Positions 1 through 64,000 of a DNA stretch of 64,000 nucleotides are shown here, in pieces. How positions within the stretch are numbered: position 1 is the first letter of the stretch; each line of letters begins with the position of its first letter. The notes below the pieces were generated by a model. The model saw nothing but the letters and a program-made list of their open reading frames with translations, made no database searches and was not told where the DNA came from. The translations under genes were made by a program, and so were the position numbers. This DNA comes from an uncultured virus (IMG/VR IMGVR_UViG_3300010362_000013) (taxonomy: Duplodnaviria; Heunggongvirae; Uroviricota; Caudoviricetes), in the IMG/VR virus record IMGVR_UViG_3300010362_000013. One strand, 5' to 3'.

Positions 1-441
1 TACAGATATGCCTGGGCCGCAGGATTCCTCGACGGCGAGGGCTGCTTCTTCCTGTCGCAGCGCGGCGAGAACGAACTGACCTGCTGTCCTGGAATTACTG
101 TTACACAAGTTGATAGGCGTCCATTGGATGAACTGGCGATTCTGTTCCAGTGTGGCGTTGTGCGCTCGCAGGGTCATACGAGCGCTGGCAAACAGAAGTG
201 GCAGTGGGTTGTCACCCGAGCAGCAGATGTTGTCATTGTTATTGACAAGATCCTGCCGTTCCTAGTGTTGAAGGAGGATGAAGCAAGAGCACTTCGTTCC
301 TTTTGTCGGCTAGTCCATCGAGGCCGCAAGAACCCTCACTGTACTGGTACTGGCATGAAGGGCTACAAGTACGGTGGCATGGAAGCCGCTCGTCGTCGTG
401 TAGCTATTCGTGACTTCCGAAAGGCGAGACAAGCTCGCTAA
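1..441 (+). mobile_element. LAGLIDADG homing endonuclease (5' end outside window)
   Basis: Frame 1 from base 1 reads YRYAWAAGFLDGEGCFFLSQ...ITVTQVDRRPLDELAILFQCGVV...WQWVVT...IDKILPFLVLKEDEA, a single-motif LAGLIDADG pattern. It is in frame with ORF 124..441. Confidence 0.85.
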
Positions 442-450
442 TACACCAGA

Positions 451-3400
451 ATGTCGGAGATCGAATACATCCTCCGCATCATCCTTCGCGCTCGTGATGA
501 GACGGCGGCTGCATTCCGCCTTGCGCGTGAGCAGCTTCGTGGTTTCATCACTGATGCAGAGCGTGGTACGAACAAGCTCGAAGGTTTCAACACGTCGATG
601 AAGAACATGGAAAAGAACATGGGCAACGTCACCACGAAGTTGCGTGAGTGGCGTGCAGTTATGCAAGGGTTGGGCGACGACAATAAAGAAGCAAGCAAGT
701 CGGTTGGTCAACTCGGGCGCGAAATGGACACTGTTGTCAAGAAGACAACAGCAGCAGCAAGATCGCAGAAGGAACTGACACAGGAAACGAGTCGTCTTCG
801 CCAGCAGTGGAAGGAACTTGACAAGGCGCAAAAGGACAAACGTGTCAGTGATGAAGTTGCAGTAGATGGATTCAAGCGTATTGGCAGGGAGCTTGACACT
901 GTTTCCAACAAGCTCAATCTCAATACGCGCCAGTGGCAACGTGCGCGCGAGTGGGCGCAGGATGCCAAACGCTCGGCTCAGGACATTATTGATGCTGAGA
1001 AGGCGCAGACACGGGCAATGGAAGAACAGGCCAGGCGGCGGTCTGAGATTGCCAGGCAGCAAGTCAGGGAGCGTGAGCAGCTTGCCGCTCAGGTCCGCCG
1101 TAGGGCTGAGCAGGCTGAGCGAGAAGCGCAGCGAGCGCAAGCAGCGGCAGAGCGCGAGGAGAAGGCGTCAGCAGCACGCCGTCTGCGCGAATATGAGGCT
1201 GGTGTCAAGCGTCAACTCGCAGCCGATGAACGTGCTCGGGCACAACGTCATGAGGCGCGTCTTAAGGATCTTCGTGAGGAAGAGGATTACAACAATCGTG
1301 TCATCGCTGCAAGCGAACGACGTGCAAACATTGTAAGGAAGCTTGAGGAGCGGCCTTCTGTTCGTCGTCGCGATCGTGGTGACTTTGATGCTGCGCTTCG
1401 TGGTCAGCTTCAATTACTTGAGCGTGAGTATCGCGAACTCGGTAGGCACACGAAGCTCGCATCTGACGATCAGGATCACTTCGCTACCTCACTCGTTCGT
1501 GTCAGGAATGAACTTCGCAACCTAGATCGCGATACAAGTCGGTCATCAGGATTCCTGCATTCGCTGAGCCAGGCGTTCGATCGCAACTCGGGCAGCCTCT
1601 CAAAGTTTGACAATCAGCTTCGCGGCATGGGAATACTGTTGTTGGTTAGTTTTGCGCAGCAGCTAATCACGGCGCTTACTGGACTTGCTGGATCGCTTGC
1701 TTCGGTAGCAAGTTCGGCAGCAATGGCTGGTGCTGCGCTGGGTGGAGCGTTTGTTGCTGGTATTGGCGAGGCACTACCGGCGATTGGTCTGTTTGCGGCA
1801 GCGCTGTTTCGTGTCAAGAGTGTTATGGATGCTGTTCAGCAGGCGCAGATGCTACAACAGCAGACCGCGACTAGGGCACCTGCTGCGGCGCGACGGCAAG
1901 CCAATGCCACTGACGCTATTGCTAACGCTGAGGATGCGCTCAAGAATGCACATGAAGGCGTAGCTGATGCGCAAGATCGGTTGACCGAGGCGCAAGGCAA
2001 GCTTGTTGAAGCGCGACGGCAGGCACGACGTGATCTCGAAGATCTGATTCGTGCTGAGAACGATGCCAGGCTTGCTGCACTAGGTGCAGCATTGTCGCAA
2101 AAGGAAGCACAACAGGCCCTCGTCAGAGCACAAGCAACTGGCGATGTCGAAGGTATCCAACGCGCTCAGCTTGCTCTTCTACAGGCGCAGAGTGAGGCTC
2201 AGGATAAGCTGACACAAAAGCGCCGTGCAGCAGCCGATGCAGATAGGGCGCGTGCAGGTGGCGTCGAGGGGATGCCGGGTGTCCGCCAGGCTAAGAAGGA
2301 CATCGAGGATGCCGAGAAGGCTGCTGCCAAGGCTGCTGATAGTGTTGAGAAGGCACAGCGCGGCGTTGAGCGCGCTCGGCGTGGGTCTGATGCAGCGTCA
2401 GCAGGGGCAGAAACGGCTGCGGCCAAGCTGCAATTCCTGTTAGCACAGTTGTCACCGGCAGAGCGGCGGCTATACGAAGCGATAACGCGGATTCAAAAGC
2501 TGTTCCGCGAGGGTGTCTATCGTGATATCACTGACAACCTCGTCAATAGTTTTGCGCGTTCGATCGAGAAGATCACGCGCATCATCCAGCAGCCTGCGAT
2601 GGTCAATGCAGCGCGGCGGATGTCGCAGGAAATGGCGCGGCAGTTCGATCGCATCTTTGATGCCTTCACCAGCGAAAGAATGCTTGCGCAGTTCCGACGT
2701 ATCTCTGAGGCAGGCCGTCATAACCTCAAGCCACTAACAGATATTGCTATTGATTTCGGCAAGGCACTTGCCAATATTGCTGAGGAAGCTGGTCCGTCGC
2801 TCAATCGGCTGCTCACGTTCGTTGGCAGGCTGGCCCGAGATTTTCTCAATCTGACCGATCGCAAGAAGGCCATGACGGACTTCTTCGAGACGGGGGAGAA
2901 GCATTTCGAGGCATGGGTCAATCTGATCCTGTCAGTAATCCGTCTGTTTATGGCGCTGACAGGAGCCGGTGGCGCGGAATCCGGCCTCAGAACGATCCAA
3001 GATGCCACCAAGGCTATTGACGACCTTACGAAGAAGGTCAATGACAACAGGGATGGCGTTGGTAAGTTCTTCGAGGATGCGCGCCACATCGCTGAGAAGG
3101 TCGTTGAGGTCATCGTCGCGCTGGGCAAGGAACTGTTCAAGTCCTTTACGCCCGAGCGGATTGACAAATTCGCCAAGCTTCTGACTGATGTCGTTATCCC
3201 TGCGTTGGGGGATGCAGTCACTTTCCTTGGTCAAGTCAATCAGATCATCGTTGAGATTGCTGACACGGATATCGGTAAGAACATCCTCAAGGCGACGATT
3301 GCTGCCTTTATTCTCTACAACGTCTTTGGTACGGCTCTCAGCACGCTTACCAAGATGCGTGGTGCGGTCGATCTCATCAGTGCTGGCGTGAAGGGTGTCA

Positions 3401-6400
3401 AGGGCTTTGCTGGTCTGGGTGGCAGGGCTGGTGGTGGTTTGGCTGGTGAAGGTGCTGGCGCTGCCGAGACGTTCTTGGCTGGTGGAGCAGGGGGCGAGGC
3501 GGCTGGTGTTGGCGCTGCTGCGGCTACAGCGTCAACATTGGCATGGGTCGCTGCCATTGGTGCTCTTATTGCTGCTGTTGTCCTGTTGCTCGAAAAGTTC
3601 GGCCTGCTGGACGATATGTGGGACGCCATCAAGGGCGCATTCGCTGAGTTCTACAAGCAGGTCAAGCCCTCGATTGAAGGTCTTGTCAGTTCTATTGGCG
3701 ATCTGATTGATGCTTTTCAGAAGCGCGGCGGCTTGCTTGATGCGCTCAAGCCGATCTTCGATGTCTTCGTTGCTCTGTCGAAAGTCGTACTGCCGACATT
3801 TGGCCGGATGCTTGGACGCATCGTCGGCGGTGCGATTGATGTTCTCAAGGGCCTTGTCGATATTCTGACAGGAATACTAACGCTGGACTTCAGCAGGTTC
3901 TTGCGTGGGTTCAGGACGGTATTCAGTGGTCTTACGCGCATCGTCACAGCGCCGATGCGGGCAATGCTCGAAAACATCTGGGGCATCCTCAAGCTTGTTG
4001 CCGGTCTGTTCCGCAGAGCATTTTCCTCTGCTTTCCGTGTGGTTCGTGACGTTGTTGGCGACATCATCGATTGGCTGGGGGATCACTGGCGAGAAATCAT
4101 TAGTGTCATTCGCAGTCCGTTCGGCACAATCGTTCGCATCATCGTAAGTCGTTGGGATGACATCAAGGGTGCTTTTCGCGCTGGTGTGAATGCTGTTGTT
4201 GACTTCATGCGGAAGCTGCCGGGACGGCTCAAGCACTACGCCGAAGATGCTGCTGATGTTGTTGTTGAAGCTTTCAAGGGTGTTGGTGAAGCGATCATCA
4301 AGGGCATTGTCAGCGGCCTCAAGTCCGGCGCTGGGTTTGCGCGTGATCTCGCCAATGCGTTCATCGATCTGCTCAACAATCTGTTGCCGAACAAGATCTC
4401 GGTTCCGCATGCGCCGGACATCAACCTGCCTGATAACCCGATTCCGCATCTGGCAGCAGGTGGCCCTGTTCCTGGTTCTGGCAGTGGTGACAAGATTGCT
4501 GCATTACTTGAGCCAGGCGAGCATGTTTGGACCAAGGATGAAGTCAGGCGTGCTGGCGGGCATGCCGCGATGTATGCGATGCGTGCCTTCTTTGGTGGCG
4601 GCGGGCAGAGCTATGGCAGGGGGATGCAGGCCGGTGGTGCTCCCGGTGCTGGCGGTGGCGCACTAACGATTGGCTTCCGTGGCGGCGATCTTGATGATTT
4701 CCGTTCGGTGTGGCGCTTCTTCTGGAACTCGATTGTCACTGTTGCTCGGCGCGGTGCGAATGCTGTTGAGAAGCAGTTTGACGATATGCGCATCAACACT
4801 GGTCACGATGCTGACCAGATGTATAAGCGGGTGCGTGGATCGATTGCTGACATTCAGAATTCATTTAGGGTTCGTGGCAGCGCTATTGTCAACAGTTGGA
4901 GTTCGATGTGGGATAGCCTGATGAAGGTTGCCTATGACGGCCTCTTCTACATTGGGCATGAAACGAATCGAGCGCTCCACGGCCTCGGTGAGAAGACGAT
5001 CAACTTCGGACTGACCGAGCCGAAGAAGAGCAATGAGGGGAAGGCGGGTGGCGGTTGGATCGGTAGTCAGGGCCATCGTGGTCGTGACAGGGGTCTTTAC
5101 CCGCTTGGTGCAGGCGAGGCAGTTCTGAATTGGCAGCATCAACGCTATGTTGAGCCAGCCATGCATGCCTACTATGGGCATGGCCTCGGCACAATGTTCA
5201 ATCGCGTGCATGGCTATCACGCGGGTGGCGCTGAACAGACTGGTTTTGCTGCTGGTGGCATCGTACCGATTCCCGGCTTTCCCGGCGAGTCGATCGCAAG
5301 CTCGATCCTTGGCGATGTCATGAAGCTTGTCAGACAGTACAAGCTCATGATCTACGATGGCTTCGGTGGATCACCGCCGCATGCACCAAACTCAGATCAC
5401 CTCTGGGGCGGTGCGATTGATGTTGGCCCTGGTCCTGGTGGCTCATGGGATCTGATTGACAAGCTTGCTCATTGGGCTGAGCCAAGACAGAACGCACCAC
5501 GCAAGCCGTTCCGTTGGGTTGGTTACGACGGTGATCCCGGTCATGGACGCGGCAATCACCTCCACTTGTCATGGATCAAGGGCGCGCACCTCGGTAATAC
5601 TGGCGACTTCATCACACAGATTGCGCGCTCGATTGTTACTGGTCCCGACGGTGGCCTCAAGACATTCGTGCAGTCGGCGCTCGATAAGGTTCTCAAGGTT
5701 GCTAACAGCTATCTTGATGAGAAGGTCGCAGCTACCATTGAGCCGGGTGAAATGTCCGGCGGCAAGATTCCTGCACTTGGTCCCGGCGCAGCAAATACGT
5801 TCAGATTCTTCAAGAGCCAGGGTTTCACTGATGCACAGGCGGCAGGTTGGGTTGGCAACTTCGCGCAGGAGTCCGGTAACGATCCGACAGCAGTGCAGAA
5901 GGGTGGCCCTGGTCGTGGCCTTGCGCAGTGGGGCGGCGGTCGCTTCCAGATGTTGCAGCAGTTCGCGGCCTCGCATGGCAAGCCGTGGACGGATATGGGC
6001 ACGCAGCTTGCCTTTGTCATGTACGAGTTGCATGGCCCGGAAAGCGCTGCTTTCAGAGCAATCAAGGCTGCCAGGACTGTTGAAGAAGCTACGGATGCAA
6101 TCGGTACCAAGTATGAGCGTTTTGGTATCCAGGGTGATCGCTCCGGTCCTGCTCGCGCGGCATTGCGAGAGTTCGGTGGCAAGTTTGCCAAGGGCGGCAT
6201 CGTGCCTGGTGGCGATGGCACACCAATCGGTGTCATTGCTCATGCTGGCGAATGGATTCTGAATAAGGCGCAGCAGCTACGGATGGCTGAACTGGCTGGC
6301 TTGCACCCATCATCACTAGCGTCGATGCTTGGTTTCCACGGTGGCGGGAGGCACTATCAGGGCGGCGGTGATATCACCGAGGAAATTAGCCCGCTCACTA

Positions 6401-8280
6401 CCAAGGAAGTCAAGGGTATTTCTGATCGTACGTTGCGGCGGATGATTGTTCTCGTTCGTGCGCTTGAGCGCAATTTCAATGCTGCTACGATCAGACTTGG
6501 TGATGTCAATACAAGTGTAGATGTTTGGAACAAGTACATTGATCGCACTCGTTCGCAATTGAACGGAATACGAGCGCGCATCAGAGAGAGTGATCCCAAG
6601 GGCAAGAACTTCGAGCGTGGTGTCAAGGGCTTCCTCGATTCATTGGACAGCCTGACGCGCGAAGGTGGTGTGTTCGATCAGCTTCGTGCAGCAATCGAGC
6701 AGCGTGCAACAGTGGCGCAACGCAGGCTTGTTTACGGCATGCGGCGTGTGGGTGGGCGGCTGGCTGAAACAGGACGGTTCACTGTCGGTGCCGGTCGAGT
6801 TGTTTCTGAGCGCCAGGAAGAAGCTGAGCAGGCGCAGTTGGCTCTTGCAGAGCAGCGTCGTCAGCGTGGCGATCTTACTGACGAACGTCAGCGGCTACAA
6901 AAGGAGCTACAGCAGGTTGAGCGTGAGAGCAGGCAGAAGGGCCTGACAACGAAGGAGCGTGAACGTCTCAATACGCAACGCTCTCGTCTCCGTTCTCGTA
7001 TCAATGATGCTGACCAACGTATTGCTGACAATGTTCAGGCGATCTACGATGCGCAGGAAGCATATCGGCAGGCGTTGCTTGATGCTCAGCAGGAGATTAC
7101 TGACAAGATCACGAAACGCTACGAACGCGCGTCGGCAGCGAATGACCGGCTGATGCGTGTGGCGTCTGCGCTTGGTGATGATGATGCCACTGTGCGCCTC
7201 ACACAAGCGCAGCGTAGCCTCATGGAAGGCCAGGCGAATGAGCTTGAAGCGCGGATCGGTGCAATTCGCGCGCTTGGCACTCAGGAAGCTACCGATCTCG
7301 CTGACAGTATTGCAGATCAGGTTGCTGATTTGCGCACTCAGATCTTCGAGTCTATTCAGCAAGAGATCAAGGATGCTGTTGATCGCATCAATGCGAATGC
7401 ACAACGCCGAATGGGCCACCTTGATCTCGGTGGCAGATTGCTTGACGCGCTTGGCGTGTTTGGCTTCACTGGCGCAGGCGGCGGTGGCGCACGAACGCCA
7501 TTCCTGAACCAGCTTCTTGCGCAGATGGGTATCGGTGGCACGTTCTCTCGCGCAGGACTATTGCAAGCGCGTGGACAGGTCATGCAGCAGCAGTACGGCG
7601 CGTTGCAGGGACAGCTTGGTTTGGCACAGGCGCAGGGTAACATCGGCCTCATCAAGGATCTCACCGATCAGTTGGCCGAGCTTGAAGTTGCTATTCAGGA
7701 AAATACCAAGGAAGCTTTCAATTCGCGAGTCGAAGATGTCACCACTCGATCGAGCTATAATCTCAATATTCTTGATCTCAAGAAGCAGATTATTGAGCTT
7801 GACGGTACGATCGGTGGTCAGATCGATCAACAGGCAATAATCGCGAATCTGATGGAGCGCGATGCTGAGCTTCGCAACACAGGCAATCAGCTTCTTGCGC
7901 TTTACAATGAGGCCGTCGCAGCGGGTGATGAACAGGCGGCACGCGACCTCTACCAGCAGTTGCTTGAAAACGAGGTTGCAACCAAGCAGAACACACAGGC
8001 GATCAACGAAGCCACGGGGGCTGTAGCCGAGCCGCAGACGTTCTCATCGTCGGCGTGGCAGTGGTTCCGTGAAGCAATTTTCTCGGGCATGGGTCAGGTG
8101 CTTCCGCAGTACGATCCAGCACAGGCGACAGTGACCGGCGCGCAAATTGTTCCTGCTACTGCTACTACTAACAACACTGTTGGTGGTACATCTACAGTCA
8201 ATATCTACGAGGCAGGCGGGCCAATCGATGTTCAGGCCGTCACGTCAGCTATTGCGTTTACAAGCAAGACAGCACAGTAA
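451..8280 (+). CDS. Tape measure protein with embedded M15-like zinc peptidase and phage-tail-lysozyme domains
   Basis: 2609 aa, Ala/coiled-coil rich, with hydrophobic TMP repeats and repeated A.GG.V.G...GE.V motifs. SDHLWGGAIDV...NHLHLSW lies at ~5390-5575 and AAGWVGNFAQESG...GRGLAQW...YER at ~5840-6120. Tail genes follow. Confidence 0.92.
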   Translation: MSEIEYILRIILRARDETAAAFRLAREQLRGFITDAERGTNKLEGFNTSMKNMEKNMGNVTTKLREWRAVMQGLGDDNKEASKSVGQLGREMDTVVKKTTAAARSQKELTQETSRLRQQWKELDKAQKDKRVSDEVAVDGFKRIGRELDTVSNKLNLNTRQWQRAREWAQDAKRSAQDIIDAEKAQTRAMEEQARRRSEIARQQVREREQLAAQVRRRAEQAEREAQRAQAAAEREEKASAARRLREYEAGVKRQLAADERARAQRHEARLKDLREEEDYNNRVIAASERRANIVRKLEERPSVRRRDRGDFDAALRGQLQLLEREYRELGRHTKLASDDQDHFATSLVRVRNELRNLDRDTSRSSGFLHSLSQAFDRNSGSLSKFDNQLRGMGILLLVSFAQQLITALTGLAGSLASVASSAAMAGAALGGAFVAGIGEALPAIGLFAAALFRVKSVMDAVQQAQMLQQQTATRAPAAARRQANATDAIANAEDALKNAHEGVADAQDRLTEAQGKLVEARRQARRDLEDLIRAENDARLAALGAALSQKEAQQALVRAQATGDVEGIQRAQLALLQAQSEAQDKLTQKRRAAADADRARAGGVEGMPGVRQAKKDIEDAEKAAAKAADSVEKAQRGVERARRGSDAASAGAETAAAKLQFLLAQLSPAERRLYEAITRIQKLFREGVYRDITDNLVNSFARSIEKITRIIQQPAMVNAARRMSQEMARQFDRIFDAFTSERMLAQFRRISEAGRHNLKPLTDIAIDFGKALANIAEEAGPSLNRLLTFVGRLARDFLNLTDRKKAMTDFFETGEKHFEAWVNLILSVIRLFMALTGAGGAESGLRTIQDATKAIDDLTKKVNDNRDGVGKFFEDARHIAEKVVEVIVALGKELFKSFTPERIDKFAKLLTDVVIPALGDAVTFLGQVNQIIVEIADTDIGKNILKATIAAFILYNVFGTALSTLTKMRGAVDLISAGVKGVKGFAGLGGRAGGGLAGEGAGAAETFLAGGAGGEAAGVGAAAATASTLAWVAAIGALIAAVVLLLEKFGLLDDMWDAIKGAFAEFYKQVKPSIEGLVSSIGDLIDAFQKRGGLLDALKPIFDVFVALSKVVLPTFGRMLGRIVGGAIDVLKGLVDILTGILTLDFSRFLRGFRTVFSGLTRIVTAPMRAMLENIWGILKLVAGLFRRAFSSAFRVVRDVVGDIIDWLGDHWREIISVIRSPFGTIVRIIVSRWDDIKGAFRAGVNAVVDFMRKLPGRLKHYAEDAADVVVEAFKGVGEAIIKGIVSGLKSGAGFARDLANAFIDLLNNLLPNKISVPHAPDINLPDNPIPHLAAGGPVPGSGSGDKIAALLEPGEHVWTKDEVRRAGGHAAMYAMRAFFGGGGQSYGRGMQAGGAPGAGGGALTIGFRGGDLDDFRSVWRFFWNSIVTVARRGANAVEKQFDDMRINTGHDADQMYKRVRGSIADIQNSFRVRGSAIVNSWSSMWDSLMKVAYDGLFYIGHETNRALHGLGEKTINFGLTEPKKSNEGKAGGGWIGSQGHRGRDRGLYPLGAGEAVLNWQHQRYVEPAMHAYYGHGLGTMFNRVHGYHAGGAEQTGFAAGGIVPIPGFPGESIASSILGDVMKLVRQYKLMIYDGFGGSPPHAPNSDHLWGGAIDVGPGPGGSWDLIDKLAHWAEPRQNAPRKPFRWVGYDGDPGHGRGNHLHLSWIKGAHLGNTGDFITQIARSIVTGPDGGLKTFVQSALDKVLKVANSYLDEKVAATIEPGEMSGGKIPALGPGAANTFRFFKSQGFTDAQAAGWVGNFAQESGNDPTAVQKGGPGRGLAQWGGGRFQMLQQFAASHGKPWTDMGTQLAFVMYELHGPESAAFRAIKAARTVEEATDAIGTKYERFGIQGDRSGPARAALREFGGKFAKGGIVPGGDGTPIGVIAHAGEWILNKAQQLRMAELAGLHPSSLASMLGFHGGGRHYQGGGDITEEISPLTTKEVKGISDRTLRRMIVLVRALERNFNAATIRLGDVNTSVDVWNKYIDRTRSQLNGIRARIRESDPKGKNFERGVKGFLDSLDSLTREGGVFDQLRAAIEQRATVAQRRLVYGMRRVGGRLAETGRFTVGAGRVVSERQEEAEQAQLALAEQRRQRGDLTDERQRLQKELQQVERESRQKGLTTKERERLNTQRSRLRSRINDADQRIADNVQAIYDAQEAYRQALLDAQQEITDKITKRYERASAANDRLMRVASALGDDDATVRLTQAQRSLMEGQANELEARIGAIRALGTQEATDLADSIADQVADLRTQIFESIQQEIKDAVDRINANAQRRMGHLDLGGRLLDALGVFGFTGAGGGGARTPFLNQLLAQMGIGGTFSRAGLLQARGQVMQQQYGALQGQLGLAQAQGNIGLIKDLTDQLAELEVAIQENTKEAFNSRVEDVTTRSSYNLNILDLKKQIIELDGTIGGQIDQQAIIANLMERDAELRNTGNQLLALYNEAVAAGDEQAARDLYQQLLENEVATKQNTQAINEATGAVAEPQTFSSSAWQWFREAIFSGMGQVLPQYDPAQATVTGAQIVPATATTNNTVGGTSTVNIYEAGGPIDVQAVTSAIAFTSKTAQ

Positions 8281-8292
8281 GGAGGTGAAGGA

Positions 8293-9372
8293 ATGGCACG
8301 CGATGTTTTCCACATGACAGTCTCAACACCGGCATCAGTGAAGGCCAGCACCGGTCCTGATATCTCGGTGTTGCAGCCACTCGCCGGTGTCAGTGTTGCT
8401 GTCTACAAACGCGGTACGACGACAGCCGTTCAGATCTTCCAGCGCCCAACCGGCGCAACGGAAGGTCCGACGCCGGAATGCGGTGCTACTGGCGGTCCGA
8501 ATCCGTTTACGACAGGGCCTTCGGGTAACGTCGAGTTCTGGTGCGATGGTGCGCAGGAGATCGATGTCCTGATTCATGACGTTACTGCCCCGGCACGAAT
8601 TACTGATCGTACGATTGGCTGGAATCCGCTGGGTGTTGCGGCTGGATCGATGCCATCATCAATCTTGGCGCAAGATGGCAACTTGGCACTTGCCAATATG
8701 GGGCCGGATGTATTGCGTCAGTGGGTTCAGGTTGGTCAGGTGATTGAGTGGTGGCGTCCGAACGACACTGTGCCGCTGCCTTCGGGATTCGCCGTTTGTG
8801 ACGGCTCGCAGATTCCGGCTGGTCAGCATGACTTCCCTGGTATGTCAGCGCAGGCTATCAACGTTCCTGACTTGCGCAACCGTATGATCCTCGGCGCAGA
8901 TCCGTCAAAGGCGTATGCGACGGGAGCCAATCAGGGCGATGCGGCAACCGATGGTCCGGGTATCGGTGGCTCAGGTGGTTCAAATCGCGCCAAGAACTTT
9001 GCCCACGGCCACGGTGTGCCGGGTGTCGATCACACTCACACCACCGTCGATCACCTTCATGGTGTCGGTAGTCTTTACACAGGCAACCATGCTCACTCGA
9101 TGACTGCTTCCAACAGCAATACGGCTGGTGGCGTCGGGAGTGGTGGGTACGGAGCATGTGCGTATTGGAATCATGCTCACGGAATCTATGAGGCAGGCAA
9201 TATCGGCATCGGTGGTTGGACTGGTGCTGCCGATCGTGGTTTGGGAACGACTGGCTCTGACCGCTCTCTCAGCACTGCTACCAATTCGACATCGTGGTCG
9301 GCAGATCCGGGTACCGATATGCGTCCCCGATTCTATGGCTTGCTCAAGCTCATGAAGGTGAGACGCTCATGA
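8293..9372 (+). CDS. Tail fibre / tail-collar domain protein
   Basis: GQVIEWW...LPSGFAVCDG...VPDLRNRMILGA collar motif, HxH repeats, terminal P.FYGLLKLMKV; SD GGAGGTG upstream. Confidence 0.8.
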   Translation: MARDVFHMTVSTPASVKASTGPDISVLQPLAGVSVAVYKRGTTTAVQIFQRPTGATEGPTPECGATGGPNPFTTGPSGNVEFWCDGAQEIDVLIHDVTAPARITDRTIGWNPLGVAAGSMPSSILAQDGNLALANMGPDVLRQWVQVGQVIEWWRPNDTVPLPSGFAVCDGSQIPAGQHDFPGMSAQAINVPDLRNRMILGADPSKAYATGANQGDAATDGPGIGGSGGSNRAKNFAHGHGVPGVDHTHTTVDHLHGVGSLYTGNHAHSMTASNSNTAGGVGSGGYGACAYWNHAHGIYEAGNIGIGGWTGAADRGLGTTGSDRSLSTATNSTSWSADPGTDMRPRFYGLLKLMKVRRS

Positions 9373-9794
9373 GTGGTGATATTCCGTCTACTGAAAACCC
9401 TGGTATGGCTGACCCGGACACGGTAGATCATGAGCCTGGTGCGGCACAACCCTACTACCAGCGAAAGCAGGAGCGCGACGTGACTGAAAAAGGTGATGAT
9501 GTTCGGTCGTTGGATCAGGCGCAGATTGATACGGCCAATGCAGCAGTAGCGGCTTCGCTCGAATCACAGGAGGAAGTGAGAAAGGCTCACTACGAAGCAA
9601 TTGAAGCCAACAATCAGGCAGCAATGAACGCGATTCAGGCGCTCAAGACTGGTGAGCCACAACAGGATGAGGCGTTGCCGGATAACCCGACGCTTCCGTC
9701 AGATCTTCCGACGCCTGTCTTGGATATCCCGCCGATCGATAACAACAATCCTACTCCCGAAGTTCAGTACACCAATCCTTTCAACCCTTCGTAG
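9369..9794 (+). CDS. Hypothetical protein (tail region)
   Basis: ATGA overlap with the previous stop at 9369; acidic and Pro-rich, 141 aa. Confidence 0.6.
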   Translation: MSGDIPSTENPGMADPDTVDHEPGAAQPYYQRKQERDVTEKGDDVRSLDQAQIDTANAAVAASLESQEEVRKAHYEAIEANNQAAMNAIQALKTGEPQQDEALPDNPTLPSDLPTPVLDIPPIDNNNPTPEVQYTNPFNPS

Positions 9795-9797
9795 TCT

Positions 9798-10712
9798 ATG
9801 TCCCGCAACCTCGCAGCGCTGCTTACAAGGCCCATTGGTATTGCGACCGGCGATCCGAATGAAGGCATCTATGGCACAACCCATTCCGGCCCGCGTGGTA
9901 TTGAGTCGGTGATCGAGTACAACGGCATCTATCTCAATGTCCGTGAATGGGTTGATACGTATCTTGTCACGACTATTGGCGGAATTGATGATGCCGATGT
10001 GCGCGACAATCGCGAGGTCAATCCAGGCTACCACGGCGAGACAGCTTTCACTGGCTACTATGGCGGGCGCACAATCACGCTCACCGGCAAGGTCGTCACG
10101 AAGACGATCTTCAAGCTGCGCGATATGCAGCAGGGCCTCAGACAGGCGTTCGCGCCGCTTGATGTCGAGCGCCCGCTGATCTTTCACACGCCTAGTCCGA
10201 TATTGGACTTGCAGGTGTATTGCAAGAAGAATCAGGCGATTCAGATGGCCGATGAGCAGCGGACCGCGAATCACTTCGAGCGAGCTTTTCTGATTACGTT
10301 GCGGGCCAGCAATCCACGCTTCGTCAGTGTCATCCGTGAGTACAACTCGCAGACGTTTGCGGCAGCTACATTCGATGCGATTGCGTTTTCAAGTACCAAT
10401 AATGGTAACTATGCTGCGCAACCTGAGATCCAATTGCTCGGACCGATGACAAATCCAAAGATCATCAACGAACTCAACGGTGACACGATTTACATCCCGA
10501 CAACGATTCCAGCGGGCGAGCGCTGGATTATTGAAACGGCTTCGCGGCGCTTCTATCGCCAAAGCGATGTGGCGAATCGTTTTCAGTATCTCGATCCGAT
10601 GTCGGATTGGATGGAGCTTGATCCTGGTAAGAACAATCTTCACTTCATCGCCACCGGTATGACGGCGGGTACTTCCCAGCTTGTCGTCTACCATCGGCAC
10701 ACCGTGATCTAG
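9798..10712 (+). CDS. Distal tail protein (Dit)-like minor tail protein
   Basis: Position after the TMP; YGGRTITLTG, LRASNPRF, NNGNYAAQPEI..GPMTNP, W.EL.PG.N motifs. Confidence 0.75.
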   Translation: MSRNLAALLTRPIGIATGDPNEGIYGTTHSGPRGIESVIEYNGIYLNVREWVDTYLVTTIGGIDDADVRDNREVNPGYHGETAFTGYYGGRTITLTGKVVTKTIFKLRDMQQGLRQAFAPLDVERPLIFHTPSPILDLQVYCKKNQAIQMADEQRTANHFERAFLITLRASNPRFVSVIREYNSQTFAAATFDAIAFSSTNNGNYAAQPEIQLLGPMTNPKIINELNGDTIYIPTTIPAGERWIIETASRRFYRQSDVANRFQYLDPMSDWMELDPGKNNLHFIATGMTAGTSQLVVYHRHTVI

Positions 10713-10713
10713 G

Positions 10714-11865
10714 ATGCTCTTCCGGTTCATTCTTGTGAATAGTAATGATATGTCGCGGATCGGCGAGCTATCACTTGCTAGCTCCAAGAAGTTTGACATC
10801 ATTCTTGGCAAACCTGGATCAGCATCGTTTACCTATCCGATGGATGCTGATTATGCAGCACTGATCCAGCCATACAAGACCGGTGTCATGATCGAGCGCT
10901 ACAACAGCAAAGCATCGATTGCGGCAGGTTATTCGGTGTGGGATTGTGTGTGGTCGGGCTATGTGCTGCCGATCGATGAACAGGTTTCTGTCAATCATAT
11001 GACGATCTCTTGTGTTGGTTGGCTACAACGCCTCGGCAAACGCATGCTGCGTCGTCAGAAGATCTACAGCAATCAGGATGATGGTGCGATTGTTGGCGAT
11101 CTGATTGCTGAAATGAATTTGACAACCGCGCCGGATGGTTACGTGGTTCCGGTTGTACCGGGGTCTTCTCCGAACACGCCGACGTGGCTGACGTGGGGCG
11201 GAACGCAGCCGAATGAGGGTGTTGGTGGTGCAACGACGTATGTGGCAGCACCGCGCAACAAGAACATGCCGATCTACGCAAACGTTTTGGCGCAGATTGA
11301 TGAATTGCAGCAGATCGAGAACGGCGGTGACATCGTTGTTGATCCTGTGACGCGCGTCGTCACTTGGCATCGCAAGTATCGTCGTGTCAAGGATGATGTC
11401 GTATATGGCTTTGAGTGGGGTCCGCAGAACGTCAAAGACTTCTCGCGCAATATCGACGCTGATGCTCAAGTCAACTATCTCGTCACTATTGGAGCGGCGG
11501 GAACGACACCACAATACGCACACAATCAGGCTCAGCAGGCGCTCATTGGCCTGTTGGAGGAGAGCGTTTCCCTTCCTGATATGAAGGATGCTGGGATGAT
11601 GCTCGCCTATGCCGGGGCGGAAGTCATCGTTCGTGCCAATGGCCGCATCACCTATGGCATCACGCCTTTTCCTTACAGCGTCGATGTTGAAGGCGGTGTG
11701 CCTGAGCCGTTTGTGAAATGGCGTGTAGGCGATCAAGTGCGACTTACTGCTGTGCATGAACCGCGTGTTGATATTCGTGGTCAGGCGATTCGTGTTTTTG
11801 GCATTAGCCTTACTATTGACGAAAACGGTGTGCCGACGATTGGCGGTTTGCAGGTGGCACCATGA
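10714..11865 (+). CDS. Minor tail / baseplate hub protein
   Basis: Follows Dit; PGSASFT, VWSGYV, GWLQRL..R and W.VGD.V patterns resemble actinophage minor tail proteins. Confidence 0.7.
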   Translation: MLFRFILVNSNDMSRIGELSLASSKKFDIILGKPGSASFTYPMDADYAALIQPYKTGVMIERYNSKASIAAGYSVWDCVWSGYVLPIDEQVSVNHMTISCVGWLQRLGKRMLRRQKIYSNQDDGAIVGDLIAEMNLTTAPDGYVVPVVPGSSPNTPTWLTWGGTQPNEGVGGATTYVAAPRNKNMPIYANVLAQIDELQQIENGGDIVVDPVTRVVTWHRKYRRVKDDVVYGFEWGPQNVKDFSRNIDADAQVNYLVTIGAAGTTPQYAHNQAQQALIGLLEESVSLPDMKDAGMMLAYAGAEVIVRANGRITYGITPFPYSVDVEGGVPEPFVKWRVGDQVRLTAVHEPRVDIRGQAIRVFGISLTIDENGVPTIGGLQVAP

Positions 11866-13187
11866 GCACCCCTGACGTAACTACACATAACCAGATTGTC
11901 CGGCCCGACCGGATGGATCTGTTGACGACTGATGATCGTGTCGTCGAGCGTCTACGTCGGCTTGAGCGCGCGTATACAGATTTGCCGACTGATTCGATTG
12001 TCTATAATGTAGCAGCAGATACAAGCTCTGTTGTCATCAGTGATCTCTCGAAGATCTCGCAGGATCGGATGATTGAAATCCTCTTCGAGGGCTTTTATGG
12101 CGGTAGCATCTACGTTCGGCCAAACGGTGATGCTAGTGCTGGAAATTACTACAATCGCCGTCACCGTCATTGGAACGATGGTGGCGCTGGTGGTCATGAC
12201 ATACAGGGACTTGAGCAGGGTGGGCTGTTGTTGGGCACGGCGGAATGGGCACCGCCGAACCAGTTGATTGCCCGAGGTGTGCTCGATACGCAAGCACGTT
12301 CGGGTTATGGTGCTGGCTGGTGGGCCGACTGGACGACCATGAACAATGTTGCTGCGCAGGTGCTTCGGACAAGTTGTGTTGGTAGATGGTTTGTGGCAGG
12401 TACGATCACGTCACTGACGATTGCATGTTCGGGCACGATCACTGCTGGTGCAAAGATCATCGTCAAGAGTGCTGAGCGTGGTACTGCTGGCCCGTCTGGT
12501 CCTGTGGGTCCGCAAGGCGTGCAAGGCCCACAAGGTGTTCAGGGTCCAGTGGGAGATCGCGGCCCAGGCGGCACGATGGAGTACTACACGCAGCCGAATA
12601 CTCCCGCTACAACCAACAATGGTGCGATTTGGATCGACACCGATGACACGATTCCGGTCGGTGGCTTTCTTGGTCCGCAGCGCGTGTCGTCATTGCCGAC
12701 GACAAATCTTTATGAAGGGCTGGAAGTCTACTACGTTGCCGATGCTGCCAATGGTGTTCTTTGGCATCTGCGTTACAACTCTGCTAGCGCTAGTAATTAC
12801 AAGTGGGAGTATGTTGGTGGATCATCGCTGTCGGCTTATGACTCCACTGATCGCAATCCGAGCGCTGGTTGGAGCGACGGCACACCGGTTGTTGGGATCG
12901 TAATCCCGCTTGCTGGTGACTATGTTGCCAACGCAAGCTGCAAGTGCTATGCCGGTGCTGTATATCAGACAGCGTTCGGGTTGGGGATTGGTGCTGGCAG
13001 TACAACTACAGTGTGGGTCGATGGGCAAACTGGTGCTAATCTTGGCTGCGCTCAAGCCATTACCGATCATCGTTTCAATGGTCTTGTCGCGGGGAACGAG
13101 ATCAGAACGAAGATCTATTCAGTCAGTGCTCAAGCAATCAATTACGGCCAGCGCAAAATCTCCGTCAGGCCGGTGCGAGTCGGATGA
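11862..13187 (+). CDS. Tail fibre / receptor-binding protein with short collagen repeat
   Basis: N-terminal coiled coil (RLRRLER), GPxGPxGxQ repeat, beta-rich domains. Confidence 0.65.
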   Translation: MSTPDVTTHNQIVRPDRMDLLTTDDRVVERLRRLERAYTDLPTDSIVYNVAADTSSVVISDLSKISQDRMIEILFEGFYGGSIYVRPNGDASAGNYYNRRHRHWNDGGAGGHDIQGLEQGGLLLGTAEWAPPNQLIARGVLDTQARSGYGAGWWADWTTMNNVAAQVLRTSCVGRWFVAGTITSLTIACSGTITAGAKIIVKSAERGTAGPSGPVGPQGVQGPQGVQGPVGDRGPGGTMEYYTQPNTPATTNNGAIWIDTDDTIPVGGFLGPQRVSSLPTTNLYEGLEVYYVADAANGVLWHLRYNSASASNYKWEYVGGSSLSAYDSTDRNPSAGWSDGTPVVGIVIPLAGDYVANASCKCYAGAVYQTAFGLGIGAGSTTTVWVDGQTGANLGCAQAITDHRFNGLVAGNEIRTKIYSVSAQAINYGQRKISVRPVRVG

Positions 13188-13190
13188 TGG

Positions 13191-13556
13191 ATGTTTGTCC
13201 TAGCGATCGAAATCTCAAATGTCACGGCGCTGTTGCCGCTGGTGATTGGCATCTTGGGATTGGGCGGGCTGATTTTCACTGCGCTCAAGTACAATCGCGA
13301 CGACACTACTGCTGTCATAGGTCAGCAGAACACGATTCTTGACAACATGAAGGCGCTCAACGAAGAAACGCGCAGCACACTCGAAGAGCTTCGCAAGGAA
13401 CGCGATGAGGCGAAGGCTGAGGTGGAGCGCCTACGCGGCGAGGTAGGCGAACTGCGCAAACAGGTGGAAGATCTCAAGACCGAGCTTCGTGTCGCTAATG
13501 CTGCGTTGACCGGCCAGGTGAGCCGAATCGAGAGGAAGCTGGAAAATGACGGTTGA
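13191..13556 (+). CDS. Membrane protein, one TM plus coiled coil (holin/lysis-accessory-like)
   Basis: Hydrophobic LLPLVIGILGLGGLIFTAL followed by a heptad coiled coil. Confidence 0.6.
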   Translation: MFVLAIEISNVTALLPLVIGILGLGGLIFTALKYNRDDTTAVIGQQNTILDNMKALNEETRSTLEELRKERDEAKAEVERLRGEVGELRKQVEDLKTELRVANAALTGQVSRIERKLENDG

Positions 13557-14508
13557 GACACCGCCACAGCCAGCAACGAATGGCAATCCAATCGAGAAGA
13601 TTCTCGGTGAGGTCAATGAGCAGGAGAAGCGTACGCTTGGCTACTCGCGCAAGCGCTTCCTGTGGACGTGGCTGCTCGGTGCTGTTGTTGCATTGTTGAC
13701 AGCGATCTCGCTGTTGCTGGCTGTCAACAATGCTCAGCACATCAACAAGAATACAGAGAATCTTGCTACTGCTGCCCATGATTCGGCTGGCCGCGCCAAT
13801 ACAAAGGGCAATGACATCTATCTGTTCCTGAGAGGACAGCGCGGCCTTCCCGGCGTCCCCGGTGCGGATGGCAAGGATGGCTCGCCTGGTCAGCCGGGAT
13901 CGAATCCTGCACTACTGCCGCCCGGACCAGCAGGTCCGCAGGGACCGAAGGGTGATACCGGTCCTGCCGGTTCAGCAGGACAGCAGGGAGCACAGGGCGC
14001 GGTTGGTGCGGTTGGTCAGACAGGACAGCAGGGAGCGCAAGGCAATACTGGTGAAACTGGCGCACAAGGCGATCAAGGTGCGACCGGAGAGACGGGTGAA
14101 CAAGGAAAGCAGGGGCAGGCAGGCGAAGCGGGAGAGAAAGGTGCAAAGGGTGATACGGGTGCGACTGGAGAAACGGGTGCCCAAGGAATCCCAGGACCAG
14201 CCGGACCTCCTGGTCCGCAAGGAGATCCTGGCCCTGCGGGACCGATTGGCCCAGCAGGCGTTGCGAGCACACAGGTTGTCAGCACAGATAGCATTGACAA
14301 CCCCGGAAACAGCAAGAGTGTTACAGCGGCTTGCCCTACAGGAACGACGATCGTTTCAGGCGGTTTTACGTTCACGCCCTCGGTGACGCAGATCGAACTT
14401 CAAGCTAGCCTTCCTGATGGAAATGGCTGGCGCATTGATGCTGCTGAAGATGGTCTTAGCGCGGCTGTGTCCTGGCATATAACGGCGTTTGCGGTATGTT
14501 CAGGATAG
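13546..14508 (+). CDS. Membrane-anchored collagen-like protein
   Basis: TM segment WTWLLGAVVALLTAISLLLAV, long Gly-X-Y run, C-terminal AxCPxG...SGG...W...AVC domain. Confidence 0.75.
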   Translation: MTVETPPQPATNGNPIEKILGEVNEQEKRTLGYSRKRFLWTWLLGAVVALLTAISLLLAVNNAQHINKNTENLATAAHDSAGRANTKGNDIYLFLRGQRGLPGVPGADGKDGSPGQPGSNPALLPPGPAGPQGPKGDTGPAGSAGQQGAQGAVGAVGQTGQQGAQGNTGETGAQGDQGATGETGEQGKQGQAGEAGEKGAKGDTGATGETGAQGIPGPAGPPGPQGDPGPAGPIGPAGVASTQVVSTDSIDNPGNSKSVTAACPTGTTIVSGGFTFTPSVTQIELQASLPDGNGWRIDAAEDGLSAAVSWHITAFAVCSG

Positions 14509-14518
14509 TTTACATAAG

Positions 14519-14621
14519 CCCTGGGGGTCGTAGACCCAGGCGTGCGCCCGTTGAGCGCTCCGGGCATGGGACTCGCCGCCCTTTGTCTGTCGAGCAGCTT
14601 GCGGGCGCACGACAATTTTTT
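14519..14621 (+). terminator. Double hairpin plus U-tract ending the tail operon
   Basis: CCTGGGGGTC-GTA-GACCCAGG, then a long stem CGTGCGCCCG(14541-50)/CGGGCGCACG(14602-11), followed by ACAATTTTTT. Confidence 0.55.
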
Positions 14622-14654
14622 GGAGGGACCAGTAATGACAATTAGGGGAAACCG

Positions 14655-14894
14655 ATGTGTAAAGTGATGGAAGCTCCGGTCGGCGTCAAGCCGAGTCCAG
14701 CGGCGCGGAGCTTGTTCAATCAGATGGTTGTGCGTGCAGGCGAGGGACTGCATCTGCCGTTGTCACAATGCCTGGCATTGAGTGTGTGTCGAGCACGCAG
14801 CGGTGAAGATCCCACGGCTTGTACGGAGATCCACGAATTGCTTGTGGCGGAATGGATCGGCCCTGCCAGCGACGGAGGCTGGCTGCTGCATTAG
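14655..14894 (+). CDS. Hypothetical protein (possibly small winged helix)
   Basis: SD-like AGGGGA before the ATG; 79 aa. Confidence 0.45.
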   Translation: MCKVMEAPVGVKPSPAARSLFNQMVVRAGEGLHLPLSQCLALSVCRARSGEDPTACTEIHELLVAEWIGPASDGGWLLH

Positions 14895-14906
14895 CCCCTG
14901 GCAGGC

Positions 14907-14922
14907 CGTAACCACGTAACCA
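14907..14922. repeat. Iteron-like 16-mer CGTAACCACGTAACCA, copy 1
   Basis: Exact copies at 22476-22491 and 51509-51524; inverted one-mismatch copy within 51439-51459. Confidence 0.85.
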
Positions 14923-14943
14923 GCGGCAGTTGAGCCGGAATCG

Positions 14944-14958
14944 TGGTATGATCCCAAT
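14944..14958 (+). promoter_or_regulatory. Extended -10 promoter TGG-TATGAT-CCC, leaderless start of helicase
   Basis: TATGAT at 14947-52, 6 nt before ATG 14959, with no SD; the same motif recurs elsewhere. Confidence 0.6.
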
Positions 14959-16515
14959 ATGCGAGTTGTACCCGTCGTCGTTGACAACGCCTTGCGCCTT
15001 GATGGAAATGTCATCGATCATGACTTGGCCGAGGCGATCTTCGACGAACTGACTATCCACAACACCGCCAAGGACATCGCTCGCAAGATGGAGCGGTGGG
15101 GATGGCAGGAAATGCCGGATGAGTTTCAGCTTGGCGCGCTCGAAGGCGATATCGTCGTCATGCCCCGAGGCTATGCGTACCAGTTGAAAACACTATTGCG
15201 GGAAGAAGGCTTGAAGGTTCAGTGGATTGATCGGCGCAAGTGGCATCGCCATGCGCCAAAGCTCGGCAACGGTGCCTTCCCCTACCGCCAGCATCAGCGC
15301 GAGGCCGTGCGACAGATCATTCGCAACCAGCAGGGCATGTACGAAGCTCCAACTGGTTCTGGCAAGACTGTTACTTGTATTGGATTTCTGACGGAGAAGT
15401 CACCATTGAAGACACTAATCCTCGTTGAGAAGCTCGATCTGCTGCATCAGTGGCGCGCGGAGTTGTCACGTTGGCTCGATATTCCCGAGGATGAAATCGG
15501 CCAGATCGGTGACGGCAAGTGGTTCGAGGGATCACGTATCACTGTTGCCACAGTGCAAACGCTTTGGAAGGCGCTCAAGGAAGATATGTTCATGCGCCAG
15601 TATCCGTATTTCTTCCATCAATGGGATTGCGTCATCATTGATGAGTGTCATCATGTGTCGGCGCAGACGATTCGCGATCTCGTTTCCCGCTTCTGGGCCA
15701 AGTACCGCTTCGGCGTCTCGGCCACGCCTGATCGCAAGGATGACAAGTTCGAGTTCGCTCTCAATGTGCTTGGCGAGGTGTTTTGGGAAGATGACGAGAA
15801 TGCTCTTCGCGCAGGAGGAGTGTTGGTGCGGCCAGTTGTACAGGTGGTCAGGACCAATTTCGATCACGTCTACTGGGGCGATCACCACAGTGATGACGAT
15901 GATGAATGTGACGTTCCAGGGTGCCGTCTTTCAGGCAAGCGGCCCCACTTTCACCAGAACAATTACGGCCAAGTCAAGAAGGCACTGGTAGAGAATCAAG
16001 CTCGCAATATACTTGTCATAGAAACGTTGATGCGCGAGGTGCATAAGGGCAAGCATCACCACCTGATCGTTTCCGATGAGGTGCGCCACTTGGAAGCTTT
16101 GCAGGAGACGCTTGACAAGCAGTACGGCCATATCTCGGCCAAATACAAGCATTCCAAGGGCCTGCCTCCGGTGTGGGTTCTCACTGGGCGTGTACGCGGC
16201 GAGAAGCGCGCTCAGATGAAGCAGGAGATCATTGACGCGCCCGCTGCGATCGTCTTTGCCACTGTGGCAAAGGAGGGCATTGACATTCCGGCGATTGATC
16301 GCATCTATCTGCCGTTCCCGACGCGCTCAGCGCCAAAGGTACAGCAGTGGATTGGACGCGGTACGCGCACGCTCGAAGGCAAATCGAGCACGCTGATTTA
16401 CGATTTCTTCGATGTCAACTGTGGCGTCTTGAAGCAGCAATTCAGAAATCGCAGGTTTCAGTGTTACGACAAGCTCGATATCGAGGTGCGCCTTGAACAG
16501 CACTATCGCAACTGA
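14959..16515 (+). CDS. Superfamily 2 (DExH, UvsW/ResIII-like) helicase
   Basis: Q-motif YRQHQ, Walker A APTGSGKT, DECHH, SATPDR, EGIDIP, QWIGRGTR. Confidence 0.92.
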   Translation: MRVVPVVVDNALRLDGNVIDHDLAEAIFDELTIHNTAKDIARKMERWGWQEMPDEFQLGALEGDIVVMPRGYAYQLKTLLREEGLKVQWIDRRKWHRHAPKLGNGAFPYRQHQREAVRQIIRNQQGMYEAPTGSGKTVTCIGFLTEKSPLKTLILVEKLDLLHQWRAELSRWLDIPEDEIGQIGDGKWFEGSRITVATVQTLWKALKEDMFMRQYPYFFHQWDCVIIDECHHVSAQTIRDLVSRFWAKYRFGVSATPDRKDDKFEFALNVLGEVFWEDDENALRAGGVLVRPVVQVVRTNFDHVYWGDHHSDDDDECDVPGCRLSGKRPHFHQNNYGQVKKALVENQARNILVIETLMREVHKGKHHHLIVSDEVRHLEALQETLDKQYGHISAKYKHSKGLPPVWVLTGRVRGEKRAQMKQEIIDAPAAIVFATVAKEGIDIPAIDRIYLPFPTRSAPKVQQWIGRGTRTLEGKSSTLIYDFFDVNCGVLKQQFRNRRFQCYDKLDIEVRLEQHYRN

Positions 16516-16711
16516 TGTCTGCCCTACCTGTCAGGGTCAAATCGTCATCGAACATCTTGAAACACGCTTTACATATGAGCGAGTTGTCACCGGTAGTCAG
16601 TCGATCGAAGAAAATCAGCATTCGTGGACTGTCGAATGTGAGAACGGTCATGTCCATAATGTTGCAGCACGCATCAACCTCAATCCAATCTGGCGGCTCT
16701 ATACGACATGA
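16493..16711 (+). CDS. Zinc-ribbon microprotein
   Basis: CPTC...CENGH. Confidence 0.55.
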   Translation: MNSTIATDVCPTCQGQIVIEHLETRFTYERVVTGSQSIEENQHSWTVECENGHVHNVAARINLNPIWRLYTT

Positions 16712-16971
16712 GTGAAACAGTCAAAGTCATTATCGAGGTATCAGCGGGATTGATCCCTGGTCAACCAGAGAATGAGTTCATGCGCCGCTGGGTCATTACG
16801 TCGGCTGAGTGGGAGAAAGCTGTACAGGACGACGAACAGGCTGATGCCGAGCATGCTTTCCATCGTTCGTTATTGCTGGCATTCCGTGCTGCCGAAGCAG
16901 ATGAGTACGCAAGACTGCTACGCAATCCTGCGCGTTTCAATTGGACACGCACTGACTGGATCTGGACGTGA
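16708..16971 (+). CDS. Hypothetical protein
   Basis: ATGA-coupled; 87 aa ending NWTRTDWIWT. Confidence 0.6.
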   Translation: MSETVKVIIEVSAGLIPGQPENEFMRRWVITSAEWEKAVQDDEQADAEHAFHRSLLLAFRAAEADEYARLLRNPARFNWTRTDWIWT

Positions 16972-17327
16972 TAAAGGATCTAGTCATCACTTGGCCTAAA
17001 ACTAAGCGACTTGACGATTACTTGCAAGCCTGTGCGACTGCTCGCTTTCATGGTCAGGACATCAACTACCGCATCAGCAAGCCGCCGTCGTTTGATTTTG
17101 GTGCGCATGCTGATCGCTCTGGTCGTGTCTACATCATTTATGATGGCTTTGTACGTGGCTATCATGAGTTGAAGTACGTCATCTACCGTGACGACCATGA
17201 AGTTCTTAGTGTTGACGGAAAGGGCTACTGGCGTGCTGGCTGGTATCTCGTTCGCGATCCAGAATGGCATGCGATTGAGCCGCTGCCGATGCGTGGCTTT
17301 CAGGGGTGGAGGTACTTTGAGGGCTAA
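16968..17327 (+). CDS. ASCH/PUA-superfamily-like protein
   Basis: RVYIIYDGFVRG and C-terminal PMRGFQGWRY motifs. Confidence 0.55.
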   Translation: MIKDLVITWPKTKRLDDYLQACATARFHGQDINYRISKPPSFDFGAHADRSGRVYIIYDGFVRGYHELKYVIYRDDHEVLSVDGKGYWRAGWYLVRDPEWHAIEPLPMRGFQGWRYFEG

Positions 17328-17769
17328 CGTCTACTTCGATGGCGGTTGTGCGCCGACCAATCCCGGTCACGCTGGCTTTGCTGTTGTCGTCAAGTATCCA
17401 GGGAGGCGCACGCGCGTGCTGTCGCGCTATCTCGGTATTCACACCAACAACTATGCCGAGTACACTGGCCTCATTACTGCTGTCAAGTATGCAAGTGAGC
17501 TTGGCTACGATCAGGTCAAGATTCACTCAGACTCGCTGCTGGTCGTCAATCAAATCAACGGCCTATGGAAAGTCAAGAGTGCTGAGATAAGGCCATTGCG
17601 CGAGAAGGCGTATCAGTGGCTCTATGGCGAGTACTTGGGTTGGTGGGAACTGGTATGGGTGCCGCGCAAGAAGAACGCACTAGCCGACCACTACTGCACG
17701 CTTGCCATCAATCACGGGCGTGGTATCAAGCCCGGAAAGATTCTTGACAAGGGTAGTCGTGTCTTTTAG
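17317..17769 (+). CDS. rnhA: Ribonuclease HI
   Basis: SD GGAGG then TTG; YFDGGCAPTNPG, TNNYAEY, SDSLLVVNQING.W, WVPRKKNALAD. Confidence 0.9.
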   Translation: MRANVYFDGGCAPTNPGHAGFAVVVKYPGRRTRVLSRYLGIHTNNYAEYTGLITAVKYASELGYDQVKIHSDSLLVVNQINGLWKVKSAEIRPLREKAYQWLYGEYLGWWELVWVPRKKNALADHYCTLAINHGRGIKPGKILDKGSRVF

Positions 17770-18166
17770 CGAATCTTATCATCAGTACTTGCTGACGCCC
17801 AAGTGGAAGGCGAAGGCAGCGAGGGCCATCAAGCGCGCCGGGAATCGATGCCAGGTCTGCGGGAACATCTACAACCTCCACGTCCATCACAATACGTACA
17901 GGAATCTGGGCAACGAGAAGCCAGAGGATCTTTGTGTTCTGTGTTCTCGATGTCATGGAGTATTTCATGGCATCATTCCTGATATAGGACGCCATTTTCC
18001 ACAGCGGCCAAGCCGTATAGCAGTGCGGGAGGCGACTGCATGCCCGACTTGTGGTGCTGCTGCTGGTGAACTGTGTTTGAGGCTGCCGACTGATAAGCAT
18101 CACAAGAAGCATCCTAGGCGTGAAGCCAATCATGTTGCAAGAGTCAATGCATATCTGGAATCGTAG
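17702..18166 (+). CDS. HNH endonuclease with C-terminal zinc finger (true start probably 17744 or 17759)
   Basis: YLLTPKWK...CQVC...LHVHHNTY.NLGNE..EDL.VLC.RCH...H, then CPTCGAAAGELC...HVAR. Confidence 0.85.
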   Translation: MPSITGVVSSPERFLTRVVVSFSESYHQYLLTPKWKAKAARAIKRAGNRCQVCGNIYNLHVHHNTYRNLGNEKPEDLCVLCSRCHGVFHGIIPDIGRHFPQRPSRIAVREATACPTCGAAAGELCLRLPTDKHHKKHPRREANHVARVNAYLES

Positions 18167-18260
18167 TATGCATTTTCTCCTACCAGCGCCCTCCCTCCCC
18201 TGTAACCTACGAGCCTTGTCAAGCAGTTGCTAAAATCCCTGGAAAGGAGGTGAATCGAGA

Positions 18261-18860
18261 ATGATCGCAGAAAGACCAAAAACACGCGAAGTTGGTATCG
18301 TCTATATTGACGAACTGGCTGCCATTCTGAACCGCGAGCAAGGCACGATTCGCAAATGGGAGCGCGAACGTCTGCCAAAGCGCCTGCATCCTCGTCGTGG
18401 TAATCGCAATTGGCGCTATTGGACGGATGCTCAGGTGTGGGGACCGTCAGGAATCTTGGCATGGATGGAGCGCAATGATATGCGTCCTGGTCCGCTTGTC
18501 ACTGATCCTGCCAAGGCCGACGAACACGTTAGAAATTTGCGTAGGCCGAAGTACCTCAACGGCTATCACATTCGTTCGGCTAAGACGTTTGTCGAGCAAG
18601 GTAAGTCGCGAGCCTGGATTGTGGAGACGCTATGGCCGCGCACCAAGTACGCTCGGCCCGAGAACCTTGAGGCGGCGCTGGTGAAGCTTTTCGCCGCGAA
18701 TGGGTGGTATTTCCCGCCACATGTCCGGCGTAAGTTGCCAGCGAAGGTCGAACGTGAAATGGTTCGCTACGAGGAGCAGTTCGAGAAGATCGCTGCAAAG
18801 GCGAAGAACAATAATCAACCGATGACAACAAAGACGACAAGACGGCGAAGGAGGAAGTAG
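18261..18860 (+). CDS. MerR-type HTH DNA-binding protein
   Basis: IDELAAILNREQGTIRKWER...PRRGNRNWRYWT; strong SD AAGGAGGTGA; TGC-TAAAAT-CCC at 18228-39. Confidence 0.75.
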   Translation: MIAERPKTREVGIVYIDELAAILNREQGTIRKWERERLPKRLHPRRGNRNWRYWTDAQVWGPSGILAWMERNDMRPGPLVTDPAKADEHVRNLRRPKYLNGYHIRSAKTFVEQGKSRAWIVETLWPRTKYARPENLEAALVKLFAANGWYFPPHVRRKLPAKVEREMVRYEEQFEKIAAKAKNNNQPMTTKTTRRRRRK

Positions 18861-19303
18861 TGGCGACAATCAAGGGAACGCGCAGCAGAGGGCGCGTTGA
18901 GCAGGATGAAGGCAAGGCCAGTCGCGCAGCAAAGATGGCGACGCATCGTGGTACGGCGACCGTGATTGGTGACGGTACGCTTGAGATCACGTTTCAATCG
19001 TCAGAGCTTGTGCCGGTGGCGCAGTTTGCCAATGTCACGATTGGTCCAATCCAGTTGCGATGGATGACCAGCAACCCTGGCATTGAGAAGCTTGGTACCG
19101 TCGATTGGGATGAAGACGATAGTCTTGACGCCGAACAGCAAGAGATCTATGACACTGTTCGTGGTTGGCTACGGGCGACTGCCAAGCTGATCGAGCATCA
19201 TATTGCCGAGGATCGCGAAATCGTTGAGGAGAGCGTGCGGCTCCATAATGAGCGCGAGGCCGAGGAAGCTGAGAAGGCGCGCAAGTCCAGCCGCCGTCGC
19301 TAG
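18860..19303 (+). CDS. Hypothetical protein
   Basis: Coupled GTG start; 147 aa. Confidence 0.6.
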   Translation: MATIKGTRSRGRVEQDEGKASRAAKMATHRGTATVIGDGTLEITFQSSELVPVAQFANVTIGPIQLRWMTSNPGIEKLGTVDWDEDDSLDAEQQEIYDTVRGWLRATAKLIEHHIAEDREIVEESVRLHNEREAEEAEKARKSSRRR

Positions 19304-19308
19304 GCGTC

Positions 19309-20580
19309 ATGGATGTTGAATCAATATTGCTCAGCAAGGCTCTGCAATCAGGGGATCTTGCCGACGTAGTAGCTCGCGGCATCGAACCTGACCACTTTGC
19401 CGACGAGGAGCTTGCTGAAATCTACGAGTGGTGCGGCGAGTTCATGGCGAAGCACAAGACGCCACCGTCGATTGAAGTCGTGCGCGGCGAGTTCGATTTC
19501 AAACCAACACTGTCGAAAGACCCGCTGTCGTACTTGATCGATCGTTTTGTGTTGCTAGTCAAGAAGCGCACGGCAGTTGAACTGGTGCGTGGCTATCATG
19601 ATGCGCTCGATGATCCAGACGAGATCGGAGAGATTGAGCTACGGGCGCTAGAAATGGCATCACAGTTGGCAGAAATCGTGCCGACGCCAAAAGCACAGCG
19701 GCTTTCCGAGGGTACTGCTCGTAAGCAGGAGTATGCGCGCCGCAAGAAGAAGAGACTCAAGCCTGGAATAATGTTGAATATCCCGTCGTTCGATCACATT
19801 ACGATGGGATTGCAGCCTCATGAACTGCTGATTTGGGGCGGCGGTCCTGGTGCGGGTAAGACGACTGGCTTGCAGCACACCGCACTCAGTGCTTACGTGC
19901 AGGGTAAGACGGTGCTGTTCGTCAGTCTTGAGGTTGAGGCCGAGCAGATCCTTCGTAAGTTTGACACAATGTTGTCACACGTTCGTTACCGTGCGCTCAA
20001 GGGTCTTGAGTTGAATGATGATGAAGCGCGCGAATGGCATCGTATCCTCAAGCAGTGCGAGCGGAATCGGATGGAGAAGGACATCATCATTGTCGATGAT
20101 ATTCGTAACTGCACCGTCGAGAAAGTTGCTGCTGAGCAGATCCGTTACAAGCCGCAACTCGTCTGTGTTGACTACCTTGAGGAAATGCGCACACCGCGCA
20201 ACTTGCAAGGCTGGGAGGGCGTGGCGCATAATGGGCGCGGCCTCAAACAGCAGGCGCGTGTCAGTCGCATTCCGCACGCTACTGCAACACAGTTGAATCG
20301 TGAAGGTGAGACGGCCTACCAGAGCGCGCAGAAGATTGCGGATATGCTCATCATCTTGATTCCACCCGAAGAGGATGACGATCAGACGCGCATGCACTTG
20401 CTGATGCGCAAGTATCGCGATGGTCCTTCGCGTAAGCCCGCGACGATGCGTTGGGATCTGGACACAATGTTGATCGAAGAGCTTACCGACGAGCCGTTCG
20501 AGACGCGCAATCTTGGCAAAAAGACGATTGCTGAGCGCCGTAAGTTGTGGGGCGAGCGACACAGGAACGGTCATGAGTGA
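19309..20580 (+). CDS. dnaB: Replicative DnaB-like helicase
   Basis: GLQPHELLIWGGGPGAGKT, VLFVSLE, VDYL, TQLNR, ADMLI, KYRDG. Confidence 0.9.
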   Translation: MDVESILLSKALQSGDLADVVARGIEPDHFADEELAEIYEWCGEFMAKHKTPPSIEVVRGEFDFKPTLSKDPLSYLIDRFVLLVKKRTAVELVRGYHDALDDPDEIGEIELRALEMASQLAEIVPTPKAQRLSEGTARKQEYARRKKKRLKPGIMLNIPSFDHITMGLQPHELLIWGGGPGAGKTTGLQHTALSAYVQGKTVLFVSLEVEAEQILRKFDTMLSHVRYRALKGLELNDDEAREWHRILKQCERNRMEKDIIIVDDIRNCTVEKVAAEQIRYKPQLVCVDYLEEMRTPRNLQGWEGVAHNGRGLKQQARVSRIPHATATQLNREGETAYQSAQKIADMLIILIPPEEDDDQTRMHLLMRKYRDGPSRKPATMRWDLDTMLIEELTDEPFETRNLGKKTIAERRKLWGERHRNGHE

Positions 20581-21148
20581 TCTACTCAGTGCAATACGTC
20601 GTAAGCGGCTCACAGCCGCTCTGGAATCATTGAATGACATCTATGGTTACGACGAGGTGATGGATCGACAGCGCTATTTGAGTCCGACCGTGCGTGTTGC
20701 TTCGGCCCCTGCGCGCTCGACTGATCCTGAAACCAGTCACCTTGCCGCCAAAGATGAGCCTGACATTGGACGTTTCTCTGTCCGCTCACGCAAGGCGCGT
20801 TTACTGCGCTGGTTTTCCAGCAATGATGGCACGGATCAGCAGGCAGCGCTGGCGATCTTGCTTCCCAATCCATCGTACAGTCTTCTCGATGGGACACGGC
20901 GGCGCGTAGGAGAATTGCGGGATTGCGGCTTCCTATATGACACTGGGCGGCGCGATCACAACCTCGGCTCTAGTGATGACGCGATCGTGTCAGCAATCAC
21001 GCGGGAAGGGCGTAGAGCGCTGCGGCGGCTGGAAACTACTGGTTGGTCGCGGACAAAGCATAGCAGGAACGGACACGAATCTTGGCAAGTATCAGTTCAG
21101 GAGTCAGTACGCGGTGGTGCGCAGCGACCTACATGGAGCCTGCGTTGA
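20573..21148 (+). CDS. Putative winged-helix DNA-binding protein
   Basis: ARSTDPETSHLAA...RRRVGELRDCG...DTG.R pattern; ATG 20573 overlaps the dnaB end. Confidence 0.55.
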   Translation: MSDLLSAIRRKRLTAALESLNDIYGYDEVMDRQRYLSPTVRVASAPARSTDPETSHLAAKDEPDIGRFSVRSRKARLLRWFSSNDGTDQQAALAILLPNPSYSLLDGTRRRVGELRDCGFLYDTGRRDHNLGSSDDAIVSAITREGRRALRRLETTGWSRTKHSRNGHESWQVSVQESVRGGAQRPTWSLR

Positions 21149-21205
21149 ATGGCCGTGACGGCAGCCCACGATCCTGTTCTGATGGACAGATGAGAACTGT
21201 CCCGG

Positions 21206-21269
21206 TAGCGCGCGAGAGGAGCGGAGTGGGAGGTCGGCCATCATGACCAAGCTCCGCTCCTCGCCGCGC
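21206..21269 (+). ncRNA. Long GC hairpin directly upstream of the tRNA-like element
   Basis: GAGGAGCGGAG/CTCCGCTCCTC 11-bp perfect stem, extended by GCGCG/CGCGC, with an inner GGTC/GACC pair; region lacks a convincing ORF. Confidence 0.45.
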
Positions 21270-21274
21270 ACAAT

Positions 21275-21345
21275 GGCGGCTAGCTCAGTGGCGAGCAATC
21301 GACCGTTGCTGGTCGAGAGGGCGCGTTCGATCCGCGTAGCCGCCT
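21275..21345 (+). tRNA. Non-canonical tRNA-like element (anticodon not assignable)
   Basis: Acceptor GGCGGCT/AGCCGCC, D arm GCTC-AGTGGC-GAGC, arm TCGACC-GTTGCT-GGTCGA, T arm GCGCG-TTCGATC-CGCGT. It has a 1-nt acceptor-D linker, no canonical 7-nt anticodon loop and no CCA. Confidence 0.65.
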
Positions 21346-21364
21346 TGCTGGTATCATCCCGAAG

Positions 21365-21823
21365 ATGACCGATACTTGGTTCGTCAAGCGCGAGAACGGC
21401 AAGACTATTCACAACTGGCTCTCGAACTTCTGGATCGAGCCGGACGGCACGAACGTCGAGAGCGAGTTTCAGGCGGCGAAGCACCTCGCCCATCCGTGGC
21501 GGCGTGCAACGATTCTGCATGCCAGGCCAGGGCGCGCGAAGAAACTTGGGCGCAAATGGCCGCTGAATGATCGCGAGCTTGCCATCTGGAATGACAACAA
21601 GATTGCGGTGATGCGCACGCTGGTGCAGCAGAAGACGCTCGATCACCCGGAGATTGCGATGGCGCTCATCAGCACTGGCGATGCGAACCTGTGCGAGACG
21701 AACTGGTGGCACGACAACTTCTGGGGCAACTGCACTTGTTTGCGTTGCTTCCGTAGTGGTGACAACAATCTTGGCAAGATCTGGATGGCGGTTCGCAATG
21801 ATTTGGCCGGGAAGGGGCGTTGA
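21365..21823 (+). CDS. NADAR family (YbiA/DUF1768) hydrolase
   Basis: WLSNF...VESEFQAAK...AKKLGR...W...MR.LV..K...L.STGD..L.E.N.WHDNFWG...G.N.LGKI.M.VR. Confidence 0.9.
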   Translation: MTDTWFVKRENGKTIHNWLSNFWIEPDGTNVESEFQAAKHLAHPWRRATILHARPGRAKKLGRKWPLNDRELAIWNDNKIAVMRTLVQQKTLDHPEIAMALISTGDANLCETNWWHDNFWGNCTCLRCFRSGDNNLGKIWMAVRNDLAGKGR

Positions 21824-22116
21824 TGAGCAAGGCGGGAACCGATGGCATCGTGGCTCTGCTACGCGAACGGGACATCGACCACATGGCGTTGCTGTTCATC
21901 TTCGCCGGGATGCAAGACTCGCTGCCCGACACCATCCAACGACTCGATCGCGTGCTCGACTACCAGCGCGACTACCGCAAGAGGCTGCACGGTCATCGGG
22001 ATCGCCGGACCGTCGAAATCGTGGACCGGGCGGTGGACATCGGACGCTCGCTGCGCGCCGGATTGCAGCAGGTGCATGAAGTAGATCTGGCCGGGGAGCG
22101 AGCAAGTGATGAATGA
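21820..22116 (+). CDS. Hypothetical protein
   Basis: Coupled ORF, 98 aa. Confidence 0.5.
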   Translation: MMSKAGTDGIVALLRERDIDHMALLFIFAGMQDSLPDTIQRLDRVLDYQRDYRKRLHGHRDRRTVEIVDRAVDIGRSLRAGLQQVHEVDLAGERASDE

Positions 22117-22249
22117 GCAGATCGACACCTACCTGATTGTGGAAGCGATCCTCGCGGCCTGCCCGCAGTTGCATCCCGCCCAAGCGCGAGCGGCGGCGCT
22201 GAACGTGCAGAAGGTCATCGAAGCGGCCAGAAAGCAGGCGGGGCGATGA
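22109..22249 (+). CDS. Small hypothetical protein (46 aa, below ORF-track cutoff)
   Basis: MNEQIDTYLIVEAILAACPQLHPAQARAAALNVQKVIEAARKQAGR; SD GGGGAG; ATGA overlap with the next gene. Confidence 0.5.
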   Translation: MNEQIDTYLIVEAILAACPQLHPAQARAAALNVQKVIEAARKQAGR

Positions 22250-22437
22250 GCTACTACCACCCGCGCTGTCGGCGCTGCGGCAACGTCGGCGACCGCACAT
22301 TCGCCGAGGACGCGAACGGTGAAATGACCGATGTTCTCGCGCCCGGCCTGCGCGTCGAAGACCTGACCTGCTGCGATGTTCGTGACTGCGAGCTTATGCC
22401 CGAGGACGACATCGCTATGAGCGACAAGCAGGCATGA
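22246..22437 (+). CDS. Cys-rich microprotein
   Basis: CRRCG...CCDVRDC; coupled on both sides. Confidence 0.5.
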   Translation: MSYYHPRCRRCGNVGDRTFAEDANGEMTDVLAPGLRVEDLTCCDVRDCELMPEDDIAMSDKQA

Positions 22438-23627
22438 TGGTTCGCTCGCTGAGTGACCGAATAGCTCGGTTAGAGCGTAACCACGTAACCAGTCGCAAGA
22501 AGTCGCGCAACAAGCTTGTGTGGCTGCGTGATGTAAATGTTATTGACTTGCTTGAGAACTTTGATATCGCCAATATTGATAAGGCGACTGCTGATGAGGT
22601 GATCTTCTCCTGCCCGTTCCCTGGTCACACGCACGGCGATGAGCGTCCGAGTGCGTACATGAATGATGGCAGCAAGAACCCGGAACTGACAACACTATGG
22701 AAGTGTCATGGTTGTGGGCGCTCCGGCAATGCGGTTGGTTTCGTAAGCGAGTACATGAATGTCTCGCGTCAGCAAGCGCGTTTGTGGCTCAAGCAACACT
22801 ATGCACCTGGCTATCGTGCGCCGCGCTATGGTTCCATAGCTCGCGAGTTCGAGGAGCGCTACAAGCTTTCTCAACAACGCGCGTCTTTTGATCCGGTGCC
22901 AGCGTTGCCTTCGGAGACGTTGATGCGTTTTGATGTGGATTGGGGCTATTACGCGGAGGAGCATGGCGATCAGCCAGATGTTGCCTATATGCTTGACAGG
23001 GGTTTCACGCCTGCTGTGCTCGATGAATGGGGCATTGGTTACGACTTTGATTCGCGGCGTCTGACGATTCCTGTCTGCGATGCTGACAACAATCTTGTTG
23101 GCTTCAAGGCACGCGCGTGGGAATCAGATGTGCGCCCGAAGTACTTGATCCTCGGTGATCGTCGCCGGTTACGTGGTTACGGTTTCCTCCCCTATGACAA
23201 GAGTCGGATCGTCTTTGGCCTCAACGTCTGTGGCGAGCAGCAGCGACTCGTTCTAGTCGAGGGCGAGATCGATGTGATGAGCTTGTGGGTCATGGACATC
23301 CCGGCAGTCTGCACAGGTGGGGCGAGCATGAGCGACGAACAGGCGCTCCTTATTCGCCAGCATTGCGATGAACTTGTCATCTTTCTTGACTCAAACACAG
23401 CAGGACACAACGCGACTTGGGGCTACGTAAAGGCTGACGGCGAAGAGACGCCGGGGATCGTGGAGCGGTTGGAATCGCATATCGATATCCGCATCGTCTG
23501 CCATCACCGCTATGATCCGAACGATTACCTCGTACGCGGCGAGCGCGAACGGGTGAGACACCTGATCGACACCGCCAAAGCTTCGTTCTGGTATGATCCC
23601 AGCAAGCAGCGACGAAACAACGCATGA
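22434..23627 (+). CDS. dnaG: DNA primase (CHC2 zinc finger + TOPRIM)
   Basis: CPFPGH..G.DERPS...WKCHGC, YM..RG, VGFKAR...PKY, LVEGEIDVMSL, FLDSN.AG, DPND. Confidence 0.9.
   Translation: MMVRSLSDRIARLERNHVTSRKKSRNKLVWLRDVNVIDLLENFDIANIDKATADEVIFSCPFPGHTHGDERPSAYMNDGSKNPELTTLWKCHGCGRSGNAVGFVSEYMNVSRQQARLWLKQHYAPGYRAPRYGSIAREFEERYKLSQQRASFDPVPALPSETLMRFDVDWGYYAEEHGDQPDVAYMLDRGFTPAVLDEWGIGYDFDSRRLTIPVCDADNNLVGFKARAWESDVRPKYLILGDRRRLRGYGFLPYDKSRIVFGLNVCGEQQRLVLVEGEIDVMSLWVMDIPAVCTGGASMSDEQALLIRQHCDELVIFLDSNTAGHNATWGYVKADGEETPGIVERLESHIDIRIVCHHRYDPNDYLVRGERERVRHLIDTAKASFWYDPSKQRRNNA
23589..23600 (+). promoter_or_regulatory. Internal promoter motif TGG-TATGAT-CCC for the SSB gene
   Basis: Same 12-mer as at 14944 and 51328 (minus), inside the primase 3' end; followed by an A/C-rich leader. 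Confidence 0.55.
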
Positions 23628-23712
23628 TCGCAACCACAGCACATAGAGCGACTGAGAGCAGAAGCGCATCTAGCGCGAGCAACAACAAGCGCGACCGCAA
23701 GGAGGGTCAGCG

Positions 23713-24609
23713 ATGGCAGTGAGCAGAAGGCGCACTCGTACGAGCAGCGCGAGAAAGGGTTCCGGGCGTTCGCTCGGCAACGTCACCGAGAACATCAAGA
23801 AGTCCGCAAAGAGGTTCAAGACGCCGGATTGGGTGAAGGTGCTGGACGGCGAGTCTACGGTGGTTCGTGTCATTGATGTTGGCAAGGACTTTCGTGATGG
23901 CTTCGTTCACCCGGTGGAGTTTGAGCGGAAGGGCGGTAAGTCCTTCACTCGCGATGTCATGTGTCTTGACCAGGATGATGATGGTACGCCGTGTCCCGGT
24001 TGCCGCGATGATCTGGATCGCCGGTACAAGTTCTGGTGCCGCGTCATTGAGCGAGAGGCCGAGAAGACGAACGAAAGCGACAAGGTTATTGGCTACGAGG
24101 ATCAGGTGAAGATCCTGTCTTCGGGCAAGCGCCTTGCCGGTGCGCTCAACAAGAAGCATCAGAAGCGCGATTTGTCCCTGCGCGACATTGAGATCGAACG
24201 TGAGGGCAAGGGTTGGGACACCGATTACACCGTTGAGTGGGTTGACGAAGAGGATGTCCCGCTCACCAGGGCCGATCTCAAGCTGGTTGAGGACTCTGAC
24301 ATCAGTCTTGACCGCTATACCACAGTTCCCGATTTCGATGACTTCTACGAGTTGCCGGATCGTGACAGCGATGATGACGACGATGTTGGAGAACGCTCAA
24401 AGCGGCGCGGCTCGCCGTTTGGGGAGAAGAAGACTCGCTCATCATCTGCGCGTAAGCAGAGCGATGACGACGATGACGATGAGGAAGAGCGCCCCCGTCG
24501 CCGTCGCTCAAGTGCAAGGAAGCCGAGCAGTGGTGGCATTGCCGGTGCCCGCGCAAAGAAGGCCGGTTCGTCCGGCAAGACCACAATCAGGCGTCGGCGG
24601 ACCCGCTGA
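23713..24609 (+). CDS. Single-stranded DNA-binding protein, T4 gp32-like
   Basis: DGES.VVR...H...C......CPGC zinc site, RDI.I.R.G.G.DT.Y, low-complexity acidic and basic tail; replication context. Confidence 0.7.
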   Translation: MAVSRRRTRTSSARKGSGRSLGNVTENIKKSAKRFKTPDWVKVLDGESTVVRVIDVGKDFRDGFVHPVEFERKGGKSFTRDVMCLDQDDDGTPCPGCRDDLDRRYKFWCRVIEREAEKTNESDKVIGYEDQVKILSSGKRLAGALNKKHQKRDLSLRDIEIEREGKGWDTDYTVEWVDEEDVPLTRADLKLVEDSDISLDRYTTVPDFDDFYELPDRDSDDDDDVGERSKRRGSPFGEKKTRSSSARKQSDDDDDDEEERPRRRRSSARKPSSGGIAGARAKKAGSSGKTTIRRRRTR

Positions 24610-24638
24610 CGCACAGCCATCAAAGGAGGCTGACAACA

Positions 24639-25064
24639 ATGGAGTTCACCATCTACGAAACGAAGACTCGCAAGGTCAAGGGTGAGGACACCGATTTCCT
24701 CTCTCTGGTCGCGGAGATCTCCGATTTCGATTCCATCGAAGAGGCGCTTGAGGCGCTGATGGATGAGGTGCCCGAGTACATCGGCGTCGAACTGACCGTG
24801 TTCACGCAGGAACCGATGACAGTCACGGTCAACGAGAACCCCTCCAAGTACGCCTTCTCCGTCAATGGCGGTAGCGTCACTACGGTTGACGAGGAGGAGG
24901 CCAACGAAGAGGAAGAGGCTGAGGAGGAGCCGGTCGCCGCTGCGCCCCGCTCGCAACAGCGCAGGCGTAAGCGGACGACGGCGAGTCCTGCCAAGACCAA
25001 CGCCAGAAGCGCGAGCAGCAAGAAGGCCAGCCCATTTCGGTCCAATCCGAAGTCGGCTGAGTAG
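24639..25064 (+). CDS. Hypothetical protein, acidic core with basic tail
   Basis: Strong SD AAAGGAGG; biased high-expression codons. Confidence 0.65.
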   Translation: MEFTIYETKTRKVKGEDTDFLSLVAEISDFDSIEEALEALMDEVPEYIGVELTVFTQEPMTVTVNENPSKYAFSVNGGSVTTVDEEEANEEEEAEEEPVAAAPRSQQRRRKRTTASPAKTNARSASSKKASPFRSNPKSAE

Positions 25065-25082
25065 AACGAAGGTGAGGTACGT

Positions 25083-25114
25083 GGGGCGCTGTCTTTTGGG
25101 AGGGGCAGCGCCCC
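25083..25114 (+). terminator. GC hairpin after the SSB operon
   Basis: GGGGCGCTGTCTTT-TGGG-AGGGGCAGCGCCCC. Confidence 0.4.
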
Positions 25115-25138
25115 CTCGCTATGTAAGGAGAGTTGACA

Positions 25139-25342
25139 ATGGCTGACGACTTGCAGGTGGAGATTACAGAGGATGGCACGATGGTTCTCAACGGGACTAT
25201 TACCAATCCCAAAATTGTAAAGGCTATACGTGAGGCTATGCGTAAGGGTGGAGATCCCGAGGAAGTGTTGCGTCAGATGCTCACTAATGGTGTCACAGTG
25301 TTGAAAGACAGTGGCAATTTTGGTGTTGGGAAACAAACATGA
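25139..25342 (+). CDS. Hypothetical protein
   Basis: SD AAGGAG; MADDLQVEITEDG... Confidence 0.55.
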   Translation: MADDLQVEITEDGTMVLNGTITNPKIVKAIREAMRKGGDPEEVLRQMLTNGVTVLKDSGNFGVGKQT

Positions 25343-25512
25343 AGCAAACGCTCAAGATCTCGTTTTTGTGGGAAGATGACGGCGGGCCTAATTCTATTGA
25401 CAATCTTCTTGACGAAGTAATGAGGCTCGGTGGGTGGGATTTCGAGTACGAGGTAGAAGTGCCCGAGTCAGTCAAGCAGGAAATGCGCGAGCGCAAGTCG
25501 AAGAATGCCTGA
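25339..25512 (+). CDS. Small hypothetical protein (57 aa)
   Basis: MKQTLKISFLWEDDGG...; ATGA coupled. Confidence 0.5.
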   Translation: MKQTLKISFLWEDDGGPNSIDNLLDEVMRLGGWDFEYEVEVPESVKQEMRERKSKNA

Positions 25513-25657
25513 CTATAAGATTGTCATTTGCTATCACCGCAACATTGAGCGCATCGGTGAGGTTGAGCGCTGCAAGGATTGCGGTGATGTGTGGATGATC
25601 GCCGCGAATCTTGTCAAGACTCCTAAACTGGTTGCGGTAAAGGCTGATAATGACTGA
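25505..25657 (+). CDS. Zinc-finger microprotein (50 aa)
   Basis: MPDYKIVICYHRNI...RCKDCGDVW; overlaps both neighbours. Confidence 0.5.
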   Translation: MPDYKIVICYHRNIERIGEVERCKDCGDVWMIAANLVKTPKLVAVKADND

Positions 25658-28600
25658 GTTTGCTGGACATTTCCATTGTCATGATGAGTATTCTCCGCTT
25701 GACGGTACGGGCACGCGCAACCAACTGTCGCATCAGGCCGTGCGCAAGGGACAGACACACCTCGGATTTACTAACCACGGACGGCTCGGTGGGGCGCTTG
25801 AGCACGTTTACGCTTGCCGCCATCCAGAAAAGCTTGACAATCCTCTTGACCCTGGAAGTAAGCGGGGAGCCGACGAGCGGCTGAATCCGATCCTCGGCAT
25901 TGAAGCGTTCTGGCGTCCCGATCGTTTCATGGAGTGCGACCATACTTGGGCCAACCACCTGTGTTTACACGCTGCTTCGCTGCGTGGCTGGCGGACGTTG
26001 ATGCGGCTGTCCAGCAAATCGTGGGTCAAGCGTGAGCGCGGTGGTGGTTTCTACGGCAAAGCTGTCATTGATCTTGATATGCTTGAGGACGATCATGAGG
26101 ATCTGATTGTTTCGACAGCATGCTTGGCATCGCCATTGTCGCAGTTGATCCTCAAGGGTGATGAAGATGGCGCGATCAATTGGATCTACGATATGAAGGA
26201 TCTCGTCGGTGATCGACTGTGGCTGGAAATCATGCCGCACGATCTCGATGAACAGCGTACTGTCAATATTGCGCTGGCAAATCTAGGTGAGATAACGAGC
26301 ACGCCGCTGATGGTAACAGGCGATGTTCATACTCCTTACAAAAAGTGGGCACGCACGCATGAGGTTGTGCGGATGGCGAGCTACAAGCAGACGTTCTCCA
26401 AGCGCGAGACGAAGAAAGATGCCGGTGAGGATGTCTACACAGAGCGCATCAATACTGTTCATTTGAGTTCAGGCAAGGAACTGCTCGGCTGGTTCCGTGA
26501 GTATCATCCTGATTTGCCCGAGTACGTCGTCAAGGAAGCGCTTGCCAACACTAAGGAATTCGCTCATCAGATCCACTGGTATGCGATCGGTAAGACATCG
26601 AAGCCGCCAAAGGTGGAGATCGATGCCGCCGCGCAGGTGGGCGAGTGGATGGATGACGGCTGGCATCAGCTACTTATCAATTATCCTGACAGTCATTGGA
26701 AGCAGTGGCCCCAGGAGGACTACATCGAGCGTATGCAATACGAGTTCGGCGTGCTTGAAGAGAAGGGCGTGCTCGACTACTTCTACATTACTGGTGACTT
26801 CGTGCGGTGGGCAAAGAGCAATCTACCGTTGCCAGAACGGATGCCGGACGGAGCGCTGTACTTCCCGCCCAATGAGAGCAAGAAGCCGATCAGAGTGGGA
26901 TTGGGGAGGGGTAGCGCGGCAGGCTGCCTGATCTCTTACCTGATCGGCATCACCTCGATCGATCCGATCCCGCACAAGCTGCTGTTTGAGCGCTTCATGA
27001 ACCCGGATCGCGAGGGCTATCCTGACATTGATATTGATTTCGCGTCGGATGGCCGGGATCTCGTCAAGGAATATTTGCGTGTCAAGTATGGTAAGGATCA
27101 CGTTTCTGACATCATTGCCTATCAGACGTGGGCACCGCGTGTTACGATCAAGGAAGTTGGCGTCGTTTATGACATCGAGTTCGGGCGACTGAATCGCATC
27201 ACTGAGAGTATTGGTGACACAGAACGCGGCCTTGAGAAGATCGCTGCCGACAATGAGCTTGTCCACGAACTCAAGCGCGATTTCCCTGATGCGTGGCAGG
27301 ATATGACGCGGCTTGAGGGTCAGATTCTCCGTGATACGCGCCATGCTGGCGGCGTTGTCATCACTCCTCGTCCTACGAATGACTACATCCCGACGCAGAC
27401 CGGCTCCGACGAGGAGACGATTGTCACGGCATGGTCGGACCGCATCGAGTTCCCGATCATGAGCAACTACGGATTTCTCAAGTGGGATATCCTTGGCGTC
27501 ACTAGTCTTGATAAGCAGCAAATGGCTGTCGATCTGATCGAGCAGCACTACGGCGAGCGCATCGAACCGAATGAACTGTCCTGCCTCCGTGACCCCTATG
27601 ATGTCAATGGTAAAGTCATGGATGCCTTCATCAAGGGCATCACGCTCGGCGTGTTCCAGTTCTCAGGGCGCGGGATCACGCAGTTTCTTCGCCACGTTCG
27701 TCCTGATAACACTGTTGAAATAGCCGCTTGCAACGCGCTCTATCGGCCAGGAGCGATCAAATACGCCTTTGAGTACGGCGACCGTAAGAAGGATCGCTCC
27801 AAGATCACGTACCCGCATGAAGCACTTGAACCAGTATTGTCAGAAACCCTTGGCCTGATTGCCTTTCAGGAGCAGGTCATGGAGATCTGCAAGGTGCTCG
27901 GCAAGTTCACGGGCGCTCAGGCCGACTTTATGCGCAAGGCGATCAGCAAGCTTTACCGCCTCGGTAAAGAAGAAGCGCAGCGAGAAATGGCTCCGTTCTA
28001 TGACCAGTTCATACAGGGCTGCCGCGACCAAGGCGTCAAGCAACGTGACGGCGATCAGGTGTGGGCCTACATTCTTGAGTGGGGCGGTTATGGCTTCAAT
28101 CGTAGTCACTCCGATTCCTACGGTTTGCAGGCATATCAAGATATGGATCTCAAGGTCAACTGGCCGCTTGCCTTCTATGCATCACTGCTAACGACAGAAC
28201 ATAAAGCGAAGAAGAAGGAGCGCCAGGACTTCTACAAGAATGTGCTGCGCGAGGCCCGGTATTTCGACGTGGAACCGGCTGGTCCTGATGTCAACCGTAG
28301 CGCAACGAACTGGGGCATTGACGATGGACGACTTCGTTATGGACTCATATCGATATCTGGCATGGGTCGTGGTCTGGTCGAACAAGTCGTCAACAATCGA
28401 CCCTACGAAGGTTATACCGATTTCGTCGCGGCGGTCGGCACGGGATTTGGCGCTGACAAACTTGAGGCTCTTGCTCGCGCAGGGGCTTTTGACGCTACCG
28501 ATGACAGAAGATATCTGCTCTCCCAGACCCCGCAGTGGGCCGACAATGTAGCGAAGATCAAGGTCAAGATGACGTGCGGCCACCTCAAATCGCGTACGAT

Positions 28601-29252
28601 CAAAGCCAAGAATGCTGACGATGATCTCGAAGCGTTGGTTGAGGATGCGATCAACGATCTTACTTGTCCGCATCACCCTGACGCAGAGCCGGAAGTCGTC
28701 AAGCGACTTGATGATACATACACAGTGGCGCGCTGGTTCAAGGAACATCCCAACGGCGATGATCCGAAGGTCGTCAGAAAGCCGACCGCGCTTCAGTTGA
28801 ATGATATGGAGTTGGATGCGCTCAATGTGTCGTTGACGCAGAGCAAGTTCCTCCAACAGTATAAGCCGTTTCTTGACAGGCGTATTTACACGGAAAACGA
28901 GATCCAAAATCTGCCCAAGCATCCAAAGCGCAATGGCCGTCAGCACGGTAATTGGTGCGCTTGTGAGCGCTGCAAGCTGTCCCGTTGCGTGATTGGTGGC
29001 GAGATTACCAACACCAAGGTAATCTTGACCAAGGCGAAGGACAAGATGGCTTTCATTGATGTGGCGTATGAGGCTAATCAGTACTCCTGCACCATGTTTC
29101 CGAAGATCTACTCCGAGTACGAAGAACTGTTGACAACATCAGCACTATTTCTGATCGCTGGCTACAAGGACGACCGCAACCAGATCGTCGTCACTGATAT
29201 GGCTGACGTGTTTGAGGTCGCTGCCGATCAGGGGTGGAGAGATAATGAGTGA
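25650..29252 (+). CDS. dnaE: DNA polymerase III alpha subunit with intact PHP domain
   Basis: HFHCHDEYSPLDG, GRGSAAG, LLFERF.NPDR..PDIDIDF, RHAGG, KWDILG, GYGFNRSH, C-terminal OB fold. Confidence 0.96.
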   Translation: MTEFAGHFHCHDEYSPLDGTGTRNQLSHQAVRKGQTHLGFTNHGRLGGALEHVYACRHPEKLDNPLDPGSKRGADERLNPILGIEAFWRPDRFMECDHTWANHLCLHAASLRGWRTLMRLSSKSWVKRERGGGFYGKAVIDLDMLEDDHEDLIVSTACLASPLSQLILKGDEDGAINWIYDMKDLVGDRLWLEIMPHDLDEQRTVNIALANLGEITSTPLMVTGDVHTPYKKWARTHEVVRMASYKQTFSKRETKKDAGEDVYTERINTVHLSSGKELLGWFREYHPDLPEYVVKEALANTKEFAHQIHWYAIGKTSKPPKVEIDAAAQVGEWMDDGWHQLLINYPDSHWKQWPQEDYIERMQYEFGVLEEKGVLDYFYITGDFVRWAKSNLPLPERMPDGALYFPPNESKKPIRVGLGRGSAAGCLISYLIGITSIDPIPHKLLFERFMNPDREGYPDIDIDFASDGRDLVKEYLRVKYGKDHVSDIIAYQTWAPRVTIKEVGVVYDIEFGRLNRITESIGDTERGLEKIAADNELVHELKRDFPDAWQDMTRLEGQILRDTRHAGGVVITPRPTNDYIPTQTGSDEETIVTAWSDRIEFPIMSNYGFLKWDILGVTSLDKQQMAVDLIEQHYGERIEPNELSCLRDPYDVNGKVMDAFIKGITLGVFQFSGRGITQFLRHVRPDNTVEIAACNALYRPGAIKYAFEYGDRKKDRSKITYPHEALEPVLSETLGLIAFQEQVMEICKVLGKFTGAQADFMRKAISKLYRLGKEEAQREMAPFYDQFIQGCRDQGVKQRDGDQVWAYILEWGGYGFNRSHSDSYGLQAYQDMDLKVNWPLAFYASLLTTEHKAKKKERQDFYKNVLREARYFDVEPAGPDVNRSATNWGIDDGRLRYGLISISGMGRGLVEQVVNNRPYEGYTDFVAAVGTGFGADKLEALARAGAFDATDDRRYLLSQTPQWADNVAKIKVKMTCGHLKSRTIKAKNADDDLEALVEDAINDLTCPHHPDAEPEVVKRLDDTYTVARWFKEHPNGDDPKVVRKPTALQLNDMELDALNVSLTQSKFLQQYKPFLDRRIYTENEIQNLPKHPKRNGRQHGNWCACERCKLSRCVIGGEITNTKVILTKAKDKMAFIDVAYEANQYSCTMFPKIYSEYEELLTTSALFLIAGYKDDRNQIVVTDMADVFEVAADQGWRDNE

Positions 29253-29481
29253 TGACACCATCATAGGACCGGCTGTGATATGTCCCTCTGGCTGTGAACT
29301 GCCTAGGGGGATGATTGTGACTCCGGTGCCGACGCCTCGGCATGCGTGGTCGGATGTGATCGTGTGCCCCAACGAGGGCTGTGGACGAGCGTGGATTGTC
29401 GTTCAGCGCCCGGAGGAGTATCGCCCCGTTTCTGTCGATCTAAGTGGCTTGAGAGGAAAGAGCGATGCCGGTCGATCCTGA
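29245..29481 (+). CDS. Zinc-binding small protein
   Basis: CPSGC...CPNEGCG; SD GGAG before ATG 29245. Confidence 0.55.
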   Translation: MSDDTIIGPAVICPSGCELPRGMIVTPVPTPRHAWSDVIVCPNEGCGRAWIVVQRPEEYRPVSVDLSGLRGKSDAGRS

Positions 29482-30676
29482 GAATCGCCGTAAGTATCTA
29501 CAGTGGGTCGTTGAGCGCGGAACCGGCTCGCGTATTTATGATCCCCAGGACGGTCCGATCCGTGTTCCGTTTGTGTCACCGTTGCTGACATGGGCGGCAA
29601 CAGGCGGGATGCCGGTGGGTCATATCGGGCGCTGGTACGGCCCCGAAGGCAGCGGCAAGAGCCTTGTCAATTGGGGCTTGAGCTACTGCGCCCAGAACTA
29701 TCCGGCTGTCATGAGTGAGTACTACGAACTTGAGATCAAGTTCTGGGAGGCAAAGCGCCTGCGCCTCAAGGCGACCAGAGCCAAGCGTCAACTCAAGAAC
29801 GTGCTCAAGCGCTTCCCCGATGGCATGAGTGTTCTGCTGTTTGATACCGAGCAGCGCGCGGAACCTGAGTTCGCAGCCAAGCTCGGTGTCAATATGCATA
29901 AGGATCACTGCCTCATCATCGAGGAGAACATCATCGAAGAGATCGTTGAGGAAATGATCGGCGCGCTCGATGCCTATCACCTCATCATTATTGATAGTGC
30001 CTCGAATGCGCAGTCCTACGCGGAGGCCAATCTTGAACCCGGTGAGTACGAGCGTGGTACCGCAGCAGCGGCATGGAAGCGTCTGCGTAAGGTTCGCAAA
30101 CGTCTTGATCGCGACGAGAACACCATCATCATTGTCGATCAGGTGCGCTCCCAGGGCCTCGGCGGCAAGGTCTACGGCCCCGAGACGGCTCCACCCAATA
30201 TCCGCTTCTTGCGTCACAATGCCAGCATTGCGATCAACTTCGCGCCTGGCAAGAGGCTTTATCTCAACAACGATCGCCAGCTTGTTGATGACTACAAGAA
30301 GGCTAGCAACGATTTTATGGCACTCGGTAGCGACGGCAAGGAAGTCGCTGGTATTGAAATGCGCTGTAAGATCGATAAGAACAGCACCGGTAAGCCTTTC
30401 AGGAATGCTGTCGGTCGCTTTGCTTTCGAGGTGATGGACGCGCGGACTGGTGAATTGGTGCAGGATATGGGCTTCGATCAGGGCTTCGAGCTACTGACAA
30501 TCGCGGAGTACTTCCACATCATCGAGAGCGCGGGCGGCGGTATGTTCTATACGCTCGATGAGAAGTTCAAGCGTACGACGCAGAAGTGGAAGGGCGAATG
30601 GCGAGCCATCAATGGTATTGTCGAAGATGACGAGTTGACATTTAGGATAATGTCGCGGCTGAGGATGGCTACCTGA
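29465..30676 (+). CDS. recA: RecA/UvsX-like recombinase
   Basis: GG.PVG.I...YGPEGSGKS, FDTEQ, IIIDS, DQVR, KN motifs; insertion after Walker A. Confidence 0.9.
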   Translation: MPVDPENRRKYLQWVVERGTGSRIYDPQDGPIRVPFVSPLLTWAATGGMPVGHIGRWYGPEGSGKSLVNWGLSYCAQNYPAVMSEYYELEIKFWEAKRLRLKATRAKRQLKNVLKRFPDGMSVLLFDTEQRAEPEFAAKLGVNMHKDHCLIIEENIIEEIVEEMIGALDAYHLIIIDSASNAQSYAEANLEPGEYERGTAAAAWKRLRKVRKRLDRDENTIIIVDQVRSQGLGGKVYGPETAPPNIRFLRHNASIAINFAPGKRLYLNNDRQLVDDYKKASNDFMALGSDGKEVAGIEMRCKIDKNSTGKPFRNAVGRFAFEVMDARTGELVQDMGFDQGFELLTIAEYFHIIESAGGGMFYTLDEKFKRTTQKWKGEWRAINGIVEDDELTFRIMSRLRMAT

Positions 30677-31017
30677 TGGGGATAAAGTGGAACAAACCCG
30701 CGCGCACAGCAACGGCAGAGCGATCTACGACGCCGAAAGCCAAGGCATCTTCTATCCAGCGCCCGAAGAGCATCAAGGCGTTGAGAGCGGCGAAGTCGAA
30801 ATCGGCTCCTTCCGTAGCTTTGCCTGGCTGGTTGCGTGTGGGTTCGCGAGCGAAGCTTATCTGGCACTACGACGTGGCCTACGGTTCCGGCACCGCATCT
30901 TTCGTCGGCATCGTAACCAATCTTGACAATGGTTGGATCAGGGCCGAGAGCGACGATCATGTGATTTGTCGTCTGCCGCAGAAGATCGTGACGGTTACCC
31001 GTGTCAGTTCACGTTGA
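30676..31017 (+). CDS. Hypothetical protein (basic N-terminus, SH3-like C-terminus)
   Basis: Coupled ORF, 113 aa. Confidence 0.55.
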   Translation: MGIKWNKPARTATAERSTTPKAKASSIQRPKSIKALRAAKSKSAPSVALPGWLRVGSRAKLIWHYDVAYGSGTASFVGIVTNLDNGWIRAESDDHVICRLPQKIVTVTRVSSR

Positions 31018-31198
31018 CAAGATTCCGTTCCCGGCCACGCCCGAGGAAATGTACGAGCTACTGTGTCTTGAGGAATGGATCAAACGCGAAGGCGGACTCA
31101 CGGATCAAGGCGTGAAGGGCTATATACTCGTCAAGAGTGGTTACGTGCTCATCGATGTGTCCCGAGTGGAGGTGTATGATGGGGCTATCGCGGGGTGA
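31001..31198 (+). CDS. Hypothetical protein
   Basis: 65 aa; its 3' end carries the SD and first codons of the next gene. Confidence 0.5.
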   Translation: MSVHVDKIPFPATPEEMYELLCLEEWIKREGGLTDQGVKGYILVKSGYVLIDVSRVEVYDGAIAG

Positions 31199-31727
31199 GG
31201 AGCGAGCGGCGTGGTACTTGGCTGGCATCTTCGACGGCGAGGGCTGCGTGAGCTATACCCAGGGTAAACGTGGGTTGATTCAGAAGGTGGTTGAAATCAG
31301 TAATACTGATAGGTCGATCATCGACACTGTTGTTGCTGCTCTGGATGAACTTGAGATCTTGTACAACTTGCGTGGCCCGATCCATCTGCGCGAAGAACGT
31401 TGGACACCGTATTACTCAATACGGTTGTCAAACTATGATGCAATCGCCAAGTTCGCTCGCCTTGTGCCGTTTCAGAGCGATAGCAAGCGCGAGAAAATCG
31501 AGCATATTGTCAACTCTCGTTACGTTATGAGTCGAGAGGATTGGCCTGTTGACGAGATCGAGCGCTTGTATTGGGAAGAGAATATGAGTTGTCGAGATAT
31601 AGCATCGGTGCTTGGCATAGGCGACAGCAATGGACACAAGCGCGTGATCTACTATATGGAACAAGTCGGCATTCCTCGTCGTTCAAAGAGTGAAGCCGCC
31701 AAGGGGAGGTGGTCCTCGTCGGATTGA
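31176..31727 (+). mobile_element. LAGLIDADG homing endonuclease with C-terminal HTH, inserted at the 5' end of the exonuclease gene
   Basis: SD GGAGGTG, MMGLSRGE-ERAAWYLAGIFDGEGCV...EISNTD...; EIERLYWEENMS.RDIA...GIPRRSKSEA. Confidence 0.88.
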
Positions 31728-32830
31728 GCAGAGGGGAATTTTTTAGTCGCATCGGGTTGTTACGCGAGATCGACCCACTTACGTCGGCTGCTTATCGCTT
31801 TTCAGAAAAGCTCGAAGCTGAGAAGCCGCACAAGGGTGCGCAGGCGAGCGCACCGTGGCATGTGAGCTTCCACGGTTCACAGTTCCCTGGCGATGATCCA
31901 AAGGCGTGCGGCAGGCGCGCTATTTACACCATGCTTGACTTGCCGCGTGGTGGTTTTTCGCGTCAGTCGCGTCAGTTCATGGATGCGGGCAAGGATCTTG
32001 AGGTACAGCTAGTGCGGCGCTGGCATCAGGCAGGAATGCTGTTGTCATCCGCGCCCGATAATCCACATCAAACTGAGTTCGCGGACCCGGAGGTGTGGCT
32101 CACCTCTACTGTTGACGCAATTATTGCCAGCCCGCGTAGCTTGCGCCCGTTTGTAGGCGAGGTCAAAAACATCGCGGCAGACACGCTTGATCGGATGGTG
32201 CGCCTACTGCGTGGCCCGCATGAGGAATACGTGCGGCAGGTCAAGTGCGAGATCGGGTTGGCGCATGAGTATGGCCCCTGGACGGTTCTGCGCTGTGTCA
32301 ATAGTGGGCGCATTGCTTTGAGCGCGGGCAGACGCAATGGGAGAGGTACTGGGGCTGGTTACGTGGTTACGCTTTGCCCTGAGCATGGCGGTGATAAGTG
32401 TCTTGAGGAAGTTACGCTCAGGCCCGTGGAGCACGGGTACCTGTACTATGTGTCGCGCGACAATCCGCTTGACACTCGCGAGTACTACTACGAGCACGAT
32501 CCGGCATTCATGGATGCGGGGCGTAAGCAGTTGCGCGTGTGGCGCAAGTTCTTCGAGGAAGGCGTGCTGCCTGCGACGCAGGTGACGGGCAAGCATCCGT
32601 TCGGCTGGAACTGGACCACGGATGACTCGCCGTGCAAGTTCTGCCCGTATGGCCCGACTGGCAGCTATGTTTGCAAGGAAGACCACGCCGAGAGTGTCAA
32701 GCGTGGCGACCTGCTACCGCTGGCCGATAGTCAGGCGATCGAGGATGCGAGGCAGGTCCGACCGGACTATGATCTCGGCCTGGTCCGAGCAGCAGTGTTC
32801 GCTCGCTGGAACGGCGCTGACGGCGAATAG
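31724..32830 (+). CDS. Cas4-like / PD-(D/E)xK exonuclease (start TTG 31724 or GTG 31709)
   Basis: ACGR..Y, G...E, STVDAII...VGEVK, Q...Y, YLYYVSRD, W....PCKFCPY....C (Fe-S type Cys pattern); TTGA overlap with the endonuclease stop. Confidence 0.8.
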   Translation: MSRGEFFSRIGLLREIDPLTSAAYRFSEKLEAEKPHKGAQASAPWHVSFHGSQFPGDDPKACGRRAIYTMLDLPRGGFSRQSRQFMDAGKDLEVQLVRRWHQAGMLLSSAPDNPHQTEFADPEVWLTSTVDAIIASPRSLRPFVGEVKNIAADTLDRMVRLLRGPHEEYVRQVKCEIGLAHEYGPWTVLRCVNSGRIALSAGRRNGRGTGAGYVVTLCPEHGGDKCLEEVTLRPVEHGYLYYVSRDNPLDTREYYYEHDPAFMDAGRKQLRVWRKFFEEGVLPATQVTGKHPFGWNWTTDDSPCKFCPYGPTGSYVCKEDHAESVKRGDLLPLADSQAIEDARQVRPDYDLGLVRAAVFARWNGADGE

Positions 32831-32926
32831 CCCCCGTAGGGGGCTTCATCTAGGCTTGATCCCAGCGGCGAGAAGCTGCTATGGTGTCCGGCGACAACAC
32901 CCGACGAGCCGACAGGAGGCTTAGCT

Positions 32927-33925
32927 GTGCCGCAGTTGGAAGAATTGAAGCTGGACGATGAGCACGCCAAGGCGATCATCGATCTCGGTATCGAGTACGA
33001 GGCGTACGATTCAGACGCCCCGGAGACGAAGAAGGAGCGGCTTGCTGCCGCGAACGAGATCATCGCGTTCTGCATTGATGCCGTCATCACTGACGACATG
33101 ACGCCGGACAGCGATGACCCGGAGACAGCAGAGTCCGGCGTCAAGATCGCTGAGATCCTTGCCCTTGCAGGCGTGGAGATTGACGAAGACGACAATGTTG
33201 AGTTCGGTGAGCTTCCCGATCTCGACGCAGAGGCGGACGAGGACGAAGAAGACGAAGACGAAGAGGACGAGGAAGACGAAGACGAGGCTCCGTTCGACCC
33301 GGACGACTACATCGACGGCTACACGGAAATGCGTGTGTCCGAGAAGGTGAAGGCGATCGGGGAAGCGCTCGACCCGGATGACGACGACGACGTTGCCACC
33401 CTTGAGGCGCTTGCCGAATGGGAGAACGAGCAGGACAAGCCTTCGTCGCGAGTGCTGAACACCATTGAGGAAATGCTCGGCGAGGAGGAGGACGAGGACG
33501 AGGCCGACGACAATGGTGACGACGAGGAGCCGGAGGCTGAGGCCGACGAGGACGAGCCTGCCGACGAGGAGCCGTGGGAGGGCTACGACAAGTCGTCAGC
33601 AGTGGAGATCAAGAAGATCCTGAGTGAGCAGCTTGAGGACGAGGACGAGCCGCTGACCGCCGAGCAGGTCGAATACGTGCTCGACTACGAGCGCAATCGC
33701 GAGAAGCCGCCGCCCCGCAAGCGCGTCATCACTTTCTGCGAAGATCTCCTCAAGGGCTTCGAGGAGGAGGCCGAAGAGGAGAAGCCGAAGAAGAGCGGCG
33801 GACTCAAGGCGCAGCGCGACAAGAAGCGCGACGAGGCCCCCGCTGCCAGCAATGGCGTCATCGTTCTGACCCGCGAGCAGATCCTTACCGCGCTCGATTC
33901 GGGCGAGGTCACGATCGAACTCTGA
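32927..33925 (+). CDS. Highly acidic protein with two repeated helical domains
   Basis: Asp/Glu tracts; two GY..xx.E...L....E.....R.RV repeats; own promoter TTGATC-18-TATGGT and SD AGGAGG. Confidence 0.7.
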   Translation: MPQLEELKLDDEHAKAIIDLGIEYEAYDSDAPETKKERLAAANEIIAFCIDAVITDDMTPDSDDPETAESGVKIAEILALAGVEIDEDDNVEFGELPDLDAEADEDEEDEDEEDEEDEDEAPFDPDDYIDGYTEMRVSEKVKAIGEALDPDDDDDVATLEALAEWENEQDKPSSRVLNTIEEMLGEEEDEDEADDNGDDEEPEAEADEDEPADEEPWEGYDKSSAVEIKKILSEQLEDEDEPLTAEQVEYVLDYERNREKPPPRKRVITFCEDLLKGFEEEAEEEKPKKSGGLKAQRDKKRDEAPAASNGVIVLTREQILTALDSGEVTIEL

Positions 33926-34605
33926 TGCCTGGCATTCGTGAGGCGGCTGCAAAGCGCAGGGGTGTAAAAACCCCTGCGTCGCGCAGGCGTCGTACCAAAC
34001 AGGCTGACTACGCGCTCTATACGGACAATGATCTGCGCGAGCTTGTGCCTGCGGGCATTGCAGCGTCGTTCGTGAAATCCAAGCTTCACGACAAGGCTCT
34101 TGGCATTGCGGGTCTGGGCGAGCCGAATGGCTTTGAGGGCAACATCCCTGATATCCCGCATGACATCGGTACAATCGACCATGAGCAGATGAGCAATCTG
34201 CTTGGTGACTTTGCCAATGCGCTTTCGACCGCGCTATGGCAGGCGAGTCGAGCATACATCGAGGCTGATGCCTATGGCGAGATCGCGGAGTATCTTGAGG
34301 ATCGTGCCATGCTTGACGCCAACGAATCCAACGAGGCTAAGCGCAAGGCTCAGGCTCGTACGGATGAGCGTGTGGTGGCAGCGAAGGCCCTAGAACGGAC
34401 GGCGTATCACAACTACGTCCGCTTCCGCGACCTTGCCAAGACTATTGAGCACAAGTGGCGTACGGTCAGTCGTGTAGGCGGTTTCGTGGGCGACGAAGCC
34501 GATGCTGAGGTGGCGGGTGCGATCAAGCGCTCGACGCGAGGCAAGGCTGCTGGTACGGCCAGAGGAACAGCCAAGGGCAGCGGGCGAGCGCAAAGCTCTA
34601 AGTAA
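33925..34605 (+). CDS. Helical protein, possible UvsY-like recombination mediator
   Basis: Long helices (EAKRKAQARTDERVVAAK...); recombination gene context. Function inferred only. Confidence 0.4.
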   Translation: MPGIREAAAKRRGVKTPASRRRRTKQADYALYTDNDLRELVPAGIAASFVKSKLHDKALGIAGLGEPNGFEGNIPDIPHDIGTIDHEQMSNLLGDFANALSTALWQASRAYIEADAYGEIAEYLEDRAMLDANESNEAKRKAQARTDERVVAAKALERTAYHNYVRFRDLAKTIEHKWRTVSRVGGFVGDEADAEVAGAIKRSTRGKAAGTARGTAKGSGRAQSSK

Positions 34606-34781
34606 TGCCTATTGACAAGCGTGACACGGAGCGGTCAGAGAGCCGCTCCGTTTCGCTTTCTAGGATTGGTTGGGGAATTCTTTTTGCGTTTGTCTGCATC
34701 ATCTGGTTCTCGTTCCTCGGTGGCGTGCTCGTTCACTTCATCGTTGAGTTCTTTCAGAAGGGGTGGAATCTTGTCGGATAA
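34605..34781 (+). CDS. Small membrane protein (58 aa)
   Basis: TAATG overlap; IGWGILFAFVCIIWFSFLGGVLVHFIV TM segment. Confidence 0.6.
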   Translation: MPIDKRDTERSESRSVSLSRIGWGILFAFVCIIWFSFLGGVLVHFIVEFFQKGWNLVG

Positions 34782-35097
34782 CGATCCGGTGTTTCAGGAG
34801 TTTGCGCAGCGGGCGTTGAAGGAAATGCTGCCCAAGGTGCTCGGTTCAGCAATTTTCGTCAGCATTGCTCCGCGCGATAAAGGCGTTGGCGATGTCAAAT
34901 ACTGGTGTGAGCTTGGTGCTGGCATCATGCACGACAAGCCCATCATTGTCGTCAAGAATCCAGGCGATCAGATTCCTGAGCGTCTACGGCGCGTTGCTGA
35001 TTATGTCATTGATGCTGACATTGGTACCGAAGCTGGTCGTGAGCATCTAGGCGAGCAGATCGCGGTGATCGTGACAGAGGTTGAAGATAATGAGTGA
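34771..35097 (+). CDS. Nucleoside 2-deoxyribosyltransferase/TIR-like small protein
   Basis: AIFVSI...YWCELGAGIMHDKPIIVV...IPERL motif; TTG start. Confidence 0.55.
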   Translation: MSDNDPVFQEFAQRALKEMLPKVLGSAIFVSIAPRDKGVGDVKYWCELGAGIMHDKPIIVVKNPGDQIPERLRRVADYVIDADIGTEAGREHLGEQIAVIVTEVEDNE

Positions 35098-35389
35098 CAT
35101 CACCTATAGCGACTTGAAGCGAGCACGGTCATCGATCATGCGGCAGGCCGGTCGTAAGGCACCGGGGAAGGGCAGCATCGATACGACTTCACCAATGGTC
35201 CGGCTTGGCTTGGAGGTCGTGGAGTTCGATTCAGAGGGCGCGATGAAGTTCGCTCGCGAGATCACTGAGCGCAATCTCCACCGCATCAGTATTGCTAAGG
35301 GTAACTACGGAGTGATGCTGTTCTCGGCTGCGTTGATGAGCGGCTTGGTTTACGGCAGTGCCGCCGAGAGGCGGCGTAAGGGCCTATAA
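35090..35389 (+). CDS. Hypothetical protein
   Basis: Coupled ORF. Confidence 0.5.
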   Translation: MSDITYSDLKRARSSIMRQAGRKAPGKGSIDTTSPMVRLGLEVVEFDSEGAMKFAREITERNLHRISIAKGNYGVMLFSAALMSGLVYGSAAERRRKGL

Positions 35390-35467
35390 GTGGCACCTCG
35401 GCAGCAGATCACGCAGCCGGTCTAAGGGCATTCGTCGCTCAATACCCGCGAAGGCGAGGGAGTAAAC

Positions 35468-35950
35468 ATGCGAGCAGTCGGCATCGATGGAGCGAGTGCG
35501 AACTACGCTGCGATTGCACTTGTCGTCAATGGTGCGCCTTATCGCGCGGCAGTGTGGCAGCCAAAGGACAAACGCGACAGTGCTGCTGAGCGTGTTGAGG
35601 ACTATTACAAATGGCTGCGGCGATGGATTGCTATCTACAAGCCTGATGTCATTGCTGTTGAAGAACTTGCGGTCTTTTTGAATAAGAACACGATCCGTGC
35701 GCTCAGTCGTCATGAGGGCGTTGCGCTGCTCGCAGCCAAGAAATCCGGCGCGATCGTGCTCAACCCTGGCATCAGCAAGGCCCGTGGGATAGTGTTCGGC
35801 AACGGACGACTCTCCAAAGACGACGCATGGGTGGCCTTCAAGAAAATGTATCCCGAACTTGACCTGCGTGGCAAGAATAGTGGCGGCACCGATCAGATGG
35901 ACGGCTATGTTCACGCGCTCGCTGCTCCAACCATTCTCGAACGACGGTGA
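35468..35950 (+). CDS. ruvC: RuvC-like Holliday junction resolvase
   Basis: VGIDG, PD.IAVEE, G.G..SK, TDQMDG. Confidence 0.85.
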   Translation: MRAVGIDGASANYAAIALVVNGAPYRAAVWQPKDKRDSAAERVEDYYKWLRRWIAIYKPDVIAVEELAVFLNKNTIRALSRHEGVALLAAKKSGAIVLNPGISKARGIVFGNGRLSKDDAWVAFKKMYPELDLRGKNSGGTDQMDGYVHALAAPTILERR

Positions 35951-36573
35951 GGTTAGCCGCAGGCCCCAAGCCGAAGTTGTGGCGGGGCTATCGCAATTGC
36001 TCACACTGTACGCGCTGGCGTCCTGTCTCTGATTTTCCGGTGCGCAAGTCGCGTACCAAGTACGACCAGATCCTCGGCATTTGTGAAGCATGCAAGCGGC
36101 GGATCGAGAAGGAACGCTATGACAACCTTAGCGACAATGAGAAGTACGAGAAGGGCAAGCGAGCGAACAAGCAAGCTGTAAAGCGTCGTTACAAGCAGCT
36201 TCATGAGATTGAGAAGTTGCGCAAAGAGATCGCCAAGCAAGACAATAAGCTTGAGAAACAGCATGAGAAGATTCGTGCCTTGCGCAAAGAGATTCCACGC
36301 GGTCGTTGGGTCGGTAGTGGTCTTGACATAGTACCATTTCGCATGTGGTTGCTGCGGATGTACCGTGTTCATGACTATAATCTTGACAATCTCGCCTTTG
36401 ATATCGGTCGTGAGCCGCGTCAAGTGAAGCGGTGGCTTGATGGTTATGAGTGGAATGGCAGCCGTGGCGTGCCGGTTGCGATCCGCTCCATCAATAAGGA
36501 GAACGTCATCAGCATTGGTGACGCGGTAGGCGAGCCACGTCTGCTTGAGGAATTGTATCCAGGCGAAGAGTAA
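35947..36573 (+). CDS. Zinc finger + coiled coil + HTH protein
   Basis: CSHC..W.P.SDF...CEAC; C-terminal LA..IG...RQVKRWL. Confidence 0.6.
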   Translation: MRLAAGPKPKLWRGYRNCSHCTRWRPVSDFPVRKSRTKYDQILGICEACKRRIEKERYDNLSDNEKYEKGKRANKQAVKRRYKQLHEIEKLRKEIAKQDNKLEKQHEKIRALRKEIPRGRWVGSGLDIVPFRMWLLRMYRVHDYNLDNLAFDIGREPRQVKRWLDGYEWNGSRGVPVAIRSINKENVISIGDAVGEPRLLEELYPGEE

Positions 36574-36609
36574 CACTATTGCTTGCGGATTTCTGTAGAA
36601 TCCCCAGCA

Positions 36610-37365
36610 ATGGCTTCCAAGAAGCTCGTCAAGAAAGACGATGATGGCGAGGATTCGGCGCTAAGGGAGCGCCAGATTGCCGCCCTTGCGCGTCTGCATG
36701 AGCTTGGCGGTGCGCCTCACAAAGATGGCGAGCCGTACAACAGCGACCCACAGATCCGGGCGCTACAGATGGTCTACGAGGGTCGCTTTGGCGGTCCAGG
36801 GCTAGGCCAAGGGCGTCCGTCTTCGCGTGGTGAGCCGCGTGCCGCAGAGGTTATTGCCGAGGAGATTCGTACCCGTTTCACAAAACGCATGACACGCGCT
36901 ATCGAGCGAGCGTTGCGGCAAGACGCAGGTGTCAGGGCGAATCTCGATGCAGTCAAGTTGGCTCTCGAAATCGAGAACCGTGAAGCACAGCTACAACTCC
37001 GCGAGAGTCAAGTAGACGACGCATCAGCAACAAAGGAGGAGCTACTTGTCACGCTCTTTGAACTCCTCACCCAGCCCCAAACAGCAGCAGTCCTCGAAAC
37101 GACCGCGATCGATATCACAGAAGCTGAAGTCATCACAGATGACGAATGGGAAGAAGCGGAAGGATCTGCATCCACTGCTGGAACGGATGGGGGTAGAGGA
37201 GATTCCCCCGGCGCTGCGCCGAATGGGAGTCACAGCCGAGGTTCTGGATCGAATGGAGCCGGACGACCTAAGAGGAATCGTCCAGCGAGTCAAAATCCTT
37301 TCACGGAGACTGCGATACGAAGGGCCGCAGAGCGACGACGAACTTCACGCTTGGGTAAAGACTAA
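36610..37365 (+). CDS. Putative terminase small subunit
   Basis: Directly upstream of TerL; FGGPGLGQGRP motif and helices; TAGAAT 8 nt before the ATG. Confidence 0.55.
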   Translation: MASKKLVKKDDDGEDSALRERQIAALARLHELGGAPHKDGEPYNSDPQIRALQMVYEGRFGGPGLGQGRPSSRGEPRAAEVIAEEIRTRFTKRMTRAIERALRQDAGVRANLDAVKLALEIENREAQLQLRESQVDDASATKEELLVTLFELLTQPQTAAVLETTAIDITEAEVITDDEWEEAEGSASTAGTDGGRGDSPGAAPNGSHSRGSGSNGAGRPKRNRPASQNPFTETAIRRAAERRRTSRLGKD

Positions 37366-39115
37366 CATCGGTGTTGACATCCCGCGAGAGGCGGTCTGCG
37401 AGGATCACGTTCCGCCTTTCAAGTTTCTTGCCGATCTGTATTTCGAGCGCACTTCGGCGGCACTGGCGCTCGCAAATCGTGGCGGCGCGAAGACATTCAT
37501 CGTTGCGATCCTGCATTTCCTCAATAGTACTTACAAGTCCGGCTGCGAGTCACTGTCATTCGGCGCGACGGAGGCTCAGGGCAATCGCTGCTATGGCAAC
37601 ATCGAAGATTGGTGCTATGAGCGCGACCCTGAAACTGGCAGGAGACTTGACATAGTTTTGCCGTTCATCCGTGAGCGGCCCAAGAAGTCGCAGACGATTT
37701 GGAAGACCGGTTCTGTTGTGGAGGTCGTCGCTGGTAGTGAGAATGCTGTCTCCGGTCCGCACCCGGCGAAGGCGCATGCCGATGAGATCGATATGATGGA
37801 GGAAGCTGTCTGGAATCAGTCCCGAGGTATGGCTGTCACTAATCGTGCCAAGGGTCCGTTGCCCGGATGGATGAGCCGTTTCAATGGCATGATCCCGCCC
37901 CAGGATATTGCCACCAGTACGCGTAACTCCACCAAAGGCCGTATGCAAGAGCTTCTCGAAGAGATCGCCGAGGATCTCAAAGCTGGTAACATTCCTCAGT
38001 TCGACCTGTATCCGTGGTGCATTTGGGAAACAGCGCAGGAAGTGCCGAATTGTCGTTGTATTGACAAGCGTACACGCAGGCAGCGACTCAAGGAATTGGG
38101 CGAAGATCCCACCTCGCTATGTGAGTGCCATCGTGTTGTCAAGGGGCGGTTGCCCGGAGGTCAGCCGCGCACGCTTGAGAAAGTTTGCCAGGGCAAGGCA
38201 TTCCGTTCGCGTGGTTGGAAGCCGTATATTGACATTGTACGCACGTTCAAGCGCAACACTCCTGGTACATGGACGTTGCAGCATGAGTGTCGTCATGGTC
38301 AGGACGAGAACAACTACATCCAAGATTGGTCGCTCAGTGCCTACGGCGTGCGGCACTATGAGCCTCATCCGCTCTACGGGCCGATCTACATGGGTATTGA
38401 CTGGGGCACGACAAACCCGGCAGCAGTGTTGTGGTTCCAATATCTAACAGCAGAAGTCCCCGGCCTCGGCTTCGAGTTCGAGGCGATTTGGCTGTCGCCG
38501 GGAATCTACGTGCTATTCAAGGAAATCTACGTTAGCGGTATTGGCACCGATGCTTTGGCGAAGCGCGTTGTCGGTATCGAGAATGGCTATCGCAACGAGT
38601 TCGGTCAGGCATGGCGCGTCAAGGGCCGGTTCGCAGACCCACAGGGTGCTGGCGATCGCATCATCTTCAAGAATCATGGGTTGCCTTCAACATGGCCGAT
38701 CAAGACACGGCAAAAAATCAGGTTTATTGACACGGTACAGAACCTCGTCGTGGATGACAGGTTTGCCGTTGATGTCGATCAGTGTCCGATGTTCTGCGAA
38801 GAGGTTGAAGGCTGGCAGAAAGACCCGCGTACTGGCAAGGAGCTTGACAAATACAATCACGCGATGTCGGCGTGGCGCTACGGTATTTCCAATGCCGAGG
38901 TCATTGAGGGCCGACGCCGTGCGATCATGGATAAGGCAAGGAAACGTCAAGAGGAGAACAGCAACGGCGGACGTGCTCTGCGTACTGTCACTCCGCGCAA
39001 GCGTTCTCTCATGAGTACTGACGTAAATGAAGTCGTCTACGGCAACGTGGCCGCGCGTGGCGGTACCGAACTGTCACTTGATCCCAGGTTTGCCTTGAAT
39101 GTGGGGAAGGAATAA
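37139..39115 (+). CDS. terL: Terminase large subunit
   Basis: ANRGGAKT Walker A, HADEID Walker B, TST, nuclease GIDWG.TNP, FADP, NHAMSAWRY. Confidence 0.88.
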   Translation: MTNGKKRKDLHPLLERMGVEEIPPALRRMGVTAEVLDRMEPDDLRGIVQRVKILSRRLRYEGPQSDDELHAWVKTNIGVDIPREAVCEDHVPPFKFLADLYFERTSAALALANRGGAKTFIVAILHFLNSTYKSGCESLSFGATEAQGNRCYGNIEDWCYERDPETGRRLDIVLPFIRERPKKSQTIWKTGSVVEVVAGSENAVSGPHPAKAHADEIDMMEEAVWNQSRGMAVTNRAKGPLPGWMSRFNGMIPPQDIATSTRNSTKGRMQELLEEIAEDLKAGNIPQFDLYPWCIWETAQEVPNCRCIDKRTRRQRLKELGEDPTSLCECHRVVKGRLPGGQPRTLEKVCQGKAFRSRGWKPYIDIVRTFKRNTPGTWTLQHECRHGQDENNYIQDWSLSAYGVRHYEPHPLYGPIYMGIDWGTTNPAAVLWFQYLTAEVPGLGFEFEAIWLSPGIYVLFKEIYVSGIGTDALAKRVVGIENGYRNEFGQAWRVKGRFADPQGAGDRIIFKNHGLPSTWPIKTRQKIRFIDTVQNLVVDDRFAVDVDQCPMFCEEVEGWQKDPRTGKELDKYNHAMSAWRYGISNAEVIEGRRRAIMDKARKRQEENSNGGRALRTVTPRKRSLMSTDVNEVVYGNVAARGGTELSLDPRFALNVGKE

Positions 39116-39117
39116 TA

Positions 39118-41742
39118 ATGGCAAGCGCGCCCAAGAACGCCAAGATCGAGAGCGCGACTCCCGATCCAAAGGAAATTGACAAGCTAGAGAAGTCTGTTCT
39201 CAGTACCGAACAGGCTCCAACGACAGCACAGATGACGCCGACCACGGGTGCGTGGCAGGCGATGTCTACACAGCTTGGCCCGCCGTTCGACAACGAGCGC
39301 GTCACGCTGTCACAAATGCGGCAGATGCGCAAGGATGCGATGATCGCGTTCGGTCTGCACTACATCAAGGTTCCGCTCGTTCGCGCCGACTGGCACATCG
39401 AAGCGCGTGACAAGAATGGTCCCAATGCGCAAGTTGCCGCTTTTATTGACAGTGCGCTGAGGCCGATCTACGGGCGCTATGTCTTCCAGCGTACGCTAGC
39501 TCTGGACTTTGGCTTTCAGGCGATGAGCAAGCGTTTCATCTACAAGAACCCTGGCGGTGTCTACAAAGACCCGACCGAAGCCGATCCGACGAAGCAGATC
39601 AAGCCGGTGTGGGACGAGGGATCTGTCGAGCCGATCATCTGGAAGACGACAACACCGCTGCGCCCTGAGCTAGTCACGCCGGTCTTCGATGACAACACTG
39701 GCGAGTTCAATGGGATGGAGTACGACGCGCCACAGGTGTCAACAGCCAAGAGCAACAAGAAGAAGAAGGCGGGCAAGCTCGAAATCGACGTGTACCACTC
39801 GCTGTGGGGCACCAACGCCAAGGATGACGAGCACGGTTCGATCTATGGCTTCCCTCGCACCGGTCACGCCCGTGATTACTGGTGGGCCTACAAATTCCTC
39901 TTCCAGCTTTCCAACCGTGGCTACGAACGGATCGCGATTCCGCCTGTGCTGGCTTACCATCCCGAGGGTAGCAGCGTCATTGACGAGGATACGGGCGAGA
40001 CGCGGGCCAATTGGGAGATCGCGCTGGAAATGGCCGATCGGCTTCGCAGCAATGCTGTCGCTGCCGTTCCGTCAACAATGGCGGAAACGGGTTTGGGAGA
40101 GACTTCCAATACGCAGCGCGGCTGGGACTTCAAGTTCCTTGAGACGCCCTCCGATTCGCTGCGGATTTTCGATGGGCGTTTCAATTACCTCAACGTGATG
40201 AAGCTGCGCTCGGTGTGGGTGCCAGAGCAGGCGTTCATTGAGGGCGAGGGTGGCACTTCCTCGCGTAACGTTGCGGCGCAAATGGCCGAGATCTTTATCG
40301 AGTCGCAAGCATTGTTGATGGATGAGGTTGACGACGAGATCAATAGGTTCATGATCCCGCAGATCCTCGTCGTCAACTTCCCCGAATTTGTCAACAATGG
40401 CGGACAGGCGTACAAGGTCAGCCACGGTTTCCGCAAGGAGGACATCGAGTTCTACAAGCAGGTGTTGCAATTGATCGGGCAAAGTAACGCATCACTGCTG
40501 ACAGATAACGTGGACATCATGGAACTTCTGCGGCGCATGAATACGCCGCTCAAGGATGCGCGCGAACTTGAGAACGAGCGCCAGCAGGTTGTCGCGCAGC
40601 AGGCACTTGGCGGTCCCCCGTTGGTCGGCCCCAACGCGGGTAGGAATGTCGGCGTAGTGCCAAATCCCGGTGGCAACAATGGCGGATCGATTCCTGGCGT
40701 CACGTCTACGACCGGTGCGGCGGCGGGCTTCTCTGACACGCGCTTCAGTACGATTTATATTCAGCCGAACGACTACATCGAACTGTCCGATGTCGAGGAC
40801 TTTCTGACAGGATTGCCGCTGACGAAGCACTATATGGACAAGACGCTGCGAGCGCTGACCGTGCAACTTCGCCGTCAGTGGGAGGGTCACTTTCGCCGCC
40901 TATACCCTGAGTTTGCAAGCTATGTCGCTGGCGTTGACAAGCTCGAACTAGCTGACGAGGAGAGGAAGATCCGCATCAGCAAGGCGACGGCGCAAAAGGC
41001 AGCCAATCGCTTGATGAAGGGTTTCGTTGTCGCCAGCGAGGTCATGCAAGAACTTGCCGACAAGAGCCGTGCGATTATCGCCAAGATGGTTGACAGAGGC
41101 GCGAAGCTCGATCAGCAGATATCGCGTAAGGAAGGCGAGCTTGACGAGGATCGCTACAACCAGTTCCTCGATGAGCAGGTCGGACGACTCATCAAGTTCA
41201 CCTCGCGCACGGCGCGCGATGAGTTGCGCGACTTCCTTGTCAATGAGATCCGTGAGGGTAACGGTCCCAAGGAAATTGCCGACAGCATCACTGCGCACTT
41301 CCAGGGCTTCCCGTCCACGAAGGCTGACCGCATCGCTCGCTCTGAAACCAGGGACGCCGTGAATGCCGCAACATTGTTGTCGAGTGAGGCGGCGGGGATC
41401 AAGTACGTCAGGGCGACTGACGGTGAGGAGTTCGATCAGGAATGCCGTGAGCGCAATGGGGCGCTGTTCACGGTCCGTGAGGCGTGGGTGGAGTTGCGCA
41501 AGGAGCACCCGAACGGTACGCTCGCCTTTGACCCAATTCCGAGGGCGAACTTCTCGATCGAATATGTCAGGACGATGCCTGACGATGCGCCGGATGACAG
41601 CACTGCGTACTTCGATGACGAATCGTCCACGGCTTTCATCATCTTCAACAGCGAGGGCACGCCGGAATATCTGTCGGCTCTCGGTGAGTGGCTGATGACG
41701 CACTCGAACGGAGCCGTCCATGAGGCCGCGACGGACTCATAA
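39118..41742 (+). CDS. Portal protein fused to MuF-like minor head domain
   Basis: Follows TerL; portal-like N-terminal ~500 aa; C-terminal ADRIARSETRDAVN...GIKY...D..C..RNG...EHPNG MuF motif. Confidence 0.8.
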   Translation: MASAPKNAKIESATPDPKEIDKLEKSVLSTEQAPTTAQMTPTTGAWQAMSTQLGPPFDNERVTLSQMRQMRKDAMIAFGLHYIKVPLVRADWHIEARDKNGPNAQVAAFIDSALRPIYGRYVFQRTLALDFGFQAMSKRFIYKNPGGVYKDPTEADPTKQIKPVWDEGSVEPIIWKTTTPLRPELVTPVFDDNTGEFNGMEYDAPQVSTAKSNKKKKAGKLEIDVYHSLWGTNAKDDEHGSIYGFPRTGHARDYWWAYKFLFQLSNRGYERIAIPPVLAYHPEGSSVIDEDTGETRANWEIALEMADRLRSNAVAAVPSTMAETGLGETSNTQRGWDFKFLETPSDSLRIFDGRFNYLNVMKLRSVWVPEQAFIEGEGGTSSRNVAAQMAEIFIESQALLMDEVDDEINRFMIPQILVVNFPEFVNNGGQAYKVSHGFRKEDIEFYKQVLQLIGQSNASLLTDNVDIMELLRRMNTPLKDARELENERQQVVAQQALGGPPLVGPNAGRNVGVVPNPGGNNGGSIPGVTSTTGAAAGFSDTRFSTIYIQPNDYIELSDVEDFLTGLPLTKHYMDKTLRALTVQLRRQWEGHFRRLYPEFASYVAGVDKLELADEERKIRISKATAQKAANRLMKGFVVASEVMQELADKSRAIIAKMVDRGAKLDQQISRKEGELDEDRYNQFLDEQVGRLIKFTSRTARDELRDFLVNEIREGNGPKEIADSITAHFQGFPSTKADRIARSETRDAVNAATLLSSEAAGIKYVRATDGEEFDQECRERNGALFTVREAWVELRKEHPNGTLAFDPIPRANFSIEYVRTMPDDAPDDSTAYFDDESSTAFIIFNSEGTPEYLSALGEWLMTHSNGAVHEAATDS

Positions 41743-41971
41743 TTCGACAAGAGTCTTTCGGCTTCTTGGTGGCACGGAAGACAATGATCTGTGGGTCTAC
41801 GATCTGGCAGATGATGACGGCGATAATGTGATCTGTTCAGTGTGGGTGCCTTCGCTGGAAGAGCGTGAGGCTATCGCTAATGGCTACAATATCAGGTTGA
41901 TGTCGTGGGGTACCAGCATCCCGCCGTATGCAATTGACATTACTGATGAGAAACTTGGAAAAGCGCCTTGA
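41720..41971 (+). CDS. Hypothetical phage protein
   Basis: SVWVPSLEEREAIANG..IRL...G...PP pattern. Confidence 0.6.
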   Translation: MRPRRTHNSTRVFRLLGGTEDNDLWVYDLADDDGDNVICSVWVPSLEEREAIANGYNIRLMSWGTSIPPYAIDITDEKLGKAP

Positions 41972-42126
41972 CCTACCACCCTCAACCGGCGCGTTGTCCT
42001 CACTGTGGCGAGGTCTATAAGCGCCTCATCAATCATCAACCGCATTGCTTGAAGAATCCGAATCGCGTATCTGGTGTGCGCAGCAAGGATTACGTGAAGC
42101 AGGAGCAGGTGACACAGAATGAGTGA
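41968..42126 (+). CDS. C2HC zinc-finger microprotein (52 aa)
   Basis: TTGA-coupled; CPHCGEVYKRLINHQPHCLKNP. Confidence 0.55.
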   Translation: MTYHPQPARCPHCGEVYKRLINHQPHCLKNPNRVSGVRSKDYVKQEQVTQNE

Positions 42127-42865
42127 AGATGAGTTCATTATCGTTTCTGACAATGGTACTGCGCCGGTGATGTTTGCTGGTGGTATCAAGGCCCCCGGTC
42201 AGGTGGCGGCGCAGCCGATTGGTTCCGGTGCTGTTGTGGCGCGCGGTGCGAGGTCGGGCAATCCCAACTTCGATCCAGTGACGGGGCGCTTTTCTGGCAA
42301 CAAGCAGAAGCAGTTGGAAGTTGTTGCGCAGACGTTGCAGGCCGGTGCGCTACCAATGCTGTCAGGAGTACCGACAGGCGTTGATCCGATTGCGTGGGCG
42401 CGAAGGATGGCGGCGGTGCGCGATGCGGCTCGCGATCTACAGGACTGGACAACGCAGACGGCGCAAACGTTTCTTGCTGCTCGCGCAGTCAATGTCAATT
42501 CTGTAGATATCAATCAGTTCCTTGCTGATGTTGCGTGGCAGCGCATCTACGATCTGGCTGATGTTCTCGATGCCAAGGTTCGTACGAAGCAGCCAGTGCG
42601 TTTGATTGCCCCGGCTGGCTGGACGAAGCGGATCTTCACCGGCCTCACTACGGATCAGGCTTCGCATCTTGTCAAGATCGTTGAAGGACGCGGCTGGGAT
42701 GTTGAGGACATCAAGCGCGAGATTGTTGCCAAGGTCAAAAATCCTGATTTGAAAAAGCAACTCGAACTGCTCTACGGAGAGGTAGCGCCAAAGGAAGGTA
42801 AGAAGCTGACAGCACCGGCAGGAACTCGTCCTGCTGAACCTGGAAAACCGAAGGTGGTGCGCTAA
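42119..42865 (+). CDS. Hypothetical protein, possibly virion/head associated
   Basis: GNPNFDPVTGRF motif; SD AGGAG. Confidence 0.55.
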   Translation: MSEDEFIIVSDNGTAPVMFAGGIKAPGQVAAQPIGSGAVVARGARSGNPNFDPVTGRFSGNKQKQLEVVAQTLQAGALPMLSGVPTGVDPIAWARRMAAVRDAARDLQDWTTQTAQTFLAARAVNVNSVDINQFLADVAWQRIYDLADVLDAKVRTKQPVRLIAPAGWTKRIFTGLTTDQASHLVKIVEGRGWDVEDIKREIVAKVKNPDLKKQLELLYGEVAPKEGKKLTAPAGTRPAEPGKPKVVR

Positions 42866-43539
42866 TGGCGACAAACGGTAGGTTACCGGCAAGCACTCTC
42901 GGAGCAATTCCGGGTGGACGCTTGGAGAAGGCAGCGGCGGCGTCATGGCTGCGGTTGCGGGCAGAGATTGGTAACAAGACCGGCGTCTGGATTTGCCCCA
43001 CTTCTAGTAGGACTGCTTACAGAACATACGCTGAGCAGTTGTATTTCTGGGCACTGTATACCTCGGGTCGTGGTGCGCTGGCGGCGAGGCCAGGTACTAG
43101 TAATCACGGCTGGGGATTGGCTGTTGATGTGCCGACGACAACAATGGCGCGACTCATCAATCAGTACGGAGCTAACTTCGGCTGGCAAAAGCGGTGGTCG
43201 GATGCTCCTTCTGAGTGGTGGCATTTCAAGTACGCGCCGCAGAATGACCAGCACAAGGGCAAGCCACCGGCCAACAAGCCGCGCCCCAAGCATCCGTACC
43301 ACTATATGACGGATGGCGAGAAGAAATGGCGCAACACTCTTGTGCGTGAGCGCCGAATCGCCAAGCGCAACGGTGGCTGGGATAAGGTCGGTAGCGATCA
43401 TTTGTCGATGGCTATCCGCGCCAAGCGAGAGTTGCGCAAGAAGATGAAAGAAATCGAAGACGCTGCCAAGAAGTCCGGTTGGAACAAGTTCCATCGCCGA
43501 ACCCGTTACGACTATATGAGGAAGCTTGTCAATGGCTGA
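42865..43539 (+). CDS. M15 family peptidase (D-Ala-D-Ala carboxypeptidase-like endolysin)
   Basis: NGRLP, AYRTYAEQ, AARPGTSNHGWGLAVD, SEWWHF. Confidence 0.88.
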   Translation: MATNGRLPASTLGAIPGGRLEKAAAASWLRLRAEIGNKTGVWICPTSSRTAYRTYAEQLYFWALYTSGRGALAARPGTSNHGWGLAVDVPTTTMARLINQYGANFGWQKRWSDAPSEWWHFKYAPQNDQHKGKPPANKPRPKHPYHYMTDGEKKWRNTLVRERRIAKRNGGWDKVGSDHLSMAIRAKRELRKKMKEIEDAAKKSGWNKFHRRTRYDYMRKLVNG

Positions 43540-43849
43540 GCAAGAAATTACGCAGACCGAGGATCACGTCGAGGAGGCCGTCCCGCACAGCGAGATTGCC
43601 ACCACTGTTTCTGACATGCCTGTTGATTTTGGTGAGCCGGGTGTCGCAGACTGGCCTGATCCCGCCTTCGGTGAGGTCGCTGAGGAAGAGACGCCGGAAG
43701 AAACACCGGATGACGATGATCCCGACGACGAGGAAAGTGACGGCGAAGAGGAAGTCGAGCAAGAAGATCTGCCCGACGAGAACGAGGAACCGGAAGAGCC
43801 GGTGCTGCCTCCCGGCGTCGAAGAGGAGCAACAAGAAGGGCAGCAGTGA
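43532..43849 (+). CDS. Acidic low-complexity protein
   Basis: Asp/Glu-rich, coupled on both sides. Confidence 0.55.
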   Translation: MAEQEITQTEDHVEEAVPHSEIATTVSDMPVDFGEPGVADWPDPAFGEVAEEETPEETPDDDDPDDEESDGEEEVEQEDLPDENEEPEEPVLPPGVEEEQQEGQQ

Positions 43850-44604
43850 TGACGCTTCCTGTTACGCCCAACAAGACGATTCCAAGCTCACTCAGAAAGG
43901 GCGACTCGGGCTGGCCGGTCTACGCGCTGCAAGCGGGCCTCACTGTCTGTGGCTTTGATTGCGAAGGCAATGATGGTGCCTTTGGGCCAAAGACTGATAT
44001 GCAAACGCGTCTCTTTCAAAAGAAGTACAACCTTGTCGTTGACGGGATCGCCGGGAATGCTACGCAGTCGCGGATTTCGATCTTGATTGATGCCAAGACG
44101 CATAACCGCCACAAGGATCTCCCGACAGGATTGCTGCGAGGCTTCGCAGAGACGGAGGGCGGTAATAATCTTGGTGCCGTCAACTGGCACATCGAGGGCG
44201 GTGTTGATTGCGGGATCGTGCAGATCCGCGTCTACGGCCCGCCCTATGCCACGCAGCACATGCAGAACGCCTACAATCCTTCTGTCGCGATGGAGAAGGT
44301 GGCAACGACGTTCAAGGGTCGCGTGGCTTCGATGCGCACGATGGCCTACGCCAAGAAGCAGCCGATGGAGTACGCAATCCGGTGCGCGGCGCTGGCATGG
44401 AACTGGCCTTATGCGGCGGAACAGTATGCGAAGAACGGTAAGCTACCAAGTCCAAACAATGACTGTACTTGGGCGGTCATTGGCAATACTCGCGTCAAGT
44501 TTCCTAACGGCCAACCAGTGAAGACGTGGAAGGATTGGGCCGAGTTCTACGCGCTCGGCGGCAAGAACGGCGAGGGGCGCGTGACCCGCTTCATAGATTG
44601 GTGA
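43846..44604 (+). CDS. Endolysin: peptidoglycan-binding domain + lysozyme-like domain
   Basis: LRKGDSG..V..LQ..L...DG.FGPKT......FQ....L.VDGIAG..T, then ETEGG...DCGIVQI. Confidence 0.8.
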   Translation: MMTLPVTPNKTIPSSLRKGDSGWPVYALQAGLTVCGFDCEGNDGAFGPKTDMQTRLFQKKYNLVVDGIAGNATQSRISILIDAKTHNRHKDLPTGLLRGFAETEGGNNLGAVNWHIEGGVDCGIVQIRVYGPPYATQHMQNAYNPSVAMEKVATTFKGRVASMRTMAYAKKQPMEYAIRCAALAWNWPYAAEQYAKNGKLPSPNNDCTWAVIGNTRVKFPNGQPVKTWKDWAEFYALGGKNGEGRVTRFIDW

Positions 44605-44610
44605 GAGGAG

Positions 44611-45009
44611 GTGAATGTGAATCCAACCAATCTTGTCAAGGGCCAGATGCCGGATATTACGCCGCCACAGATTGTGGCATTTGTGATCGCTGGCATTCCG
44701 GTTATCGCAACACTGTTGCGAGCATTTGGTGTTTTCGATCTGTCCGTCGAACAGGAGAAAGCACTCTCTGACGCATTGACGTGGGCTGGTGTGTTTGCTG
44801 CTGCGCTGATCGGCGGCGATGCTGTTGTGCGTACGGGTCGCAACATCCGCAAGGGCAACGTTGAAGCCGCGCTCGTTCATGAGCCTGGTTATGGCCCGGA
44901 GAATGTTGAGGTTCGTAACAGCGTGCTCACCTCGGTTGCGCAGCCTTCATCTAATGAAGCGCCTACGCAGGTTGTCAATCCTGCTACCAAGTTGCCCAGC
45001 AAGCCGTGA
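44611..45009 (+). CDS. Holin-like membrane protein
   Basis: Two hydrophobic segments directly after the endolysin; SD GAGGAGGTG. Confidence 0.65.
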   Translation: MNVNPTNLVKGQMPDITPPQIVAFVIAGIPVIATLLRAFGVFDLSVEQEKALSDALTWAGVFAAALIGGDAVVRTGRNIRKGNVEAALVHEPGYGPENVEVRNSVLTSVAQPSSNEAPTQVVNPATKLPSKP

Positions 45010-45019
45010 GGTATTGACG

Positions 45020-45244
45020 ATGAGTGTTCTGCCCGGTCATGAGGATCTCCAACCCAAGGTCATCCTCGGCGTCGATAGCATGGGCTTCGCACTAGTGCAG
45101 TGCGATGCCGACATCAAACGCTATAAACTCTACGTTGGACCGGGCGGAGCGCTCATGGCTCGTCCGCATGAAGAAGACAATACTCCTGACCAACTACAAC
45201 CCGATTCCGTTTTGGTACGGCATCGCGGTGTTGACCAAATATAA
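45020..45244 (+). CDS. Hypothetical protein
   Basis: SD GAGGT, then MSVLPGHEDLQ... Confidence 0.5.
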   Translation: MSVLPGHEDLQPKVILGVDSMGFALVQCDADIKRYKLYVGPGGALMARPHEEDNTPDQLQPDSVLVRHRGVDQI

Positions 45245-45251
45245 ACCCAAA

Positions 45252-45548
45252 ATGCCTGATCGACAGCCTAAACTCGTCAAGAACTCGAAGAACCGTCGCT
45301 GTGAGCGCTGTACCGGAATCCACACCTACATCACCAAGCTTAGCGACGATACGTTCTGCGACGCCCCCGTCGCCTTCTCACCGGAGAAAGCGCTCAAGAT
45401 CGCAAACCTGCTCGCCAGTGGTGCTAAAGATGTGGTTCGTATTCCTGATGACACTCTTGTCGTTATGGATGACAGCGCTCGGCGGCTTCCGCATGGAGAC
45501 AGGACCGTCCCGCTTGCCCAGTACACCTCTAGTGAGCGACTGGCCTGA
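45252..45548 (+). CDS. Hypothetical Cys-containing protein
   Basis: CERC...C; start at MPDRQP. Confidence 0.5.
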   Translation: MPDRQPKLVKNSKNRRCERCTGIHTYITKLSDDTFCDAPVAFSPEKALKIANLLASGAKDVVRIPDDTLVVMDDSARRLPHGDRTVPLAQYTSSERLA

Positions 45549-45650
45549 GTGCGCAACGGCGATTGGTGGATCGTTATCCTCTGTCTCACCATCTTGGCTG
45601 GCATTTTCATCTTTGTCGCGGTGTCATCGCTCCCAGGTTGGCACTGGTAA
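45549..45650 (+). CDS. Single-TM microprotein (33 aa)
   Basis: GTG immediately after the previous stop; WWIVILCLTILAGIFIFVAV. Confidence 0.45.
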   Translation: MRNGDWWIVILCLTILAGIFIFVAVSSLPGWHW

Positions 45651-45673
45651 GTGAAGTTCAGTATGATCCCGGC

Positions 45674-46201
45674 ATGAGCTTTCTTCCCGATCATAAGCTG
45701 TCTGAGTACGGCGAGCGCTTGATCCAACCATTTCGTCAAGAGTGTGTAGAACCGGCGAGCATTGATCTGCACCTTAGTGACGAGTTTCTGGTTCCTGACA
45801 TAAGTAATGTCAGATGTGTTGATCTGGATGATCCGATCGACTTCATGCGGCGCGTTGAAGTTGGTATCGAGGGTTACGTCTTGCATCCCGGCGAGTTCAT
45901 CCTTGGCGTGACTGAGGAGCGAGTAACACTACCTGCAAATATTGTTGGTAAGATCGAGGGTAAAAGCAGCCTCGGTCGGCTTGGCTTGATGGTTCACGTC
46001 ACAGCGGGGTTTATCGATCCCGGCTTCCGGGGACCAGTAACTCTGGAAATGAAGAACCTCTTGCAGGTGCCAATAGTGCTGAGGCCGGGTAAGAAGATCT
46101 GTCAGATTGCATTTGCACTGATGGATGCTCCTGCTCTCAATCCCTATAAGGGGCGTTACCAAGACTCCAAGGGAGTCGTCGCCTCGCGCTACGGAGAGTA
46201 A
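45674..46201 (+). CDS. dcd: dCTP deaminase
   Basis: PASIDLHL, LHPGEFILG.T.E, EGKSSLGRLGL.VH.TAGFIDPGFRG..TLE, Y.GRYQ; leaderless, TATGAT 6 nt upstream. Confidence 0.95.
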   Translation: MSFLPDHKLSEYGERLIQPFRQECVEPASIDLHLSDEFLVPDISNVRCVDLDDPIDFMRRVEVGIEGYVLHPGEFILGVTEERVTLPANIVGKIEGKSSLGRLGLMVHVTAGFIDPGFRGPVTLEMKNLLQVPIVLRPGKKICQIAFALMDAPALNPYKGRYQDSKGVVASRYGE

Positions 46202-46207
46202 ATAGTC

Positions 46208-46444
46208 ATGGCAGTATACTGTCGGAAATGCGGGCAAGAGCGGGACTACCCGTTCTCGGCAATGCGGACCAGTCGTGCTCCGTGTGACTATTGCGGCGGC
46301 TATGACGAGTATGATGGCTTCAATCGGCGCACACGTAAGCCTCAGCGGATGAGGCAGAACAACTATAGCTACCCTGACAACCTGCTTCCAGGTCCAAATG
46401 ATGTCAACACCACTGCCGAACGCGAATACGAAAGCGCTCCGTGA
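46208..46444 (+). CDS. Zinc-ribbon protein
   Basis: CRKCG...CDYCG. Confidence 0.6.
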   Translation: MAVYCRKCGQERDYPFSAMRTSRAPCDYCGGYDEYDGFNRRTRKPQRMRQNNYSYPDNLLPGPNDVNTTAEREYESAP

Positions 46445-46447
46445 CGC

Positions 46448-46873
46448 ATGCCGTCGTCTAACCGGAGTTCTAACGAGATTGGCGATAGCGCTGAGGAACG
46501 CGCTGCGGCGGCTCTGCAAGGCTCTCGCGTCGTGCAGTCGGGCGGTGGCAAATTTGTCAAGCTCGATTGCCGTGACGGAGCAAAGTTCATCTATTCGGTC
46601 AAAGCGTCAAGAACCTTGGCGGACACAGCCATCCGCGCAATTTGGAAACTCTGGATGGAGGCGCGCAGAGGTACGCGGGGTCCATCCGGGCATGGCGAAG
46701 ATGCTAAACCGGCGATGATCTTTGAGATCAATGGCGAGTTACTAGTATTGACACGATTGGCCGATCATGCGGCGTTGGCGACCCGCGAGATTGAACCGTA
46801 CATCGTACCAAGCAAGGCGCAAGAACGGCGAGCACGCGCTTTGAGAAGTCCTATTGACAACTATCCTTACTAG
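46448..46873 (+). CDS. Hjc-like PD-(D/E)xK fold protein (possibly degenerate)
   Basis: G...EE.AA..L.G..V..SGGG....D.......SVK; the expected ExK appears as SVK. Confidence 0.55.
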   Translation: MPSSNRSSNEIGDSAEERAAAALQGSRVVQSGGGKFVKLDCRDGAKFIYSVKASRTLADTAIRAIWKLWMEARRGTRGPSGHGEDAKPAMIFEINGELLVLTRLADHAALATREIEPYIVPSKAQERRARALRSPIDNYPY

Positions 46874-46882
46874 GAGATAGTC

Positions 46883-47146
46883 ATGGCAGTAAAAAAGCGC
46901 CGTCGCCGTCGGAAGCGTGGCACACCTCGACCGAAACAGAAGAGTACAGCTAAGGGCGTGAAGCGTCTCAAGGCTAGTGACTTCGTGTATCCGAAGACGC
47001 GCAAGTATCCGATCAATACGAAGAAGCGTGCTCGCGCGGCCTTGAGCTATGCCGCGCGCTCTGATACCGCTGGTAGCTACGCCACCGTTGCCAAGAAGGT
47101 CAGGCGCAAGTACCCCGGTATCAAGATCGGTGGGAAGAAAAAGTAA
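46883..47146 (+). CDS. Very basic small protein
   Basis: KKRRRRRKR N-terminus; DFVYPKTRKYPINTKKRARAALSY motif seen in phage head-associated proteins. Confidence 0.65.
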   Translation: MAVKKRRRRRKRGTPRPKQKSTAKGVKRLKASDFVYPKTRKYPINTKKRARAALSYAARSDTAGSYATVAKKVRRKYPGIKIGGKKK

Positions 47147-47149
47147 ATA

Positions 47150-47293
47150 ATGGCGAACTATACAAAAGGGAAAAAGAAGGCTGCGGCGGCGAAGAAAGGA
47201 CATAAGAATACGAGCCGTCGTAAGAGCCACAAGGGTGTTGTTTTGGCGGCGAGAGCACGCTGGAACAAGGGACCGATCAAGCGCAAGAAGTAG
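47150..47293 (+). CDS. Basic microprotein (47 aa)
   Basis: MANYTKGKKKAAAAKKGHKNTSRRKSHKGVVLAARARWNKGPIKRKK fills the gap between two genes exactly. Confidence 0.55.
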   Translation: MANYTKGKKKAAAAKKGHKNTSRRKSHKGVVLAARARWNKGPIKRKK

Positions 47294-47296
47294 CTA

Positions 47297-47899
47297 ATGT
47301 CGAATCCTTGCGGAGGAATCAACGGCTGTTGGCACACAGGACAGGTTGCTGTTGGCTACTACCCCTATGTAGTTATTGTTGATGAAGTTGAGGTCCGTGT
47401 CGCTGCTCATTTTGAGAGTCCTGTCGTCTTCGTGATGAAAAAGCGTCAACGCTTTGGCGTGCAATCCACTCGGAATCCAAACGAGAATGCTGTTCCAGCC
47501 CCACGCCCTGCACGCAGTGGTTTTCTTTGGGGCTATGGGAACAAAGAGGGGGCTTCTGGATGGATACCGGCTGTTGCCATTGGTCCTGACAATAGTGGCG
47601 AAGTATGGGCAGATGGCCCCGCCAATGCTGACTTTCAAGTCGGTGCTCAACTACCTCCGAAGGGACGCAAACCATCAAGCTGTAAGGGTGACCCGAGCGA
47701 TAGGATACGTGTCATCAAAGTTGCAGATACGTACTTGCGCTATGGTCCGCAAAGCACGCCTTATTACTACCTGTTGAAAGGCGATCGCGTTCGTGAGAAA
47801 TGGCGTGGTCGTGGACACTATATGTGTGTTCAGGTAGTCAAAAGCTCCGCCGCGCCGGTCGGTGCGCGCGGATGGATTCCGTACGCATCAGTAAAGTAG
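47297..47899 (+). CDS. Tandem SH3-like domain protein
   Basis: Two repeats ending SGWIP / RGWIP; YLRYGP...L.KGD.V. Confidence 0.6.
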   Translation: MSNPCGGINGCWHTGQVAVGYYPYVVIVDEVEVRVAAHFESPVVFVMKKRQRFGVQSTRNPNENAVPAPRPARSGFLWGYGNKEGASGWIPAVAIGPDNSGEVWADGPANADFQVGAQLPPKGRKPSSCKGDPSDRIRVIKVADTYLRYGPQSTPYYYLLKGDRVREKWRGRGHYMCVQVVKSSAAPVGARGWIPYASVK

Positions 47900-47908
47900 A
47901 AAGGAGTA

Positions 47909-48052
47909 ATGTTGACAGCCAAGAAGAGGGATCTTCCTGACGCCTTGCGTCAGAATGCTGACCGGCTCAAGCGCGGAGAGTCATTGCACAAGCAGAAAAC
48001 ACGCCCGCAGAAGCCGAAGATCAGGACGGCTAAGAACCGCAAGGGCGGATGA
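47909..48052 (+). CDS. Basic microprotein (47 aa)
   Basis: SD AAAGGAG; MLTAKKRDLPDALRQNADRLKRG...KNRKGG; ATGA coupled. Confidence 0.55.
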   Translation: MLTAKKRDLPDALRQNADRLKRGESLHKQKTRPQKPKIRTAKNRKGG

Positions 48053-48324
48053 CAGACGTTTCTGACATCATTGACGACGCAGATTTGGGTCGCATCGTCA
48101 AGATCTGTGAGGGCGGACTTGAACGCGAACGAGAGGGGGTCAATCCCGACGACAACAATTTCCGCCTCGACACATTCGCCATTGTGTGCGTGTGGGCGTG
48201 GGTGGATGAGGATGGCGACGAGTGCGAGGGTTATAGCGTGTGGTCAGAAACGCGCCGCAACCACGTCAAGCTTGGTGTCCTCAATGCTGGCATCCAAAGA
48301 CTGATAGAGAAAGAGGAATCATGA
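48049..48324 (+). CDS. Hypothetical protein
   Basis: Coupled, 91 aa. Confidence 0.55.
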   Translation: MTDVSDIIDDADLGRIVKICEGGLEREREGVNPDDNNFRLDTFAIVCVWAWVDEDGDECEGYSVWSETRRNHVKLGVLNAGIQRLIEKEES

Positions 48325-48479
48325 CAGAAGTGCCGGAAGGCTCTGACCAGCGCGAAGACGATCCGCGCGGCGAGGGTATCGAGGGCGGCGCGGGGTCCAC
48401 CGAGGGCGTCACCGAAACCGAGGACAAGATCTCGGGCAAGGATGCGCCAGAGGCAGCGCAGTCCGAAGAATCGGAGTAG
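48321..48479 (+). CDS. Acidic microprotein
   Basis: SD AGAGGA; MTEVPEGSDQRED... Confidence 0.5.
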   Translation: MTEVPEGSDQREDDPRGEGIEGGAGSTEGVTETEDKISGKDAPEAAQSEESE

Positions 48480-48483
48480 CGAC

Positions 48484-48528
48484 AAACGGGCACTGGTTAG
48501 GTTGCTATCCTTCCGGTGCCCGTTTTCT
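48484..48528 (+). terminator. Rho-independent terminator
   Basis: AAACGGGCACTGG...CCGGTGCCCGTTT followed by TCT, right after the stop. Confidence 0.6.
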
Positions 48529-48555
48529 ATCATCAAGGGGGCGTAATCGATCTCT

Positions 48556-48699
48556 TTGTCAACACTAACGAAATACATCCACGATCTGCTGGCAAGGCGA
48601 TGCGCGATCTGTCGCGGCGAGATTGACAGAAGCCAGCGCACAGTCGTTCTACGGGGGCGCGTAGCACATCGCAACTGCGTAATCAAGCGGCCCACTTGA
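48556..48699 (+). CDS. Zinc-finger microprotein (47 aa)
   Basis: TTG start; CAICRGEI...AHRNC. Confidence 0.45.
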   Translation: MSTLTKYIHDLLARRCAICRGEIDRSQRTVVLRGRVAHRNCVIKRPT

Positions 48700-48754
48700 C
48701 ATTTGTCATATATCCAGGGAGGATTAGGCGAATCTCACAGGGGAGAACAACACC

Positions 48755-49012
48755 GTGGCCGGATTGACACCCAAAGAAACACCACTGTTGTCACCAACAC
48801 CGGGTCGGTACTCGATCACGACACCGACAAGGCCAGCGCACCCAACATTCACAGCTTCTCAGGACGCCGGTGACGGCAAGGGTCCGTTGACAGGACGCAT
48901 GACAGTTGGCCCCGACAAAATCGGGCCAGCGCAACTCGGGCAGTACAGAGGAAAGCGCGTTTCCACGTCCCAGCCGTCACCTCTACGGTTGGTGCAGCGC
49001 AAGGTTCTCTGA
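48755..49012 (+). CDS. Hypothetical Pro/Thr-rich protein
   Basis: SD GGGGAG before GTG; weak support. Confidence 0.35.
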   Translation: MAGLTPKETPLLSPTPGRYSITTPTRPAHPTFTASQDAGDGKGPLTGRMTVGPDKIGPAQLGQYRGKRVSTSQPSPLRLVQRKVL

Positions 49013-49300
49013 GGACGCACTGTCTGGGTGGCGTGGACGACTAGACCGCTGCGGGATCGTCCCCCCTGAGATCACCGCAGCGGTCGGTCGCCCGCCCCGC
49101 ATACGAACGCCCCGCCCCGGAAGGACCGAGGGGGCAGGGCGCTCGCTTTCTCGCCGTATGGACGTTGATGCGTGCCCCTTAGCGGGAGCCGGGACCGTAT
49201 CACAACTGGCCGGAAGTAGTGCTTACCGAGTCAGGTTGCTAACCAACGCCTAAACGTTTTAGTTGCAACTGCAACAAACCCGCCTAAGCGGGCTTGTCAT
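49013..49300. ncRNA. Candidate structured RNA plus terminator at the strand-convergence point
   Basis: GACCGCTGCGG-GATC...GATC-ACCGCAGCGGTC stem, GCCCCGCCCC/GGGGCAGGGC stem, terminal ACAAACCCGC-CTAA-GCGGGCTTGT. Confidence 0.35.
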
Positions 49301-49646
49301 TATTATTGCGATTTTCTTCGAGCCACTTCTCGGCTTCGATGCGCCACTCACGGATCGCAAGCTTGTGTCGGCGCAGCGCGTGGTCAATTTTGTCACGCAG
49401 ACCGGATAGCGTCTCTGCGATGTCGCGCGCCGGATCATAAAGGGCAGGGTCTTCGCCGTAGTACAGGTCTAGCGCTTCTTGCTGGCCGCGAATGTTGTCA
49501 CGGTTCTCGTACAGGAGGCCAAGGATCAACTCGGCTTCCTCGATTACGTGAAGCTCGCGCTGCGTGAGAACGAGAGCAACGTCTTCGCGGCACCAGGCGG
49601 GCGAAGACGGGAAGGGGCGGCTTGGACCGCCAGTGTTGAAGGTCAT
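49284..49646 (-). CDS. Hypothetical protein
   Basis: Helical; start uncertain; preceded by hairpin GCACCGGGC...GCCCGGTGC at ~49658-49691. Confidence 0.5.
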   Translation of the reverse strand: MTFNTGGPSRPFPSSPAWCREDVALVLTQRELHVIEEAELILGLLYENRDNIRGQQEALDLYYGEDPALYDPARDIAETLSGLRDKIDHALRRHKLAIREWRIEAEKWLEENRNNNDKPA

Positions 49647-49708
49647 GTAGGCCAAGTCGCACCGGGCCATCGAGATCTGACAGCCCGGTGCAAGTTGGCG
49701 CGTTGCCG

Positions 49709-50368
49709 CTACTTCGGCTCGGGGACGTTGTAGTTGTCCACGCTGCCACCACCGCAAAGCGTGTAAAGACGCTTGAATTCAGGGTGGCCGGGAATGCGGA
49801 TGACGACGCTGGTCACGCCGCCGTCGAAGCCGGTGAAGTTCACACGGAACTGGTGCTTGGAGTTTACGCGCACGGTGCGCGTGACCTTGCCGACCTTGAC
49901 CTTGACGCGCGTCACCTTGTTGTATGCCTTGGGCAAGGTGACCATGAAGTTACGCTTGCTGCACTTCTTCTGCGTGTTGACGACTTTCGTAATTACTGTT
50001 GTCGTACCGGGAGCACCGGCTGGTCCTGCTGGTCCTGTCGCCCCTGTTGCTCCTGTCGGTCCCGTTGGTCCTGTGGGTCCAGTTGGGCCAGCAGGCCCTT
50101 GAGGACCGGACGGGCCGGGAGGCCCAGGTGGACCAGGCTCGGGCGGCGGGGGTGGTTTCTCCGGGCACTTCATATCGTCGTCAGGTGGCACGTCGCCTTC
50201 GTGCTTCCCGAAGTGCGCGGAGTCGAATGCCACAGTCAGCAGGACAAACTTGTTGTCGTCCGCTCTGTGGCAAATCATTTCCTTGTCTTGCGTTGCCGAC
50301 CCAACGGTCGGTGTCACTAATACTGCGCCCACGGCGATGATCGCCGCCCCCACAAGCAGCCTCTTCAT
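49709..50368 (-). CDS. Secreted collagen-like protein
   Basis: Signal peptide MKRLLVGAAIIAVGAVLV..., ICH...H..H.GD domain, GPT repeats, C-terminal CSKRNF...RLYTLC domain; SD AAGGAGGG. Confidence 0.75.
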   Translation of the reverse strand: MKRLLVGAAIIAVGAVLVTPTVGSATQDKEMICHRADDNKFVLLTVAFDSAHFGKHEGDVPPDDDMKCPEKPPPPPEPGPPGPPGPSGPQGPAGPTGPTGPTGPTGATGATGPAGPAGAPGTTTVITKVVNTQKKCSKRNFMVTLPKAYNKVTRVKVKVGKVTRTVRVNSKHQFRVNFTGFDGGVTSVVIRIPGHPEFKRLYTLCGGGSVDNYNVPEPK

Positions 50369-50419
50369 GGGCTGCCCTCCTTACTAGAGGTTGATGAAGG
50401 CGGCGATCATACTTACTTG

Positions 50420-50620
50420 CTACACCTCGTTCCAGCCCCGCTCTTCGGCCTCCTCGTCGTTGACCTTCTCGTAGTGGTCAACGTCGGTGTCGATGATCTC
50501 ATGCGGGAAGCTGTTGTTGCGCATCACGCTTTCAAGCATCGTGAGTTGGTTGCACGCTTCTTCGGCTTCCTTCTCGTCCTTTACATCAAGGACAATTTCG
50601 GTGATTACTTTGACAAGCAT
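50420..50620 (-). CDS. Hypothetical acidic protein
   Basis: 66 aa; SD AAAGGT. Confidence 0.55.
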   Translation of the reverse strand: MLVKVITEIVLDVKDEKEAEEACNQLTMLESVMRNNSFPHEIIDTDVDHYEKVNDEEAEERGWNEV

Positions 50621-50628
50621 ATTACCTT

Positions 50629-50820
50629 TCAGTAGTCCTTCACGGTGAACGACACAGCCAGATCGCGCAGGAACTTGGCACGCTCAGCAGGGATCTGCAC
50701 TCCGTTGGTCGTGCGCGGGACGGCTGAGAAGCGCAGGCTTAGGCGCTTGCGAACGCACTTGCGCAGATAGCGCGTCTCAGCTTCGGTCAGATTGAGGTGT
50801 GTTGTTGTGGCAACAGTCAT
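50629..50820 (-). CDS. Hypothetical protein
   Basis: MTVATTTHLNLTEAE...; ATGA coupled. Confidence 0.5.
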   Translation of the reverse strand: MTVATTTHLNLTEAETRYLRKCVRKRLSLRFSAVPRTTNGVQIPAERAKFLRDLAVSFTVKDY

Positions 50821-51245
50821 GCTGCGTTTGCGTAGTTGTATGGATTGAGCGCGTTGCCGAAACTGAGGATGTGGTGCAGGGCATTTCGGAACTCGCCCTG
50901 CGTCGCCTGACAGCCAAAGCGCAGGTTCCAGCGCTTGCACATCGCTCCGATCTCTTCGACGGACTCCGGGGGCAGCGAGTAGATCACCGGCTGCCACACG
51001 ACCGGGATGCGAAGGTGGTATTCGCCACCGTCGTTGTACTGCTCCCAATCGCCATTGCTGATACCGAACAGGTACAGACCTCGACCGCCGTGCCCGCCCA
51101 TCGCGATCATCGGCGTGCCGTAGGGAATCTCGATCTGCTCGCTCATCTTCCAGTAGTATCCGGCGTCAACGATGGTATACATATCGTAGAGCGCCTGTTC
51201 CTTCTGAGGCATGTTACGAGTATTGACTCGAACAATGCGGTACAT
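50817..51245 (-). CDS. Hypothetical protein
   Basis: SD AGGAGGT before MYRIVRV; promoter TGGTATGATCCC at 51328-51339 (minus). Confidence 0.6.
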   Translation of the reverse strand: MYRIVRVNTRNMPQKEQALYDMYTIVDAGYYWKMSEQIEIPYGTPMIAMGGHGGRGLYLFGISNGDWEQYNDGGEYHLRIPVVWQPVIYSLPPESVEEIGAMCKRWNLRFGCQATQGEFRNALHHILSFGNALNPYNYANAA

Positions 51246-51438
51246 CCCTACCTCCTGTTGTTGTATGGATATTGTCAACGATGCGGGACACAGCCTCTCC
51301 TCATATATGCCCGCTGTGCCCCGCGTTGGGATCATACCACACTTACGCCGGACGGTTGCTAGTCACTTCCCGCCCGACAAATGCCCGCTACTGGGAAACC
51401 AACCGGAACCCTGACTAGAGGCATGGCAAGTTTAGTGC

Positions 51439-51525
51439 GTGGTTACGCGGTTACGCTTTGCGCCCCCATTTGCTGCCGAGAGGAGGCCCGGATGGTGCCC
51501 CCGGAAAGCGTAACCACGTAACCAC
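51439..51525. repeat. 21-bp inverted repeat of tandem GTAACC units, candidate replication origin
   Basis: GTGGTTACGCGGTTACGCTTT (51439-59) versus AAAGCGTAACCACGTAACCAC (51505-25), 20/21 complementary, just downstream of the DUF3631 gene. Confidence 0.7.
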
Positions 51526-51546
51526 TTTGTGACATCAATGTTGTCA

Positions 51547-52968
51547 CTACTCCTTGATGTAGCGACTCCAAGCGTCCTCGAATTGCTTGCGTCGGTACCC
51601 GGCCTTGAGCGCGTTGCCGCTTTTGCGCCCTCCGACACGGAGGCGCGTGCTCTTGATGCGTGGGCCACCGGGATACTCCACGAACTCATGCAGTATGCGC
51701 GCGAGCTTGTGCTGGTTCAGCCCCATCGTGCGCCACGGTGATTCCTCCTGCCGCAACAGTGCTGCCACCAAATCCTCCGAGTAAATCACTTGCTTGCCTC
51801 GGAAGACGTGCTTGATGTCATGCAGTAGTAGTTCGGGATTCGACAGTGAGTCAGCTTTTTTCATGTTGTTGCGGAGCTTGACCATTGCTTCGCGCGCCTT
51901 GGTCGGCCACTCACCACCGGCAATATCAGCAATGGCGAGAAGTGGCTCCGCAATGTCCTGCCCACGGTCATCGATTGCGGAAGGTAGATCCGGCTCTGCT
52001 GACAATAATGTTTCCATGTGGCGCTCAGCGAAGGCACCGAGCCGCATTTGCAGCATCATGCACTCACGCTCAAGCTGGCGGCGATCCTTCGGCGTCAGGC
52101 GCAACGGCTTTTCATTCTCCTTGGCGCGCGTCATATCGAGCCGAAACGAACGGTCGGCCACGGTCGCCGGAAGTTCGGTCAGACCGGCCATCACCTTCGG
52201 TGCGAACGTGAACTTGACAACACCCTTAGCGCGAATGATCGGGTTGCCACGCTGGAATCCATTGTTGACATACTCACGTAGCACCGGCCAGCGCTCGTAG
52301 GCTGAGTCGATCTCATCCCAGAGGAACGTCGGCGGCTCTTGCCCGAAGACAGCGGCCATTGTGATGTAGTCAGCAATAGCGGCAGGCGTCGGGTCGCTCA
52401 TCCGCATTGGGCGAGCGACAAGGTAGCCGAGGATGTCCAGCACGCGGCTCTTACCCTCGCGTGGCAGCGCTGATCGCAAATGAATGTAAGGCGTGTATTC
52501 AGCCGCGCGCAGGCACCACGTATGCACGATCCATAGCGCGAGCACGATTGCCTCTTCGCGCCCGATGAAGATGTACTTACGAATTACCGTGTCAATGATG
52601 CTGTCAAGCATCGCAGCATCGTCGGTGTCCGGCTTGCTTGTGAGCGCCGCCACGCCGAGAAACTGATAGATCTCGTCCATCAGCATTGATGCGCCTTCGT
52701 CGTATTCCTTTGCGCGCTGCTTACGACGCTTATTCTCCTCGTCGCTCACTTCAGTAGTGATGACTTCACGTTCACCGTGAAACTCACAATCTTTCGTGCC
52801 ACAGTGGCGCATCCACCGATCCTGATCGGTATCGCGCACACAACGACAAAGCGCCTGGCGATTGCAGGCGCAGGTGAAGAAGAAGATGTCCGGCTTGGTT
52901 TGGCTCCACGAACCGTCCTGTTCGTAGAGCGCCGCCACCTCTGGCGGCAAATCATCAGGAAATGTCAC
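51547..52968 (-). CDS. DUF3631-type replication protein (primase-associated ATPase + winged helix)
   Basis: LALW..HTW......TPY......PREGKSR.L, PT.L.DEID, NNG...G, FAPK.MAG...LP.T..DRS, DR..D...PL.AIAD.AGG.WP..AR.A, GY.R..FEDAWSRY. Confidence 0.8.
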   Translation of the reverse strand: MTFPDDLPPEVAALYEQDGSWSQTKPDIFFFTCACNRQALCRCVRDTDQDRWMRHCGTKDCEFHGEREVITTEVSDEENKRRKQRAKEYDEGASMLMDEIYQFLGVAALTSKPDTDDAAMLDSIIDTVIRKYIFIGREEAIVLALWIVHTWCLRAAEYTPYIHLRSALPREGKSRVLDILGYLVARPMRMSDPTPAAIADYITMAAVFGQEPPTFLWDEIDSAYERWPVLREYVNNGFQRGNPIIRAKGVVKFTFAPKVMAGLTELPATVADRSFRLDMTRAKENEKPLRLTPKDRRQLERECMMLQMRLGAFAERHMETLLSAEPDLPSAIDDRGQDIAEPLLAIADIAGGEWPTKAREAMVKLRNNMKKADSLSNPELLLHDIKHVFRGKQVIYSEDLVAALLRQEESPWRTMGLNQHKLARILHEFVEYPGGPRIKSTRLRVGGRKSGNALKAGYRRKQFEDAWSRYIKE

Positions 52969-53057
52969 TACTAGTCCCTTCTGTCGTCGTCACTGCTGTC
53001 AACGGTACTGCCAACGGAAGCGCCCCCACTTATTCAGCAGGGGCGCTTGCCATTGTA

Positions 53058-53588
53058 CTACTTCGCGCTACGGATACGGGGGCGCTTGGCTCCCGTGTTC
53101 TTGCTCTGCGTGCGCTTCGTGCTCGCCGTGCTCTTCGCTGTGGAAGTCTTGCGCGCGCTCGCCTTGCTGGCGCTCGCGCCGTTGCCGCGACCGGCGAACT
53201 CGCCCATCTTGTAGAGCCACTGACGGCTGATGCCCGACACCTCGCTCACGCGGGCCATCGGGACACCGCCCTCAAGCGCTGCCTTCGCCGCGTCGTGAAG
53301 AGCGTTGACGGTCGCCTTGTGCGCCTCTTCGGCCTTCTTGCGGAGCTTGCCCGCCTTCTCCACGTCTGCGAGCAGGCGCTTCATCGTGCGGTCATCGGTC
53401 TGCGGGACTGCCGAACGCCGACCGCGCGTAGTAGCCTGCGGCTCCGAGCGCTTGCGAGTGCTCGCGGCGCGAGAACCGGTCGTGCGCTTGGTGCCAGCCG
53501 TCTTGCGTGCGGGCTTGGCGGTGGACTTGCGGGTACTACGCTTCGGAGCCTCGTCCTTTGCGGACTTGCCCCTGATGCTGACTGCCAT
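53058..53588 (-). CDS. Histone H1-like basic protein with central HTH
   Basis: K/R/S/T/A-rich termini; ALEGGVPMARVSEVSGISRQWLYK. Confidence 0.7.
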   Translation of the reverse strand: MAVSIRGKSAKDEAPKRSTRKSTAKPARKTAGTKRTTGSRAASTRKRSEPQATTRGRRSAVPQTDDRTMKRLLADVEKAGKLRKKAEEAHKATVNALHDAAKAALEGGVPMARVSEVSGISRQWLYKMGEFAGRGNGASASKASARKTSTAKSTASTKRTQSKNTGAKRPRIRSAK

Positions 53589-53650
53589 CTGCTTTGACCT
53601 CCTAGGTCGGTTTGGGTTTGGTGCTGCTGGGTACTACGGGAGACACTATA

Positions 53651-53685
53651 GCCGACACCCTACACTCTTGTCGGCAGTTCGTCAA
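53651..53685 (-). promoter_or_regulatory. Sigma70-type promoter TTGACG-17-TAGGGT overlapped by inverted repeat GCCGACA/TGTCGGC
   Basis: -35 at 53680-85, -10 at 53657-62 (minus); inverted repeat 53651-57/53669-75. Confidence 0.55.
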
Positions 53686-53692
53686 GACTACT

Positions 53693-53866
53693 TTAGCCGA
53701 TGCTGACGATGATGGCGATGATGCCGCCTAGCAGCGCCAGAAACGGGAGCACAGCCAATAGCTCGGCTATGTGCTCGGTGTTGTGATGCATACGGTGAGG
53801 GCGTGTCTCGGGGAAACCACATCGCCGCGACCATGCCTCATATGCCTCGCGTTCCTCGGGCGTCAT
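53693..53866 (-). CDS. Small membrane protein (57 aa)
   Basis: C-terminal LLAVLPFLALLGGIIAIIVSIG; ATGA coupled. Confidence 0.55.
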   Translation of the reverse strand: MTPEEREAYEAWSRRCGFPETRPHRMHHNTEHIAELLAVLPFLALLGGIIAIIVSIG

Positions 53867-54063
53867 CGAGCTTGTGACCTGACGGCGCGGTAGGCGTCTT
53901 CAATCTCTTCGCACAACTCGGCGGCGAGCGGGAAGTTCTTTACGTCCTTCCAGTTTGTGTAATCTGCTTTGAGTGCGCTTAGGATCGTGTTCACTTGCTC
54001 GTCTGTCAGCGTGACGTGATGCTTCTTATCAACGGGCGTCACTCCCGTCGTTCCAGATGCCAT
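53863..54063 (-). CDS. Hypothetical protein
   Basis: SD AAGGA before MASGTT. Confidence 0.5.
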   Translation of the reverse strand: MASGTTGVTPVDKKHHVTLTDEQVNTILSALKADYTNWKDVKNFPLAAELCEEIEDAYRAVRSQAR

Positions 54064-54070
54064 GTATTCC

Positions 54071-54604
54071 TTAGTCGTCGGTGTTGTCAATGTGCTTCTT
54101 GCGCTTGCGGCGCTCAGCGAGAGCCTGTTCCTCGCGGATGCGCAGGCGTTCCTCGGGCGTGGGAATGCCCTCGGCCTTCAACTGCTTGTAGAAGCGCTCG
54201 ATCAGTGCCTTGGAGAAGTCAACCTGTGAGATATTGACTCCCATGTGCTTTGCGACGGCGGCAGGCTCGGCCATTCGTCCGCTGTCATGGAGATCATGCA
54301 TCCACGATCCATAGCGATTGTTGAACACGTAGGTTCTATCGCCATTGGTGACGCTGACTTCGCCCCACGGTCGTCCATTGCGCCCCTCATGGATACGGGC
54401 GCTGTGGTAGAGGATGCCGCCGAGATTGAAGTCAAGCTTGCTGCTAATTTTCACGCGCTTTGAGTGACGCTTGCGTGCTGCGGCAATGCCGCCGCTTTTG
54501 CTCTGCTGCTTCGCTGCGCGTAGTGCAGCAATGCTGCGTGGCTTTTCGACCGTGCCGTTCTGACGCTCCTTGTGCTTGGCGAGTGCGTCACGGAGTCCAG
54601 CCAT
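54071..54604 (-). CDS. Hypothetical basic protein
   Basis: SD AAGGAG before MAGLRDAL. Confidence 0.6.
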   Translation of the reverse strand: MAGLRDALAKHKERQNGTVEKPRSIAALRAAKQQSKSGGIAAARKRHSKRVKISSKLDFNLGGILYHSARIHEGRNGRPWGEVSVTNGDRTYVFNNRYGSWMHDLHDSGRMAEPAAVAKHMGVNISQVDFSKALIERFYKQLKAEGIPTPEERLRIREEQALAERRKRKKHIDNTDD

Positions 54605-54605
54605 G

Positions 54606-54737
54606 TCAAGACTCCTTCGGCTTCTTGAGTTGCTTGCGCTTGTGGACCGGCTGAACGCCACTGCGCTTCTTCTCGGCCTGCACGGCGCGGTGGTGCTTTG
54701 CCGCCTTCCACTTCGCCGTTCGCTGCTTTCGCTTCAT
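54606..54737 (-). CDS. Basic microprotein (43 aa)
   Basis: MKRKQRTAKWKAAKHHRAVQAEKKRSG...; SD CAGGAG; directly behind a consensus-like promoter. Confidence 0.55.
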   Translation of the reverse strand: MKRKQRTAKWKAAKHHRAVQAEKKRSGVQPVHKRKQLKKPKES

Positions 54738-54763
54738 CGCTCTCCTGTCGTCGTCGGGTTGGC

Positions 54764-54795
54764 GGGATCATACAGAACTTCACTGGCTACGTCAA
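54764..54795 (-). promoter_or_regulatory. Sigma70-type promoter TTGACG-17-TATGAT
   Basis: -35 at 54790-95, -10 at 54767-72 on the minus strand. Confidence 0.7.
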
Positions 54796-55035
54796 CTCCC
54801 TTGTCAGGGCCTCGGGCCGGATGCCAAGGTGCTCAGCAATCCGCATTGCCTCGCGGAACTTGAGGCTCCGTTCGCCGTTCTCGACGCGGCTCAATTGCGT
54901 CGGGTCCATATCGGCAAGCTCGGCTAATTCCTCCTGCGTCAGCCCGTAGCGGTGGCGCAGATCACGAACGTTCGTGCCGATCAGCCAGTCGAACGCGCGA
55001 TGTCTGTTGAGCCGAGTGTCGTCAAGCGCTGGCAC
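54787..55035 (-). CDS. XRE/Cro-family HTH regulator
   Basis: IGTNVRDLR...GLTQEELAE......QLSRVENGER......IAEHLG. Confidence 0.85.
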   Translation of the reverse strand: MPALDDTRLNRHRAFDWLIGTNVRDLRHRYGLTQEELAELADMDPTQLSRVENGERSLKFREAMRIAEHLGIRPEALTRELT

Positions 55036-55210
55036 GGTTTCTCACCCTCTCGGGGATGCGCGCCGTCTTGAAGCAGTAGGTACAGGCTCGCGTGGCGAGG
55101 CCACCAAACGGCCAGCGATAGCTCACGATCGCATGCCCACCGCAGTCTGCGTGAGGACAGATGATCTTCCACTGCTTCATGGACAACCGCTGTACCCGCC
55201 ACTCACGCAT
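55022..55210 (-). CDS. Zinc-ribbon microprotein
   Basis: CPHADC...CTYCFK. Confidence 0.55.
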   Translation of the reverse strand: MREWRVQRLSMKQWKIICPHADCGGHAIVSYRWPFGGLATRACTYCFKTARIPERVRNRASA

Positions 55211-55458
55211 TAGTGTTGATCCTCGTAGATCTCGCGTTCGTAGACCTTGTGGCCGGGACGGATTTGACCGGCGATCTGCGCAACTTTCGTGCGGTTTGGC
55301 TCGCTCAGGTCATTGAGTGTTGCCCAGGTACCGTCCTCGCGCTTGTAGATCACGTTGCCAGGAGCATTGTCATCGCGAGCGCGATCAAGTTCTTGGCGTA
55401 CATAGAAAGCCATTGTGCCGTTGAAGCGGCCCCAGGCACGGATGAGAATGTAATCCAT
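55210..55458 (-). CDS. Hypothetical protein
   Basis: MDYILIRAWG...; its SD lies in the Glu codons ending the HNH gene. Confidence 0.6.
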   Translation of the reverse strand: MDYILIRAWGRFNGTMAFYVRQELDRARDDNAPGNVIYKREDGTWATLNDLSEPNRTKVAQIAGQIRPGHKVYEREIYEDQH

Positions 55459-55460
55459 GT

Positions 55461-55823
55461 TTACTCCTCCTCCTCGAACATTTTGTGTCGTTGGGCATAC
55501 ATCCGCTCGCGATGGCATCGCTTGCAGCGAATCTCACCTCGCGGACTGATGTATGTATTAGTGTCGTTGTACTCGTGGCCTCTCGGACAGTGGGTTGGAC
55601 GATGTAAGAGCCTATGTGCGCTGTGCGGTAGGGCTTCTAAGTGAGTAATATTGATACACGCGCGGTTCTCACATCTGTGGTGAACCTCGTACCCTTCTGG
55701 GATAAAGCCGTAGTACTCCTCGTAGATGATTCGATGAGCCAACACTGTTACACCATTCTGGCGCAGGCAACCATAGCCTTGCGCTGTGAATCCATGCGGC
55801 CAGATGATGCAATCAGTCTTCAT
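55461..55823 (-). mobile_element. HNH homing endonuclease inserted at the 3' end of a small gene
   Basis: DC..W......GYG.......LAHR..YE...G.IPEG.EVHH.C.NRAC.N..HL and THCPRGHEY...NTY......R.CKRC. Confidence 0.88.
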
Positions 55824-56037
55824 CAGCGAACATCTTGTCCCAGCACGCCTCGCACATTGCCGAGTTGTTGAAATACTCGCGCCGACCGGCTTCTGTGTAA
55901 AACGTCGGTGGCTTCTTGCAGGAGACGCAGATGCCCTGCTCCCACGCCTCTTCGCGGGTCATGCCAAAACCCTCGCGATAGCCTTCGGTGAGAAAATCTT
56001 GGAGCGGAATGATCTTCGGGTACTCATCGTCAGGCAT
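55813..56037 (-). CDS. Zinc-finger small protein
   Basis: CVSC...F.TE..RREY..S.MCEACWDKMF. Confidence 0.65.
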   Translation of the reverse strand: MPDDEYPKIIPLQDFLTEGYREGFGMTREEAWEQGICVSCKKPPTFYTEAGRREYFNNSAMCEACWDKMFADED

Positions 56038-56326
56038 GTTGTTCCTTCCGTCGTTGTAAATATGCTTTGAAGCCCCGGCGCAAGAGCCGCTTGCGGTAGG
56101 GATTCAGATCGGCGGCAGTGGTGTCCTTGAGCCACTGATCGACCTCAGCCGTAGAGATCACGTATGATGTCACCAATGTATACTCAGCGCCGATCACCCA
56201 CGGCAGATGCTTGGTACCGTTCTTCGCCAGGTTCTCAAGAATCATCCCGGCCAGGTCAGCAGCGTCGGCATCGCGCGTGAGGGCGTCGTTCTTGATCTCG
56301 ATTTCTGTCAAGATTGTGAACTTCAT
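56030..56326 (-). CDS. Hypothetical protein
   Basis: MKFTILTEIE...; ATGA coupled. Confidence 0.55.
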   Translation of the reverse strand: MKFTILTEIEIKNDALTRDADAADLAGMILENLAKNGTKHLPWVIGAEYTLVTSYVISTAEVDQWLKDTTAADLNPYRKRLLRRGFKAYLQRRKEQHA

Positions 56327-56556
56327 GTGGTTGTCACCCACACGATTGCTACAGCGATAGCCACCAGCAATAGCGCGAACAGGACAATGCCGATCGCACG
56401 ATGCCGTACGCGGCGGTAATATGCTTTGCGTCGCGCTTGATTGGCCCATGTCTGAGACTTGGCGCATGCCTCCTCCCAGGTGGTGATTGCGATTACGTTG
56501 CCATTCTGATCGCCGTCAGTGATCGACTTGTCCTGTTCTGTCAATTTTGTTGTCAC
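56323..56556 (-). CDS. Small membrane protein
   Basis: C-terminal AIGIVLFALLLVAIAVAIVWV. Confidence 0.55.
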   Translation of the reverse strand: MTTKLTEQDKSITDGDQNGNVIAITTWEEACAKSQTWANQARRKAYYRRVRHRAIGIVLFALLLVAIAVAIVWVTTT

Positions 56557-56876
56557 CTCGTCTTCCTTCCTATGCCGAAGTCACGGCCTCGCACTAGCAT
56601 GCCGAGAACGATGCCATCAAGCACCGCCGCCTGCAAGAGCGGCAGCAGACTCTCGGCATCAGATGACAGATTGACCGGCGTAGGCCGGTCCATTGGCATC
56701 AGGCGCGGGTCAAGACCATCGTGAATCATTGCGGCGCGTAAGGCACGCTGCTGGATGCACCAGTGAATTGCCTCCTCGTCGATGTCCATTCGCCGCAAAC
56801 ATTCCTCGATGCCATGCTCGCCAGCCAGTGCATCAGAATCGCGAGCGGCCTCTGAGAATGCTCGCTTGTCAATCAT
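56553..56876 (-). CDS. Hypothetical protein
   Basis: Tightly packed ORF. Confidence 0.55.
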   Translation of the reverse strand: MIDKRAFSEAARDSDALAGEHGIEECLRRMDIDEEAIHWCIQQRALRAAMIHDGLDPRLMPMDRPTPVNLSSDAESLLPLLQAAVLDGIVLGMLVRGRDFGIGRKTR

Positions 56877-56878
56877 AT

Positions 56879-57502
56879 TTATTCACGCTCCTTGTCAACG
56901 TGTGTTTCCTCGCCGTCAGGATCGGTGAGAATGCTGACGACAAAACCACCGGTCCACCAGTGGCCTTGTGGTAGCTCCCAGTCGGCGTCAGTGGTTTCAG
57001 TCACAACTATGCCGCGCGGTGCGGTGCGCGACATCGTGAATACGCCCTCGCCTTTGACCTCGCCCTTGCTGTTGAATGAGCGCACGTCGATGCAGTAGTG
57101 CCGGTTCTTCTTCTCGCCTTCGTAGTCGCCGCTGGCGAAGTCAAACATATTGAGCCAGAGGACGCCACCCTCCCACTCGATTGCGACGTGCCGCTGGTAC
57201 TCGCGCTGGCCGGGACTATGCGGCGGGGACTTGGGATCGTCCAGCAGGTTGATGCGAGTGTCGGCATCGAAGCCCATCGACTGCTCGGCCCTGACAATGT
57301 TGTCAGTTATGTTGGCGGTCGCTGCTTCAATGTCGCGTCGGTCCCAGCCCCACACCTCCATTGCAGCGAGGATCGCGTTCTCGCGGGTGTAGCCTTGCTT
57401 GAACTCGTTCGGATCGCCACGCATCAGGTCTGTCACGAATGCTGCGATGGCAGTCTCCGGGTAGGGACCATGCCTGTCAAGATACTCCTGCTTGATTGTC
57501 AT
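56879..57502 (-). CDS. Hypothetical protein
   Basis: SD AAGGAG; 207 aa. Confidence 0.6.
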   Translation of the reverse strand: MTIKQEYLDRHGPYPETAIAAFVTDLMRGDPNEFKQGYTRENAILAAMEVWGWDRRDIEAATANITDNIVRAEQSMGFDADTRINLLDDPKSPPHSPGQREYQRHVAIEWEGGVLWLNMFDFASGDYEGEKKNRHYCIDVRSFNSKGEVKGEGVFTMSRTAPRGIVVTETTDADWELPQGHWWTGGFVVSILTDPDGEETHVDKERE

Positions 57503-57768
57503 ACGACTCTCCTTAGTTTCTCGTCACCCGGATGGATCTGACCGACGTAGCGGTCCATTGGTCCCGGCGACGGATGGCTGTGATAGATGTGAAAGCGCTC
57601 GATCTCTGAGTTGTCGCGTAGCATGTTTATTGCCAACGCTACGGCGCGCTTCTCACCGGCAGCCTCCGTTGTATAGCTGCCGACGATTTGACGCTGCCCC
57701 CATTTGTGCATGCCGCTGATGATCGGGACGATGCTGTACTCATGCTTGCTGGGATCTCGTACTGTCAT
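57499..57768 (-). CDS. Hypothetical protein
   Basis: Tightly packed ORF. Confidence 0.55.
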   Translation of the reverse strand: MTVRDPSKHEYSIVPIISGMHKWGQRQIVGSYTTEAAGEKRAVALAINMLRDNSEIERFHIYHSHPSPGPMDRYVGQIHPGDEKLRRVV

Positions 57769-57770
57769 TA

Positions 57771-58052
57771 TTATTCCTTATCGCCGATGTTCTTGAGACT
57801 GCCTGCGAGGAAAAGTTCATTGCCTTTGTGAGCGCGGGCGATAATTTCTTTGTTGTTGGTTATGTAGAAGTGTTCTTCGATTTTGCCGCTAGTCTTGTCA
57901 CGAAGCATTTCAATGATGGCTTCGTGATTCTTGCCTTGGTCATTCTTGGTCATCTTACGTAGCCAATCGGCAGCGAAGTAGATATCGCCTTCGTTAGTAC
58001 CATAGGGACCGCGAATGCTGCCGCTATGTTTGCCTTGTCCATAATCAGGCAT
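57771..58052 (-). CDS. Hypothetical protein
   Basis: SD AGGAGGT; more AT-rich than its neighbours. Confidence 0.55.
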   Translation of the reverse strand: MPDYGQGKHSGSIRGPYGTNEGDIYFAADWLRKMTKNDQGKNHEAIIEMLRDKTSGKIEEHFYITNNKEIIARAHKGNELFLAGSLKNIGDKE

Positions 58053-58054
58053 GA

Positions 58055-59044
58055 TTACCTCCTGAATTCGACAGCTTTGTCAGGATGAATGAAGGGTGCG
58101 CCTTCTGGACCTCTGATGTACGGTGCGATCCAGATCTGCCGGTAGTACGGCTTTTCGCCTTTCTTGCCGTAGGGCTGATTGCGCCAGTGTCCATCAGTAA
58201 TACTGCGAACTTTCATGTGCCTGCCGGTTTCCTCGCCTTTGTAGACAGACTCCTTGGCACGGCGTAGCAACAGTACTTTGACCTCGCGATGACGGATACC
58301 AGTCTTGCGTTCAGCGTCACGCCAGATGCCACGGGGAATGCGTTCGGGTACGCTCACACGCTGTTGACCAATGCGCCAAAATGTTTGCACCAATGCTGCT
58401 TGCTGGCGCGCACGCAGTTGTCCTGTTCCTGGTACTTCTTCGGGCGTTTCGATGGCCTGTAGTTCCATTGGGTTATTGCCCCACGTCCACTGCCATTGAT
58501 GTGCAAGGCTCAACGGTGCATGGCGGCGGAAGTACTCGGTTCGGTCGGTGTCAAGGAACTCCTCGGTGTCATCAATGTGACTAAAGAATGAGATCCAGAA
58601 GCAACCACGCTCCATCGTCTCGTCATGCATCGATAGCCAGCCGAGCGCGCGTATTGGTACCCGCTCCTTGTACTCCTTGATCTGCTTGCCATCAAATGTG
58701 TTGATATCAGGCGCGTCGTCAAGGTAGATCGGACGGGGAAAGAGGGCGAATCCTTGGGGCACGAATGGGTCACCGGGCATCAGTGCCTCTGGTTCAAATG
58801 ACCAGCGCGCGTGATCGACAATCTCAAGAATCTCGTCGCCAACGTAGATTGGATCAGCAGTCTTGACCATCTGCTTTTGCAGATAGATTAGACCTTCGAC
58901 GCCAAGCCGTTCCTCGGCAATGTGCCTGCTGTTCAGATCCTCGAAGAATTCGCGTAGCGAAGCAGTGCCGGTATATGTCTCATACCATTCATGGATGCGT
59001 AGCTTGGTGAGCATTGCATCTTCATATCTTGAATAGCGCTCCAT
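58055..59044 (-). CDS. Conserved phage hypothetical protein
   Basis: SD AAGGAGG; C-terminal GHWRNQPYG...IWIAPYIRGP motif. Confidence 0.7.
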   Translation of the reverse strand: MERYSRYEDAMLTKLRIHEWYETYTGTASLREFFEDLNSRHIAEERLGVEGLIYLQKQMVKTADPIYVGDEILEIVDHARWSFEPEALMPGDPFVPQGFALFPRPIYLDDAPDINTFDGKQIKEYKERVPIRALGWLSMHDETMERGCFWISFFSHIDDTEEFLDTDRTEYFRRHAPLSLAHQWQWTWGNNPMELQAIETPEEVPGTGQLRARQQAALVQTFWRIGQQRVSVPERIPRGIWRDAERKTGIRHREVKVLLLRRAKESVYKGEETGRHMKVRSITDGHWRNQPYGKKGEKPYYRQIWIAPYIRGPEGAPFIHPDKAVEFRR

Positions 59045-59125
59045 GTTCCTCCTTGTCACACACACGGAAGAGGGGCGATTCACACCGCCCCTCAACCATG
59101 TTGTCAACGGCGTACCTCAGACCGC

Positions 59126-59479
59126 TTATCGGGTTGCTTTGCCTTGACCGTGCTGACCGGACTCCATGCCTTCGAGATCGGCCAGTGAGCGCCAGCTTTC
59201 GTAGATCGGGAGCGGTACGTCAAGGATGCCTTCCTCGGCTTCCTCCTGTCCCTTCACTGCCAGGTACATATGGCAGCGGGCATGCAGATCGACCTCCACG
59301 CCGTTCGCCTTGTCATGAAGCATGAGAAGCGAGCAAGTGTTGATGCGATCCGGGTCAAGCTCCTTGACAAGCATTGGGATGTTGAGCTTGCGATTCAGGT
59401 CCAGCTTCTCTGCCGCTTTTGCGGCTTCGATGACTTGATGCCGGTTCATGAGCTTGGTGCTGCTCTTACTGCTGTCCAT
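59126..59479 (-). CDS. Hypothetical protein
   Basis: Own promoter and SD AGGAGG. Confidence 0.6.
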   Translation of the reverse strand: MDSSKSSTKLMNRHQVIEAAKAAEKLDLNRKLNIPMLVKELDPDRINTCSLLMLHDKANGVEVDLHARCHMYLAVKGQEEAEEGILDVPLPIYESWRSLADLEGMESGQHGQGKATR

Positions 59480-59509
59480 CGATTCCTCCTGTCGTCGGGA
59501 TGACAGATC

Positions 59510-59538
59510 ACCCTACCACCCGCGCTTTGTCCTGTCAA
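59510..59538 (-). promoter_or_regulatory. Sigma70-type promoter TTGACA-17-TAGGGT with AT-rich upstream region
   Basis: -35 at 59533-38, TGG extension, -10 at 59510-15. Confidence 0.6.
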
Positions 59539-59590
59539 GTATATTTATGGAACTTTCTGTTTGTCAAGTATTGCGCCGAAAAAATACGCC

Positions 59591-59773
59591 TTACTTGATA
59601 AGCGCCTTGCGTGCTGCCTGAATGCGCGCGATCTCGTCCTCGATCACCGCGATATCGACCTGATGCTGCTTGACCTGTGCGCGCAGTAGCATTTCGCGCT
59701 GCTCAAGGTCGTGATCCATGTTCTCCACGAACTCGCCGCGCTGTGTCTCGGTGGTGTTGTTGTTACGTGCCAT
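59591..59773 (-). CDS. Small coiled-coil protein
   Basis: SD CAGGAG; MARNNNTT... Confidence 0.55.
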   Translation of the reverse strand: MARNNNTTETQRGEFVENMDHDLEQREMLLRAQVKQHQVDIAVIEDEIARIQAARKALIK

Positions 59774-59908
59774 GCTGTTCTCCTGTCGTCTGTATTGATA
59801 AGTGGAACCGGGTTGCTGGATCACTTCCCCGGCCCCGATGCCCCGCGACTCTCAACCCCGTAAGGGGCAGGGACCAGAGGGCGTTGCGATCATACCATAG
59901 ATCGCCGT

Positions 59909-60094
59909 TTAGACGCGCGGCCCGATTCGCCGCGCCTCAGTGCGCACGGCAAGCGTCCGCTCGATGCTCGACAGCACCGACGCGGGGCTGCGGTTTTCCA
60001 GCGTGAGCAGCCGTTCGATGATCTCGACGTACTCCTCATCGCTGACCGGCTGTCGGATACGTGGAGCGAGCGGCCTCAGCAGTTCCGTTGTCAT
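59909..60094 (-). CDS. Hypothetical protein
   Basis: MTTELLRPLAP... directly after the lipoprotein stop. Confidence 0.45.
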   Translation of the reverse strand: MTTELLRPLAPRIRQPVSDEEYVEIIERLLTLENRSPASVLSSIERTLAVRTEARRIGPRV

Positions 60095-60095
60095 T

Positions 60096-60836
60096 TCAGT
60101 GGTAGGTACGGAAGACTCCGATGGTGTGCTCAGGCTTGTCGCTGAACGCATCGGCGTCGGAGAACTGCAACACACTGAGGTTGCCATCCTTAGCGAGTCC
60201 GTCAACGTGACTGGCAGCGACCTTGAAAATCACGTCGCCCGTGGCGGTTTCGTCGGGCTGGATCTCCTCGTAGATGAGGGGATTGTCACCATTGTTCATG
60301 GCATTGAAGTTCGGATTTGATGTCTTGCCCTCGACAGAGAGCGAGAACATATCCGACGCATCGACCTCGACGGGATCGTCAAGCTTGTTGGTAATGCTCA
60401 CGTTGGCGATGACGTACGAGCCGACAAGTGGCGACTCATACTCGCGATGGATGGAACTGACGGCCTCGATTGAATTGAGGCGGACGTTCATCTGCGGCAG
60501 TGTAAGGGCGTGGTCGCGATTAGTAATCTTGACAGACTGCCCCTGCGTGATGCAGGTACCTTCGCGTAACCCCTTCCGGTCGATGCCAAGAACCTCACAA
60601 TCCTTGCTGTCGCTCTTGGTCTGAATGCCAGGATCGTTGGGATCGAAGTCATCGGCGTTGGGAGTGCCGTCGTTGTCCGAATCCGGGGGATCAGGCGTGG
60701 TCTGTGTTGGCGCAGGCGTCTGCTGCTTCTGAGCGGGCTGCTCAGTAGCCTTGACGTTGGCCGTGCTCGGGTTGTCGCTACCGCATGCGGTCACGAAAAA
60801 GGCTGCCAAAATGGCAGCCAGAACAGCGTACTTCAT
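60096..60836 (-). CDS. Lipoprotein with DUF4352-like Ig-fold domain
   Basis: Signal peptide and lipobox VTA-C; YVIANVSITN...EIQPDETATGDVIFKV; DSDNDG...DD.DPND calcium-type repeat. Confidence 0.75.
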   Translation of the reverse strand: MKYAVLAAILAAFFVTACGSDNPSTANVKATEQPAQKQQTPAPTQTTPDPPDSDNDGTPNADDFDPNDPGIQTKSDSKDCEVLGIDRKGLREGTCITQGQSVKITNRDHALTLPQMNVRLNSIEAVSSIHREYESPLVGSYVIANVSITNKLDDPVEVDASDMFSLSVEGKTSNPNFNAMNNGDNPLIYEEIQPDETATGDVIFKVAASHVDGLAKDGNLSVLQFSDADAFSDKPEHTIGVFRTYH

Positions 60837-60897
60837 GATTACTCCTGTGGGTTGGATGTGTTGTAAACGATACTGCGGTACTACACTAAACGGTGTC

Positions 60898-61095
60898 TTA
60901 CTTGTTAGGCAGCAATTTCACCGTGATACGTACACGGCGCACTTCCGGCTTCTTGGACTCGCCTCCAGTGTTGTCTTCGACCCAGCGACCGAGCGAGGGA
61001 ACATCCCCCTGCTCAGTTTCGGTGTCGGGCAGAAAAACGTGGCCGAAGCCGTCGATTTCCATGCGCCCTACGTACTCTCCGAAATCCTCCATCAC
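60898..61095 (-). CDS. Hypothetical protein
   Basis: Coupled ORF. Confidence 0.5.
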   Translation of the reverse strand: MMEDFGEYVGRMEIDGFGHVFLPDTETEQGDVPSLGRWVEDNTGGESKKPEVRRVRITVKLLPNK

Positions 61096-61487
61096 GCAAC
61101 CTGCTTGTCGATCTCGCGGTTGAACTGACGACGAAATTCGTCAGTAATGCTGGTCGGCGTCTTGCCAAATATGCGCTTGGTCCACTGTGTGCGCGTCTCG
61201 TCGGTGACATTGACGCGCAGGCCGATGTGGGCAAGGAACTCCTCGTTGCTCACGTACCACGGCGAACCGTCGCCATGAATGAGGAAGTGACCATGCAGCT
61301 TCTCCATGATGCGGAAGCGCGCGACCCACTCGTCAATGTTGCTGCGAGAAATCTCGCTGAGGCCAACGCTGATCGAACCGAAGATCAGCGCTTCTGTGAC
61401 CGGGTTCATGCGCGTTTCGTCACCCTCCCCGATCCAGACAACCTCCTTGTAGTTGTCGATCTTCTCGAACCAGTAGTGTAAAGCCAC
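61092..61487 (-). CDS. Hypothetical phage protein
   Basis: SD AGGAG; HIGLRVNV motif. Confidence 0.6.
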   Translation of the reverse strand: MALHYWFEKIDNYKEVVWIGEGDETRMNPVTEALIFGSISVGLSEISRSNIDEWVARFRIMEKLHGHFLIHGDGSPWYVSNEEFLAHIGLRVNVTDETRTQWTKRIFGKTPTSITDEFRRQFNREIDKQVA

Positions 61488-61512
61488 TTTACTTTCTCCT
61501 AGGATTATGTTG

Positions 61513-61812
61513 TCAGATACGATCTAGGGCTGTGCCCCAGACCACTTCGCCGTCGATGAGCACGCGCTCAAGCGCGGCGTGTGGGATTGTCCAGCGGCCA
61601 CGACCGGCGTTTGGTTCGCCTGCCTTCCACGCTTCCCAGGAGCGCGTTGTCTCGAAGCTGATGCCCTCGCCGTTATCCACAATGCTGATGACATTGCGGA
61701 AGTGATCGTATTGCTCACCGTTGAGCGTGTCCAGATCGAGCCGGTTGCAGGTATCCCACGACGCCTCGACGGCGACGTTCGTTGGTGGCCCGGAGTAAAT
61801 GTTGCGTTCCAT
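61513..61812 (-). CDS. Hypothetical protein
   Basis: SD AAGGAG. Confidence 0.55.
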   Translation of the reverse strand: MERNIYSGPPTNVAVEASWDTCNRLDLDTLNGEQYDHFRNVISIVDNGEGISFETTRSWEAWKAGEPNAGRGRWTIPHAALERVLIDGEVVWGTALDRI

Positions 61813-61820
61813 GTTTCTCC

Positions 61821-62159
61821 TTAGCTCTTGCTGCCGTGCTTGTGCTGGTAAAGAACCTCGTCCAGCGCCATCCGGCAGGTGGTCGCCCAGCCCTCGTAGA
61901 TGAACTCCTCACCGAGATACTTCTCGATTTCATCGTCAGGAGTATTGGCGACAATCTGTTCCTCATCATCGGTGAGCGTGCTGTCGATGTGCTCACGAAA
62001 CGCATCGACAGTGAAGACCAGGCGCTCATCGATCTTGCAGACGGGATTGAGACGCGCGACGATCTTGCGATAACCGCGTTTGGTCAGTTCACCAATAATG
62101 ATCGCCATGTCAGCATCGCTGATGTCGTAGGTACGATATTCGATAGTGTTGCTGCTCAT
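61821..62159 (-). CDS. Hypothetical protein
   Basis: SD AAGGAGGT; ATGA coupled. Confidence 0.55.
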   Translation of the reverse strand: MSSNTIEYRTYDISDADMAIIIGELTKRGYRKIVARLNPVCKIDERLVFTVDAFREHIDSTLTDDEEQIVANTPDDEIEKYLGEEFIYEGWATTCRMALDEVLYQHKHGSKS

Positions 62160-62500
62160 CGGATCTCGTAGACCTCCTTCGTGGTTTCATTTTGCACCAT
62201 CCATTTCAGGAGGTGCGCTAGATGCAGTAGTGTTGCGGTGTTGGTGGGTGTGCGCGTCTGCCTGCCTTTGCCGTCGATCAATGGGATCGCAAGCGCCTCG
62301 CGTGCGGGCACACAGGACTCGTCGCTGTCCACGATCAGGCAGCGCGACGAATCCAGATACAGCACACCGTCGTCGGTTTCCTCGGGTGTGCGTCCGCTGT
62401 CATCAGCGATGACGTATTTGATGCCATCCTCAGTCATGGTTGAGAACAGTCGGTGCCCATCGGGCAAGCGATACTCGAACTTCCAGTACCAGTTTGTCAT
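62156..62500 (-). CDS. Hypothetical protein
   Basis: IADDSG.TP..TDDGVLYLD. Confidence 0.55.
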   Translation of the reverse strand: MTNWYWKFEYRLPDGHRLFSTMTEDGIKYVIADDSGRTPEETDDGVLYLDSSRCLIVDSDESCVPAREALAIPLIDGKGRQTRTPTNTATLLHLAHLLKWMVQNETTKEVYEIR

Positions 62501-62689
62501 TTACTCCACCTCGGGCACCCAGTCCGTCACGAACTCGGTGCTGCCTTGAACGACGTTGACCTGCATGATGAAGTCGCCCAACTTGGCGTCAAGCGACTCG
62601 GCATGCTCGTCGTAGATTTGCTGGGCAACATCATTCACGTCACCGTCAGTGACATCCTTGATGTCAATGATGATGCGGTAGTCAGGCAT
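62501..62689 (-). CDS. Small acidic protein
   Basis: TAATG coupled to the helicase. Confidence 0.55.
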   Translation of the reverse strand: MPDYRIIIDIKDVTDGDVNDVAQQIYDEHAESLDAKLGDFIMQVNVVQGSTEFVTDWVPEVE

Positions 62690-64000
62690 TAGCCTTCCTC
62701 CTCGATGGTTGTGTTTTCCTTGCGGGCACGGTAGCGCTTGAGAGCGCGCGGGATCGGCTTCTCATCGACGCGCGTGGCGAGGTGGTTGTCCACCCACGAC
62801 AGCGAGCCACGGTCGAGCTTCTGCATCGCTCGCGTTACTGACACGTAGGCCAGCATGCACTCGGCACGGTTCGGTTCGGTCGGCTCCCCGGCCTCATCGG
62901 TCGGCTCTTGGAAGTCACTGTTGATGCGAACCGTATCCCATTCGCGCCCCTTGGCCTTGTGTGCGGTGCTGATGAGAATGTCCGGGTTGTACTTCTCATC
63001 GGTGGCGCGAGCGGCAACGTCAGCCATCTTGTCAACACCGTAGCTATCGACGAGCTTGACGAACACCTTGAGTTCGGCACTGCCTTCCTCCGTCGCGTAG
63101 TCGGCGGCGTCGGTCCAGTTGTTGAAACCCATCAGTTCCGGGTGCGAGGTGCCGCGACCGGCCATTAGATCGCGTGCTGCCTCGGCCAGCATTTGAATCG
63201 GCTTCGTGCCGCCGACGACACCGTAGCTGCGTCCGTTTTCCTCCTCGGCTACGCTCAGCGCCGCACTGATGACACCGGCATTGGTACGAGACAGGATCGC
63301 CTTCGGCTCCTCAATTGGGCCAAGCTCTGACTTGATCGGTTCAAAGCCCTTGAGGCGCAGCGGTGCGGCGATCAGTTCCAGCCACTTATTCGCCTCCTCC
63401 GCAACGGCGGGGCCGAAGCGGAAGCTTTGTGACAGCGTGAGCCGGTGGGCAGCAGCGAAGCGGCCCATCGCATCTTCCGCCCCGCGCCAGGCGTAGATCT
63501 GCTGCGCACTGTCACCAACCATGATGATCTGCGCATCCTGAATCTTGACAACGTGCTCGGTCACGGGGTTGGCATCCTGCGCCTCATCGAACAGGATCGT
63601 GTCGAATGGCAGCTTCGGGTCCGACAGGCTCCACATCTTGAGGAACACGTCGAATGGCGAGGCAGCCCCGGCGAAGCGCAGCTTGTCGGTCGGCATAATC
63701 AGCCGCTCCCACAGCTTGCGAGCGTACGGGACAACAATGCTGCGAAGCTCGTCCATGTACTCCTCGGCACCGGCAATGAAGCGGACGTGCTGAGCGCCGA
63801 TCTCGCGCTCGGCAGACTGGCAGAACTTACTGACAGCTTGCTGCGCCAGTCCGGCCAGTTTCTCGGGCGAGTAGTACACGCTCTGCTCACCGTCGCCCCA
63901 CTTGATACCCTCGCGGATGTTCAATGCGTAAGCGCAGCCCTTGCGGTTGGTGAATGGCAGGTCGAGCTTGGAACGGTCCACGCCTGACATCGCGAAGGCA
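62689..64000 (-). CDS. UvrD/Rep-like SF1 helicase (5' end outside window)
   Basis: FDEAQD, VGDSAQQIYAWRGA, LSQSFRFG, RTNA, STAHKAKGREW, YVSVTRA. Confidence 0.92.
   Translation of the reverse strand, partial: AFAMSGVDRSKLDLPFTNRKGCAYALNIREGIKWGDGEQSVYYSPEKLAGLAQQAVSKFCQSAEREIGAQHVRFIAGAEEYMDELRSIVVPYARKLWERLIMPTDKLRFAGAASPFDVFLKMWSLSDPKLPFDTILFDEAQDANPVTEHVVKIQDAQIIMVGDSAQQIYAWRGAEDAMGRFAAAHRLTLSQSFRFGPAVAEEANKWLELIAAPLRLKGFEPIKSELGPIEEPKAILSRTNAGVISAALSVAEEENGRSYGVVGGTKPIQMLAEAARDLMAGRGTSHPELMGFNNWTDAADYATEEGSAELKVFVKLVDSYGVDKMADVAARATDEKYNPDILISTAHKAKGREWDTVRINSDFQEPTDEAGEPTEPNRAECMLAYVSVTRAMQKLDRGSLSWVDNHLATRVDEKPIPRALKRYRARKENTTIEEEG

Follow-up and report, generated by a model that had tools for sequence, protein, structure and literature searches.

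A small family of non-canonical tRNA-like RNAs between the DnaB and NADAR genes of related soil phages

A lone tRNA-shaped sequence, with every arm paired and an anticodon-like loop of the wrong size, lies just upstream of a NADAR-domain gene in phage DNA, and this raises the question of whether it is a tRNA in decay, a chance fold, or an RNA that is kept. The window analyzed here, meaning the whole 64-kb stretch of uncultured-virus DNA, is a novel siphovirus-like phage (gene content in Table 1) with a G+C content of about 56% and nearly all genes on the plus strand until about 48 kb. Its DNA had no match among 50,697 GenBank phage records, and all protein matches of its PolIII alpha fell below 60% identity. 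A peptide-pattern search returned no relatives of the 211-aa protein encoded upstream of the element, and the window ORFs that were scanned include no integrase. Genes of homing-endonuclease type (LAGLIDADG and HNH) are found at 31137-31727 and 55461-55823 (-).

A sequence-only reading of this locus had described an intact cloverleaf with a 7-bp acceptor, GG in the D arm and the T loop TTCGATC, together with a single linker base before the D stem, an anticodon arm readable as 6 bp with 6 nt or as 5 bp with 8 nt, and no CCA; each of these features is confirmed from the sequence (Table 1). The 8-nt alternative arises if the C-G closing pair of the 6-bp stem opens, and the discriminator T is followed by TGC, with no CCA encoded in the window copy. 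ARAGORN made one call in the whole 64 kb, on exactly the plus-strand interval listed for the element, as tRNA-??? with a 4-base anticodon (ttgc), in agreement with the expectation of a lone element and an undetermined call. The same reading had denied the loop any canonical U33 geometry, and here the claim stands in part: the loop is mis-sized, but in the 6-nt reading a U occupies the second loop position, as U33 does.

Table 1. Coordinates of the tRNA-like element, its parts and its surroundings in the 64-kb window.
Feature	Position	Strand	Evidence
tRNA-like element, 70-nt body plus discriminator T (21345)	21275-21345	+	ARAGORN; MFE cloverleaf; model R1, 91.7 bits
Acceptor GGCGGCT / AGCCGCC, 7 bp	21275-21281 / 21338-21344	+	
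Single linker A ahead of D stem	21282	+	
D arm GCTC-AGTGGC-GAGC, 4-bp stem, GG in loop	21283-21296	+	
2-nt linker after D arm	21297-21298	+	
Anticodon-like arm, 6-bp stem TCGACC/GGTCGA	arm 21299-21316; stem 21299-21304 / 21311-21316	+	
Anticodon-like 6-nt loop GTTGCT	21305-21310	+	
Variable region GAGG, 4 nt	21317-21320	+	
T arm GCGCG-TTCGATC-CGCGT	through 21337; T loop 21326-21332	+	
Conserved promoter-like 12-mer TGCTGGTATCAT, abutting element	21346-21357	+	TATCAT at 21352-21357; motif recurrence
Small hairpin GGACAG-ATGAGAA-CTGTCC	21184-21202	+	by eye on alignment
Large G+C-rich hairpin, ends 5 nt before element	21208-21269	+	fold; homologous hairpins in L030, L031
Tail protein with lysozyme domain, 2,609 aa	451-8280		
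Dit-like tail component	9798-10712		
Helicase	14959-16515		
DnaB	19309-20580		
NADAR-domain gene, 152 aa, downstream neighbor of element	21365-21823	+	Pfam PF08719, E = 4.6e-16; phrog_1017
Primase	22434-23627		
PolIII alpha	25650-29252		
Terminase	37046-39115		
Portal	39118-41742		

The minimum-free-energy fold of 72 nt is exactly the cloverleaf, at -34.6 kcal/mol, with a modest fold-energy z-score of -1.95 (9 of 200 shuffles fold equally well or better). On 150 dinucleotide-shuffled windows ARAGORN gave 2 calls, or about 0.013 per window; a chance origin of its call is unlikely, though the window copy alone leaves room for chance. The Rfam tRNA model (RF00005) left this copy unmatched both at the gathering score (29 bits) and at E<=10.

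Relatives of the element were sought through relatives of the NADAR protein in IMG/VR and in metagenome contigs, and by a DNA pattern scan. Three further elements were found, on phage contigs L030 (1591-1661), L031 (729-799) and L047 (1172-1242), whose NADAR proteins are 59-77% identical to that of the window; all four elements occupy the same place, between DnaB and NADAR. ARAGORN called the L030 and L031 copies, both as tRNA-??? with a 2-base anticodon, and missed that of L047, which scores 88.5 bits with the family model R1. The four share one plan: a 7-bp acceptor, the linker A, a 4-bp D stem and a D loop with GG, then 1-2 nt, a 6-bp stem, a 6-nt loop, RAGG, a 5-bp T stem and TTCGATC, with no CCA. 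The D loop has 6 nt in three of the members and 6-7 nt overall, that of L031 being the longer, and pairwise identity of the elements is only 41-50 of 71 positions. The relatives thus hold no canonical tRNA at this place; L030, L031 and L047 carry the same non-canonical plan, which rules out the window copy as a recent mutant of a canonical tRNA.

Comparison of the four copies shows how the shape has been kept. Standard pairs fill 96.6% of the 88 pair cells (22 pairs, four members), double-sided changes occur in 13 of the 22 pairs, and covariation is present in all four stems. None of 500 shuffles reaches the observed pairing and covariation, and when the 3' partners are slid pairing drops to 38-52%; the three unpaired cells are an alignment artefact from the longer D loop of L031. 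Within the anticodon stem four of the six pairs change on both sides and all 24 cells are paired. The two C-G pairs that close this stem are invariant in all members, and an invariant pair carries no information for or against pairing. RNAalifold predicts the identical structure without being given it.

The loops behave differently from the stems. TTCGATC, RAGG, the D-loop GG and CC-GUU.C.-GG are invariant in all four copies, although with four members invariant loop positions could partly stem from shared ancestry. The anticodon-like loop has two forms, GUUGCU (window and L047) and GUUACG (L030 and L031), with the consensus GUURCK, and these do not track the similarity of the bodies, that of the window being closest to that of L030. 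The discriminator is U in the window and A in the three relatives. A 41-aa ORF overlaps the window element (21243-21368); its frame is not conserved, having stops inside the L031 and L047 elements, which indicates that the element is not protein-coding.

Stems that covary and loops that stay fixed show a cloverleaf under purifying selection as RNA, and the element is very probably a real, selected structured RNA. Its odd features (the linker, short D loop, 6-bp stem, 6-nt loop and 4-nt variable region) are ancestral to the family and do not reflect a recent lesion. Since architecture, covariation and fixed loops are held in common, the elements form a small conserved family of non-canonical tRNA-like RNAs, neither a recent mutant nor a chance fold, with four members so far, all in related soil phages. 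Because the same odd shape is kept in three related phages, the window element is probably a working RNA and not a decayed tRNA. The sequence-only reading had likewise argued against simple decay, and the non-canonical architecture shared by three relatives, with compensatory changes in every stem and the loops kept, upholds that argument.

The family is narrowly distributed in what was searched. R1 gives its members 84-94 bits, and the next best match in the window reaches 13.7 bits (filters off). No further member was found with R1 over 305 kb of NADAR loci, none of six DnaB-relative loci from a DnaB-based scan has the element, and G001, the 108-kb, 96%-complete contig holding L047, yielded nothing besides the L047 element. 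Ordinary tRNAs are absent from the window and from G001. A strict loop/T-loop pattern matched 17 loci in IMG/VR (one real, L047, and 16 chance), and a looser D-arm/loop/T-loop pattern matched one locus there, L047 again; over one genome each of 185,579 species the looser pattern gave 10 matches, all chance, with the best R1 score at 19 bits (L065). Exact 22-nt and 24-nt pieces of the window element are absent from IMG/VR.

The NADAR tree mixes carriers with non-carriers: element-free L001 is the sister of L031, a carrier (support 93/95), and L032, also element-free, groups with the window and L030, with the carrier L047 outside that group. L095/L096 and L097 also lack the element, and in L095 and L097 NADAR directly follows DnaB. 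The element may be old and have been lost at least twice, or may have been moved by recombination; the tree fits both. It is dispensable, given that L001 and L032, nested among carriers, are without it, as are L095/L096 and L097.

This distribution also bears on the link with NADAR, which the sequence-only reading had proposed as an RNA-plus-enzyme counter-defense unit. Phage NADAR-type enzymes have been reported as counter-defense against DarTG1 (available text of PMC11825919 and PMC11543638). An obligate unit is not supported: at least four related phages have NADAR and no element (L001, L032, L095 and L097), in L030 the element and NADAR are separated by an additional gene and another copy of the promoter, and in L047 a promoter would have no room after the element. 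No element was found away from NADAR, a biased count with three of the four members having been found through NADAR. The adjacency is synteny of one phage group, the link is positional only, and a functional unit is not supported.

The element was also said to be fused to the NADAR promoter. Between the 12-mer TGCTGGTATCAT and the NADAR ATG there are 7 nt (promoter-like region 21346-21364), and a conserved copy of the motif stands ahead of NADAR in L001 and L031, and two copies in L030. In the window, L030 and L031 the end of the element is followed by 6-7 nt, TATCAT or TATGAT, 7-8 nt, and an ATG without a Shine-Dalgarno sequence. Fusion therefore describes three of the four members, but the promoter does not depend on the element, the same motif being present in element-free L001. 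The stated spacing of 4 nt to the -10 box is correct for the reading TGGTAT, which begins 4 nt past 21345; TATCAT begins 7 nt past. In L030 the promoter copy next to the element drives an additional 61-aa gene, and NADAR is driven by the second copy. The L047 element takes up the space from the DnaB stop (1167) to the following ATG (1248) except for 4 and 5 nt.

The same motif also precedes the helicase gene at 14959. Exact matches to GGTATSATCC occur in the window at 14945, 21350, 23590 (+) and 51329 (-); with <=1 mismatch there are 12, compared to 5.1 expected, and none of 100 shuffles reaches 12. Judged by this recurrence, GGTATSATCC is probably a leaderless-type phage promoter. Scans of 20400-22600 for the sigma-70 consensus and for terminators gave 0 sites each, and the promoter and terminator readings are for this reason drawn only from motif recurrence and folds.

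Several further observations concern the motif and the NADAR loci. The GGTAT(C/G)ATCC sites span 14945-14961, 21350-21367, 23590-23599 (+) and 51329-51338 (-), and two of them sit 7-8 nt before an ATG lacking a Shine-Dalgarno sequence; at 51329 (-) and in L047 the apparent start codon is the ATG inside the motif itself. At 1662-1880 of L030 the motif is duplicated around the 61-aa gene, which is Cys-rich, and this looks like cassette exchange through shared promoter sequence. The NADAR of L047 (1248-2027, in the 108-kb relative) carries a DUF4031 domain at its N terminus as a fusion (Pfam E = 4.7e-15 and 5.7e-19). Directly upstream of NADAR in L032, at the place of the element (~2600-2985), is a Cys/His-rich ORF that is HNH-like by eye. 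On a more distant NADAR-bearing viral contig, ARAGORN reports a permuted tmRNA with the tag ANDERFSLAA (L023, 1533-1851).

On its other side the element is preceded by two hairpins (Table 1). The large hairpin is possibly a terminator or stabilizer of the upstream DnaB operon, with no U tract after it; it lies 5-6 nt from the element in the window and L030, and about 190 nt away in L031. The small hairpin recurs in L001, L030 and L031, where its stem differs yet remains paired (by eye) and its loop is AUGGGAA or AUAGGAA. No promoter of the element's own was recognized, and by eye the four copies share no conserved upstream motif; the simplest reading makes the element the final part of the helicase-DnaB transcription unit. 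Among sequencing runs the stretch was located in one alone, probably the DNA sample of origin, and in no RNA run.

The hairpins belong to a conserved non-coding stretch that runs from the DnaB-side gene to the element (window 21100-21270, L001 2830-2985, L030 1430-1590, L031 440-540), in the order small hairpin, CGGTAGCGCGCGAGAGG, large G+C hairpin. Stops fall in differing frames across the phages, and the stretch looks like RNA or regulatory DNA. In a comparison of window 20513-21158 with L001 2296-3004, the 211-aa ORF extends 84 nt beyond the position of the L001 stop, with CGA in the window where L001 has TGA. A second frame is conserved with a 69-aa ORF of L001 (…VVR.DL.G..VEWP), in which TGA ends the window frame and L001 has GAA; DNA similarity between the two continues beyond that TGA, and the region may hold overlapping small genes or non-coding conservation. 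L031 has a possible small, very hydrophobic ORF between hairpin and element (545-693, -), absent in the other members.

Among the features of a canonical tRNA, the 7/5 acceptor-T stack, the T loop TTCRA and the D-loop GG are present. A 7-nt loop on a 5-bp stem with U33 and purine 37 is found in none of the four members, and a single A replaces the canonical two nucleotides (8 and 9) between acceptor and D stems in all of them. In the 6-nt reading a U stands in the place of U33 and the next three bases are UGC or UAC, so that the two loop forms, UUAC-type and UUGC-type, appear to match the anticodons of tRNA-Val(UAC) and tRNA-Ala(UGC); an 8-nt loop with a 4-base anticodon is possible only when the invariant C-G closing pair opens. 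An 8/4 acceptor/T reading was rejected, as by eye it fits the window copy only. Among the relatives only L031 passes the gathering score of the Rfam tRNA model (39.9 bits), in an alignment that deletes position 9, inserts 1 nt after C32 and gives the anticodon UAC. Over 151 Actinomycetota genomes R1 matched ordinary tRNAs only, at <=45.2 bits, and the top two were tRNA-Val(UAC), a match favored by the UUAC carried by two of the four R1 training sequences. One of the 151 genomes is marked as unpublished, and no result here depends on it. Descent from a tRNA-Val(UAC)-like gene is plausible.

AlaRS requires G3:U70, and ValRS requires A35. The window copy combines an anticodon-like UGC with C3:G70 and G35. 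As this copy is without the identity elements for Ala and Val and the discriminator varies among members, the family has no consistent decoding identity, and the window copy probably cannot be charged. L030 and L031 keep UAC and discriminator A, compatible with valine identity, and these two elements could still be charged. An antisense role was considered and dropped: the complement of the loop and closing pairs has no other perfect target in the window or G001.

The account we favor, which we put forward tentatively as a whole, combines descent from a tRNA-Val(UAC)-like gene with transcription at an operon end, maturation, and a non-decoding role. The element would be transcribed at the end of the helicase/DnaB operon, then excised and matured by RNase P, 3' trimming and CCA addition; we infer excision by the tRNA-maturation enzymes because the acceptor/T-arm stack and the elbow of D-loop GG and T-loop TTCGA are intact. 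The matured L-shaped RNA would accumulate, incapable of normal decoding, and would serve as a tRNA mimic for a host factor recognizing both the tRNA body and the anticodon arm, being bound and not used. A candidate factor would be, e.g., an anticodon-arm nuclease or a modifying toxin. A mimic or decoy role is possible, judging from these structural prerequisites, and there is precedent in phage tRNAs that counter tRNA-targeting defenses (available text of PMC10264068). More doubtful is the specific form in which a dedicated compact-core decoy displays the U33-U34-R35-C36 face of host tRNA-Val(UAC)/tRNA-Ala(UGC) and jams or soaks up a defense nuclease directed at the anticodon arm or a modifying toxin; its two loop alleles may switch independently of the body, and it may never enter translation. 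Several points weigh against the mimic. A decoy for enzymes acting on the acceptor end could do without conservation of the anticodon-like loop, and one for an anticodon nuclease would more simply retain a 7-nt loop; the element is also dispensable, its L030 and L031 copies are valine-compatible, and it has no recognized promoter of its own.

An alternative is that the element may be the first natural bacterial-virus tRNA to decode with a 6- or 8-nt anticodon loop. Such a working tRNA could read GUA/GCA triplets, or quadruplets with a +1 frameshift, through an 8-nt loop with an extra G between 32 and 33; it could decode otherwise through the 6-nt loop, or provide a nuclease-resistant replacement for a host tRNA. 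The body is ribosome-competent in form, with the 7/5 acceptor-T stack, a G18G19/T-loop elbow and an L shape implied by covariation, and its architecture is that of the functional decoders mt-tRNA-Ser(UCN) and tRNAPyl, as far as described in the available text of PMC7609411. Yeast mitochondrial tRNAThr1, with a natural 8-nt loop, decodes triplets (PMC4267643, available text). The UAC and discriminator A kept in L030 and L031, and the Rfam score of L031, also favor decoding. We nevertheless consider a working tRNA unlikely: the triplet switches between UAC and UGC without identity elements changing to match, neither the window copy nor that of L047 has G3:U70 or A35, position 37 would be U in both where a purine is normal, and the C-G pair whose opening an 8-nt loop requires is invariant. 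Demand is not obvious either: in 22 window genes 20% of Ala codons are GCA and 7% of Val codons are GTA, and on these unremarkable figures a codon-supply role was dropped. An unsystematic look identified no gene requiring a +1 shift, and no natural six-nucleotide anticodon loop was described in the literature searched (subscription journals lay outside its coverage).

The element could instead be a processing or punctuation signal, at which RNase P and 3' processing cut a long early transcript. The DnaB-operon mRNA would then be left ending in the stable upstream hairpin, the downstream message would be freed or separated, and the excised RNA would have no job. The position always between two transcription or translation units fits this, as do the large hairpin 5-6 nt ahead of the element in the window and L030, the L047 copy that leaves no promoter room, and a weak resemblance of the L030 element to mascRNA, a tRNA-like 3'-end signal (20.6 bits vs. 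a gathering score of 42.5). Processing enzymes, however, read the acceptor/T arm and elbow and would not fix the anticodon-like loop and closing pairs; the downstream gene has its own promoter-like motif in three of four members, L001 uses that motif without an element, and the gap between hairpin and element widens to ~190 nt in L031. We give this explanation a low probability. A tRNA pseudogene, decaying or neutral, or a cloverleaf formed by chance in G+C-rich DNA between genes, would account for the Rfam miss on the window copy, for its modest z-score and for the loss from close relatives, but is close to refuted and highly improbable: four diverged copies keep all stems through 13 double changes with the same odd loop sizes, and shuffled windows rarely yield ARAGORN calls. 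That recent recombinants share one copy is opposed by the low pairwise identity. Finally, the selected feature could be DNA, either an att site for integration into a tRNA gene of the host or a structure of the replication origin or primosome. Classic att sites include tRNA-like sequences, and a plastic intergenic zone, between DnaB and primase, holds the element. There is, however, no tyrosine integrase, serine recombinase or resolvase in G001 or G002, nor any among the scanned window ORFs; none of the 10 matches in the 185,579-species scan is family-level by the model, and RNA is indicated by compensatory G-U pairs together with canonical T- and D-loop motifs confined to one strand. A role at the DNA level is hardly probable.

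Phage tRNAs have recently been recast as counter-defense tools against tRNA-cleaving immunity, and the published examples, among those compared and in the available text of their sources, are canonical tRNAs carrying point changes. The literature searched for tRNA-like decoys or mimics in phages (again with subscription journals outside coverage) did not describe the present family. This family has a tRNA body under selection and a loop size that should not decode. It would be a clean natural case either of a tRNA-shaped RNA whose selected role lies outside ordinary decoding or of a non-standard loop put to use in decoding. The family also shows a phage lineage in which the compact core of tRNAPyl and mt-tRNA-Ser(UCN) has arisen. 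The elements are small, cheap to synthesize and easily testable.

Among known systems, the defense-evading phage tRNAs are comparable in being phage-borne and tRNA-derived with an altered anticodon loop (PMC10264068, PMC11555353 and PMC11464382, available text), and the proposed mimic function belongs to the same conflict. Those tRNAs, as far as that text describes them, are canonical decoders with substitutions in a normal loop, whereas the element has changed its loop size and its 8/9 linker, and the window copy does not qualify as a chargeable canonical tRNA with loop or stem substitutions. Allo-tRNAs, from soil bacteria and phages, are likewise non-canonical cloverleaves from metagenomes and phages; with 8/4 or 9/3 acceptor/T branches, they have been proposed as suppressors or regulatory RNAs (available text of PMC5389517). 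Compared with these, the element family keeps the 7/5 branch and has no long variable arm. The tRNA-like domain of tmRNA, the Y RNA module of bacteria and phages (PMC4201824, available text) and mascRNA (RF01684) resemble the element in keeping the acceptor/T arm and elbow with the decoding part altered, and all are handled by tRNA enzymes. Those mimics either form part of a larger RNA or have no complete four-arm cloverleaf, in contrast to this free-standing 70-nt cloverleaf with four arms.

+1 frameshift suppressor tRNAs have 8-nt anticodon loops. The element resembles them, and yeast mt tRNAThr1 (PMC4267643, available text), in one extra anticodon-arm nucleotide, and ARAGORN and Rfam can each read its arm as an 8-nt loop. 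It differs in that the extra base would lie 5' of U33 and the invariant C-G pair can close a 6-bp stem. Mammalian mt-tRNA-Ser(UCN) and M. barkeri tRNAPyl, as the available text of PMC7609411 describes them, share with the element one acceptor-D nucleotide, a small D loop, a 6-bp anticodon stem and a short variable region, and in mt-tRNA-Ser(UCN) G18G19 and the T-loop motif are kept as well. According to the same text these two decode, with a 7-nt loop and a 3-nt variable region, whereas all four phage members have 6 nt and 4 nt; the family also differs in residing in phages and in having no consistent identity set. The compact core of mt-tRNA-Ser(UCN) and tRNAPyl is the closest architecture to that of the family, and its closest cellular matches are tRNA-Val(UAC).

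Follow-up and report, generated by a model that had tools for sequence, protein, structure and literature searches.

Genes and features of the locus

The window, which is the whole 64,000-nucleotide stretch of DNA analysed here (uncultured virus IMGVR_UViG_3300010362_000013; Caudoviricetes), carries a small conserved gene, a LAGLIDADG homing endonuclease gene and a phage nuclease gene in succession (Table 1). It was compared with 15 further loci (L084–L098), giving 16 contigs, among which L088 (identical with L004) and L094 also contain an endonuclease at this junction.

Table 1. Features of the endonuclease-nuclease region of the window.
Feature	Position	Strand	Basis
Small conserved upstream gene, 65 aa	31001..31198	+	ORF list; homologous ORFs upstream of the nuclease gene in L084, L085 and L087
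Native nuclease ribosome-binding site GGAGGTG, now presumably serving the endonuclease	31168..31174	+	Sequence; duplex energy; empty-site relatives
Free-standing LAGLIDADG homing endonuclease gene, 182 aa; alternative start ATG 31176	31179..31727	+	Pfam, PHROG
Copy 1 of GLSRGE, captured native first nuclease codons, fused in frame to the endonuclease	31182..31199	+	15/18 bases as in the L087 allele (by eye)
Second ribosome-site copy CCAAGGGGAGGTG, within the last codons of the endonuclease (K-G-R-W)	31699..31711	+	Direct repeat D6
Conserved phage nuclease gene, predicted Cas4/lambda-exonuclease fold; start GTG 31709 or TTG 31724	31709..32830	+	Homologues, AlphaFold, Foldseek
Copy 2 of GLSRGE, putative respelled replacement nuclease N-terminus	31721..31738	+	Sequence reading; codon comparison
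TTGA, endonuclease stop over the candidate nuclease TTG start; putative translational coupling	31724..31727	+	Sequence; L004 and L094 alike

The endonuclease is assigned to Pfam family PF14528 (E 6.7e-12, above the cut-off), matches PHROG endonuclease families and has 576 relatives at E ≤ 1e-3. Its ORF is intact and contains a single LAGLIDADG motif (YLAGIFDGEG; 31215–31244) with the conserved acidic residue present, while its C-terminal part is helix-turn-helix-like, with weak matches to HTH_38 and Clr5 (residues 126–147). The GC content of this gene is 0.51, versus 0.59 for the nuclease gene. The last seven codons and the stop of the upstream gene (..VEVYDGAIAG*) overlap the start of the endonuclease in another frame.

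The nuclease, for which 180 homologues were found, gives an AlphaFold model of pLDDT 94.9, whose best Foldseek matches are LHK-Exo (E 1.1e-4), lambda exonuclease (2.6e-4), Cas4 SSO0001 (8.8e-4) and type I-C Cas4 (9.3e-4), with TM-scores on the target of 0.50–0.64. In the alignment, D136 and K153 of the motif D...ExK are invariant and E151 is nearly so, and the modelled fold together with this motif identifies the protein provisionally as a PD-(D/E)XK nuclease of the Cas4/lambda-exonuclease type. The residues C67, C309, C312 and C322 are also invariant, with a spacing which we take to be Cas4-like. Searches returned no NCBIfam and no PDB-sequence match, only a weak and unrelated Pfam match at E ≤ 0.1 (YgfZ_barrel, E 0.055) and one weak PHROG match ('CRISPR/Cas system associated', E 0.002).

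Layout of the junction

At the upstream end of the endonuclease, GGAGGTG is followed by T, ATG 31176, ATG 31179 and the codons GGG CTA TCG CGG GGT GAG (GLSRGE), after which GAG CGA GCG GCG TGG TAC TTG GCT GGC encodes the LAGLIDADG helix. At the downstream end, GGAGGTG (31705–31711) is followed by GTCCTCGTC, GGA TTG AGC AGA GGG GAA (again GLSRGE) and TTT TTT AGT CGC ATC. GLSRGE occurs at these two places only in the six-frame translation of the 64-kb window, and the two copies differ in all six codons and in 10 of the 18 bases. The preliminary description had reported this hexapeptide as present twice, behind GGAGGTG each time and with no codon in common, and had placed a TTG start across the endonuclease stop; the two copies and the overlap are read in the sequence as claimed, the stop TGA at 31725–31727 overlapping TTG 31724. 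The same arrangement of a TGA inside a leucine codon is found in L004 and L094.

The duplication extends into the ribosome sites, as a direct repeat (D6) links 31162–31174 with 31699–31711 (85% identical, spacing 537). With a generic anti-SD tail, the computed duplex energy is −13.1 kcal/mol for the first GGAGGTG, 3 bases before ATG 31179, and −14.3 kcal/mol for the second site, which lies 5 bases before GTC 31718–31720 and 11 bases before TTG 31724. This GTC, overlooked in the preliminary description, stands at the usual start position of the nuclease and is not a start codon; in the empty-site relatives, GGAGG stands 5–6 bases ahead of the nuclease start. The candidates for the start in the window are TTG 31724, at a long distance from its strong ribosome site, and GTG 31709, with a weak site only. 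The codons following copy 2 had been called atypically AT-rich, which is not the case, since the GC3 of the first 20 nuclease codons is 0.55 (rank 26 of 52), with a mean of 0.573 (sd 0.116) for the 52 script-picked gene ORFs. An exact 9-base repeat (TCCTCGTCG; 31673/31713) was discarded, being at chance level for a 700-base region (expectation about 1).

Origin of the two GLSRGE copies

Among the 120 nuclease homologues listed, 53 start exactly with [MVL]GL[ST]R (26 of the 53 with [MVL]GLSRGE) and 102 contain the motif [ST]RxE within the first 40 residues, and all 74 sequences of the nuclease alignment retain the R and the E of GLSRGE. This shows M-GLSRGEF(F/L) to be the native N-terminus of the nuclease family and agrees, at the level of protein sequences only, with the earlier prediction that nuclease homologues begin in a GLSRGE-like manner. 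As 53 of the 120 start in this way, the endonuclease has taken the native start of the nuclease.

The DNA comparison points in the same direction. Copy 1 shares 15 of 18 bases with L087, an endonuclease-free allele of the same clade, whereas copy 2 shares 10, and a 33-base stretch comprising the end of the upstream gene and copy 1 is 84.8% identical to L087. Compared by eye, copy 2 shares 13 of 18 bases with copy 2 of L094, and 9–10 of 18 with the empty alleles of its own clade. It had been anticipated that endonuclease-free relatives would use codons like those of the first copy; the L087 allele resembles it in this respect, and by this comparison copy 1 is the native one.

The reason for the different spelling is less straightforward. 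A difference in all six codons has a probability of about 0.1 by chance and is not significant, while the 10 differing bases, as against a mean of 5.4 in random synonymous spellings with the codon usage of the window, have P 0.004. The overlapping TGA forces the choice of Leu TTG and Ser AGC in copy 2, which account for two of the three large codon switches, and copy 1 is under constraint from the upstream gene that it overlaps, so that much of the 'recoding' may be a by-product of overlapping frames. The copies of L004 (GLTPEQ/GLTRAE) and L094 (GLTRAE/GLSRME) are unlike in protein as well, which looks like drift. The duplication itself might be regarded as a mere by-product of the overlap between the upstream gene and the nuclease start, which any insert would have to duplicate. 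Such an account would cover the window, L087 and L004 but does not hold generally: in the empty-site relative L090 the end of the upstream gene precedes the nuclease start, and L084 and L085 show a very different overlap.

Occupancy of the site and relatives of the endonuclease

Among related contigs, the LAGLIDADG element is found or missing at one and the same precise position. It occupies the nuclease junction in 3 of the 16 (window, L088 and L094), while in 12, scattered among the clades, the junction is empty and the upstream gene is followed directly by the nuclease gene; this layout recurs at the junction in other phages whose endonucleases are divergent, and most relatives have an empty site. 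The contig L087 carries a 130-base insert at this junction with an exact, un-respelled 20-base repeat, which counts against the earlier proposal that the respelling in the window would destroy the cut site and protect from deletion by recombination. This insert was rejected as an endonuclease remnant, as it has no similarity to the three endonuclease genes beyond the duplicated start.

Three endonuclease-bearing alleles were compared as DNA, leaving out P0122–P0128, P0133 and P0173. Between L004 and L094, identity is 81.5% for the nucleases and only 39.5% for the endonucleases; the endonuclease of L004 stands closer to that of the window (45.9%), with nucleases that are 46.8% identical. Such incongruent identities give indirect support to a movement of the endonuclease element. 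An [MV]GL[ST] start is found in 9 of the 152 endonuclease relatives examined (the window's own included), all nine among the closest matches; the closest clusters all begin with MGL[ST], and distant relatives start otherwise. In P0123 the corresponding sequence is GLTREQ, behind an over-extended gene call, and P0125 carries six inserted residues at the very point where GLSRGE meets ERAAW. The endonucleases sharing the capture are only 38–67% identical, for which reason the capture is old and saturated divergence is to be expected.

No match to the locus was found in isolated phages (blastn of 30600–33000; tblastn of the nuclease and of the endonuclease), in bacterial and archaeal genomes scanned with a degenerate junction pattern and the nuclease profile, or in viral contigs by a single-protein scan. 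A metagenome scan with the endonuclease alignment gave mostly distant LAGLIDADG genes, because one pattern is too general, and only L004 at the nuclease site; the contig of P0122 was not among its matches.

Proposed explanation and its alternatives

The locus is probably best explained by a LAGLIDADG cassette which lies in frame after the seventh codon (M-GLSRGE) of the Cas4/lambda-exonuclease-fold nuclease gene, with the gene rebuilt behind it. The first codons of the endonuclease gene are the native ones of the nuclease, behind the native ribosome site, and the 3' end of the cassette consists of a second ribosome site and a differently spelled GLSRGE running into the nuclease gene. The native N-terminus, the likeness to L087 and the in-frame fusion are what the preliminary description led one to expect when it proposed an insertion a few codons into the nuclease gene that took its ribosome-binding site and start.

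The endonuclease would then be translated from the captured start, and the nuclease would re-initiate at TTG 31724 (or GTG 31709), coupled to the endonuclease stop. In a mixed infection, the enzyme would cleave alleles that lack its gene close to the junction, at the Glu-Phe codons, and repair would copy the cassette with its replacement 5' end, amounting to intron-less homing. The carrier allele would be protected from cutting, since one half-site presumably now precedes endonuclease sequence and the other is presumably respelled.

The duplication may instead be real but old and the element now immobile, the endonuclease being inherited vertically and the codon differences representing saturated drift under two overlapping frames, not selection. 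We regard this as unlikely. Its support comprises a capture common to such divergent endonucleases, a six-codon difference within the reach of chance, Leu TTG and Ser AGC imposed by the TGA stop, a feature shared with L094 and L004, the copies of those two contigs drifted apart in protein too, and the similar identities of the window and L004 (45.9% for the endonucleases and 46.8% for the nucleases). Against it stand the contrasting identities within the pair L004/L094, the 12 empty contigs scattered among the clades, the intact ORF with its acidic LAGLIDADG residue kept, and a number of base differences exceeding random respelling (P 0.004).

It is common for LAGLIDADG enzymes to reside in introns or inteins, and the upstream 65-aa ORF and the nuclease ORF share a frame at a distance of 537 bases (179 codons), as they might if the endonuclease lay in a self-splicing intron or intein, the nuclease came from spliced RNA or protein and the second GLSRGE were irrelevant. 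This is very improbable, given that Rfam yields no match at E ≤ 1 on either strand of 30600–32400 and that the 537-base insert is nearly all endonuclease ORF, leaving no space for the ribozyme core that would flank the ORF in a group I intron. Nor is there one continuous frame with both host flanks, as in an intein, for the endonuclease frame differs from that of the nuclease and ends in TGA. Furthermore, the nuclease homologues begin at GLSRGE with no extension resembling the upstream ORF, and a complete second N-terminus would be needless after splicing. At the level of sequence, the splicing-free layout suggested at the outset is therefore retained.

A chance resemblance of the endonuclease's own N-terminus to that of the nuclease can practically be dismissed: distant endonucleases often have T-R-E-Q or S-x-E-E before the AAxYLAG helix (e.g. 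MITTREQASWYLAG), weakly like [ST]RxE, but no third GLSRGE exists in the six-frame translation of the window, the MGL[ST] start of the nuclease family is shared by the closest endonuclease clusters and not by distant ones, the ribosome-site region is duplicated as well, and copy 1 with the end of the upstream gene is homologous in DNA to the endonuclease-free L087.

Comparison with known systems

The closest known parallel to a captured start with a rebuilt gene is the mobile endonuclease ORFs (mORFs) forming 'gene hybrids' in fungal mitochondria, which PMC3630166 reports for Allomyces macrogynus atp6 and for Glomus atp6, atp9, cox2 and nad3, citing Paquin et al. 1994; C-terminal duplications adjoining LAGLIDADG/GIY-YIG ORFs are reported in PMC6279837. 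The fungal elements resemble that of the window in that the host gene and the endonuclease ORF share one phase, a terminal segment is duplicated with one copy relative-like and the other diverged in DNA but conserved in protein, splicing is unneeded and the insert is absent in close relatives. The fungal duplication lies at the C-terminus, where a foreign end replaces the native one and the endonuclease follows the gene, whereas it is the N-terminus in the window. Unlike the mORFs, the element of the window takes the ribosome site and start and must supply new ones overlapping its own stop; its host is a phage, not a mitochondrion, and its duplicate comprises only 6–7 codons. The element thus works like a mORF hybrid, as the preliminary description had suggested, with in-phase fusion and native-like and diverged copies, but does not belong to the described set, because it lies at the N-terminus of a phage gene and not at a mitochondrial C-terminus.

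The T4 Seg and Mob enzymes and F-CphI are examples of free-standing endonucleases of phages that also home without an intron. What they share with the case of the window is a free-standing endonuclease gene located next to or within an essential or conserved gene, a presence that varies from one relative to another, and a carrier allele presumed to be protected by differences in the target sequence. Descriptions of these enzymes place their genes between other genes or have them split a gene into pieces, whereas that of the window takes over a start. The phage Aeh1 ribonucleotide reductase represents an endonuclease-associated case of genes in pieces. Intron-less homing of free-standing phage endonucleases is treated in PMC10448857, and the T4 gene 60 bypass element (bioRxiv 10.1101/2022.08.31.505936) illustrates splicing-free tolerance of an endonuclease-linked insert in a phage gene. 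Like gene 60 and Aeh1, the locus of the window has a mobile endonuclease-associated insert in a coding region whose function is kept without RNA or protein splicing; gene 60 relies on ribosomal bypassing and Aeh1 on split subunits, while in the window the gene is restarted from a duplicated, respelled 5' end. In the limited literature searched, no description was found of an in-frame takeover of a target gene's start with a rebuilt N-terminus.

Implications

A survey of 163 related endonuclease ORFs revealed M-T-T-S, M-P-L and M-A-L as starts common to the endonuclease and the next gene, which hints, from sequence, at three further target genes. It is conceivable, and we put it forward tentatively, that the first few codons of genes are the homing target of an entire lineage of phage LAGLIDADG endonucleases, each element taking the ribosome site and start to have itself translated and carrying a replacement ribosome site, start and respelled N-terminus, so that the victim is restarted by stop-start coupling, with the fusion point marking the cut site and the respelling being the immunity mark.

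If this is true, a homing endonuclease needs neither an intron nor an intein nor a split gene to enter an essential-looking gene at its very start; such enzymes would gain the translation signals of the host gene, and their precise loss would become difficult. The fusion junction would provide a sequence-only prediction of the enzyme's target, which may be of use in mining site-specific nucleases from metagenomes. It would also account for some puzzling gene calls, among them short N-terminal 'stubs', unusual TTG/GTG starts and nucleases whose start is assigned to a later Met, and calls for caution in annotation, as the first codons of a gene adjoining an endonuclease may be foreign.

Layout of the duplicated start

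The hexapeptide GLSRGE occurs at two places only in a six-frame translation of the 64-kb window. Copy 1 opens a LAGLIDADG endonuclease ORF, which continues GAG CGA GCG GCG TGG TAC TTG GCT GGC ATC TTC GAC GGC GAG GGC, and copy 2 opens the downstream nuclease ORF (370–373 aa, end at 32830 in the ORF list). The two copies are unlike in all six codons and in 10 of 18 bases, and the stretch 5' of both is also duplicated (CCGAGTGGAGGTG vs CCAAGGGGAGGTG, 85% identical, spacing 537 bases). The sequence as read confirms the duplicated start of the preliminary description, with its two GGAGGTG sites and its two GLSRGE copies of six unlike codons.

Positions of features at the nuclease junction of the window and in related viral loci (L-numbers)
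Feature	Locus	Position	Details	Basis
First ribosome site, GGAGGTG	window	31168–31174	then T, ATG 31176, ATG 31179	read in sequence
Copy 1, GGG CTA TCG CGG GGT GAG	window	31182–31199		read in sequence
Second ribosome site, GGAGGTG	window	31705–31711	then GTCCTCGTC	read in sequence
Copy 2, GGA TTG AGC AGA GGG GAA	window	31721–31738	then TTT TTT AGT CGC ATC	
Endonuclease stop, TGA	window	31725–31727		read in sequence
Acidic-protein gene	window	32927–33925	332 aa	
Acidic-protein gene	L001	5154–6158		
Acidic-protein gene	L004	5808–6932		
Endonuclease	L004	4001–4513	nuclease site	
Endonuclease	L094	2025–2510	nuclease site	
Region of 130-base insert	L087	2340–2530	= L003, 3830–4030	
Endonuclease MTTS..	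L117	1983–2600	next gene MTTSG.., ATGA overlap	
Endonuclease MTTT..	L118	1356–1970	next gene MTTSG.., ATGA overlap	
Endonuclease MTTI..	L150	1980–2594	next gene MTTTG.., ATGA overlap	
Endonuclease, same family as L117	L108	about 1983–2600	MATS vs MTTS	
Endonuclease MPL..	L030	2308–2760	next gene MPLIKS..	
Endonuclease MPL..	L106	1947–2490	next gene MPLIKS..	
Endonuclease MAL..	L026	3989–4450	next gene MAL.., Ig-domain protein, phrog_2175	

The nuclease and its native N-terminus

Protein search finds 180 homologues of the nuclease at E ≤ 0.001. Among the best 120 of these 180, 53 start exactly with [MVL]GL[ST]R, 26 with [MVL]GLSRGE, and 102 contain the motif [ST]RxE inside the first 40 residues, the remaining 18 being mostly fragments or gene calls from a later Met. 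As the arginine and glutamate of GLSRGE are moreover invariant in a 74-sequence nuclease alignment, GLSRGE is the native start of the family, which agrees with the start predicted earlier for the exonuclease homologues. GL[ST]R is absent from the first 25 residues in 11 of the 31 closest listed homologues (proteins P0004, P0011, P0013, P0017, P0023, P0024 and P0026–P0030), where six are gene calls from a later Met (MLREIDPL.. or similar) and the others are calls that are fragmentary or cut short at the N-terminus; further alleles with an endonuclease, or disrupted starts, may lie behind some of the 11.

The structure model of the nuclease (pLDDT 94.9) has its best fold matches in LHK-Exo, lambda exonuclease and Cas4 proteins (Foldseek E 1e-4 to 9e-4), and D136, K153 and four cysteines are invariant in the 74-sequence alignment. 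Neither Pfam (E ≤ 0.1), NCBIfam nor PDB sequence profiles give a nuclease-family assignment, the sole Pfam match being weak and unrelated; judged by modelled fold, the earlier label Cas4-like exonuclease is a fair name. Besides the four Cas4-like cysteines, C196, C223, H226 and C231 are invariant in the family (residues 196–231 of the gene at 31709–32830), which points to an additional metal-binding insertion within the beta-sheet part. The gene 3' of the nuclease gene, whose position is kept in L001 and L004, encodes a very acidic (D/E-rich) protein matching no PHROG family.

The endonuclease family

The endonuclease is identified as a LAGLIDADG protein by Pfam PF14528 (E 6.7e-12) and PHROG endonuclease families, and GC content rises from 0.51 in its ORF to 0.56 in the window and 0.59 in the nuclease gene. 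A word-based search finds two close relatives only, P0122, which starts MGLSRGEDRAAWYLAG, and P0123, where an over-extended gene call precedes ..VGLTREQERAAWYLAG, and an exhaustive HMMER search finds 576 relatives at E ≤ 1e-3. Nine of the 152 proteins examined (150 listed of the 576, P0121, which is the window's own endonuclease, and P0123) start with [MV]GL[ST], namely P0121, P0122, P0124–P0128, P0133 and P0173. These nine all rank among the closest matches, and more distant endonucleases have other starts, e.g. MITTREQASWYLAG or MTRQEAAAYLAG; the capture of the start is thus a shared, old trait of one endonuclease sub-lineage tied to the nuclease gene. In P0125, six additional residues stand precisely between GLSRGE and ERAAW and mark the fusion point.

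Alleles with and without the insert

DNA is available for 16 contigs, i.e. the window and loci L084–L098, where L084, L085, L087 and L088 are identical to contigs L001–L004. The loci share a conserved gene order, in which a UvsX-like recombinase is followed by one or two small genes and these by the nuclease. The site is empty in 12 of the 16 contigs, the nuclease gene directly following the upstream gene and its GTG or ATG start lying 5–6 bases 3' of a ribosome site, as in L084 (GGAGGTGAAC GTG GGT CTT TCA AGG GGC GAG). The endonuclease of L004 (= L088) starts with ATG GGC TTG ACA CCG GAA CAG GAT CGG GCT GCC TGG and is followed by a nuclease starting with GTG GGT TTG ACG CGG GCC GAG TTC TGG, where the endonuclease TGA lies inside GGT TTG ACG. 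The corresponding starts in L094 are GTG GGC TTG ACA CGC GCT GAG GAG CGA GCG GCT TGG and GTG GGC TTG AGC AGG ATG GAG TTC TGG, the TGA likewise lying inside the Leu-Ser codons of the nuclease. L087 contains a 130-base insert at the same junction, after GLSRGE, which has no endonuclease similarity. An exact direct repeat of 20 bases (GGGGTTATCACGGGGTGAAT) and a second repeat (CAATAGTGGG) flank this insert, and it opens an ORF of 51 aa with LGLSRGE at its start; the insert could be the footprint of aberrant repair or of loss of the cassette, i.e. the endonuclease with the second ribosome site and copy 2.

The end of the upstream gene together with copy 1 (31166–31198) is 84.8% identical to L087 over 33 bases. 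By eye, copy 1 matches the L087 allele at 15 of 18 bases and copy 2 at 10 of 18, while copy 2 matches the empty alleles of its own clade at 9–10 and copy 2 of the distant L094 at 13 of 18. The resident sequence is thus copy 1, and copy 2 either moves together with the cassette or has been shaped by it. Nuclease and endonuclease give incongruent pairwise identities, as L004 and L094 share 81.5% in the nuclease and 39.5% in the endonuclease, and the window and L004 share 46.8% and 45.9%, respectively. Closely related phages (L004 and L094) carry unlike endonuclease lineages at the same site, which argues against purely vertical descent of the endonuclease and for its horizontal movement. These comparative data support the start-capture architecture well; homing, the cut site and immunity by respelling are inferred.

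Recoding, drift and splicing

Based on the codon usage of 52 ORFs picked by script as genes in the window, the probability that two random synonymous spellings of GLSRGE differ in every one of the six codons is about 0.10, which is not significant, and the 10 base differences observed exceed the simulated mean of 5.4 significantly (P 0.004). The codon box is switched for Leu, Ser and Arg, where two of the three switches (TTG and AGC) are required for the overlapping TGA of the endonuclease, exactly as in L094, and the spelling of copy 1 is itself limited by the upstream gene, which runs through it in a different frame (..GAIAG-stop). As the capture is moreover old, the two start copies of L004 and of L094 are unlike in protein as well, and L087 tolerates an exact repeat, adaptive respelling for self-cleavage immunity or deletion avoidance is plausible but unproven. 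The codons after copy 2, earlier called atypically AT-rich, proved ordinary (GC3 0.55, rank 26 of 52 genes).

An intron is rejected, as Rfam gives no family match at E ≤ 1 in 30600–32400 and the ORF fills the 537-base insert, and so is an intein, as the endonuclease is in a different frame from the nuclease and ends in its own stop; the arrangement would be splicing-free, as first proposed.

Where the nuclease starts

The usual start position of the nuclease family is occupied in the window by GTC (31718–31720), a codon not used for starts. From the strong ribosome site (-14.3 kcal/mol) it is 5 bases to this GTC and 11 bases to TTG 31724, and GTG 31709 has only a weak ribosome site 1 base away. 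The likelier start is thus, as first proposed, the codon at the Leu position that overlaps the stop (NTGA), and we infer TTG 31724, from which the nuclease would begin M-SRGEFF, keeping the invariant arginine and glutamate. In P0123, a 64%-identical relative, the endonuclease tail ..RRWTSSG resembles ..GRWSSSD of the window, which suggests that, given an equal frame offset, the codon before Gly likewise cannot end in G.

Shared starts at other genes

In an exploratory survey, the candidate start of each of 163 ORFs in the retrieved loci matching an HMM from the endonuclease alignment was compared with that of the gene behind it, the window being left out of the scoring on account of its GTC, which is no start codon. 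At least two identical residues follow the start codon in 11 of the 163 pairs, representing 8 distinct contigs (L004 = L088 = L099; L094 = L100), compared with 213 of 26,406 mismatched control pairs (0.8%). Besides the nuclease site, three further groups share starts. L117, L118 and L150, which contain the ribosome site GGTGGAGG (GGTGGAAT in L150) inside the last codons of the endonuclease, possibly represent, together with L108, start capture of the same kind at a different gene, which in L117 and L150 (the two tested) matches phrog_12985 of unknown function. The M-P-L runs (L030, L106) and the M-A-L run (L026) are short and may be due to chance. Since the shared runs are short, these three groups provide leads only.

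Comparison with known systems

The closest described system is found in fungal mitochondria, where, according to PMC3630166 (citing Paquin et al. 1994) and PMC6279837, a mobile endonuclease ORF forms gene hybrids with atp6, atp9, cox2 and nad3; the ORF is in phase with the host gene and the foreign C-terminus is a duplicate diverged in DNA but conserved in protein. Searches of a limited, openly available literature, PMC10448857 included, found no phage description of such start capture. The element of the window would work by the same scheme but at the opposite end of the gene; unlike the fungal ORF, it takes over the ribosome site and start and requires a new coupled start.
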